Origin: Anaerolineales bacterium
GTDB lineage: Bacteria > Chloroflexota > Anaerolineae > Anaerolineales > UBA4823
Direction of reading: 5' to 3'
Assembly (NCBI GenBank): GCA_028687395.1
Contig: JAQUAE010000001.1
Coordinates: 1 to 24,443, forward strand
Length of the DNA stretch: 24,443 nt
Shown: in pieces, positions 1 through 24,443 of the stretch
Layout: each line of letters begins with the position of its first letter
Position numbering within the stretch: position 1 is the first letter of the stretch
Program-made: the position numbers and the translations under genes
The notes under the pieces: model-generated
Seen by the model: the letters and a program-made list of their open reading frames with translations, nothing else
Database searches by the model: none
Told to the model about the DNA's origin: nothing

Positions 1-285
1 GCCACGGCCACCATGAGCCGCGACCACGTCGAGGTCGGGCGGCTGGTGCAGGAGCTGGACCTGCTCGCCGGGCAAATCTCCCCGGGAAGCATTACGCCGG
101 CACAGGCCAGGAACCTGCGCCGCGTGCTCTATGGCCTGTACACCCTGGTCGGCGTGCATTTTGCCAAGGAGGAAGAAGTCTACCTGCCTTTGCTGGATGA
201 GCGCCTATCCCCGGAAGAGGGCAAGGCGATGTTTGCCGCCATGGAAGCCGCCGCCGGCGAAGCCAAAGCCGAGCACGCTCATTAG
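1..285 (+). CDS. Hemerythrin/HHE cation-binding domain protein, C-terminal part (5' end outside window)
   Basis: Frame 1 is open from base 1. It contains a DH...HFAKEEEVYLPLL motif (HxxxE iron-ligand pattern of HHE domains) and a stop at 283-285. Confidence 0.75.
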   Translation, partial: ATATMSRDHVEVGRLVQELDLLAGQISPGSITPAQARNLRRVLYGLYTLVGVHFAKEEEVYLPLLDERLSPEEGKAMFAAMEAAAGEAKAEHAH

Positions 286-317
286 CCTGGAGATGGGGGC
301 GCCCCTCGACCGGGAAG

Positions 318-1206
318 TGGGCGCATAAAACGGCGCAAGCCGCACACCGAAACGGAGCAAGCCGCACACCGTTTCGACGGAAGCCGCACACTTTTGAGCG
401 AGGAAAACTGCGCTGGTTAATCCCGAAATGTGGCATGCTTGCCTCTCAACCACTCAACAACACGGAGGCAAGCATGACCCAGGAGCGATTAACTTTGCGC
501 AAGATTCGTGAAATTCTTCGGCTGAAAGAAGCCGGATTATCCAACCGAGCCATAGCTCGGGCGTGCAAGATTTCCAACAGCACCGTGGGGGGATATCTTC
601 GCCGTGTCCAGGCAGCCGGACTGCATTGGCCGCTGCCAGAAGGGTTGAGCGAAGATGAGCTCTTCCAGAAGCTGTTCCCGGAAACTGGAAGGGGGAGTAC
701 CTCAGGGCAACCGCTCCCCAATTGGGAGGAGGTGCGCCAGGAGCTGAAGAAGAAGGGGTGACAGTCAAGCTGCTGTGGATCGAATATCGGGAGCGGCACC
801 CGGACGGCTACGGATACACCCAGTTTTGTGAATACTACCGGAATTGGGCCAAAACCCAATCTCCCACGGGTCGTTTTCCGCACAATGGTGGAGAGGTGAT
901 GGAAGTCGATTACGCCGGGTTGACGGTGACCATCGTCAATCCAGAGACCGGCGAAGCGCGCCAGGCGCCGGTTTTTGTAACCACTTTTCCAGCCAGCGAT
1001 TACGTGTATGCCGAAGTGCAGTCCAGCCAGGAATTGTGCCACTGGATCAACGGGCATGTGCGCGCCTTTGAATTTTTCGGTGGTCTGCCCAAGATCCTGC
1101 GCCCGGATAACCCCAAAACGGGGGTGAAGAGCCCCAACTACTACGAGCCAGACCTCAACCCCGCCTATCAGGAAATGGCGGAGTATTACCAGGTGGCAGT
1201 GCTGCC
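318..1206 (+). mobile_element. Truncated IS21-family element (IS-A): left end plus 5' half of istA
   Basis: Left-end repeat array at 328-391 is followed by RBS GGAGG (464-468) and an IstA N-terminus. The sequence stops abruptly at the left end of IS-B (1207). The exact terminus (318-320) is uncertain. Confidence 0.8.
328..391 (+). repeat. Three subterminal repeats AAGCCGCACAC at 337, 359 and 381 (22-bp period), putative IstA binding sites
   Basis: Read directly from the sequence. The first two extend to AAACGG(C/A)GCAAGCCGCACACC. Multiple ~22-bp end repeats are typical of IS21 elements. Confidence 0.8.
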
Positions 1207-1213
1207 TGCATAA
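474..1213 (+). pseudogene. istA: istA transposase remnant (frameshift at ~756-759, truncated by IS-B)
   Basis: MTQERLTLRKIREILRL...ELKKKG (474-761) continues in another frame as VTVKLLWIEY...MEVDYAG...RPDNPKTGV...YQVAVLP. One G is missing in a G run (AAG GGG TGA instead of AAG GGG GTG). The stop at 1211-1213 lies inside the IS-B end. The third catalytic residue (E) and istB are absent. Confidence 0.85.
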
Positions 1214-1276
1214 TCCGGGCCATGCCGATCATGAATTCCGTTTCATGCCGATCGGTGATTCTGGCCATGCCGATCA
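1207..1276 (+). repeat. IS-B left end: terminal IR plus 3 x CATGCCGATC (1221, 1244, 1266)
   Basis: Exact 10-mers with 23/22-bp spacing, read directly. Confidence 0.85.
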
Positions 1277-1363
1277 AGTAACCCGGAGAAAAGGTGGGGG
1301 AGATGGCTGGATAAACTCGAACAAATCGGGCATCCTCTTCGGAACCGATCCGAGGAGGAAGAG

Positions 1364-2908
1364 ATGTCTCAAGCGAGTTTATCCATGCGAAAAATTGAAG
1401 AAATCCTGCGGTTGAAATTTGAAGTTGGATTGCCGCACCGGGCGATTGCCAAAAGTTGTGGGGTGTCGAGCAGTACGGTGAGCGAGTACGTCACGCACGC
1501 CAAAGGGGCAGGGCTGAGTTGGCCGCTTCCAGAAGGGATGACGGCGGAGCAGTTGGAAGCCCGCTTGTATCCCAATAAAGGCTCATCCAGGCGGAAGATC
1601 CCGCAGCCGGACTGGAAGTACGTGCACCAGGAGTTGAAACGTAAAGGAGTAACCCTGAGCCTGTTGTGGGTGGAGTACCGCCAGGAGCACCTGGACGGAT
1701 ACGGATACAGCCAGTTTTGCCACCAATACCGAGAGTGGAAGAACCATCTCAACCCCACCATGCGGCAGAAACATAAGGCCGGGGAGAAGCTGTTCGTGGA
1801 CTACGCCGGGCAGACGGTGGGGGTGGTGGACGCGGAGACAGGCGAGATCCGGGAAGCGCAAGTTTTCGTGGCGACCCGGGGAGCCAGCAACTACACTTAT
1901 GCGGAAGCGCACTGGACGCAGAGCCTGCCCAACTGGATTGCGGCGCAGGTTCGGGCGCTGGATGCACGCAGGCACCTGGGCGGTGTACCGGAAATGGTGG
2001 TTCCGGATAATCTCAAGGCGGGCGTGACCAGTCCAAACCTGTATGAACCGGACCTGAACCCGACATACCAGGACTTCGCCCGTCACTACGGGATCGCGGT
2101 GGTCCCGACACGGGTGCGCAAACCGCGTAACAAGGCCAAGGTGGAAGTGGGCGTGCAGGTGGTCGAGCGCTGGATCCTGGCCCAGCTGCGGGACCGGACC
2201 TTCTTCAGTCTGGCTGAGCTCAACCAGGCGATTGCCGAACTGCTGGCCGAACTCAACCGGCGGGAGATGAAGCATCTAGGCCAATCTCGGCTGCAACTGT
2301 TTGAAGAAGTGGATCAACCGGCTCTTTCACCGCTGCCGGAAACGCCCTACGAGTTTGCGGTCTGGAAAAAGACCCGCGTCCACATCGACTACCACGTCTC
2401 CTTCGACAAACACTTCTACAGTGTCCCGTACACCCTGACCGGCAAGGAAGTGGCCATCCGGGCGACCGAAAAGACGGTCGAGATCTTCTACCAGCGCAAA
2501 CGGGTGGCCTCCCATCCCCGCTCTAACGCCAAAGGGCGCTTTTCAACTCATAGCGTGCATATGCCGCCTGAGCACCAGTTCTACAGCCAGTGGTCTCCAG
2601 AGCGCTTTCTGCGCTGGGCCGCAGAGAGCGGCGAGCAGACTACCGAACTTATCCGCCGTGCCCTCGACGCCCGCAGGCACCCTGAACAGGCTTACCGGAC
2701 TTGCCTGGGCGTCCTTGGCCTGGCCAAACGCTACTCCCCGGAACGCCTGGAAGCCGCTTGCAAACGGGCCAATGCTGCCGGTATTGGCTCCTACAAAGGG
2801 GTGCACAACATTCTCAAAAACAAACTCGACCAACGGCAGCTGGATCCCGTATCCAACACCCTCTTGCCGCCGCATGAAAACATCCGCGGTGAGAACTACT
2901 ACCACTGA
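1364..2908 (+). CDS. istA: IS21-family transposase IstA (DDE)
   Basis: 514 aa with an N-terminal HTH. DDE motifs are LFVDYAG, VPDNLKAGV and KAKVEVGV, and it ends in HENIRGENYYH. RBS GAGGAGG upstream. Confidence 0.95.
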   Translation: MSQASLSMRKIEEILRLKFEVGLPHRAIAKSCGVSSSTVSEYVTHAKGAGLSWPLPEGMTAEQLEARLYPNKGSSRRKIPQPDWKYVHQELKRKGVTLSLLWVEYRQEHLDGYGYSQFCHQYREWKNHLNPTMRQKHKAGEKLFVDYAGQTVGVVDAETGEIREAQVFVATRGASNYTYAEAHWTQSLPNWIAAQVRALDARRHLGGVPEMVVPDNLKAGVTSPNLYEPDLNPTYQDFARHYGIAVVPTRVRKPRNKAKVEVGVQVVERWILAQLRDRTFFSLAELNQAIAELLAELNRREMKHLGQSRLQLFEEVDQPALSPLPETPYEFAVWKKTRVHIDYHVSFDKHFYSVPYTLTGKEVAIRATEKTVEIFYQRKRVASHPRSNAKGRFSTHSVHMPPEHQFYSQWSPERFLRWAAESGEQTTELIRRALDARRHPEQAYRTCLGVLGLAKRYSPERLEAACKRANAAGIGSYKGVHNILKNKLDQRQLDPVSNTLLPPHENIRGENYYH

Positions 2909-2919
2909 GGAGCATTCCT

Positions 2920-3669
2920 ATGTTGACCCAACCCTTACTGGAAAAACTATCCCAACTCAAGCTTTCCGCTTTCCGCTCCGCCTTCGAAGACCAGCTACAA
3001 AATCCCCAGTATGCGGAGCTGTCCTTCGAAGAGCGGCTCGGTTTACTGGTCGATATCGAGATCACCCGCAGAACCAACCACCGCTTGCACCACCGCATCC
3101 ACTCCGCCCGTTTCCCTCTCCAGGCCACCCTCGAAGACCTCGACCTGTCGGCGGGGCGCGGCATCAAACGAGCCCAGGTTCTCCAACTCGCCCAGGGAGA
3201 TTGGGTCCGCCGCCATCTTAATGTGTTGGTTCTGGGTGCCACGGGTACGGGCAAGACTTACTTATCTTGCGCACTTGGCCGGGCTGCCTGCGAAGCCGAA
3301 TTCAATGTGCGCTACCTACGCACTTCCCGCCTGCTGCAATCCCTCGAACTCGCTCAGGCCGATGGCTCCTATCCCCAACTGCTGCGTTCCCTGGCTCGCA
3401 CTCACTTACTCATCTTCGACGACTGGCTGCGTGACCCGCTCTCTCGCTCCCAGGCCAAAGACCGGCTCGAAATCCTCGACGACCGTTATGGCCGCACGGC
3501 TACCCTGGTCGCCACCCAGGTCCCGGTCAGCGAATGGCATGCCCGCATCCCCGACCCCACCCTCGCCGATTCGGTCCTCGACCGCCTCATTCACAACGCC
3601 TTCCGACTAAATTTATCAGGAGACTCTATGCGAAAAGTGCATTCCCCCTTGCTCAACAACGACAACTAG
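2920..3669 (+). CDS. istB: IS21-family AAA+ helper ATPase IstB
   Basis: 249 aa with Walker A GATGTGKT, Walker B LLIFDDW and ADSVLDRLIHNA. RBS GAGGAG upstream. Confidence 0.95.
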   Translation: MLTQPLLEKLSQLKLSAFRSAFEDQLQNPQYAELSFEERLGLLVDIEITRRTNHRLHHRIHSARFPLQATLEDLDLSAGRGIKRAQVLQLAQGDWVRRHLNVLVLGATGTGKTYLSCALGRAACEAEFNVRYLRTSRLLQSLELAQADGSYPQLLRSLARTHLLIFDDWLRDPLSRSQAKDRLEILDDRYGRTATLVATQVPVSEWHARIPDPTLADSVLDRLIHNAFRLNLSGDSMRKVHSPLLNNDN

Positions 3670-3709
3670 CGTTATGATTGCTTATCCAGCCATCTCTCCT
3701 CTGACCGGC

Positions 3710-3800
3710 GATCGCCATGCTCTGCAACAGCTGATCGGCATGACCGGTCCGGGTGATCGCCATCACCCGGATTTACTGATCGATATCACCGGAATGCGCA
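3710..3800 (-). repeat. IS-B right end: four inverted copies of the end repeat (GATCGCCATG 3710, GATCGGCATG 3733, GATCGCCATC 3755, GATCGATATC 3778) plus terminal IR
   Basis: Reverse-complement matches to CATGCCGATC with 23/22/23-bp spacing, ending in ...GGAATGCGCA. Confidence 0.85.
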
Positions 3801-3859
3801 TTTTGCTTCCAAGCCGAATCCACGCCCGCCCGCCAGCAGGGTGAAGCAAACCGTTAGGC
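3801..3859 (+). other. attC site 1, right half only (cut by IS-B right end)
   Basis: CAAGCCGAATCCA is shared with attC2, followed by ...GCAAACC GTTAGGC (perfect R' GTTRRRY at 3853-3859). Confidence 0.75.
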
Positions 3860-3887
3860 GCTCTAAAATAAATCAGGAGATACAATC

Positions 3888-4610
3888 ATGGCAAAGCCTT
3901 GGATTTCTGGTCCAAAAGAACTTATTGATCATGCCAACGTACACCTTCAAGATGGGAATCCTTTTGACTTTCGTGTTGCCATGATAAGTATTGACAATGC
4001 CGTTGAATTAACCATTAGAACCTACCTTGGCTTACCGAGGCGTATTCGAGGATCTGGTGGCCCTTCAAGGAGAGAATTAGAAGGCGCCATTGGCTTTCCA
4101 GAGTTACTTGATCTTCTAGAAAAACATGGGGAAGATCGACTTTCGGGTATTGAACTTGGTGATATTGAGTGGTACCACCGCCTTCGGAACACCCTTTATC
4201 ATGATGGAAATGGTGTTACTGTTGATCCAGAGATGGTAGATGCCTACCACCAAATTGCACGCCTTCTTTTTCAAAACCTATTTGACACATGTATCGAGCA
4301 GCCTGACGAACTTCCCGCATCTACCTTGCTAGGTGAATTTATCATTAAGTGGGCAACTCTTGAGACACGCTTGAAAAACCTTGCGGCGAAGCATCTACCA
4401 AAACATGATCGTGGGTATCGATCCGTCATCAGCCTTTATGATGGACTAATTGCTAAAGGTATTGTTCCAACAAAGGATCGCGCAAAGCTTGAAGAACTTA
4501 CTCGCATTCGCAACTCTGTGGTTCATGCACCTGCGGTTTCAGAAGCTGATGAACTTCGCCATTATATTGAAATTCTTGATCTACTGATTGGGCAACTACC
4601 TGAAGAGTAG
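3888..4610 (+). CDS. Gene cassette protein with two predicted HEPN domains (putative RNase / defence effector)
   Basis: 240 aa, all-helical. Two RxxxxH motifs (RNTLYH and RNSVVH) are each preceded by a helix with a conserved-looking acidic residue (DNAVE; WATLE). RBS AGGAG upstream. Confidence 0.65.
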   Translation: MAKPWISGPKELIDHANVHLQDGNPFDFRVAMISIDNAVELTIRTYLGLPRRIRGSGGPSRRELEGAIGFPELLDLLEKHGEDRLSGIELGDIEWYHRLRNTLYHDGNGVTVDPEMVDAYHQIARLLFQNLFDTCIEQPDELPASTLLGEFIIKWATLETRLKNLAAKHLPKHDRGYRSVISLYDGLIAKGIVPTKDRAKLEELTRIRNSVVHAPAVSEADELRHYIEILDLLIGQLPEE

Positions 4611-4622
4611 CTGCAAAATCGC

Positions 4623-4752
4623 GCCTAACATAGAGTGCACTTGACTAGCGGGATTCTGCGGCGTTTTTAGGCTTTTTCTACGCCTAAACGGAATCCTGCT
4701 CACAAGCCGAATCCAAGTCTCGCACGCCGGAAGGTAACGCAAACCATTGGGC
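4623..4752 (+). other. attC site 2 (130 bp)
   Basis: R'' GCCTAAC (4623-4629) lies just after the cassette stop. It has a central hairpin TTTAGGC/GCCTAAA, GGATTC/GAATCC arms and GGTAACGCAAACC before a degenerate R' ATTGGGC (4746-4752). Confidence 0.8.
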
Positions 4753-4770
4753 AGCTTAAAGTGATACACA

Positions 4771-5343
4771 ATGAGCAGCTATAAATCAATCGTCCGCACT
4801 TATATCTCCCAAATCCGACCCCGTGCAAAAGCCGAGTTAGGTTGGTTTAGAGAGCAGCCCACACTCAATTCTGCAATAGGACTGGCATCATTGGCTATTA
4901 ATAGTCAAGGTAAACGGTATTCCCATCAGCGAAGACTCAAGAAAGCGAATTTGCAACGGGCTAAATTAACCCTACTGGCAAATTCACGAAACCTGAAAGA
5001 GTGTCGTGAATTTGAAGAGCTTTTTAAAGTTATCGAGATGTTGCTTGAACCAATAAGCGGCATTGGTGAGTTATATGTTTACGATACTGCCCTACGAATT
5101 GGGGCAAAGTTAGGTCTGTTACCTAAAAAGGTTTATCTTCATGCGGGCACAAGAGCTGGAGCAAAAGCCTTAGGTTTTGATGGCAAGGCCAGGGCGCTCG
5201 AAATCTCTGCCTTACCAAAAGAATTTCGCCAACTTGAACCTCATGAAATTGAAGATGTTCTGTGTATTTTCGAATCAGAACTAAACGATGAAAATTTCAG
5301 AATCTCCGATAAAGTCGGTTCCAAACCGAGTTGGTGCGATTAG
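4771..5343 (+). CDS. Gene cassette hypothetical protein with helix-hairpin-helix-like motif
   Basis: 190 aa, basic. PISGIGELYVYDTALRIG resembles the HhH (LPGIG) signature, followed by VYLHAG and EIEDVLC motifs. Function not recognised. Confidence 0.55.
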   Translation: MSSYKSIVRTYISQIRPRAKAELGWFREQPTLNSAIGLASLAINSQGKRYSHQRRLKKANLQRAKLTLLANSRNLKECREFEELFKVIEMLLEPISGIGELYVYDTALRIGAKLGLLPKKVYLHAGTRAGAKALGFDGKARALEISALPKEFRQLEPHEIEDVLCIFESELNDENFRISDKVGSKPSWCD

Positions 5344-5353
5344 GCAAAAAGCT

Positions 5354-5479
5354 GCTTAAAAGGCGTGCAGCAGACAAGCGGGTATGCCCTTGTCCCAACC
5401 GAGTCTGTCCCTTTGGTTTTTTCTACGCTTTGAGTTTTCTCTGCTACGTCCCACCTGCCGCTAACGGAAACCGTTGGCC
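5354..5479 (+). other. attC site 3 (126 bp, degenerate R'')
   Basis: GCTTAAA-AGGCGTGCAGCAGAC left arm parallels attC2 (GCCTAAC-ATAGAGTGCACTTGAC). The right arm is CTAACGGAAACC GTTGGCC (R' 5473-5479). Confidence 0.65.
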
Positions 5480-5583
5480 CTGGAAAACCAACAATTCTTT
5501 GCTGAAACCCTGAAACTCTTTGGTCCATAATTTCAATGAACTCATTCTGAAATTACTGCACGGTGGTCATAATAAGAGATACA

Positions 5584-5757
5584 TCATTCCATCCCTCCTG
5601 CTGTGGCCGCAATAAGCAGCGGGATGAAAATAAACTGTCCGCTTGGATCGGAATAAAGAATCGGGTTATTCAGAGCATAAAGGTAGGAGGAGTGAGGCGG
5701 GTAATGTCAGGAAACCTGGAAACGGATCGCGAGTCAGGAACCTTCGTTGAGAAGGAC
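5584..5757 (-). pseudogene. Rhs repeat-associated core fragment with start of a truncated C-terminal toxin region
   Basis: Minus strand reads RRFLTRDPFPGFLTLPASL, then a frameshift near 5686-5689, then YLYALNNPILYSDPSG-QFIFIPLLIAATAGGME*. This is the YxYxxNNPxxxxDPxG Rhs core terminus. It is not in the ORF track. Confidence 0.8.
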
Positions 5758-5859
5758 CTTTATGGCTCACCCGAGGATCCATCCATCCGGTAGATTGTTA
5801 CGCTTACTGACGATGCCATGACAGTGACAATTAACACTTAAAAAATTTCCTTATAAGTA

Positions 5860-6312
5860 TCATCGAAGCCGAGAAAGAAACTCAGTGAAAGATTCCGCTA
5901 TCTTATATATTCCATTAAGGGAATCTGGCTCATTATATGGATGTATTTCATGATCGATAAAAAATATATCATCAAAATTCTCCGCGGTGATTCCAATACA
6001 AATCAAATTACCGACACCATCATCTCCAATTGGTAAAAGTCCATTAGGTACACCATATCGCTCTTTACTAATATAACAGTCAATTGATAACCACCTTGGA
6101 CCACTGTGTAATCCATAAAATTGATATACACTACTTTCATATTTTTCTTCGCTGATCCAAAAATTATTTGGTTTTGGAGTTCCTCCATTGCACTGTTTCA
6201 AGAACTCACGGTAATCCTGGGGTAATGAAATACCAATTTGTTTTTCAAAGGCTTGGAGTCTTTCTTCACTAATAAGCCCATAGGGTCTCGCGTTTTCTAT
6301 TTCGATGGTCAT
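5860..6312 (-). CDS. SMI1/KNR4 (SUKH) family immunity protein
   Basis: ISEERLQAFEKQIGISLPQDYREFLKQCNGG and LPIGDDGVGNLICI...IFFIDHE motifs. ATG at 6312 chosen over the upstream alternative start. It lies directly downstream of a toxin fragment. Confidence 0.9.
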   Translation of the reverse strand: MTIEIENARPYGLISEERLQAFEKQIGISLPQDYREFLKQCNGGTPKPNNFWISEEKYESSVYQFYGLHSGPRWLSIDCYISKERYGVPNGLLPIGDDGVGNLICIGITAENFDDIFFIDHEIHPYNEPDSLNGIYKIAESFTEFLSRLR

Positions 6313-6361
6313 ATTTTTTCTCAATCGATATTCATTACGAAATGTTACAAATATTATTGAT

Positions 6362-6846
6362 TTAAGGAAATTTTCCGCTTCGTAACAATTGTCTCAGGAA
6401 AGCAAGTACCTGCCATTTATCAGCATAGGGATGTGCATCAATAAAGGTCTGCCAAGCATTATTATATTCCCATGACCAGACCTGGTGGTATCCTGGAGGC
6501 GTTCCTGCAACCCATCTACCATAATGTAGATCGTTTACATTTAGTCCTCTACCAGGTCCAGCGAACCAGTCTCTGAACTCCCATGGCAGATCGTGATGGG
6601 CTTGGGGATTGGACAATCCCACTGGTGGTTCGTTCATAGCGTCTCTTAAACCAGAAGGATTTGTTGGCCAGAAGGATTTGTTGGTGGGTCAATCGATTGA
6701 ATGCGAGATACCACAAGTCGCCTTATTCCATATCCTCCAGCTCCTGCTATTCCACCACTGACACCACCAACGATTATTGCTTGGAGCAAGTCCTTATTCC
6801 AATTCTGAAGTCCGATTTCGGGGGAAAGAACATTTATTATCTCAGC
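6362..6846 (-). pseudogene. Polymorphic-toxin C-terminal fragment (DUF2380-like putative nuclease), frameshifted and lacking its N-terminus
   Basis: QAHHDLPWEFRDWF...GRWV...HQVWSWEYNNAWQTF motif. Removing the 17-bp duplication at 6651-6684 extends the frame upstream through a Gly-rich hydrophobic segment (AIIVGGVSGGIAGAGGYG) to a stop at 6847-6849. Confidence 0.65.
6651..6684 (+). repeat. Perfect 17-bp tandem duplication (CCAGAAGGATTTGTTGG x2)
   Basis: Read directly: 6651-6667 equals 6668-6684. Confidence 0.95.
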
Positions 6847-7212
6847 TCAATGGAAGAGCGAAACGCCAACGTGCCGACAAGGCGTAGCGCCGCGCAACCC
6901 CGGCGCGCCCGTGGTGTTCCTACCCTAAAGGACTCATATGTGATAGCATATGGGTGAGGCCGCGCCTCTTTCCGGGCTCGCGCTGGGCACAGGCGCAGGC
7001 GCGTGAAGCGGTGCAGCCAGCAGCAGGGACTGGCTCGCTTACCCTAGCACGGCCAAATCTCTCACGCCGCGAGCCATCCATCAGCCTGGCGTCGCGTCCT
7101 GACTGGTAAACCCTTAGCGGTCCCTGAGGAATAGCGATAACCTGTTCGATTGGCTTGCCTCGATAGCTTGGCAGGCATACCACGGCGCACGAAGCCAGGA
7201 GGTCGACCTGGA

Positions 7213-8478
7213 ATGTACCGGGAGTTGAACTTGCCTTACGGAGCCGGGGAAGCGCCGCTTCGGCTGCCGGCGCAGAATCTGGCCGGCGTGTTTGCTCCCC
7301 AAGCCGTGCCCGCCTGCGAAGACCCACGCGTAGAAATTCAGCGCGCTTTATTCAACCCCTTTAACTCGCCGCCATTATCCGAGCTGGTCAAGGCAGGCGA
7401 GCGTGTGGTCATCCTGGTGGACGATCATACCCGCTCCACGCCCGCGGCGCTCATTCTACCCCCCGTTCTGGAGACCCTTACCAGGGGCGGAACGCGGCTG
7501 GAGGACGTGACCATCCTCGTCACTCACGGGACGCATCGCTTGAGCAGCGAAGCGGAAGTGCGCCAAAAAGTGGGCGATTTCGTCTACGACAATTTCCGCG
7601 TCGAGCAACACAACAGCGAAGACGAGGCTAGCCTGGTCTACTTGGGCCTGACCCGCTACGGAACCCCGGTGTGGGTCAATCGCCTGGTGGTCGAAGCGCA
7701 GCGTTGCATCGGCATCGGGCACATCGGGCCGAGCCCCTACGCGGGCTATTCAGGCGGCGCCAAGCTTATAGTGCCCGGCGTGGCGGGACTGGACACGATC
7801 AATATGACCCACGAGCTGGTGCCGTTGGGATTCCGCCAGGCCGGACGGGTGGACGTTCCCTGCCGGCTTTCCCTCGAGGCTGCTGCGGCGCTGGTCAAGC
7901 TGGATTTCCTGATCGACGTGGTGCTCTCACAGGATGAGCGCCTGGCGCGCGCCTTCGCCGGCTCGCCGCAGAGCGTCTTCCAAGCCGGGTTGGCGCTGGC
8001 TCGCCAGGTGTACGAAGTGGCCTGTCCCACAGAGCTGGATGCGGCCATCACCTCGGCTTACCCATACGAAATCGACCTGTACCAGGCATTGCGGGCGATC
8101 GAGTTCGCCGACGCCCACGTACGCCAGGGGGGGAGCATTTTGCTGGTGGCTGCCTGCCCGGAGGGGTGGGGCGACGCCCAATTCCAGGCGCTGATGGCCG
8201 ATCGCGCCAGGAAACCGGAGGATTATTTACGTGACGTCGCCCGCCGCAACGGCAAGGTAACCTTCAGCGTGCTGGGCTACGCTGTAGCCAGGATCAGATC
8301 CGAAAAAAAGCTGTATATCCTCTCCGAAGGCATCCCGCGCGCCGAGCTTAGCGCCGCCGGCTTTCATCCGCTGGATACCTTGCAGCAGGGGGCGGAGTTG
8401 TTGGCTGGGGAGTACGGACCGCAGTACAGGGTGGCGGTCTTCCCCAAAGGCGCTACAACCGTGCCCGTCGCACCCTGA
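7213..8478 (+). CDS. LarA-family nickel-pincer-nucleotide-dependent racemase/epimerase homologue (DUF2088), probably not lactate-specific
   Basis: DDHTRSTP, HGTHR, YAGYSGGAK, TINMTH and DLYQA motifs align with LarA. ATG 7213 follows RBS AGGAGG (7197-7202). Confidence 0.85.
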   Translation: MYRELNLPYGAGEAPLRLPAQNLAGVFAPQAVPACEDPRVEIQRALFNPFNSPPLSELVKAGERVVILVDDHTRSTPAALILPPVLETLTRGGTRLEDVTILVTHGTHRLSSEAEVRQKVGDFVYDNFRVEQHNSEDEASLVYLGLTRYGTPVWVNRLVVEAQRCIGIGHIGPSPYAGYSGGAKLIVPGVAGLDTINMTHELVPLGFRQAGRVDVPCRLSLEAAAALVKLDFLIDVVLSQDERLARAFAGSPQSVFQAGLALARQVYEVACPTELDAAITSAYPYEIDLYQALRAIEFADAHVRQGGSILLVAACPEGWGDAQFQALMADRARKPEDYLRDVARRNGKVTFSVLGYAVARIRSEKKLYILSEGIPRAELSAAGFHPLDTLQQGAELLAGEYGPQYRVAVFPKGATTVPVAP

Positions 8479-8498
8479 TCTCTCTTTTTCTGGAGGGG

Positions 8499-8518
8499 CT
8501 TTGGGAAGGAGGCCTCCC
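8499..8518. repeat. Short hairpin-like intergenic element, inverted partner of 9373-9394
   Basis: CTTTGGGAAGGAGGCCTCCC; its reverse complement GGGAGGCCTCCTTCCCAAAG matches 9373-9394 with two 1-nt insertions. Confidence 0.55.
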
Positions 8519-8568
8519 AATCGTGGTCTTTCACCGAATTTTATTCAAAGCAAAGGAGGACTAGTCCT

Positions 8569-9360
8569 ATGGAACAAAAAGTGCCCGAGAAAGTGCGCCA
8601 TTCCACGAACAGGATTGGAGGCGTATCGATTGCCTGGGTGACGTTGTATGGCGCCCTGTGCGGCGTCACAAGCCTGGTGCCGATCTTTCCATACATCGGG
8701 GGTGGGGGATACGTGCCCCTGACCACCCCGCTCAGTGCGATTGCCCCGCTGCTGCTCGGTCCGGTCGGCGGTGTGGCGGCTGCCCTGGTCGGCGGGGTGA
8801 TCGGTATGTTCATCGCCCCGGCTGCTTACCCATTGCAGGTGGTGGATATCTTCCTGAACGCCGGGCTACCAGCCATCTTCGTTGCTCTGATGCTGAAGAA
8901 CGCTCGTTGGTGGAAAGTCACCGTACCCCTTTTCATCGTTTTGGGGATTTTGGGGTGGCTGGTGCCATTCTACGTTCCTGGCGCCGCGGCCGGCTTTGGC
9001 AAGGTGCCCGAGCCGTTGTACTTCATCATGGCGGCTATCTACTGGCTGCCGTCGACGATCATCGCCGCCACGCCATTAGGGACGCGCCTGATGCCCGAAT
9101 GGGTGGTCAGCAGCAAGCGGGTGCGCCGCTATGGGGGCGTCTTCCTGACCGTACTCGCTGCCCTGTTCGTCTGGTGGTTGCCCTGGACACGCCCCTACTG
9201 GTACCTGTTCAACTTCTCGGCTGAGCTGGGCGTCGCCACGCACCTGGCGTATTCCTGGTGGGTGCCCACGCTATCGGCCATCACTGCGGTCATCACTATC
9301 CCTATCGTCGAGGCCCTGGAAAGAAGCGGCCTGCCGAAGATCGAAGGCGCCATCTGGTAA
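8569..9360 (+). CDS. ECF transporter substrate-binding (S) component, substrate unknown
   Basis: 263 aa, highly hydrophobic multi-TM protein with an LLGPVGGVAAALVG motif. Strong RBS AAGGAGG. It lies directly upstream of the ECF ATPase and T genes. Confidence 0.7.
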   Translation: MEQKVPEKVRHSTNRIGGVSIAWVTLYGALCGVTSLVPIFPYIGGGGYVPLTTPLSAIAPLLLGPVGGVAAALVGGVIGMFIAPAAYPLQVVDIFLNAGLPAIFVALMLKNARWWKVTVPLFIVLGILGWLVPFYVPGAAAGFGKVPEPLYFIMAAIYWLPSTIIAATPLGTRLMPEWVVSSKRVRRYGGVFLTVLAALFVWWLPWTRPYWYLFNFSAELGVATHLAYSWWVPTLSAITAVITIPIVEALERSGLPKIEGAIW

Positions 9361-9372
9361 TCTGGTCTGTCC

Positions 9373-9394
9373 GGGAGTGCCTCCTTCCCCAAAG
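9373..9394. repeat. Inverted copy of the 8499-8518 element
   Basis: GGGAGTGCCTCCTTCCCCAAAG, read directly. Confidence 0.55.
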
Positions 9395-9466
9395 AAACCG
9401 GCAGTCGCGGGGTGCCAGCGCGCTTGAATAGGATGCTTCACAAAAACCAGTCGAGGAATGCTCGCT

Positions 9467-11218
9467 ATGAGCAATGACGTCGCCATTTCGTTGCAGGATG
9501 TGACCTTCACCTACGAGGGGGAGGTGGTGGCGCTGCGCAACCTGAACCTTCAAGCCCATCAGGGGGAATTTGTGGTCGTGCTGGGCGCTAACGGCGCGGG
9601 AAAGTCCACCTTATGTTACCTGATCAGCGGGATCGTGCCCCAGATTTACGGCGGGAGGCGTGGTGGTGTGGTTTCCATCGCCGGCATCGACCCCTGGGAC
9701 GAGCTCCTCTTCGTCACTGCCCAGAAGTGCGGCGTGCTGATGCAGGACCCCGAAGTGCAGCTTTTCATGCCCACTTTGAAGGCCGAGCTTGCTTTCGGGC
9801 CGGCCAACCTGGGTGTTCCATCCGAGGAGATTTTCCAGCGTTCAGAGGCTGCCCTGAGGCTGGTGCGCCTGGACGGGCTCGAGGAGCGCAACCCGCGCGA
9901 CCTCTCCGGAGGGCAGAAGCAGCGCGCCGCCCTGGCCTCTGTGCTGACCATGCAACCTCAGGTGCTCGTCCTGGACGAACCCACCTCGCAGCTCGACCCG
10001 GTCGGCCGTTGGGAGGTGGGCGAGGCCATCGAACAATTGAAGCGCAGGGGCGACCTGACCATCGTGATGACCACCCACGAGACGGAGGAGGTCTTGCACC
10101 TGGCTGACCAGGTGCTCGTGCTGGAGCGCGGCGAGACGGTGCTACAAGGCACCCCACAGGAGGTGTTTTCGCAAGCCGCCCGCCTGGAAGAAGTCGGGGT
10201 GAAGACCCCGGCGTTGGTCAACGCCCAGATGCACTTCTATTCAGCCAAGCCGGGTCAACCTGGAGGGGGAGTAAAAATCGACGCGGGGGCGAGCATCTCA
10301 GAGGTGGCTGCACGCATCCAGAGCTCGATTTTTACGGGGGAGCTGCGCATTGCCTCTCAGGCAACCCCGCCTGAGCCGGCCCCCAAAAACGAGTCCCAAC
10401 CGATTTTGGAAGTGCGCCAGTTGACCGTGGAATATCCTGGCCCGCCCAAGGTGGTGGCTTTACAAGGGATCGACCTGCAGGTCGACCGGGGGGAGTTGGT
10501 AGGGGTCATCGGCCAGAACGGATCGGGCAAGAGCACCCTGGTGAAGTGCATGGTCGGGTTGATTAAACCCCGCGCAGGGCAGGTTCTTTTTCACGGGCAG
10601 GACATCCGCGCTCTCTCCGTGGGAGGCCTGGCGCGGCGCATCGGCCTGGTGCTGCAAAACCCGGACTACCAGCTATTTACCCCCTCATGCCGCGAGGAAG
10701 TGCGTTTTGGGCTGCGCAATGTGGGTATACCCCCGGATGAGATTGAGGCGCTGGTGGATGAAGCCCTGGGCATGGTTGGGTTGGAAGAGGAAGCCGACCT
10801 GTTCCCCTTCCGCCTATCGTTTGGCGACCGGCGCAAGTTAGCCGTTGCGGCAACTATTGCGCTCAAACCTGAAGTGTTGATCATGGACGAGCCGACTACC
10901 GCCCAGGATCACCGCGGGCGATACCAGCTTGCTGAGCTTGCCCGCCGTTTCCACGAGGAGAGAGGTGGGACGGTGGTGATCATTACCCATGACGTCGACC
11001 TGATCGCCCGCTACGCCCAACGCCTGGTAGTGCTGCACGAGGGGCGCATCCTGCTGGATGGGCCGGCGGCGGAAGTCTTCGCTCAAACCGAAGAGTTGAA
11101 GAAGAGCTTCGTGGTGCCCCCGGTGGCCACCCAACTGGCGAGCGAGGTGCTGCCTCCGGAGGCTGCCTCCCAGGTCATGACCCTGGAAGACCTGTTTCGC
11201 TTCATTGTGCCTACCTGA
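9467..11218 (+). CDS. ECF transporter fused double ATPase (EcfA-A')
   Basis: Two ABC domains: GANGAGKST/LSGGQKQR/LDEP and GQNGSGKST/LSFGDRRK/MDEP, with Q-loops QDPEVQLF and QNPDYQLF. ATG 9467 is better spaced from GAGGA than 9458. Confidence 0.92.
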   Translation: MSNDVAISLQDVTFTYEGEVVALRNLNLQAHQGEFVVVLGANGAGKSTLCYLISGIVPQIYGGRRGGVVSIAGIDPWDELLFVTAQKCGVLMQDPEVQLFMPTLKAELAFGPANLGVPSEEIFQRSEAALRLVRLDGLEERNPRDLSGGQKQRAALASVLTMQPQVLVLDEPTSQLDPVGRWEVGEAIEQLKRRGDLTIVMTTHETEEVLHLADQVLVLERGETVLQGTPQEVFSQAARLEEVGVKTPALVNAQMHFYSAKPGQPGGGVKIDAGASISEVAARIQSSIFTGELRIASQATPPEPAPKNESQPILEVRQLTVEYPGPPKVVALQGIDLQVDRGELVGVIGQNGSGKSTLVKCMVGLIKPRAGQVLFHGQDIRALSVGGLARRIGLVLQNPDYQLFTPSCREEVRFGLRNVGIPPDEIEALVDEALGMVGLEEEADLFPFRLSFGDRRKLAVAATIALKPEVLIMDEPTTAQDHRGRYQLAELARRFHEERGGTVVIITHDVDLIARYAQRLVVLHEGRILLDGPAAEVFAQTEELKKSFVVPPVATQLASEVLPPEAASQVMTLEDLFRFIVPT

Positions 11219-11238
11219 GTGGCGGGAGAGCAGAGACC

Positions 11239-12045
11239 ATGCAACCCGTTTTTCGTTACACCAAACTGGACACGCCGATTCACCGCCTGCACCCGCTGGT
11301 CAAGCTGGCTTACGTCCTGCTCACCCTGGTGCTGGTGATGTACCCGATTCGCCCAACCGATATGCCTGTCCTGCTGGTCTGGCTGGGATTATCTGCACTG
11401 CTCTGGGCGGTGGCGCGCATCGAGCTGCGCCGGTTCGGGACGCTGATGAAAATCCTGGTCGGGACGTTCATCTTCCTGATCCTCATTCAGGGCTTCACCT
11501 ATCGCTTCGGCAAGACGCCGCTCATCACTCTAGGGCACCTGCGGCTGTGGGAAGCCGACCTGGGAGTGATCACCCGCGAGGGCGTGTGGTTTGGGGTGGT
11601 GCTCAGCGTGCGCGTCCTGGCCGCCACGTCCTCCTTGCCCCTCTTCGTCATGACCACCTCCTCTTCGGAGATCATGACGGCGTTGGCGAAATTGCGCGTC
11701 CCGCGCACCGCCACCTTCATGATCGTCAGCGCCCTCTCCTTTACAACCCTGATCTTCGAGATGTGGTCTTCGATCTTGGAGGCGCAAAAGCTGCGTGCCT
11801 TCGACATCGAGCGGATGAACGTGTTCAAACGCGCCCTGAAAGCGTACGTGCCCATCATCACTCCGCTCATCCTGCTGCTCTTCCGTAAAGCGAACGATTT
11901 CCAGATTGCCATGGAGACGAAGGGCTTCGGCGCGCCGGTAGAGCCCACCGAGATCGAGACGCTCACCTCCCGCCCGGCGGATTTCTTATGGCTGGGGTTG
12001 GTGGTGGCTGTCTTCGTGGGGTGCACCGTGTTGAAATTCGCCTGA
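11239..12045 (+). CDS. ecfT: ECF transporter transmembrane coupling component T (CbiQ/EcfT family)
   Basis: DTPIHRLHPLVKL N-terminus, with EAQKLRA and AMETKGF coupling-helix motifs. Confidence 0.9.
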   Translation: MQPVFRYTKLDTPIHRLHPLVKLAYVLLTLVLVMYPIRPTDMPVLLVWLGLSALLWAVARIELRRFGTLMKILVGTFIFLILIQGFTYRFGKTPLITLGHLRLWEADLGVITREGVWFGVVLSVRVLAATSSLPLFVMTTSSSEIMTALAKLRVPRTATFMIVSALSFTTLIFEMWSSILEAQKLRAFDIERMNVFKRALKAYVPIITPLILLLFRKANDFQIAMETKGFGAPVEPTEIETLTSRPADFLWLGLVVAVFVGCTVLKFA

Positions 12046-12127
12046 CCAGCGGCGGGGTAGGGGGGAAAGCGCGCCAGTGGCGCGAATTGGTTTTTGCTGG
12101 CGCGTCCAACCACGTTCTAAGATAGTA

Positions 12128-12133
12128 TATAAT
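12128..12133 (+). promoter_or_regulatory. Candidate sigma70 -10 box (TATAAT) for the sensor kinase gene
   Basis: Perfect TATAAT in an AT-rich patch ~30 nt before the start. No good -35 is seen. Confidence 0.45.
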
Positions 12134-12164
12134 TCCGTGTGGATTAGTCCGGATAAACCCGCGA

Positions 12165-14171
12165 GTGGTGAATACGGTGAGCAGATTCTTCTCCTTGCAG
12201 AGCGTACAAGGCCGCCTGGGCTTGCTCTTCCTGACCTTCTTCCTGTTGCTGTCCGTCTCGGTGGGGGCGACCTTTTTCGGCATCGATTCCCAGAAGCGCG
12301 ATGGTCTGGTGATCAACCTGGCGGGGCGGCAGCGCATGCTGGTGCAGTGGATGGCGCGCCTGGCGTTGGAAATTGGCAATGGCGGGGGACAGGAACAGGC
12401 AGATGACCTGCGGGCGGCCATGCGTACCTTCGAGGGGACGTTGACTGCGCTGCAGCATGGCGGTAACGCCCCCTATTCCGAGGAGAGCAGTGTGGAGGTC
12501 CCCGCGGCGCGCTCAGCGGAGATCCAGGCGCAACTGCACCTGGCGCAGGAGGCCTGGGAGGCGCTGCGAGATCCCCTGGAGAAGGTGGCCGCAGGGCAAA
12601 TCTCCGGCGCGGAGCTGGCGGAGGCCGTCACCGAAACGCAAAGGCTTTCCCAGGCGGTAGTCGCCCGCGCCGACGAAGCCGTACGGCTCTACGAGCAAGA
12701 ATCCGCCGAGGACATGGAGCAACTGCGCCTGATTCAGGCGGCCTTCTTTGCCAGCGCCTTGTTGCTGCTCGCCGCCGGCGCCTGGCTCACGCGCCAATCG
12801 GTGCTTGCCCCGCTCAAGGCGATCCAGGCTGGTGCCCAGCGGGTGGGCGCCGGCGACCTGGAGACGCCCCTGCAGGTGCGCAGCCCTGCCGAGTTCGCCG
12901 CCCTGGCGGCCACCTTCAACAGCATGCAGGCCCAGTTACATGCCTCCCGGGAAGCGATGACCTCCTGGGCGGAGGAGCTCGAAGGGCGCGTCGCCCAACG
13001 CACGCGCGAGTTGGAAGCCTTGTACGAGGTCAGCCGGGATATCTCCTCCCGCCTGGACGTACGCCACGTGTTGAACTCGGTGACCGAGAAGGCGCGCGAG
13101 CTGCTGCAGGCGGAGGTGGCTTCGCTGTGCCTGCTGGAGGATTCTACCGAAGTGCTGACCATCAGCTCCCACAGCGGGCCGCCGGACGCCGTGATGGGCA
13201 ACAGTTCGCTCGTGGAGGGTGGCATTGCCGGGCCGGTGCTATCCAGCACGGAGGCGGTGGCGTGTGGTGAGTACCAGTGCTCCGCGGCGTGTAGCATTCT
13301 CTCGTCACAATACCGGGCCAGCCACCTGGTGGCACCGCTCAGGGTGGGGTCGCGGGTGATCGGCGCCTTGTGCGTCGGCAGCCGCCAACCGGGGGCCTTT
13401 TCGGAAAAAGCCTGCCCATTGCTGGGGAAACTGGCCAACTCGGCAGCGATTGCCCTGGAGAACGCCCGCCTGTATGCCCAGGCCGAGCGCGTCGCTACCC
13501 TGGAGGAGCGCCAGCGCATCGCCGCCGATATGCACGATAGCCTGGGCCAAACCCTGAGCTACCTCAGCCTGAGCATGGACCAGGTGAGCGAATACCTCCG
13601 AGCGGGGGATGGGGCGCGTGCCCAGGAAAACCTGGAAGCCTCCCGCCAGGCGCTCAACCAGGCCAACCTCGAGGTGCGCCGCGCCATCTCTAGCCTGATG
13701 GAAGACCCACCCCTGCGCCGCAGCTTGCAGGAACAGCTCGCTGCCCTGGTAGACGAATGCACTGCCATGGAGGGACCCCAGGTTGCCTGGCGGGACGCGT
13801 TGGGCAAGGCGCTGCACCTGCCTCAGGACAAGGCGGAACAGGTGCTGCGCGTGGCGCGCGAAGCGGTGATCAACGCCCAGCGCCACGCCGGAGCGCAGCG
13901 GGTGCAGGTGGTCTTTCAGGAAAATGGCGGTGAATACCAGTTGAGCGTGCAGGACGATGGCTGCGGTTTCGATACAGCCATCTTGAAGAATAGACAGGGC
14001 AATCACTTTGGCCTGCGTATCATGCAAGCCCGAGCAGGTCTGCTCGGAGGCAATTGCAGCGTAGAGTCGGCGCCCGGCGAAGGGACGCGGGTGATGTTGC
14101 GCTGGCCCAAGCATAGGCAGCGCCCCGAAGCTGAAAGGCAGCATGAAACTTATGCGCATATTATTGGCTGA
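12165..14171 (+). CDS. narX: NarX/NarQ-like nitrate/nitrite sensor histidine kinase (PilJ/NarX sensor, HAMP, GAF, HisKA_3, HATPase)
   Basis: P-box-like INLAGRQRML between two TM helices, HAMP, GAF, H-box ERQRIAADMHDSLGQ, then NAQRHA, DDGCGF, HFGLRIM and GEGTRV. The GTG start could be 12165 or 12177. Confidence 0.85.
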   Translation: MVNTVSRFFSLQSVQGRLGLLFLTFFLLLSVSVGATFFGIDSQKRDGLVINLAGRQRMLVQWMARLALEIGNGGGQEQADDLRAAMRTFEGTLTALQHGGNAPYSEESSVEVPAARSAEIQAQLHLAQEAWEALRDPLEKVAAGQISGAELAEAVTETQRLSQAVVARADEAVRLYEQESAEDMEQLRLIQAAFFASALLLLAAGAWLTRQSVLAPLKAIQAGAQRVGAGDLETPLQVRSPAEFAALAATFNSMQAQLHASREAMTSWAEELEGRVAQRTRELEALYEVSRDISSRLDVRHVLNSVTEKARELLQAEVASLCLLEDSTEVLTISSHSGPPDAVMGNSSLVEGGIAGPVLSSTEAVACGEYQCSAACSILSSQYRASHLVAPLRVGSRVIGALCVGSRQPGAFSEKACPLLGKLANSAAIALENARLYAQAERVATLEERQRIAADMHDSLGQTLSYLSLSMDQVSEYLRAGDGARAQENLEASRQALNQANLEVRRAISSLMEDPPLRRSLQEQLAALVDECTAMEGPQVAWRDALGKALHLPQDKAEQVLRVAREAVINAQRHAGAQRVQVVFQENGGEYQLSVQDDGCGFDTAILKNRQGNHFGLRIMQARAGLLGGNCSVESAPGEGTRVMLRWPKHRQRPEAERQHETYAHIIG

Positions 14172-14796
14172 CGACCATGCCCTCTTCCGGGAAGGCCTGG
14201 CCGGCATCCTTGCCGCCCAGCCCGACATCGAAGTGGTTGGCGAAGCCAGCGACGGGCTGGAAGCGGTGGTGAAAGCCCTCGAGCTGAAACCCGACCTGGT
14301 CTTGATGGACATCCAGATGCCCGGCATCGACGGGATCGAAGCCACTCGCCAGATCAAGAAGGACCTCCCCCAGACGACGATCGTGATGTTGACCGTGCGC
14401 GATGACGAGCAGAAGCTCTTCGAAGCGATCAAGTGCGGTGCGCAGGGCTATTTATTGAAAAACATCCGCTCACGAGAGATGCTGGAGATGGTGCGCAGCG
14501 CGGCGCGCGGCGAGGCCGCCCTCTCGCCCGCCCTGGCCAGCCACGTCCTGGAGGAATTCCGCCGCCTCAGCCAGCAACTGCCTCCCGATGGCTTGGGAGA
14601 AGCCGACGCCCTCACCCAGCGCGAGCAGGAGGTGCTCGGCCACGTCGCCATGGGGGCGAGCGATAAAGAAATCGCCGCGGCGATGAGCCTGAGCCTGCAC
14701 ACCGTGAAGAGCCACATGCGCAACATCCTCTCCAAGCTGCAGGTGAACAACCGCCGTGCGGCCGCTCGCCTGGCCAAGCACAAGGGCCTGATCTAA
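14143..14796 (+). CDS. narL: NarL/LuxR-family response regulator
   Basis: ILLADDH, DLVLMDI (phospho-Asp), GYLLK and an LTQREQEVL...TVKSHMRNILSKL HTH. Overlaps the end of the kinase gene. Confidence 0.9.
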   Translation: MKLMRILLADDHALFREGLAGILAAQPDIEVVGEASDGLEAVVKALELKPDLVLMDIQMPGIDGIEATRQIKKDLPQTTIVMLTVRDDEQKLFEAIKCGAQGYLLKNIRSREMLEMVRSAARGEAALSPALASHVLEEFRRLSQQLPPDGLGEADALTQREQEVLGHVAMGASDKEIAAAMSLSLHTVKSHMRNILSKLQVNNRRAAARLAKHKGLI

Positions 14797-14934
14797 CGCA
14801 GGCGGGCGTCATCCTCATCCCGGGCGCCGGATAACCGCGTACGCTCGTCCAAGGTGGGGGAAACCAGGTGCGGCCGCCTCTCGCAGAAGAACTAATGCTT
14901 CGGCCCGAAAACTCTGCCAGCTTGTACTGCTTTT

Positions 14935-14958
14935 TTCATCCCTGAGATGCGGGGTGAA
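14935..14958. promoter_or_regulatory. Imperfect palindrome TTCATCCC-N8-GGGGTGAA, candidate activator site
   Basis: 7/8 inverted match, centred ~40 bp upstream of an extended -10. Confidence 0.35.
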
Positions 14959-14981
14959 CGATTTTCCCTGCGACGCCCCCA

Positions 14982-14990
14982 TGCTATGCT
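14982..14990 (+). promoter_or_regulatory. Candidate extended -10 (TGCTATGCT) for the respiratory operon
   Basis: TGn+TATGCT, followed by RBS GGAGG (15003-15007) and ATG 15012. Confidence 0.4.
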
Positions 14991-15011
14991 ACCCCTGCCA
15001 ATGGAGGTGTC

Positions 15012-17015
15012 ATGGATGAGGCGCGCTACCCGGTAACCATTCCCGATCTCGACTTCTGGCGCAAGATGGTCAAGTGCCAGGCCGCCTGCCCGGTGTTGAC
15101 CGACGCCCGCGGCTACGTGACGGCCATCGGGCGCGGAGAGCTGGAACTGGGCTACGAAATCGCCCACGATCCCAACCCGCTCTCCACGGTGTGCGGGCGC
15201 ATCTGCGGTGCGCCGTGCGAGGTAGCCTGCCGCCGCCAAGAGGTCGGGCCGGATTATCAGTCGGTGGCCATCCGCCCGCTCAAGCGTGTGGTCACCGAGC
15301 GCTATGGCCCGGAGGCGCGCCTGCGCCTCCCCGGCGCAGGGCGGGGGAATGGCTCAGCCGCCGAGCGCCCGCGCGGCAAGCCCGGCGTGGATTTCTCCAC
15401 CGTGCGCTGGTCGCGGCGCAACCTGCAGGTGCTGGCGGCACAACCGGGGCGCAAGCGCGGCAGGGTGGCTATCATCGGCGCGGGTCCCTCCAGCCTGGCT
15501 GCCGCCAATGACCTGGCCTTGCTGGGGCACAGCGTGGTCATCTACGAAGCCGGCCCGAAACCGGGCGGGATGATGCGCTATGGCGTTCCGGTCTATCGCA
15601 TCGACTGGGAAGCCATGGATAAGGAAATCGAGTCCATCCTCGAGCGGGGGGTTGCCATCCACTACAACACGCCGATCGGGGAAGCCCTCAGCCTGGCCGA
15701 CTTGCGCCGGGATTACGACGCCGTCTACCTGGGCATCGGCCTGATGCAGGGCAAGCGGCTGAACATCGAAGGCGTCGATCTGGATGGTGTGGTGCCCGCT
15801 GTCGACCTGCTGCTCAATTACAACCTGGGCTACCGCCTGGAGCTGGGCAAGCGCGTCATCGTAGTGGGCGGGGGCGACGTGGCGATGGACGCCGCCCGCA
15901 CCGCGCTACGGTTGGGCGTCGCCACCGCCGAGCAGCAGGCTGCCCTGGAGAACACCGCGGCGCGCCTGGACGACGAAGCGGATAGCATGCGCACGGCGTT
16001 GGACGTGGCCCGCACCGCCTTGCGCCTGGGCGTCGCCGATGTGCGCGTCATCGCCCTGGAATCCTGGGAGGAGCTGCCCGCCTCCGAATTCGAAGTGGTC
16101 GAAGCGCAGGAGGAGGGCATCCACATCTTCCCGCGGCGCGGCCCGGTGCGCATTCTGGGCGAGGCTGGGCGTGTGCGTGGCCTGGAGGTCATCGACGTGG
16201 CCTCCGTCTTCGATGAAGCCGGGCGCTTCAACCCCCGCTTCGTCCCCGGCACCAACCAGGTGTGGGAGTGCGAGAGCGTCATCCTGGCCATCGGGCAGGC
16301 CGCCGACCCGACCCCCTTGAAGGGCGCCGAGGACGTCCGGATTTCCGGGCGCGGCCTTGTCGAAGTGGATCCAGAAACCGGGCAAACTTCCGCGGTGGAC
16401 GTCTTCGCCGGCGGGGACGTGGCCTATGGCCCACGCCTGATCATCCACGCAGTGCGCGATGGGCAGGCGGCTGCCCTGGGCATCGACGCCGCCATCCAGG
16501 GGCGAAAGCTGAAGACCCAGGTAGTCAGCCGCTGGAAGGAGCTCCCTCACCACCAGATGCCCGAAGACTGGATCAAGTACCAGCGCACGCGCGTCCCGGC
16601 CCTGCCGGTCGAGCGGCGCACCGGCATCTCGACCGTCGAGGTGGGTTACGCGGTGGAAGAAGCGCGCATTCAGGGCTTGCGCTGCCTGGAATGCAGCCTG
16701 AACACCATATTCGACGGCAGCAAGTGCATCCTGTGCAACGGCTGCGTGGACGTCTGCCCGTGGGACTGCCTGAAGATCGTGCGCGTCGATGACCTGCAGG
16801 GCGAGGCGAGCCTGCCTGAGCTGGTCGAAGCGGCGCTTGGCGCCCCAGTCGAGAGCTATCGTGAGGAAACGGCCCCCAGCGTGGCCGCCATGATCAAGGA
16901 CGACCTGGCCTGCACGCGCTGCGCCCTGTGCGTCCGGCGCTGCCCCACCGGGGCGATCACCATGGAATCCTTCCGCTTCGACGAAATCCTGACTTACGCG
17001 GCGCCGCAGCCATGA
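15012..17015 (+). CDS. GltD/NfnB-like FAD- and Fe-S-containing pyridine-nucleotide oxidoreductase with C-terminal 2x[4Fe-4S] ferredoxin domain
   Basis: CQAACP...[13 protein letters not shown] (Fer4_20-type), FAD motif IIGAGP, dinucleotide motif [15 protein letters not shown], then [16 protein letters not shown] and [12 protein letters not shown]. Confidence 0.9.
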
Positions 17016-17053
17016 GGCACACCGCTCATCCCAACCCTGCAGAAGGAGATGGC

Positions 17054-17779
17054 ATGCCGACCTGGATTGAATCGATCACACGCTCGCGCCTGTGGCGTTC
17101 CTTCTTCCGTCACGGCTGGCCGGACAACCCCCTGGACCGCTCACTGGTGATGACCAGCAACATTTTCTTTCACCTGCACCCGGTCAAGATGAACCGCAAG
17201 AGCCTGCGAGTGACCTATTCCTTTGGCCTGGGCGTGATGGTGGTTATCGTCTTCGGCATACTCTCGCTGACCGGGCTACTGTTGATGTTCTACTACACGC
17301 CGGCTATCGAGCACGCCTACAGCAACGTCGTGCGCTTGCAGACCCAGGTCCCCTTTGGCCAGTTGCTGCGCAACCTGCACCGCTGGGGGGCGCACCTGAT
17401 GGTGATCCTGGTGGTGCTGCACATGGCGCGCGTCTTCTACACCGGCGCCTACAAGCCGCCCCGCGAGTTCAACTGGGTGGTGGGGGTGGTGCTGCTCCTG
17501 CTCACCCTGGGGGCGAGCTTCACCGGTTACCTGCTGCCCTGGGATCAACTGGCCTACTGGGCGATCACCGTGGGCACCAGCGTGGCCGGCTACGCTCCCC
17601 TGGTCGGCAGCCAGGCGCGCCTGTTCTTGCTCGGCGGGCCGGAGATCGGCCAGGAAGCCCTGACGCGCTTCTACGCGCTGCACGTTATGCTCATCCCGGC
17701 AGCCATCGTGCTGGTCACCAGCCTGCACCTGTGGCGCGTGCGCAAAGACGGCGGGTTGGCGGCCAACGACGCTGATTAG
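17054..17779 (+). CDS. petB: Cytochrome b6-type (N-terminal, 4-TM) subunit of a Rieske/cytochrome b complex
   Basis: Haem ligands in [23 protein letters not shown] and RFYALH...SLHLWRVR, plus [18 protein letters not shown] 17054 follows RBS AAGGAG (alternative start 17012). Confidence 0.92.
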
Positions 17780-17815
17780 CCGCGCAGCAATGAGAGGTTC
17801 AAGCAAGGAGAAATC

Positions 17816-18583
17816 ATGGCGCAAGTCCCAAACAAGGTAGCCTTTCCTAAGGATGGTGCAAAGACCTACAGCCTGGTGGAGCTGGTGAAGGGCGCCCCGA
17901 CCGTGATGGTCGAGAAAGGTCCGGACAACACGGTGTTCTCGTTTCCGGTGGTGGCGCTGCTCGAGCTGCTGCTCGTGTTGGGGGTATCGGCGCTGCTGCT
18001 GCTCATGTCGCTGGCGCGCAACGCTCCTTTAGAAGAGTTTGCCAACCCCACCCTGACCACCGACCCGGCCAAGGCGCCCTGGTACTTCATGGGCTTGCAG
18101 GAGATGCTCGAGCACGGGCACCCGACCTTGATGGCAGTGGTCTTGCCCACCGTGATGGTGCTGTTCGTCATGGCCATCCCCTATCTGGATAACGACCGGA
18201 GAGGATCGGGTAGGTGGTTCACCTCGCCGCGCGGCCGCAAGCTCACCTGGAACACCACGCTGTACGCCCTGCTGGCCATGCCGGCGTTCATCCTGCTGGA
18301 CAATGCCTTCCCACCCCGCGAGCTGCTGCGCGGCATGGCCCCCGATTTCATTGCCCAGTTTGCCATCCCGGCAGTGGTGATGGGGCTGATCGTGGCTGCG
18401 CCGGTGCTGGCCTTGCGCCGCCAGCGCCCCACCATGCGCGAGGTGATGCTGGTGCTCTTCACCATGCTTTTCGTCTCAGCCATCGTATTCACCGTGACGG
18501 GTTTCTTCTTCCGCGGGCCGGGCTTCCGCCTGTACTGGCCGTGGGACATGCCCGGCGGGTACAGCCCATTCGATAACCTGTAG
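17816..18583 (+). CDS. petD: Rieske/cyt b complex subunit IV (cytochrome b C-terminal part) with extra TM helices
   Basis: ANPTLTTDPAKAPWYFMGLQE (PEWY-equivalent Qo motif) and IPYLD, located between petB and the Rieske gene. Confidence 0.85.
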   Translation: MAQVPNKVAFPKDGAKTYSLVELVKGAPTVMVEKGPDNTVFSFPVVALLELLLVLGVSALLLLMSLARNAPLEEFANPTLTTDPAKAPWYFMGLQEMLEHGHPTLMAVVLPTVMVLFVMAIPYLDNDRRGSGRWFTSPRGRKLTWNTTLYALLAMPAFILLDNAFPPRELLRGMAPDFIAQFAIPAVVMGLIVAAPVLALRRQRPTMREVMLVLFTMLFVSAIVFTVTGFFFRGPGFRLYWPWDMPGGYSPFDNL

Positions 18584-18595
18584 GGAGGCGGCGCG

Positions 18596-19090
18596 ATGCA
18601 GTCGGCAGAACACACCATCAAACCCAACGCCATCCCCCGGCGCTCGTTCCTCAACCTGGCCTTCTTCAGCAGCCTGGCACTGCTGCTGGCGCAGAGCCTG
18701 GCGGCGCTGGTGAAGTTCCTGAAGCCGGTTCCCAGCGGAGGATTCGGCGGCGAGGTCTACGCCGGCAGGGTGGACGAATTCACCGTCGGCAGCGTGAACC
18801 GCGTCCTGGCGGGGCGCTTCTACCTGGTGCGCACTGAAGAGGGCTTGCTGGCGCTCTGGCAGCGCTGTACGCACCTGGGGTGCTCGGTGCCCTGGGTGGA
18901 CGCCGAGGCCCAGTTCCACTGCCCCTGCCATGGCTCGCTGTTCAACAATCTGGGCGAGGTGACTGGCGGACCGGCGCCGCGGCCTTTGGATATCTTCCCC
19001 ATCAGTATCCGCAATGGCGAGGTGTGGGTGGATACCGGCAAGCCCATCCAGCGCTCGCGCTTCGACGCCGGCCAGGTCACCCGCGCCTGA
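18596..19090 (+). CDS. petC: Rieske [2Fe-2S] protein with twin-arginine anchor
   Basis: PRRSFL Tat motif plus TM helix, CTHLGC and CPCHGS boxes, GPAPRPL. Confidence 0.95.
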   Translation: MQSAEHTIKPNAIPRRSFLNLAFFSSLALLLAQSLAALVKFLKPVPSGGFGGEVYAGRVDEFTVGSVNRVLAGRFYLVRTEEGLLALWQRCTHLGCSVPWVDAEAQFHCPCHGSLFNNLGEVTGGPAPRPLDIFPISIRNGEVWVDTGKPIQRSRFDAGQVTRA

Positions 19091-19119
19091 GTGGCTGGGG
19101 AGCTCACGGAGGTCAGACG

Positions 19120-20283
19120 ATGTCGACCGGCAACACGACTGCCATGCGAGAGGATTATTCCAGCTATATCAAGATTGGTCTGGCGCTTGCCTTGGCCTTG
19201 CTCCTGGGCGTGAGCCTGTATTGGTGGAGCGACGCGGCCCGCTTGCAGGCCGTCGCCGAGCGCCTGCACGAGGAGCGCGTGCAGCGCGGCAGCCAGGTTT
19301 ACGCTGCCCAGTGCGCCGCCTGCCATGGGGCGCAAGGCGAGGGCGGCGTGGGCTGGCGGCTCAACGACCGCGCCTTGCTGAAGAACACTCAGGACGAGGT
19401 GTTCTACTCGGTGATTCGCTCCGGAGTACCCAACACACAGATGCCTGCCTGGAGTGTGGCTTACGGCGGGCCCCTGACCGACGAGGACATCCGCGACGTG
19501 GTGGCCTTCCTGCGCTCCTGGGAGGCGACCGCCCCGGAGGTGCAGCCCACGCAGCGGGTGGCTGATCCGCAGCAGGGGGCGGTGCTCTTCGCCAGCACCT
19601 GCGCGATCTGTCACGGCAAGGACGGGCGCGGCGGGGAGGGGGATATCCCGGCCATCAACAATCCCCAACGCCTGAGAGCGTTGGATGACGCCTGGTACCG
19701 CAACGTGATTGCATATGGCCGCCCGGCCAAGGGCATGCCTACCTGGGGTACAGTGCTCTCCCCGGAACAGATGGACGACCTGGTGGCCCTGATCGGCGCC
19801 TGGCGCGCCGGCCAGGCGGTCGTGCCGGCTTTCTCGGGGCAGGAGCTGCTCGACCAGGCGCTTTACGCCATCTCGCAGGATGACCTGGAGAGCGCCGCCA
19901 GCAGCGTGAGTGAAGCCCGGCGGGTGGTTACCGGAGCGGGGAACGAGATGCTCGCCAACGCGCAAGCCCAATTGCGCGCCGGGGATGCCCTTGGCGCCCA
20001 AAAGACGCTGGAACTCTTGAGGGAGAGCTGGCCGCTGGGTGATCCAGCCAACGGCGCCCTCTCTTACAGCGCCAATTGCGCGGTGTGCCACGGCCCACAA
20101 GGGGGAGGCGGCGTGGGTGTGGCGCTGGTGAACAACGCCTTCGTCCAGTCCCAGAACAACGCCGTGCTGGTGCAATTCCTGCTGGAGGGACGGGCGGGCA
20201 CCGCCATGGCTGGATTTGCCGGTCGCCTGCCGGAGAGCGAGCTTGCCGACATCGTCGCCTTCTTGCGCTTGTGGCAACCGTAG
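19120..20283 (+). CDS. Membrane-anchored tri-haem c-type cytochrome
   Basis: N-terminal TM helix and three CxxCH motifs (CAACH, CAICH, CAVCH), each followed by a distal Met (QMP, GMP, AMA). ATG 19120 follows GGAGG; the 18880 start in the ORF track overlaps the Rieske gene. Confidence 0.9.
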   Translation: MSTGNTTAMREDYSSYIKIGLALALALLLGVSLYWWSDAARLQAVAERLHEERVQRGSQVYAAQCAACHGAQGEGGVGWRLNDRALLKNTQDEVFYSVIRSGVPNTQMPAWSVAYGGPLTDEDIRDVVAFLRSWEATAPEVQPTQRVADPQQGAVLFASTCAICHGKDGRGGEGDIPAINNPQRLRALDDAWYRNVIAYGRPAKGMPTWGTVLSPEQMDDLVALIGAWRAGQAVVPAFSGQELLDQALYAISQDDLESAASSVSEARRVVTGAGNEMLANAQAQLRAGDALGAQKTLELLRESWPLGDPANGALSYSANCAVCHGPQGGGGVGVALVNNAFVQSQNNAVLVQFLLEGRAGTAMAGFAGRLPESELADIVAFLRLWQP

Positions 20284-20301
20284 ACCGGCGCCATTTTTGA
20301 G

Positions 20302-20646
20302 ATGAAGACGCGCGTGCTCCTGCTCTATACCCGGCACCTCCTGGGCGAAAGCCTGGAAAAGCTGCTGCGCGACCAAAGGGATATCCACTTGCTCGGTCCG
20401 TGGGTGCTCGACGCGCAAGCCTTCTCGCGGGTGACTTCCCAGCAGCCCGACCTGGTGCTGATCGCTGAAGACGAGGCTGTGCCCGAGCAGGTGGCCAGGC
20501 TCACTGCGCAAATCCTGGAGGCGTACCCCAACCTGCCGGTCATCCACAGCACGCTCACCCGCAACGTGGTGCGCATCTACACCTCGCAGGAGCTGCCGGC
20601 CAGGAGCGCCGACCTGATTGAAGCGATTCGCGCCCTGACGGCATAA
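20302..20646 (+). CDS. Stand-alone receiver-like (pseudo-receiver) protein
   Basis: 114 aa resembling the NarL N-terminus (RVLLLYTRHLLGESL, PDLVLIAED, LPVI), but lacking the acidic pocket and the phospho-Asp. Confidence 0.6.
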   Translation: MKTRVLLLYTRHLLGESLEKLLRDQRDIHLLGPWVLDAQAFSRVTSQQPDLVLIAEDEAVPEQVARLTAQILEAYPNLPVIHSTLTRNVVRIYTSQELPARSADLIEAIRALTA

Positions 20647-20664
20647 ACCAATCAGGAGCTGTCC

Positions 20665-21540
20665 ATGAATTCCCGACGCGAAATTATTCCCATCACCTAC
20701 AGGCTGGCGCCCGCCTTACTACTGGCAGGCGCGTTGCTGTTGGCCAGCGCCTACCTGGCCTCCGCCGGGCCGCTGGCGCAAACCGCCGACGAGGGGCGGG
20801 CGATCTTCGAGCAGAAGTGCCAGGCGTGCCACACCATCGGTGGGGGGAGGCTGGTCGGCCCCGACCTGCAGAGCGTGACGACCCGCCGCGAGCGGGCCTG
20901 GTTGCTCAGCTTCATCGGCACACCGGACCGCATGCTGGCGCAGGGAGACCCGATTGCCACCCAGTTGCTGGCGGAGAACAATAACGTCCCCATGCCCAAT
21001 CTGGGGCTTACCCAGAGCGAGGTCGAATCGCTGCTGGCGTATCTGGAAAACCCGGCTGGGGCGGGGCAAGCCACTACCCAGCCGCAAGCGCCCACCCAGG
21101 TTTTACCCCCCGGCAATTACGCCCGCGGCTGGAAGCTCTTCACCGGCGAGGTGGCGCTGGTTGGCGGCGGCCCGCCGTGCATGGGCTGCCACAACGTGGG
21201 CGGCATCGGGCGTTACGGCGGCGGCAGCCTGGGGCCCGACCTGACCCAGGTCTATTCCCGCCTGGGCGAGCCCGGATTGACCAGCGCGCTGGCCAATTTC
21301 CCCTTCCCGACCATGGCAGCCGTCTTCACCGGCAAAGCCCTCGACCCGCAGGAGCAGGCGGACCTGCTGGTCTTCTTTGCCCAGGTGGACGCCCAGGGAC
21401 AGGCTATGCCGCCGGCCGTTTTCGACCGCTATTTTTGGTTCTGGGGGCTGACCGGCATGGCCTTGCTCTTCGCCGGTATGGTGATTTTCTGGCCCAGGCA
21501 GCGCCTGAGCATCTCTGAAGCCCTACGGAGGAAAAGATGA
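20665..21540 (+). CDS. Di-haem cytochrome c with signal peptide and C-terminal membrane anchor (NarC-like)
   Basis: Sec-type signal, CQACH...VGPDL...VPMP and CMGCH...LGPDL...PTM domains, C-terminal TM. Its TGA overlaps the narG ATG (ATGA). Confidence 0.8.
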
Positions 21541-24443
21541 AAAACTGGATCAAGGAGATCGAATCCCCCGGCGAGCGCAAGTGGGAGGAATTCTACCGCA
21601 ACCGCTTTCAACACGACCGGCGGGTGCGCACCACTCATGGCGTCAATTGCACCGGGAGCTGTTCCTGGGAAGTGTTCGTCAAGGACGGCATCGTCACCTG
21701 GGAGCTGCAGGCCACCGATTATCCCCGCCTGGAAGAAGGGCTGCCCCCCTACGAGCCGCGCGGCTGCCAGCGGGGGATTAGCTTCTCCTGGTACCTGTAC
21801 AGTCCGATTCGGGTGAAATACCCCTACGCCCGGGGGGTGCTGATCGACCTGTGGCGGGCGGCCAAGGCGCGCTATAGCGATCCGGTTGCCGCCTGGGCAG
21901 CCCTGGTGAGCGACCAGAATTCCCGGGGAAGCTACCAGCAGGCACGCGGCAAGGGCGGCTTCCGCCGCCTGGGCTGGGACGAAGCCCTGGAGATCATCGC
22001 TGCCTCGGTAGTGTACACCATTAAACAATACGGCCCCGACCGGGTGGCGGGCTTCTCGCCCATCCCGGCCATGTCCCAAATCAGCTACGCTTCGGGCAGC
22101 CGCTTCCTCTCCCTGTTGGGCGGCGTGGTGATGAGCTTCTATGACTGGTATTGCGACCTGCCGCCTGCCAGCCCGGAGATCTGGGGGGAGCAAACCGACG
22201 TGCACGAATCGGCCGACTGGTACAACGCCCGCTTCATCGCCGTGGTGGGCTCCAACCTTAATATGACCCGCACGCCGGACACGCACTTCATCTCCGAGGT
22301 GCGCCACGCCGGGGCGAAGCTGACCGTCTTCTCACCCGATTTTTCCCAGGTGGCCAAGTACGCCGATTACTGGCTGCCGGTGCACGCCGGGCAGGACGCC
22401 GCCTTCTGGATGGCGGTCAACCACGTCATCCTGAGCGAGTATTACCAGCACCGCCAGGTGCCCTACTTCCAGGAATACCTGAAGCGCTTCACCGACATGC
22501 CCTTCCTGGTGCAGGTGGATGAAAAGCGTCACCGCCCGGGGCGTTATCTGCGCGCCTCTGCTCTAGAAGCTTATCGCCAGGTGGAGAACGGGGAGTGGAA
22601 ATTTCTGGTCTGGGACCAGGCCAGCAACCGGCCGCGCCTGCCCCAGGGGACGGTGGGTTACCGCTGGGCGGAGGTGGAGAAGGGGCGCTGGAACCTGGAG
22701 ATGAAGGATGGCCTCTCCGGGGAGGCGCTCTGCCCCGAGCTGAGCTTCCTGGAAGAGCACGACGCCCTGCTCGAGACGCACTTCGACGATTTCTCCGGGG
22801 GAGGCGCCCTCAAGCGCAGCCTCCCGGTGCGTTACCTGGAAACACGCGCCGGTCGCGTGGCGGTGACCACTGTCTTCGACCTGATCATGGCCCAGTTTGG
22901 GGTCGGGCGCGGCCTGCCCGGCGAGTATCCCCAAAGTTACGACGACGACCAGCCCTACACCCCCGCCTGGCAGGAGCGTTACACCGGTATTCACCGCCAG
23001 ACCTGCGTGCGCTTTGCCCGCGAGTGGGCGGAGAACGCCGAGAAGACGCACGGCAAGAACCTGATCATCATCGGCGCCGGGGCGAATCACTGGTACCACA
23101 ACAACCTGCTCTACCGCTCGGCCATCGTGGCCCTGATGCTCACCGGCAGTGTGGGGGTGAATGGCGGCGGGCTGGCGCATTACGTTGGGCAGGAGAAATT
23201 GGTCAACCAGGCCTCCTGGTCGGCGATTGCCTTCGCCTCGGATTGGAACCAGGTCCCTCGCCAGCAGAACACGCCCTCATTCCATTATGTCCACTCCGAC
23301 CAGTGGCGCTACGAGCGGGGTTACTCGGCTTACGACCGCTTGCCCGGCGACAGCGACGGGGAGGAGAGGGCGCGCTTCGGCAAGCACACCATCGACATGC
23401 AGGTGCAGGCGGTGCGCCGTGGCTGGCTGCCTTTCTATCCCCAATTCAACCGCAGCTCATTGACCCTGGCGCAGGAGGCCCTCGCCAGGGGTGCCGAGAG
23501 CGACGCAGAGATCATCGCCTACGTAGTCGAGCAGTTGCGCTCTGGCAAGCTCAAGTTCGCCGTCGAAGATCCGGACTCGCCCGAGAACTGGCCGCGCGTC
23601 TGGTTCATCTGGCGCGGCAACGCCATCGGCACCAGCGCCAAGGGGCACGAGTACTTCCTCAAGCATTACCTGGGCACGCACACCAACGCCATAGCTCCGG
23701 AGCAGGCTTTGGGCTTCACCGAGGAGGTGGCTTACCACAAGAACGCCCCCACCGGCAAGTTCGACCTGGTGGTGGACCTGAACTTCCGCATGGATACCTC
23801 CGCCCTGTATTCGGACATCGTCCTGCCTGCGGCGACCTGGTACGAGAAGGACGACCTGAACACCACTGACCTGCACTCCTTCATCAATCCCATGCAGGCC
23901 GCCGTGCCTCCGGCCTGGGAATCGAAGTGCGATTGGGATATCTACAAGGCGCTGGCGCGCAAGGTGAGCGAGCTCGCCGGCCAGCACTTCCCCGAGCCGG
24001 TCAAGGACGTGATCATGCTGCCTCTGCAGCACGACACGCCGGACGAGCTGGCGCAGAGCGAGGTGCGCGATTGGATCAAGGGGGAGGTCGAGCCTCTACC
24101 CGGCAAAAGCATGCCCAAGTTCCAGGTGGTGACCCGCGATTTCGCCGCCACCTACGAGCGCATGGTCTCGCTGGGGCGCAACGTGGAAGCCAACGGCGTG
24201 GCTGCTCACGGGCTGCGCATTCCCGTCGCCGACGAATACCAGGCATTGGTGCGCCAGCAACCGCGCCGCCTGAACGGCGAGCTCTATCCCTCGCTGGAGG
24301 ACAGCGTGGAGGTGTGCGAGGCCATCCTGCGTCTGGACCCCGCCTCGAATGGGGAGCTGGCTTACCGCGCCTTCCACGCCGAGGAGCACAAGACCGGGCT
24401 CGCCCTCAGCGACCTCTCCGAGGGGACGCGCGCCGTGCGCTAT
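21537..24443 (+). CDS. narG: Respiratory nitrate reductase alpha subunit NarG (3' end outside window)
   Basis: I translated 969 codons without a stop. Motifs: FS0 [12 protein letters not shown]...PRGCQRG, Mo-ligand [49 protein letters not shown]. No Tat signal. Absent from the ORF track because it lacks a stop codon. Confidence 0.95.

Follow-up and report, generated by a model that had tools for sequence, protein, structure and literature searches.

An integron-type gene cassette from an Anaerolineales bacterium encodes a candidate stand-alone ribonuclease with two HEPN domains in one short chain

The window analyzed here, a 24,443-nt stretch of contig JAQUAE010000001.1 from an Anaerolineales bacterium (GCA_028687395.1), carries on its plus strand an open reading frame at 3888–4610 (P0001) that encodes a 240-aa protein with homologues in other genomes. 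Re-reading of the sequence confirmed both the coordinates of this gene and the two motifs, RNTLYH and RNSVVH, that an earlier note on this DNA had picked out. The protein begins with MAKPW, the same start as in its homologues, and a Shine-Dalgarno sequence, AGGAGA (3875–3880, plus strand), can be read 7 nt 5′ of the ATG; we found no sigma-70-like promoter upstream of the gene on the plus strand. The N-terminal HEPN domain (residues 1–135; 3888–4292, plus strand), which is present throughout the family, is highly conserved and was assigned from VIA-align and AFDB matches, contains motif 1, RNTLYH (R100–H105; 4185–4202), preceded by an invariant H97. The C-terminal domain (residues 146–240; 4323–4607, plus strand), a minimal HEPN domain of the DUF4145/HepT-like kind, contains motif 2, RNSVVH (R208–H213; 4509–4526), which can be matched position by position to the RNxxVH catalytic motif of HepT/HEPN toxins.

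The gene appears to be the only one in an 893-bp cassette (3854–4746, plus strand) that otherwise holds just an attC-type site, as judged from box complementarity, mobility and GC content. Read as its reverse complement, GTTAGGCGC (3853–3861) is identical to GCGCCTAAC (4621–4629), as it should be if the two are the R′ and R″ boxes of a single cassette. Inside these limits there are 34 nt before the ATG and 10 nt between the stop codon and the attC-type box, leaving no space for a second gene or RNA. The attC-type repeat of the cassette, ~132 nt long, runs from GCGCCTAAC to ATTGGGC (4621–4752, plus strand), with ATTGGGC at 4746–4752 being the next box, and it is related to the repeats at 3801–3859 and ~5385–5479; AAACCRTTRGSC closes all three intergenic repeats, at 3848, 4741 and 5468. 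Upstream, the 3′ half of an attC-type repeat persists as a remnant (3801–3853, plus strand), truncated where an IS21-family element has its right end (3800); the crossover-type box GTTAGGC starts at 3853. The region forms a low-GC island, at ~45% compared with ~63% for the contig.

By single-strand folding, the attC-type repeats scored no better in energy than shuffled sequences (z-scores 0–0.7), so the attC-type assignment is based on sequence features and related arrays. One such array surrounds P0006, a homologue with 82% identity, which lies in a co-directional series of genes (L012) with a ~130-nt repeat after every gene, running from GCGYCTAAC to CCGTTGGGC. The gene content of that array (L012:1–9502) includes a Fic protein, a receiver-domain protein, a DUF4160/DUF2442 pair and unknown ORFs. 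No intact integron integrase was found in the metagenome-assembled genome (MAG), which is 86% complete, and a broken intI fragment is present on another of its contigs. Taken together, the complementary boxes, the related repeats, the lack of a plus-strand promoter and the array around the 82% homologue uphold the view that the gene is a single-gene unit in an integron-type cassette.

Further evidence that the cassette is mobile came from metagenomes. We found the segment 3827–4660 at ~99% identity in contigs from 4 metagenomes of four other studies, and the match to each of these contigs breaks off within the repeats at either end; neither the IS21 element nor the next cassette adjoins it there. 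The presence of nearly identical copies in different flanks indicates that the double-HEPN gene moves as a unit, and the variant positions in these copies spare both motifs. A contig from another metagenome matches the IS end as far as 3800, where the similarity stops; the IS21 element occupies the place of whatever preceded the cassette upstream. This element (435–3800) comprises istA (1364–2908), istB (2920–3669), multiple terminal repeats near 1213–1314 and 3682–3745 and a right end at 3800, and it is inserted into a second, diverged istA-like fragment (~72% DNA identity, 753–847 vs. 1644–1738). On the other side, a second cassette (4771–5343) encodes a 190-aa protein without a Pfam match and has its own attC-type repeat ending in GTTGGCC (5473–5479). 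Just past this last repeat, in antisense, the minus strand at 5860–6637 carries a 91-aa ORF without a Pfam match followed by a SUKH-1/SMI1-KNR4 immunity protein (E 1e-27), a pair that looks like an orphan polymorphic-toxin tip with its immunity gene.

We next turn to the fold. The AF2 model of the 240-aa protein (pLDDT 86, pTM 0.84) is all-helical and consists of the two domains, 1–135 and 146–240, joined by a low-confidence linker. Using VIA-align, the N-half (residues 1–137) matched 2hsb with a Z of 13.2 over 120 aligned residues (rmsd 3.0). Members of the HEPN superfamily filled all of the top 16 rows, including 2hsb, HI0074, HepT, the sacsin HEPN domain, Csm6 and AbiV, with AbiA, LsoA and HepS further down the list. 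In AFDB, residues 5–146 matched an “Apea-like HEPN” protein at 45% identity. The C-half, modelled by itself (pLDDT 89), also returned HEPN-superfamily members in its top 15 VIA rows, at Z 7.4–8.5 over ~95/100 residues; a Z of 7–8 is inside the background range for helical bundles, and it is the uniformity of the matches together with the motif that carries the HEPN assignment of this half. The assignment thus draws on the uniform VIA rows, the alignment with the HepT motif, the position of the motif in the penultimate helix, an hhalign comparison and sub-threshold Pfam matches. Among family members, the latter were to DUF4145 (best 2.4e-5), RiboL-PSP-HEPN (5.9e-6), HepT-like (9e-4) and Swt1 HEPN; P0143, an extended member, narrowly attains the HepT-like Pfam cut-off, and the focal protein and nearly all members scanned fall below the cut-offs.

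When the profiles of the N-half and the C-half were aligned to each other using hhalign, the two motifs fell in register (69% probability, E 4e-5), consistent with the two halves having a common origin, and in the predicted models each motif lies where the penultimate helix of its own domain ends. The HEPN superfamily (Pfam clan CL0291) is characterized by an all-alpha bundle, an R-x4-6-H motif and metal-independent endoribonuclease activity (Anantharaman et al., 2013, PMC3710099), and both halves of the focal protein are predicted to have this fold and carry this motif. The fold comparison of the halves, which the earlier note had suggested, and the motif alignments therefore bear out its claim of two HEPN domains within one 240-aa chain. 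The whole two-domain model also superposes on models of relatives (AFDB, TM 0.83; ESM Atlas, TM 0.85 and 0.80), and this full-length superposition of independently modelled relatives suggests that the packing of the N-domain against the C-domain is predicted consistently and may be fixed. Foldseek searches of the PDB, run once with the complete model and once with the C-half, gave no match at E ≤ 0.001, with HEPN entries dominating the weak rows, and a PDB sequence search with the full-length profile gave chance-level matches only. In the ESM Atlas, a cluster of 512-aa SIR2_2 proteins matched residues 23–240 (TM 0.52 by query), which hints that some SIR2 proteins may carry a similar double helical module.

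The family to which the protein belongs is large. A word-indexed search returned 1006 relatives, and an exhaustive HMMER search yielded 901 clusters at 50% identity. Of these, 146 reached E ≤ 1e-30; most relatives are ~240 aa long and begin with M-x-KPW. Their distribution is patchy, extending in a pattern search of limited reach over 63 species genomes from many bacterial phyla and from archaea, and some members, annotated as “hypothetical protein”, reside on Leptospira interrogans plasmids. No homologue was found among phage genome records, giving no sign of a phage gene. No Pfam, NCBIfam or PADLOC model matched the focal protein above threshold, and PADLOC gave none even at E values up to 10. 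A RefSeq homologue is annotated as “hypothetical protein”, and no phage-defence paper names this family, all of which agrees with the initial impression that this is not a named system.

An alignment of 24 sequences, reaching down to 48% identity, showed R100, N101 and H105 as well as R208 and H213 to be invariant, so that both RxxxxH motifs are kept in homologues, as had been claimed; N209 is conserved at ≥ 90%. The N-half is strongly conserved, with blocks including ISIDNAVE and LGDIEWYHRLRNTLYHDGNG, and motif 1 was present as RNxLYH in 269/269 family sequences examined. Across 109 representatives, H97, R100, N101, Y104 and H105 were 100% conserved. These five residues, within residues 97–105 (nt 4176–4202), are spaced i, i+3, i+4, i+7 and i+8, which places the invariant residues on one face of a helix. 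Mean column identity in the C-half is 30%, and the R and H of motif 2 are its sole invariant columns, arguing that motif 2 is under selection and is no chance match.

This pattern also bears on whether the protein is a nuclease at all. Several of the structural matches (HI0074, MtlR, YggD and the GlnE/DrrA domains) have a HEPN fold without RNase activity, and one could picture the focal protein as a regulator of the MtlR/YggD type that binds nucleotides or RNA, or as the substrate-binding subunit of a nucleotidyltransferase. We consider such a role highly improbable, given that R-N-x3-H is invariant and shares its helix with another invariant His and an invariant Tyr, that no nucleotidyltransferase gene adjoins, and that the GlnD/GlnE and aminoglycoside-nucleotidyltransferase C-terminal HEPN families are listed without the active-RNase signature (Anantharaman et al., 2013, PMC3710099).

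The two domains are not equal across the family. Motif 2 is intact in 118/119 close homologues and in 95/129 representatives, and it is degenerate in the other 34 representative clusters, where, for example, H is replaced by R, Y or K, or R is replaced by Y or K. At least 6 independent losses are forced by well-supported branches, and parsimony on a quick ML tree counted 21 changes. The N-domain shows no corresponding relaxation: its mean consensus frequency is 0.62 in members without motif 2 vs. 0.59 elsewhere, and H97, R100, N101, Y104 and H105 are 100% conserved in lineages with and without the motif. The N-domain is also found combined with other C-terminal regions within the family. From the repeated losses and the unrelaxed N-domain, we concluded that the N-domain does not strictly need the C-terminal motif, which weakens, without excluding, the idea of an obligate Cas13-type composite site across the family. 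Judged by this record, the N-domain would be the constant and essential part, and the C-terminal HEPN would be selected in the focal clade and dispensable in others. The two invariant N-domain histidines, H97 and H105, might explain how the N-domain works after the loss of motif 2, and the suggestion in the earlier note that one domain regulates the other would fit this asymmetry.

The same observations lend some weight to a different arrangement of the enzyme, in which the N-terminal HEPN domains of two chains dimerize to form the site in trans and the C-terminal HEPN serves as a sensor, a regulatory lid or an independent second site. In its favor are the losses of motif 2 against an unrelaxed N-domain and the members that consist of the N-domain only or have other C-terminal regions, and canonical HEPN RNases, including DARNA, homodimerize via HEPN (10.64898/2026.02.22.705581; PMC12165695). 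Against this, three independent predictions give one compact N–C unit, and the invariance of motif 2 in the focal clade means that it is under selection there. We treat assembly in trans as a tentative possibility and a rather unlikely one, somewhat less probable than a site formed in cis.

Some family members are larger than the focal protein. P0216 (542 aa) and P0241 (583 aa) are fusions of the double-HEPN module to a C-terminal TIR_2/SEFIR-like domain (best E 4e-21). A group of ~362 aa (P0077, P0085 and P0091) has a conserved ~120-aa extension (MPDLLTEMR...WSYW) without a Pfam match. In a supported clade of ~336–359 aa (P0154, P0179, P0195, P0230 and others), a different, unannotated C-terminal region replaces the second HEPN, which suggests that the N-terminal HEPN is a module with swappable partners.

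Examination of the neighborhoods revealed no constant companion. Gene calls around eight homologues showed no recurrent neighbor, and when ORFs within 2.5 kb were clustered, no neighbor family was present in more than 3 of ~70 related loci, in keeping with the original reading that the gene has no obvious antitoxin partner. A search of Rfam over 3500–7000 gave a chance-level snoRNA match only, so the cassette holds no known RNA antitoxin. Using PADLOC on ten sampled loci, a small and uncontrolled sample, we detected a defence gene next to the HEPN gene in 5/10: a CBASS cyclase in Marinobacter sediminum (E 1e-136), Old in Paraperlucidibaca (E 3e-244), Septu PtuA with a STAND NTPase in Janthinobacterium lividum, a TIR protein in an Acidobacteriota MAG and a type II methyltransferase in a Methanobacteriota MAG. 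An Eco57I-like gene was present at one further family locus. The anti-phage role put forward in the earlier note thus gains indirect support from these neighbors and from the TIR fusions, but PADLOC itself matches no model to the protein. The neighbors, the fusions and the patchy spread together have the profile expected of a mobile defence or conflict gene.

A toxin serving other ends, such as stabilization of (or addiction to) the array or interbacterial competition, with the C-domain as a fused neutralizing part, would share some of these features. Chromosomal integron arrays hold many toxin-antitoxin cassettes (10.1101/2024.07.02.601686), the island in the window includes a SUKH immunity gene of the polymorphic-toxin type, and the nearest sequence matches of the C-half are HEPN toxins of toxin-antitoxin systems. 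We nevertheless regard this explanation as improbable, as the cassette has neither an antitoxin gene nor a known RNA partner, the two HEPN domains fill the 240 aa and make a signal peptide or delivery domain impossible, and the neighbors are anti-phage rather than secretion systems.

The focal protein belongs to a large unnamed family that is often found beside anti-phage systems, and so it is probably a stand-alone defence or toxin RNase. Our preferred reading, to which we assign a probability of roughly 55%, is that the focal protein is a stand-alone, single-chain double-HEPN RNase that acts as a toxic effector in defence against phage or in another conflict and travels in a mobile, one-gene, integron-type cassette. 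In the mechanism we propose, the N-terminal HEPN, with H97-x2-R100-N-x2-Y-H105 on one helix face, would be the constant catalytic engine of the family, and the smaller C-terminal HEPN would pack on it as a built-in partner. In the focal lineage, the C-domain R208-N-x3-H213 would most likely complete or gate the active site in cis, in the manner of HEPN1 and HEPN2 of Cas13. The protein would then need neither a second subunit nor an antitoxin, and we infer an RNase that is auto-inhibited and stays inactive until an infection cue triggers it. That the two motifs pair in cis into one active site is an analogy to which we give slightly less than even odds. It is doubtful, though worth stating, that the protein is the smallest natural single-chain HEPN pseudo-dimer, with a catalytic and a diverged HEPN making up one switchable, guide-free RNase site within 240 aa. 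If it were, it would be a present-day and independent case of the stage at which, in the origin proposed for Cas13, two HEPN genes became fused, and the lineages without motif 2 would show one half turning into a pure regulator.

HEPN RNases are among the commonest effectors of prokaryotic immunity, and to our knowledge nearly all characterized examples depend on an additional subunit, on a sensor domain or on an antitoxin. Here, more than 900 clusters from bacteria and archaea, without a curated family model above threshold, fit two HEPN modules into 240 residues in a one-gene cassette. If active, the protein would represent a new single-gene defence system and a very small scaffold for the assembly or gating of a HEPN site, and the natural series of members that have kept or lost motif 2 would bear on the origin of Cas13-like single-chain enzymes. 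Integron cassettes have recently been found to store compact anti-phage genes, and the focal gene is a concrete candidate for this set.

Comparison with known systems places the protein near several of them and within none. With HepT it shares the HEPN fold and, in its C-half, the RNxxVH motif, but it has two HEPN domains per chain and no adjacent MNT antitoxin gene. We rejected a HepT-MntA type VII toxin-antitoxin pair, as no MNT nucleotidyltransferase is present in the window or conserved in the ~70 loci. AbiD/AbiF (Abi_2) was likewise rejected, there being no Abi_2 Pfam match and no RF03085 in Rfam.

Among single-gene HEPN defence RNases, which also include HepS and AbiV, ApeA and DARNA are tRNA anticodon nucleases. 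ApeA, DARNA and Esos have been described as single-gene HEPN defence RNases (10.64898/2026.01.26.701840, 10.64898/2026.02.22.705581, 10.1101/2024.07.02.601686). The focal protein resembles the anti-phage ApeA (PF18739) in being a single-gene HEPN effector, and some relatives of its N-half are automatically named “Apea-like HEPN” in UniProt and the Atlas; however, the ~300-aa, beta-rich ApeA-NTD1 (PMC3710099) is missing from the all-helical 240-aa chain. PF18739 was matched by 2/24 members only, at E 0.077 or worse, and ApeA membership was rejected for want of NTD1 and of a PADLOC ApeA match at E up to 10. DARNA (PD-T7-3) and HepS parallel the logic proposed here, in which a HEPN RNase is kept inactive without an antitoxin until an infection cue turns it on, and the fold matches of the focal protein include HepS (9oik) and HEPN domains of the Csm6 type. 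They differ in having a large non-HEPN sensor domain and in forming HEPN homodimers or higher oligomers, whereas the second domain of the focal protein is itself a HEPN.

Small HEPN proteins as the sole gene of an integron cassette have precedents. Phage resistance has been shown for Esos from the Vibrio cholerae superintegron (10.1101/2024.07.02.601686) and for an AbiU2-HEPN cassette in V. mimicus (10.64898/2026.03.17.712381), and 3jrt has been termed an “integron cassette HEPN” (PMC3710099). All three are described with one HEPN domain, Esos being compared by description only, and 3jrt is absent from the sequence and fold matches of the focal protein.

The remaining comparison is with Cas13, which is proposed to have arisen when two AbiD/F-like, defence-associated HEPN genes fused (Yoon et al., 2024, PMC12165695). 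Like Cas13, and especially the compact Cas13an (PMC12165695), the focal protein combines in a single chain two HEPN domains, each with an R-N-x3-H motif. Unlike it, the protein is 240 aa rather than ~400 aa or more and has no crRNA-binding lobe or detectable sequence relation; structural matches to Cas13b span one domain only (Z ~6). Membership in Cas13 was rejected on the lack of a sequence relation, of an Rfam match and of any CRISPR-like array in or near the cassette, where the repeats are of the attC type only. On present comparisons, the focal family is a much smaller double-HEPN fusion, unrelated to Cas13.

Follow-up and report, generated by a model that had tools for sequence, protein, structure and literature searches.

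The locus at positions 7213 to 12045 on the plus strand of the DNA analyzed here (the window, a 24,443-nt stretch from an Anaerolineales bacterium, GCA_028687395.1, JAQUAE010000001.1:1-24443) is an operon of four genes, all on the plus strand and separated by short gaps. A gene for a LarA homolog of 421 amino acids (7213-8478) is followed by genes for a 263-aa membrane protein assigned below as an ECF S component (8569-9360), a fused EcfA-EcfA′ ATPase of 586 aa (9458-11218), and EcfT, the CbiQ-family transmembrane coupling component (268 aa; 11239-12045). The sequence AGGAGG lies 9 nt upstream of the LarA homolog ATG start codon at 7213, and on the plus strand at 12070-12084 a GC hairpin followed by a T-rich tail resembles a terminator and probably marks the operon end. 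Metagenome contigs from two studies (X2 and X3) span the four genes and continue into the sensor kinase gene that follows, at ~98-99% identity, and because these independent contigs show the same gene order, that order is not an assembly artifact. Thus, the enzyme-S-AA′-T arrangement recorded in the initial annotation is confirmed as a real same-strand unit of this uncultured Anaerolineae bacterium. A promoter scan of the locus gave no candidate above shuffle expectation, and an Rfam scan for riboswitches (E ≤ 1, 6600-12400) returned none, the sole match being a chance-level one within the S open reading frame.

The 263-aa protein gave no Pfam or NCBIfam match, even at E = 10. Its AF2 model (pLDDT 90, pTM 0.88) has the compact six-helix fold of S components. 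A Foldseek comparison of the model with the PDB found nothing at E ≤ 0.001 (E ≥ 0.077), yet gave S-component probabilities of 0.8-0.95, and after it came up short we used an exhaustive VIA-align search of 48,161 chains. The best 15 matches were ECF S components throughout (Z 7.5-11.0, rmsd 3.1-4.4 Å), with the solved chains covered almost whole; BioY scored Z 11.0 (178 of 189 residues aligned) and FolT Z 10.8, and RibU, ThiT, YkoE, PanT, CbiM, and BtuM were also among the top matches, while unrelated helical proteins appeared from Z 7.3 down and covered the model only partially. Remote family members, reached through a family profile, match PF07155 (30-31 bits against a cutoff of 26.7) and PF12822 (at or above its gathering score); as only these, and not the window protein itself, match a curated model, the sequence link is transitive. 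Together, the modeled fold, this transitive similarity, and the invariable linkage to AA′ and T genes (present 3′ of S at every one of the 63 loci whose downstream flank reaches at least 3.5 kb) support the prediction that the protein is an ECF S component.

The S protein is the founding member of an uncharacterized, unnamed ECF S family, in keeping with the initial annotation, which had called the importer's specificity unknown and staked its reading on S falling outside the characterized families. Rare, with 92 representatives among 1.84 billion, this family reaches across Chloroflexota, Bacillota, Asgard archaea, and Bathyarchaeia. Its invariant motifs are PxFPYxGGGGYxPL in loop 1, GMFxAPAxxP, and a C-terminal EALxRSGLP...W; R252, near the C terminus, is the sole invariant basic residue. 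The family alignment varies over columns 1-17 and contains no invariant His, Cys, or Met.

The fused ATPase scores above the cutoffs of both TIGR04520 (453 bits) and TIGR04521 (442 bits), and a second ATG at 9467, an alternative start, has better Shine-Dalgarno spacing than the one at 9458. Its N-terminal half carries the signature LSGGQ and its C-terminal half a degenerate LSFGD, the latter kept in 60 of 60 orthologs. EcfT matches PF02361 (89.5 bits) and falls below the cutoff of TIGR02454 (77 bits); a simple-pattern search found no Ala-Arg-Gly in it, only KLRVP and KLRAF.

The LarA homolog contains Lar_N (2e-59, 200.5 bits) and LarA_C (37.3 bits) by Pfam but scores below every NCBIfam equivalog cutoff: its best match, LarAH6 malate racemase, gave 334.8 bits against a cutoff of 500, and LarAH5 gave 276 against 462. 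It keeps H108 (in THGTHR), R75, K184, and H200 (LarA-Lp numbering), together with the NPN-binding motifs DDHTR, GG.K, and N/T-H. At the position of catalytic His174 of Lactiplantibacillus plantarum LarA, however, the window protein and all clade-A orthologs have Ser (GHIGPSPYAGYSGG). The motif GHIGPSPYAGYSGG.K is kept across the LarA clade, the alignment is gap-free between the Ser174 position and the AGYSGG.K anchor, and the next residues are Pro-Tyr in place of the usual specificity residues. Orthologs of the window LarA share 58-67% identity with it and all other LarA paralogs at most 37%; it belongs to a distinct orthogroup and, lacking the second catalytic histidine, may not be a racemase at all. 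At the W358/T359 positions the window-clade LarA has L-G and fits no described pattern, whereas the Thorarchaeota partner LarA has H-K and a malate-racemase-like pattern; because these predicted specificity residues differ by clade, the substrate may as well. Attempts to narrow the substrate by combining LarA specificity residues with the aminotransferase subfamily did not converge.

As for the cofactor, the window's own metagenome-assembled genome (86% complete) has fragments of larE and larC where a contig ends, and larB was not found in it. LarC is encoded in four of five near-complete relatives that carry the unit and is absent from the other (G015), which suggests that the NPN cofactor is made inside the cell.

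The S cistron is enclosed by a long-range inverted repeat on the plus strand, detected by repeat search, folding, and covariation. The core of the 5′ arm (8490-8518; core, 8500-8513) is purine-rich and Shine-Dalgarno-like; that of the 3′ arm (9370-9404; core, 9379-9392), 19 nt past the S stop codon, is anti-Shine-Dalgarno-like. When 8485-9405 was folded, the arms formed the closing helix in both the minimum free energy and centroid structures, and the two arms covary with each other across species. If it forms, such a helix would separate S expression from that of the rest of the operon, making it a testable case of cistron-specific control; RNA regulation has received little study in this phylum.

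The linkage of S to LarA, on whose conservation the initial annotation had made its reading depend, proved conserved in both directions. LarA lies directly 5′ of S in 34 of 37 loci of the window clade, and the other three have no upstream flank, so that all 34 flanked loci agree. Conversely, among 300 genomes of the class, S lies directly 3′ of seven of eight orthologs of the window LarA (the eighth stops at a contig end) and downstream of none of 21 LarA paralogs. The pairing occurs in four arrangements (Anaerolineae, Thorarchaeota, Bacillota, and locus L054) whose LarA subfamilies are only 26-35% identical to one another and whose S proteins share 45-58% identity, a pattern that points to independent recruitment of LarA beside S in two domains of life.

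Beyond the window clade, the genes beside S encode LarA proteins of other subfamilies, D-2-hydroxyacid dehydrogenases of the GlcD or NAD-dependent type, and aminotransferases, and in several clades the S family stands without any LarA beside flavin, NAD, and PLP enzymes. Counted within 8 kb of S at 47 species-level loci with enough flank (the related genomes not being independent samples), LarA was present at 24, GlcD at 12, NAD-dependent 2-Hacid_dh at 7, any hydroxyacid enzyme at 39, any aminotransferase at 37, and one or the other at 44; three fully flanked S loci had no partner enzyme. The nearest solved relatives of the GlcD-like neighbors are D-lactate, D-2-hydroxyglutarate, and glycolate dehydrogenases. 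Regulator genes adjoining the unit are of the GntR/FCD, IclR, and AsnC types, which are sensors of organic or amino acids. The genome of the window has only the LarA-S-AA′-T core, and a search of it for the GntR regulator and class III aminotransferase of the clade found only paralogs (25-29% and 55% identity).

Since the enzymes that neighbor the S family convert 2-hydroxy, 2-oxo, and amino acids, the compound imported is probably one of these acids and not a vitamin or nickel. We hold, with slightly better than even confidence, that an acid of one of these three kinds enters through the unit and supplies a module for C2 inversion, oxidation, and transamination. The unit would be a dedicated group I ECF-type ABC importer in which S captures a small alpha-functionalized carboxylic acid, likeliest a 2-hydroxy acid, with the corresponding 2-oxo or amino acid a weaker candidate, and EcfT and the fused, asymmetric EcfAA′ would power translocation through the usual toppling cycle of the S component. 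In the cytoplasm, the nickel-pincer-dependent LarA homolog would then work on C2 of the imported acid, and the enzymes that link this acid to the 2-oxo-acid and amino-acid pool in relatives would be an aminotransferase and a 2-hydroxyacid dehydrogenase specific for the D form (GlcD/FeS-CCG or NAD type); the core found in this genome may be what remains of that module. One feature of the S family counts against an acid as the cargo: carboxylate binding might call for an invariant basic residue, and there is none besides R252. ECF importers characterized so far carry vitamins, metals, precursors of cofactors and of queuosine, and a few compounds related to amino acids, and we know of no precedent for a hydroxy acid among them.

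This interpretation retains part of one suggestion in the initial annotation, that a vitamin-related 2-hydroxy acid such as pantoate is taken up and stereo-corrected. A 2-hydroxy acid in general fits the conserved neighbors, but pantoate is unsupported: pantoate ligase PanC (PF02569) was found in none of five unit-carrying genomes that are at least 92% complete, nor in the window's own genome, and pan genes do not recur among the neighbors of the unit. The salvage of a micronutrient proposed there likewise fares poorly, as the conserved neighbors point to the metabolism of bulk-type acids and amino acids and not to a vitamin.

It is also conceivable, though unlikely, that the unit imports an amine-bearing compound (an omega-amino, ornithine/arginine-type, or D-amino acid) on which a class III aminotransferase or racemase acts first, with LarA acting only on a downstream 2-hydroxy intermediate. 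Such a cargo would suit the class III enzyme found immediately 3′ of EcfT in most clade-A and Bathyarchaeia loci, whose nearest solved relatives are GABA transaminases and amino-acid racemases/epimerases, and the ornithine cyclodeaminase-family, OTCase, ADI/DDAH-like, carbamate-kinase-like, and CN-hydrolase genes that recur in some clades. However, the operon in the window has no aminotransferase, as the independent contigs confirm, and LarA and D-2-hydroxyacid dehydrogenase neighbors are no rarer than aminotransferases (39 versus 37 of the 47 loci).

We regard as improbable the import of a vitamin or cofactor precursor, be it a pyridine or NPN precursor that LarA would need, a B6 vitamer that the aminotransferases would use, or pantoate. 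Such cargo is known for ECF transporters, vitamin S components are the nearest sequence families, and the 47 loci include a PLP enzyme at 37 and LarA at 24, but the cofactors of the neighbors differ (NPN, FAD/FeS, NAD, and PLP) and their common ground is chemistry at the C2 of acids. Moreover, the NPN cofactor would be made in the cell in the four of five relatives with LarC, PanC was not found in the genomes described above, no riboswitch was found in the Rfam scan, and the GntR/IclR-type regulators are acid sensors. It is very improbable that LarA and the ECF genes adjoin simply through inherited synteny, with no functional meaning: most LarA-linked loci do come from related metagenome-assembled genomes of one Chloroflexota clade, but the linkage is reciprocal and orthogroup-specific, it recurs with divergent LarA subfamilies in two domains of life, and the genes lie on a single strand with short gaps. 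Least credible of all is a nickel (or cobalt) importer feeding the nickel-pincer cofactor of the adjoining LarA, as Lar(MN)QO does, because, although LarA requires nickel, ECF nickel importers have been recorded at LarA loci (PMC7583248, Table S1), and the S model aligns to NikM/CbiM structures (4m5c, Z 9.5; 5x3x, Z 7.9), the S protein has no PF01891 match even at E = 10, its variable N terminus lacks the conserved, metal-ligating Met-His and the family has no invariant His, Cys, or Met, no CbiN/NikN-like small membrane protein gene lies among or beside S-AA′-T in the window or at 78 loci, a canonical CbiM is encoded elsewhere in four of five near-complete unit-carrying genomes, and in several clades the S family occurs near flavin, NAD, and PLP enzymes without LarA. 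These observations, with LarC in four of the five relatives, leave unsupported both nickel uptake and the uptake of an NPN precursor, the latter raised in the initial annotation.

If an acid is indeed the cargo, the range of ECF transporters extends to ordinary organic and amino-acid-derived acids, and the S family becomes a handle on the natural substrate of an uncharacterized LarA lineage without one catalytic histidine. ECF transporters are commonly seen as scavengers of vitamins and trace metals. Tentatively, and with considerable reservation, we suggest that this is the first ECF importer family for 2-hydroxy (or 2-oxo) carboxylic acids, a class of substrate beyond vitamins and metals, in Chloroflexota, Bacillota, Asgard archaea, and Bathyarchaeia, and that in Anaerolineae it is joined by a new LarA lineage with one catalytic histidine (Ser174) and by a covarying long-range RNA helix that encloses the S cistron and sets its expression apart. 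Because the S family is small, highly conserved, and always accompanied by its own energizing module, it is a clean target for ligand fishing.

A close parallel in gene content is Lar(MN)QO of L. plantarum, likewise an ECF importer (S, T, and ATPase) beside a LarA-family enzyme, and our literature search found ECF S components tied to lactate racemase solely through this kind of nickel importer. The premise of the initial annotation, which set ECF systems against the acid permeases that LarA homologs usually accompany, was incomplete: the classical lar locus contains Lar(MN)QO, and COG0310 and COG0619 occur in 18% of group-1 LarA contexts (PMC7583248, Table S1). The S unit of Lar(MN)QO, however, is a NikM-NikN fusion of the CbiM family that binds nickel via its amino terminus, whereas the window S has no CbiM signature, its ATPase is a fused AA′, and its family pairs with non-nickel enzymes elsewhere. 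RibU, BioY, and FolT (PF07155, ECF-ribofla_trS; PF12822, ECF_trnsprt) have the same fold (Z 10-11), and the remote fringe of the S family reaches both models, but the window S is longer (263 aa versus about 160-190), has its own invariant motifs, and has no Pfam match itself. YkoEDC, a group I system with a fused ATPase that takes up a thiamine precursor, has the same operon of dedicated S, double ATPase, and T, and the S model aligns to the YkoE structure (5EDL) at Z 9.8 with undetectable sequence similarity; it differs from our unit, in which no TPP or other riboswitch was found, the neighbors are hydroxy- and amino-acid enzymes, and the second ATPase signature is degenerate. Among LarA proteins, a missing second catalytic histidine is shared with LarA-Bw and LarA-Sp (His174 to Asn; PMC12611868) and with LarAH groups 14 and 15, which the window LarA matches at only 75-81 bits; those proteins are ~500 aa, octameric, and linked to carbohydrate genes, and have Asn where the 421-aa window protein has Ser. 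Its nearest characterized homologs (199-209 bits) are Mar2 (LarAH6, 6D6Z) and the broad-spectrum LarA of Isosphaera pallida (9EID), which share with it Lar_N and LarA_C, His108, the NPN-anchoring Lys184, His200, and Arg75, whereas the window protein has Ser for His174 followed by Pro-Tyr, and L-G where, by the residue rules for LarA homologs (PMC11770544), malate racemases have H/Q-K at W358/T359.

The LarA homolog (7213 to 8478) is the first of four plus-strand genes separated by short gaps and is followed by the gene for S, a hydrophobic protein of 263 residues (8569 to 9360), by a two-domain ABC ATPase gene (9458 to 11218) whose product scored above the cut-off for both ECF ATPase equivalogs, and by an EcfT/CbiQ gene (11239 to 12045). 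Good Shine-Dalgarno sequences precede both LarA and S, and a terminator-like hairpin (12070 to 12084) lies 3' of T. The source MAG (Anaerolineae) is 86% complete, and the window is one entire 24.4-kb contig. Landfill and soil metagenome contigs from two studies proved to be colinear with 6839 to 14500 and 7272 to 14500 at ~98 to 99% identity, showing that the LarA-S-AA'-T-NarX order is real. The upstream flank is mobile DNA (IS21, low-GC cassettes, and an Rhs/SUKH remnant) and the downstream flank carries a NarX/NarL-type pair and a nitrate-respiration operon; neither is related to the LarA-S-AA'-T unit. Because the contig of a soil-metagenome strain (run X2) departs from the window upstream of 6839, the cassette region beside larA, left of ~6839, varies between strains; in relatives, the position left of larA is held by a GntR/FCD regulator.

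The S protein had no match in Pfam or NCBIfam, even at an E value of 10. We compared an AlphaFold model built from 24 family members (pLDDT, 90; pTM, 0.88) exhaustively with 48,161 representative PDB chains and found that the best 15 structural matches were all ECF S components, with BioY at the top (Z score, 11.0) and FolT, HmpT/PdxU2, RibU, YkoE, NikM, ThiT, PanT, CbiM, and BtuM among the others. These matches span nearly the entire solved chains, and unrelated helical proteins, which appear from a Z score of 7.3 down, cover only half of the model. Searching 1.84 billion representatives with a profile of the family recovered only 92 proteins at E ≤ 1e-3, and the most distant among them match PF07155/PF12822 at or above the gathering score. 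Furthermore, among the 78 species-representative genomes that encode the family, the fused AA' gene and T lie 3' of S in every one of the 63 loci whose downstream sequence was long enough. Fold, transitive sequence link, and gene context together identify the protein as an ECF S component encoded with AA' and T, as the initial annotation had proposed. It is ~75 residues longer than BioY or FolT, and the alignment range (residues 9 to 263) suggests that the extra length is spread along the chain, with no separate domain. The invariant motifs of the family are a glycine-rich loop-1 hairpin (PxFPYxGGGGYxPL), GMFxAPAxxP, and a C-terminal EALxRSGLP...W, together with many Trp and Tyr residues.

The S protein tree places the window inside a clade with strong support that comprises 37 Anaerolineae/Thermoflexales loci, in 34 of which LarA lies directly 5' of S; the other 3 lack an upstream flank, as they begin <250 nt before S. 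In the reverse direction, a search of 300 genomes of the same class with the window's LarA recovered eight orthologs (58 to 67% identical, all with the GHIGPS motif) that were clearly separate from the many paralogs at ≤37%. S is immediately 3' of LarA in seven of the eight, the last ending at a contig end, and 0 of 21 paralogs have S within 1.5 kb. The pairing of this S family with LarA, set out in the initial annotation, is thus conserved in both directions, among relatives that are all MAGs and, being related, are not independent samples. The full arrangement in the clade runs from a GntR/FCD regulator through LarA, S, AA', and T to a class III aminotransferase; the window has neither the regulator nor the aminotransferase. 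A LarA-S-AA'-T-aminotransferase locus from a contig binned as Gemmatimonadota (L017) is also nested in the Anaerolineae clade, with an S protein 81% identical to that of the window; the most probable reason is that the contig was misbinned, not that the genes were transferred.

Outside the window's clade, S is 45 to 58% identical and the S-AA'-T unit is kept, but the neighbors differ. In Thorarchaeota, the unit is preceded by genes for an EamA transporter and for a LarA that is transcribed divergently, and it is followed by genes for a GlcD-like flavoenzyme, FeS and CCG subunits, and a class I/II aminotransferase. The unit adjoins a class III aminotransferase and an NAD-dependent D-2-hydroxyacid dehydrogenase in Bathyarchaeia; a GlcD-like gene, an ornithine-cyclodeaminase/mu-crystallin gene, and a class I/II aminotransferase in Chloroflexia/Anaerolineaceae; and GlcD-like and class III aminotransferase genes, IclR, or another LarA in Bacillota. 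Neighbors were assigned by our own ORF calling and tblastn, with only representatives checked against Pfam/NCBIfam. Within 8 kb, in the 47 loci with at least 2.5 kb of upstream and 5 kb of downstream sequence, 39 have a hydroxy-acid enzyme (LarA, GlcD, or 2-Hacid_dh), 37 have an aminotransferase, and 44 have one or the other or both, against a chance expectation that we roughly estimate at a few percent (few copies per family in a ~4-Mb genome). The four S-linked LarA types are just 26 to 35% identical to each other and were therefore recruited independently.

Two further sets of neighbors were seen in archaeal loci. In five from Thorarchaeota (L060, L061, L065, L067, and L068), URO-D-family methyltransferase genes and a B12-binding corrinoid protein gene lie ~7 to 10 kb 3' of S, adjoining the S-AA'-T-GlcD-aminotransferase block, and aldehyde:ferredoxin oxidoreductase recurs upstream. 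In four (L056, L064, L067, and L081), OTCase and ADI/DDAH-like amidinotransferase-fold genes flank the ECF unit, with an amino-acid (carbamate) kinase in addition in L056, which hints at arginine, citrulline, or ornithine metabolism.

The partner enzymes use four different cofactors; what unites them is that they act on C2 of a hydroxy, oxo, or amino carboxylic acid. We lean toward an alpha-functionalized (2-hydroxy, 2-oxo, or amino) acid as the substrate class, a 2-hydroxy acid being its likeliest member; both the direction of flux and the identity of the carried acid are what we infer. S would bind the acid on the outside, EcfT together with the fused ATPase would move it across the membrane, LarA would then invert or otherwise process its C2, and a D-specific dehydrogenase and a transaminase would link it with the pools of 2-oxo acids and amino acids. 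Among solved structures, the GlcD-like partner is closest to D-lactate, D-2-hydroxyglutarate, and glycolate dehydrogenases and the class III partner to GABA transaminases and amino-acid racemases/epimerases. It is conceivable, if rather unlikely, that the importer carries an amine-bearing compound first handled by the class III enzyme.

The two substrates offered as speculative options in the initial annotation are not supported. Uptake of a nickel-pincer precursor is opposed by the presence of LarC in four of five relatives and of larC and larE fragments in the window's own MAG. Against uptake of pantoate, PanC was found neither in the genome of the window nor in any of the five relatives. 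No riboswitch, as is typical of vitamin uptake, was found at the unit, and the regulators beside S-AA'-T are of acid-sensing types. The larC and larE fragments form one open frame at a contig end (G000:C149:2-643, minus strand), consisting of a LarE-like N-terminal part (profile positions 2 to 123) and the LarC N terminus (4 to 98), either a LarE-LarC fusion or truncation or an assembly artifact; a search of the MAG (86% complete) found no larB. A 100%-complete genome of the same class (G015) has the Ser174 LarA-S unit, and LarC (PF01969) was not found in it, which is odd if its LarA needs the nickel-pincer cofactor. That the unit imports nickel as the LarA cofactor metal is highly improbable, since S lacks the CbiM signature, a conserved N-terminal His, and a CbiN/NikN partner, four of five near-complete relatives have a canonical CbiM elsewhere, and the S family is also found without LarA.

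The energizer is asymmetric, because the N-terminal ATPase half keeps LSGGQ and the C-terminal half (residues ~452 to 456) has a degenerate signature, (L/M)SFGD, in all 60 S-linked fused ATPases (MSFGD in 6, LSFGD in the rest); the sequence suggests that one ATP site is of the consensus type and the other degenerate. The S gene is also bracketed by an inverted repeat whose arms lie outside the ORF, the 5' arm (8490 to 8518) with its 14-nt core (8500 to 8513) 56 nt before the start and the 3' arm (9370 to 9404) with its core (9379 to 9392) 19 nt past the stop. Match scores of at least 10 were obtained for 29 of 36 loci of the window's clade and 5 of 6 of a second Chloroflexota clade, and for 0 of 35 other loci, Bacillota and archaeal included, which scored like shuffled controls (mean, 6.7). 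The arms vary in sequence between species with complementarity retained (self score, 11.0, versus 8.2 across loci), and 0 of 2,000 permuted arm pairings reached the observed value, although relatedness inflates such tests. When the 921-nt stretch was folded as RNA, the helix closed the whole S cistron in both MFE and centroid structures. We read the repeat as a putative RNA element through which the S cistron may differ in stability or translation from the other cistrons of the operon. A possible upstream ORF (8523 to 8564; 13 codons, GTG...TAG), which may be due to chance, begins 12 nt past the GGAGG of the 5' arm and stops 4 nt before the S start codon.

Compared with known enzymes, the window's LarA scores under every NCBIfam LarAH equivalog cut-off. 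It retains Arg75, His108, Lys184, and His200 (L. plantarum numbering), but the second catalytic histidine, His174, is replaced by Ser in the invariant motif GHIGPSPYAGYSGG.K throughout the orthogroup, and additional conserved histidines lie 3 residues before His108 and 4 residues before Ser174. Lineages without His174 are known, namely, the 500-aa groups 14/15 and an Asn-bearing subfamily (PMC12611868), but the window's LarA is only distantly related to them (75 to 81 bits). At the specificity positions defined in PMC11770544, it carries P-Y and L-G, which correspond to no described class, whereas the Thorarchaeota partner LarA is canonical (IEPHYF), with the H-K pair typical of malate racemases. 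The unit combines components of types already known, a LarA homolog and a group I ECF importer. Within the literature searched, three of its aspects appear to be undescribed: the S family, the cross-domain association of this family with genes for hydroxy-acid enzymes and aminotransferases, and the Ser174 LarA lineage.

Follow-up and report, generated by a model that had tools for sequence, protein, structure and literature searches.

The window analysed here, 24,443 nucleotides of Anaerolineales DNA, corresponds to one complete contig of a MAG assembled in 394 contigs (86% complete, 4.6% contamination, 2.2-Mb genome). On its + strand, from position 15,012 to the contig end, lie eight co-oriented genes in the order flavoprotein, cytochrome b, subunit IV, Rieske protein, trihaem cytochrome c, orf114, narC and narG. 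All eight genes counted in a preliminary description of this DNA are present at the place it gave, and the identities it assigned to the parts are borne out by Pfam and NCBIfam matches and by haem motifs. Consecutive gaps across the series are 38 (or -4), 36, 12, 26, 18, 18 and -4 nt. No terminator was found between the eight genes, terminator-like sites overall occurring at chance level. Together with the single conserved nar-type cis-element before the flavoprotein gene, described below, the gaps and the missing terminator uphold the one apparent operon that had been proposed. The last 323 nt of the window overlap the end of another contig, C127, with 98.8% identity, and a 98%-identical MAG has a single 105-kb contig spanning the entire series from the histidine kinase gene to narJ. 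Both observations support the join of the window to C127. The latter holds the remainder of narG followed by narH, narJ, narI and narK, the downstream nar genes whose retrieval had been recommended.

The first gene of the series (15012..17015, +) encodes a 667-aa FeS flavoprotein with Fer4_20 and Pyr_redox_2 domains and two CxxCxxCxxxCP motifs (Pfam, NCBIfam). The protein has a GltD/NfnB-like N-terminal domain with 2x[4Fe-4S], Rossmann folds for FAD and for NAD(P)H, and a ferredoxin domain with a further 2x[4Fe-4S] at the C-terminus, and its nearest solved structures are StnC/NfnA-type chains, NfnB and GltD. A hydropathy scan of the flavoprotein found no TM segment, as expected of a soluble protein. 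Its gene lies directly 5' of that for cytochrome b both in the window and in related loci. Cytochrome b itself (17054..17779, +) is of the b6-type with four helices (PF00033, 163.5 bits) and scores 282 bits against NF040969 (ExtP), slightly under the cut-off. Translation could also begin at an ATG at 17012, which overlaps the stop codon of the flavoprotein gene; the gene caller of the near-identical MAG takes the later start. The four haem-ligand histidines are present as pairs in helices B and D. The haem cn cysteine (CxGG) is absent, the corresponding stretch reading YS.GLG, in which the serine is at least 90% conserved among 63 sequences, as is an N-terminal 13-residue motif.

The extended subunit IV (255 aa; 17816..18583, +) carries the Qo-site motif APWY, a variant of the PEWY-type motif, and gives weak matches to PF00032 and ExtQ; four hydrophobic segments exceed the threshold of a hydropathy scan, and a fifth can be discerned by eye. 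The Rieske [2Fe-2S] protein (18596..19090, +; PF00355) has CTHLGC and CPCHGS boxes, an RR Tat motif (RRSFL) and a TM anchor. Its nearest PDB chains are b6f PetC and the Rieske entries 9rk4 and 9rk3, which we take to be the anammox Rieske proteins of the PMC12954380 study. The cytochrome c (19117..20283, +) is anchored by an N-terminal TM helix and contains three CxxCH motifs in three class-I domains (PF13442 x3). By these features, cytochrome b, subunit IV and the Rieske protein would form a split, b6f-like Rieske/cytochrome b complex, and the five genes probably encode a quinol:cytochrome c oxidoreductase together with a cytoplasmic, NAD(P)-binding FeS flavoprotein.

The product of orf114 (20302..20646, +) has no Pfam match. 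Its AlphaFold model (pLDDT 89) was classified by fold comparison as a single-domain pseudo-receiver, the best folds being receiver domains of the NarL/LuxR family with TM ~0.6. Since orf114 also precedes narC at loci lacking the Rieske/cytochrome b module, it appears to belong to the nar unit. NarC (20665..21540, +) is a dihaem cytochrome c. Its CxxCH motifs are at residues 52 and 172, and it has two hydrophobic stretches, a signal/anchor (7-32) and a C-terminal TM helix (257-275). The resemblance to Thermus NarC noted earlier is confirmed by 32% identity to the T. thermophilus protein (residues 19-257 of 262, E 5e-26) and by the same site directly 5' of narG, with which narC overlaps by 4 nt. 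The N-terminal 969 aa of NarG are encoded at 21537..24443 (+), where the contig ends; in spite of this truncation, the fragment scores 1209.8 bits against TIGR01580 (cut-off 1084.15), and the near-identical MAG has an intact narG of 1206 aa. There is no Tat signal in NarG, the N-terminus reading MKNWIKEIE...HGVNCTGSC with no RR motif, and the FS0 motif HxxxCxxxC is present. Among the products encoded on C127, NarH (638 bits; cut-off 524) and an intact NarI (119 bits against 105.5 for TIGR00351) score over their thresholds, NarJ is matched weakly (27.7 bits; cut-off 59), and the transporter of the NarK family matches the NarK subfamily. The family score of NarG, its Tat-less start and the accompanying NarH, NarJ, NarI and NarK identify what is probably a respiratory, cytoplasm-facing nitrate reductase of the NarGHI type, to which NarC would add a dihaem cytochrome c on the periplasmic side.

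Directly upstream of the eight genes lie those of a two-component system. The sensor histidine kinase (12165..14171, +) is NarX/NarQ-like, with PilJ-type sensor, HAMP, GAF, HisKA_3 and HATPase domains (Pfam), and its best NCBIfam matches, to NarQ (191 bits) and NarX (129 bits), are both under the cut-off; in relatives, the kinase gene is likewise kept upstream of nar. The NarL-like response regulator (14143..14796, +) has a receiver and a GerE/LuxR HTH domain (Pfam), and its best NCBIfam match, to NarL (169.7 bits), is also under the cut-off. Alignment of 18 spacers between the regulator gene and the gene that follows it revealed a conserved nar-type regulatory block (14887..14990, +), composed of the near-palindrome AAGAACTAATGCTT (14887-14900; consensus AAGAACTAGTTCTT), CTGCTTTTTTCATCCCT (14927-14943), GAACGATTT (14956-14964) and the -10-like TATGCT (14985-14990). 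The block has no match in Rfam. With up to 2 mismatches allowed, the palindrome occurs at only 4 sites in the 2.2-Mb genome.

The placement of this ~100-nt element in other genomes is informative. The palindrome lies 114-171 nt 5' of the flavoprotein gene in 11 of the 15 loci with nar downstream of the module and in all four truncated loci that keep the kinase and regulator genes, and upstream of the flavoprotein gene in none of 26 loci without nar. It precedes orf114 in 9/9 module-less loci that have this gene. The same element thus stands before the flavoprotein gene where a nar locus carries the module and before orf114 where it does not, and nitrate co-regulation of the module and the nar genes is therefore well supported. 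No second copy was found between the trihaem cytochrome gene and orf114 of the window, a spacer of just 18 nt. In the lineage of the window the module follows the cis-element and precedes orf114, so that transcription of both units most likely starts from the nar promoter.

All 63 related Anaerolineae loci conserve the five-gene module. It adjoins nar in about 22 of them (nar downstream in 15, nar upstream in 3, and 4 truncated loci) and a haem-copper oxidase in at least 21, with SCO1/CtaA/COX2/COX1 and a monohaem cytochrome c upstream; none of the 63 loci has both neighbours. Hence, the module adjoins a terminal reductase in two alternative contexts, and it is not nitrate-specific. Conversely, narC-narGHJI(K), often behind the kinase, regulator and orf114 genes, is widespread in the class without the module, which was missing from all 20 NarC-Nar loci retrieved in an even sampling of the class; several of these have the order kinase, regulator, orf114, narC, narGHJI, narK. 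In two sampled genomes, the module and NarC-Nar are on separate contigs. The earlier interpretation is partly supported: the apparent operon, the identities of its parts and the NarC homology stand, and it is qualified by the oxidase neighbours of the module and by the mostly module-less NarC-Nar loci. As each part also occurs without the other, the cluster seems to be a composite of two independently occurring units.

All but one of the linked loci (18/19) fall in one NarG clade, which implies about two independent linkage events rather than eighteen. Linkage nevertheless persists where the flavoproteins share only 62-73% identity with that of the window, and some relatives keep the adjacency in the rearranged order narCGHJI-MFS-MFS-FmdE-module, which is derived from the order seen in the window. 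The remaining locus, L065, has its NarG in a different clade, so that the association there is independent. Behind its Rieske gene lies the gene of a single trihaem protein of 399 aa, and no separate trihaem gene was found at this locus. The N-terminal TM helix and first domain of this protein align with the module cytochrome c (27% identity), and the remainder aligns with NarC (39% identity, E 4e-52). The fusion points to an electron path from the Rieske protein through cytochrome c and NarC to Nar. The fused N-terminal domain is a generic class-I cytochrome c, which counts against this reading.

Our preferred explanation, which we hold tentatively and to which we assign a probability of about 0.45, is that the cluster constitutes a composite, nitrate-regulated respiratory operon in which the Rieske/cytochrome b complex feeds Nar through the trihaem cytochrome and NarC. 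With nitrate present, the complex would oxidise menaquinol by a Q-cycle, and electrons would pass from the trihaem cytochrome to NarC, the NarI haems, NarH and finally NarG, beside the direct oxidation of quinol by NarI. The flavoprotein would couple NAD(P)(H) to cytochrome b at its n-side, where either NAD(P)H may supply electrons to the b haems or Qn site, or electrons may leave, anammox-style, to NAD(P)+. The gene content thus suggests a cytoplasm-facing nitrate reductase fed through a bc-type complex; if so, the charge separation of the Q-cycle would come on top of transmembrane electron transfer, giving ~4 rather than 2 charges per 2 e-. In favour of this path, the adjacency of module and nar survives rearrangement. 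In addition, the 86%-complete MAG yielded no NirK, NirS or NosZ, which would leave a Thermus-like outlet from NarC to Nir/Nor with no visible partner. Against it, most NarC-Nar loci of the class do without the module, the linkages come down to about two events, and the MAG is incomplete and partly contaminated. Moreover, the intact NarI would allow Nar to be reduced by quinol itself, which holds for every bacterial Nar characterised (PMC3509893). In Thermus, NarC associates with NarI, is required for the maturation of NarG and relays electrons between Nar and its partners in the periplasm (PMC7694296). The direction known there leads from Nar outwards by way of NarC rather than towards Nar.

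It is possible, although on balance unlikely, that the two units are co-regulated and electrically parallel. NarGHI would then draw menaquinol electrons through NarI; NarC would have the role known from Thermus, that of an assembly partner for NarI and of an exit towards acceptors in the periplasm; and the Rieske/cytochrome b complex would serve other cytochrome-c-dependent reductases induced with nitrate respiration. The presence of NarI, NarJ and NarK, the prevalence in the class of NarC-Nar without the module, the haem-copper oxidases beside the module elsewhere and the Thermus NarC data (PMC7694296) all agree with such an arrangement, and elsewhere in the MAG there are a multihaem cytochrome (>=6 CxxCH) and an A-family oxidase. 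General use, however, is already covered in this MAG by a QcrABC-type complex next to sdh and by a third Rieske/cytochrome b locus. The missing NirK, NirS and NosZ likewise speak against parallel operation, and both the fusion in L065 and the persistence of the adjacency favour a direct connection.

A quinol bifurcation of the anammox type, proposed for a supercomplex in the preliminary description, we consider improbable. It would send one electron through the Rieske protein, cytochrome c and NarC to nitrate, while its partner would travel along the b haems and FeS chain and reduce cytoplasmic NAD(P)+. The long subunit IV and a Rieske protein close to the presumed anammox entries recall the anammox complexes (PMC12954380). 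The nearest solved relatives of the flavoprotein (NfnB, StnC-type, GltD) are NADPH-linked and partly bifurcating, and the neighbours of the module are high-potential sinks, namely O2 or nitrate reductases. The scheme is also thermodynamically allowed (textbook potentials: MK -74 mV, nitrate +420 mV, NAD(P) -320 mV). Yet Anaerolineae are generally heterotrophs, with no obvious need for NAD(P)H from quinol, and haem cN, which the anammox complexes retain, is lost here by the change of Cys to Ser. Moreover, the mechanism is still a proposal for the anammox bacteria themselves, and an input of NAD(P)H to the Qn site, for which FNR bound to b6f offers a parallel, fits equally well.

That the adjacency is functionally meaningless, one chance insertion passed on by descent, would agree with the concentration of linked loci in a single NarG clade. 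We regard this as very improbable, given that the linkage has outlasted flavoprotein divergence and a change of gene order, arose again in L065, and was accompanied by the takeover of the nar cis-element and the loss of any intervening spacer. Operation in reverse, as a nitrite oxidoreductase of the Nitrobacter/Nitrolancea type in which electrons would exit by NarI and NarC towards cytochrome c and some would be driven back through the Rieske/cytochrome b complex to NAD(P)+, is hardly credible. A review on Thermus points to a closely resembling cluster, NarC homologue included, in Nitrobacter (PMC7694296), and the MAG has an A-family oxidase, but the NarX/L-like regulators, the NarK-family transporter, the wide distribution of NarC-Nar in Anaerolineae and a NarG clade that includes the enzyme of nitrate-respiring Thermus all speak against it.

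The earlier suggestion that the combination had not been described is in line with our literature search, which found no paper describing the flavoprotein-Rieske/cytochrome b module combined with NarC-Nar; its elements have counterparts in three known systems. In haloarchaea, Rieske/cytochrome b genes are clustered with narGH, as here (narB, narC, narG, narH), and a route from the Rieske/cytochrome b complex to Nar was proposed (PMC3509893). Haloarchaeal Nar is Tat-exported and outward-facing and has no NarI, whereas NarG here is Tat-less and accompanied by NarI and NarK, which sets it apart from the haloarchaeal Rieske/cytochrome b-pNar type. The haloarchaeal 'NarC' is a cytochrome b, in contrast to the Thermus-type cytochrome c of the window, and the haloarchaeal cluster lacks a flavoprotein.

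The module also recalls the anammox operons Kuste4569-4574 and Kustd1480-1485 of Kuenenia, which share the split b6-type cytochrome b, long subunit IV and b6f-like Rieske protein and also hold an NAD(P)-binding FeS flavoprotein, the Kuenenia flavoprotein and cytochrome b being likened here by their descriptions (PMC12954380, PMC5600118). Dibrova et al. (PMC5600118) had already pointed out that cytochrome b is paired with an NAD(P) oxidoreductase in organisms other than anammox bacteria too. An anammox-type subunit IV would have five helices, against the four to five counted here. The anammox cytochromes are hexa- or octahaem rather than trihaem with class-I domains, their complexes retain the haem cN whose cysteine is lost here, and their partner is an HAO-like protein instead of an oxidase or nitrate reductase.

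The nar cluster of Thermus thermophilus (narCGHJIK, in the NCE element) differs from that of the window in having no Rieske/cytochrome b genes and no orf114, and in its regulators, DnrST and DrpAB in place of a NarX/L-like pair. In Thermus, NarC takes the place of complex III, which is repressed. A dedicated NAD(P)H-linked flavoenzyme is encoded next to nar in both cases (PMC7694296), that of Thermus being the neighbouring Nrc NADH dehydrogenase; the partner there is the succinate-dehydrogenase-like NrcDEFN. In both clusters the gene of a dihaem, membrane-anchored NarC stands immediately before a Tat-less narG, behind which come narH, narJ, narI and narK, and the Thermus NarG groups with the NarC-type NarGs of Anaerolineae. 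The NarX/L-like regulators, cis-element, orf114 and narC-narGHJI-narK would thus represent the Anaerolineae form of the Thermus-type nar locus.

All of the genes listed in the preliminary description were found, on the + strand of the window. They encode a soluble 667-aa flavoprotein (a GltD/DPD-type 2x[4Fe-4S] N-terminal domain, FAD and NAD(P)H Rossmann folds, and a C-terminal 2x[4Fe-4S] ferredoxin domain), a b6-type cytochrome b, a 255-aa subunit IV, a Tat-dependent Rieske protein, a membrane-anchored trihaem cytochrome c, a 114-aa ORF (orf114), a dihaem NarC with a C-terminal TM helix, and a NarG without a Tat signal. We refer to the first five as the module. The gaps between the eight genes range from -4 to 38 nt, and no terminator-like sites were seen between them in the window, the overall number of such sites being at chance level. 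The cytochrome b gene probably starts at the ATG at 17054 rather than at 17012, because the gene call of a near-identical metagenome-assembled genome (MAG) uses 17054. Genes for a NarX/NarQ-like kinase (HK) and a NarL-like regulator (RR) lie 5' of the flavoprotein gene. Further upstream (1364–3669 and 3800–7000), IS21 istA/istB and then a low-GC (43–45%) block precede LarA/ECF genes.

The window is the entire contig C230 (24,443 bp) of its source MAG, which comprises 2.2 Mb in 394 contigs, with 86% completeness and 4.6% contamination. The sources named for its nearest proteins and loci put it in the class Anaerolineae of Chloroflexota. The end of the window overlaps contig C127 of this MAG by 323 nt at 98.8% identity, and C127 supplied the downstream genes sought beyond the window, namely the remainder of narG, narH, narJ, narI, and a NarK-family transporter gene. 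In a 98%-identical MAG, the series from HK and RR through the five module genes, orf114, and NarC to a complete NarG (1206 aa), NarH, and the start of NarJ lies on a single 105-kb contig; the gene arrangement of the window is therefore not an assembly artefact. A sequencing-run search found near-identical sequence in metagenomes from landfill, soil, sediment, and groundwater; all 11 runs listed were of the DNA class, and a search for RNA runs listed none.

To place the module among its relatives, we compared 63 flavoprotein-relative loci from a scan of one genome per species, a set in which close relatives are over-represented because the loci were found with peptide patterns from the protein encoded in the window. 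All 63 belong to Chloroflexota, mostly Anaerolineae. The flavoprotein gene is followed by those for cytochrome b, subunit IV, and Rieske protein wherever the contig allows, and by that for the trihaem cytochrome in nearly all loci. About one third of the modules are nar-linked, a figure that applies to this 63-locus set and not to the class as a whole: nar genes lie directly downstream in 15 loci, narGHJI lies upstream in 3, and 4 truncated loci retain the HK-RR pair. At least 21 others have SCO1, CtaA/CtaB, CoxIIa, COX2, and COX1 genes and a monohaem cytochrome c gene directly upstream. No locus among the 63 has both nar and oxidase genes beside the module. The module is thus a conserved, portable unit, and since its neighbors fall into two exclusive classes, it behaves as a quinol:cytochrome c oxidoreductase encoded beside a terminal reductase for oxygen or nitrate. 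One locus (L021) has narG directly 3' of the trihaem gene, with neither NarC nor narH, and NarC on another contig; we treat it as an exception, rearranged or misassembled.

Oxidase-linked modules often also carry a 670–774-aa cytochrome b-2x[4Fe-4S] ferredoxin-FlpD fusion (for example, L072, 6645–8969, and L044, 15366–18849), a second unusual cytochrome b-FeS protein within that cluster, and some also encode a 479-aa Pyr_redox_2 protein. A role of the module as the housekeeping complex III of the organism was rejected, as the MAG contains two other Rieske/cytochrome b loci. One, of the QcrABC type (C161, 1489–3935, - strand), lies beside sdhCDAB and encodes Rieske, b6, and a fusion of subunit IV with dihaem c; the other (C164, 810–4637, - strand) adjoins its own RR-HK pair and encodes Rieske, subunit IV, a 636-aa ORF, and a fusion of cytochrome c with cytochrome b.

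The nar genes were surveyed independently of the module in an even sample of 300 Anaerolineae genomes from 176 genera. A NarC homologue occurs in 26 of these genomes and in 20 of the genera, including that of the source MAG, so Thermus is not the only group with NarC, which is widespread in Anaerolineae. A class-wide search with the flavoprotein gave unreliable counts owing to many GltD-like paralogues, with 4 of 20–50 candidates per genome scored, and subunit IV was used instead. Orthologous subunit IV (at least 50% identity) is present in 16 of the sampled genomes; NarC and subunit IV share a contig only in the source MAG and lie on different contigs in two genomes. In all 20 NarC loci fetched from this sample, NarC is directly 5' of narG and the module is absent; where upstream genes were detected, the order is HK-RR-orf114-narC-narGHJI-narK. 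One of these module-less loci, L074, is from the same order as the window. Because orf114 precedes narC in these loci, it belongs to the nar unit. The operon in the window is therefore of mosaic origin, with the module placed between RR and orf114. The AlphaFold model of orf114, built from 20 homologues, has a receiver-like fold (pLDDT 89); its best matches are receiver domains of the NarL/LuxR family (TM about 0.6, weak E-values). It lacks the acidic pair after strand 1, consistent with a pseudo-receiver.

The strongest support for the earlier proposal of one nitrate-induced operon comes from a shared control region before the flavoprotein gene, whose function we infer. An alignment of the spacers from RR to the following gene extends over about 100 nt in 18 loci (14887–14990 in the window); the block is present in L008–L068 and L074–L093. 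It contains a 14-bp palindrome, AAGAACTAGTTCTT; a hairpin or T-rich block, CTCTTTTTTCATTCCT; a GA.(C/G)GATT box; and a -10-like TA..CT. This leader could combine an operator with a terminator/antiterminator. Its second inverted repeat reads ATCCCTC...GAGGGAT or ATCGCTC...GA.CGAT, the central base varying on both sides between loci. An Rfam scan of the leader yielded no family matches, and canonical NarL heptamers (TACYYMT), from which the palindrome is distinct, are not enriched in the RR-to-flavoprotein spacers.

The palindrome lies 114–171 nt 5' of the flavoprotein gene in 11 of the 15 loci with nar downstream and in all 4 truncated HK-RR loci, with degenerate copies in 2 further loci; none of the 26 loci lacking nar and none of the 3 with nar upstream has it. 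In module-less loci that have orf114, it is found upstream of that gene (9/9). The whole 2.2-Mb MAG holds just four sites at up to 2 mismatches. Since the window has a single copy (14887–14900) and its trihaem gene and orf114 lie 18 nt apart, the nar genes seem to rely on the region 5' of the flavoprotein gene. L018 has a second copy (15520) in a 330-nt spacer between the trihaem gene and orf114, and L038 has a 550-nt spacer before orf114; these may represent intermediate states with two promoters.

A direct electrical link between the module and Nar is suggested by the cytochromes and by the NarG tree. NarC of the window proves, as proposed, to be a true homologue of the T. thermophilus protein: the two are 32% identical over nearly their whole length (E 5e-26), and both lie in a narC-narGHJI-narK context. 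In Thermus, NarC binds NarI and transfers electrons between Nar and partners in the periplasm (PMC7694296). For an outlet of the Thermus type from NarC to Nir/Nor, no partner is visible, since NirK, NirS, and NosZ were not found in the 86%-complete MAG. At another locus, L065, the gene after Rieske encodes one trihaem protein of 399 aa and is itself followed by narGHJI; a separate trihaem gene is absent. The N-terminal TM helix and first haem domain of this protein align with the trihaem cytochrome of the module, and residues 143–386 align with NarC (39% identity, E 4e-52). In the NarG tree, the 15 loci with nar downstream of the module and the 3 with nar upstream form one group (SH-aLRT 91), within which the nar-upstream order is nested; the linkage thus survived a change to narCGHJI-MFS-MFS-FmdE-module. 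Because L065 NarG falls outside this group, in a different, well-supported clade, the linkage arose at least twice. Thermus thermophilus NarG (L071, pTTJL1801) clusters with the NarC-type NarGs of Anaerolineae, a grouping that points to lateral transfer of narC-nar between these phyla.

The closest solved relatives of the flavoprotein, StnC/NfnA-type chains, NfnB, and GltD, are NADPH-linked FeS flavoproteins, and it has no TM segment. An ESM Atlas search returned only generic clusters of the same architecture from other phyla, uninformative on partners. After the NADPH-site GGGDVAMD motif, a D(A/V)ARTALRLG helix occurs twice (15888–16067, residues about 293–352), with about 25 aa of acidic linker between the copies; the duplication is conserved across the sequences inspected from a 57-sequence family alignment. 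In the partner cytochrome b, the haem cn cysteine is replaced by serine, and an n-side N-terminal motif (17084–17140) reaches at least 90% conservation across 63 homologues. The QcrB-type cytochrome b of C161 lacks it in the part of its N-terminus that was compared, and standard b6 is not known to carry it. This motif is a candidate docking site for the flavoprotein or an extra-haem site; an extra haem has been modelled for anammox complexes (PMC12954380). A complex prediction for the flavoprotein and cytochrome b scored 0.05, which neither supports nor counters an association.

We hypothesize that, under nitrate, the dedicated Rieske/cytochrome b complex would oxidize menaquinol, its Rieske protein would reduce the trihaem cytochrome c, and the latter would reduce NarC, from which electrons would cross the membrane via the NarI haems to NarH and NarG. 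By textbook stoichiometry, a Q-cycle and a transmembrane electron return each move 2 charges per 2 e-; together, they would give twice as much as the NarI redox loop. We assign this serial route a probability of about 0.45. Somewhat less likely is a parallel arrangement, in which Nar draws on quinol at the NarI site in the normal way and the Rieske/cytochrome b complex delivers electrons to other acceptors. Characterized bacterial Nar enzymes receive electrons straight from quinol, bypassing the Rieske/cytochrome b complex (PMC3509893); in the L065 protein, a domain resembling the trihaem cytochrome is fused to a NarC-like part, which points to the serial route. That cytoplasm-facing NarGHI is fed from outside by this route, and that the attached NfnB-like flavoprotein couples the same bc-type complex to NAD(P)(H), is less likely than not. 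If true, feeding from outside would roughly double the charge separated per nitrate and break the rule of bc-complex bypass by bacterial Nar, and the flavoprotein would make an anammox-style mechanism testable in heterotrophs with O2 or nitrate as the sink.

The conserved operon unites a bc-type complex, its cytochrome c, a putative NarC entry port, and cytoplasmic NarGHI under one nitrate-type control region, and offers a concrete, testable alternative, of higher energy yield, to direct quinol feeding. As some Anaerolineae are cultivable, the role of the NAD(P) subunit might become approachable there, given a cultured strain with the module. Nitrate turnover in landfill, soil, sediment, and groundwater, where the sequence occurs in metagenomes, may be affected by the trait. 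In agreement with the preliminary description, we found no paper on a narCGHJI operon for a cytoplasmic Nar that contains a Rieske/cytochrome b module, although the single parts of the cluster are already known. NarC is shared with Thermus. Rieske/cytochrome b complexes with an NAD(P) oxidoreductase are shared with anammox bacteria; Dibrova et al. had observed this proximity of cytochrome b and NAD(P)-oxidoreductase genes 'in many other cases' (PMC5600118). In Anaerolineae, flavoprotein-bearing complexes of this kind, debated in the anammox case, are common and are paired with oxygen or nitrate reductases. Rieske/cytochrome b-Nar clusters are known from haloarchaea, but there Nar faces outward (PMC3509893), whereas the Nar encoded in the window is cytoplasmic.
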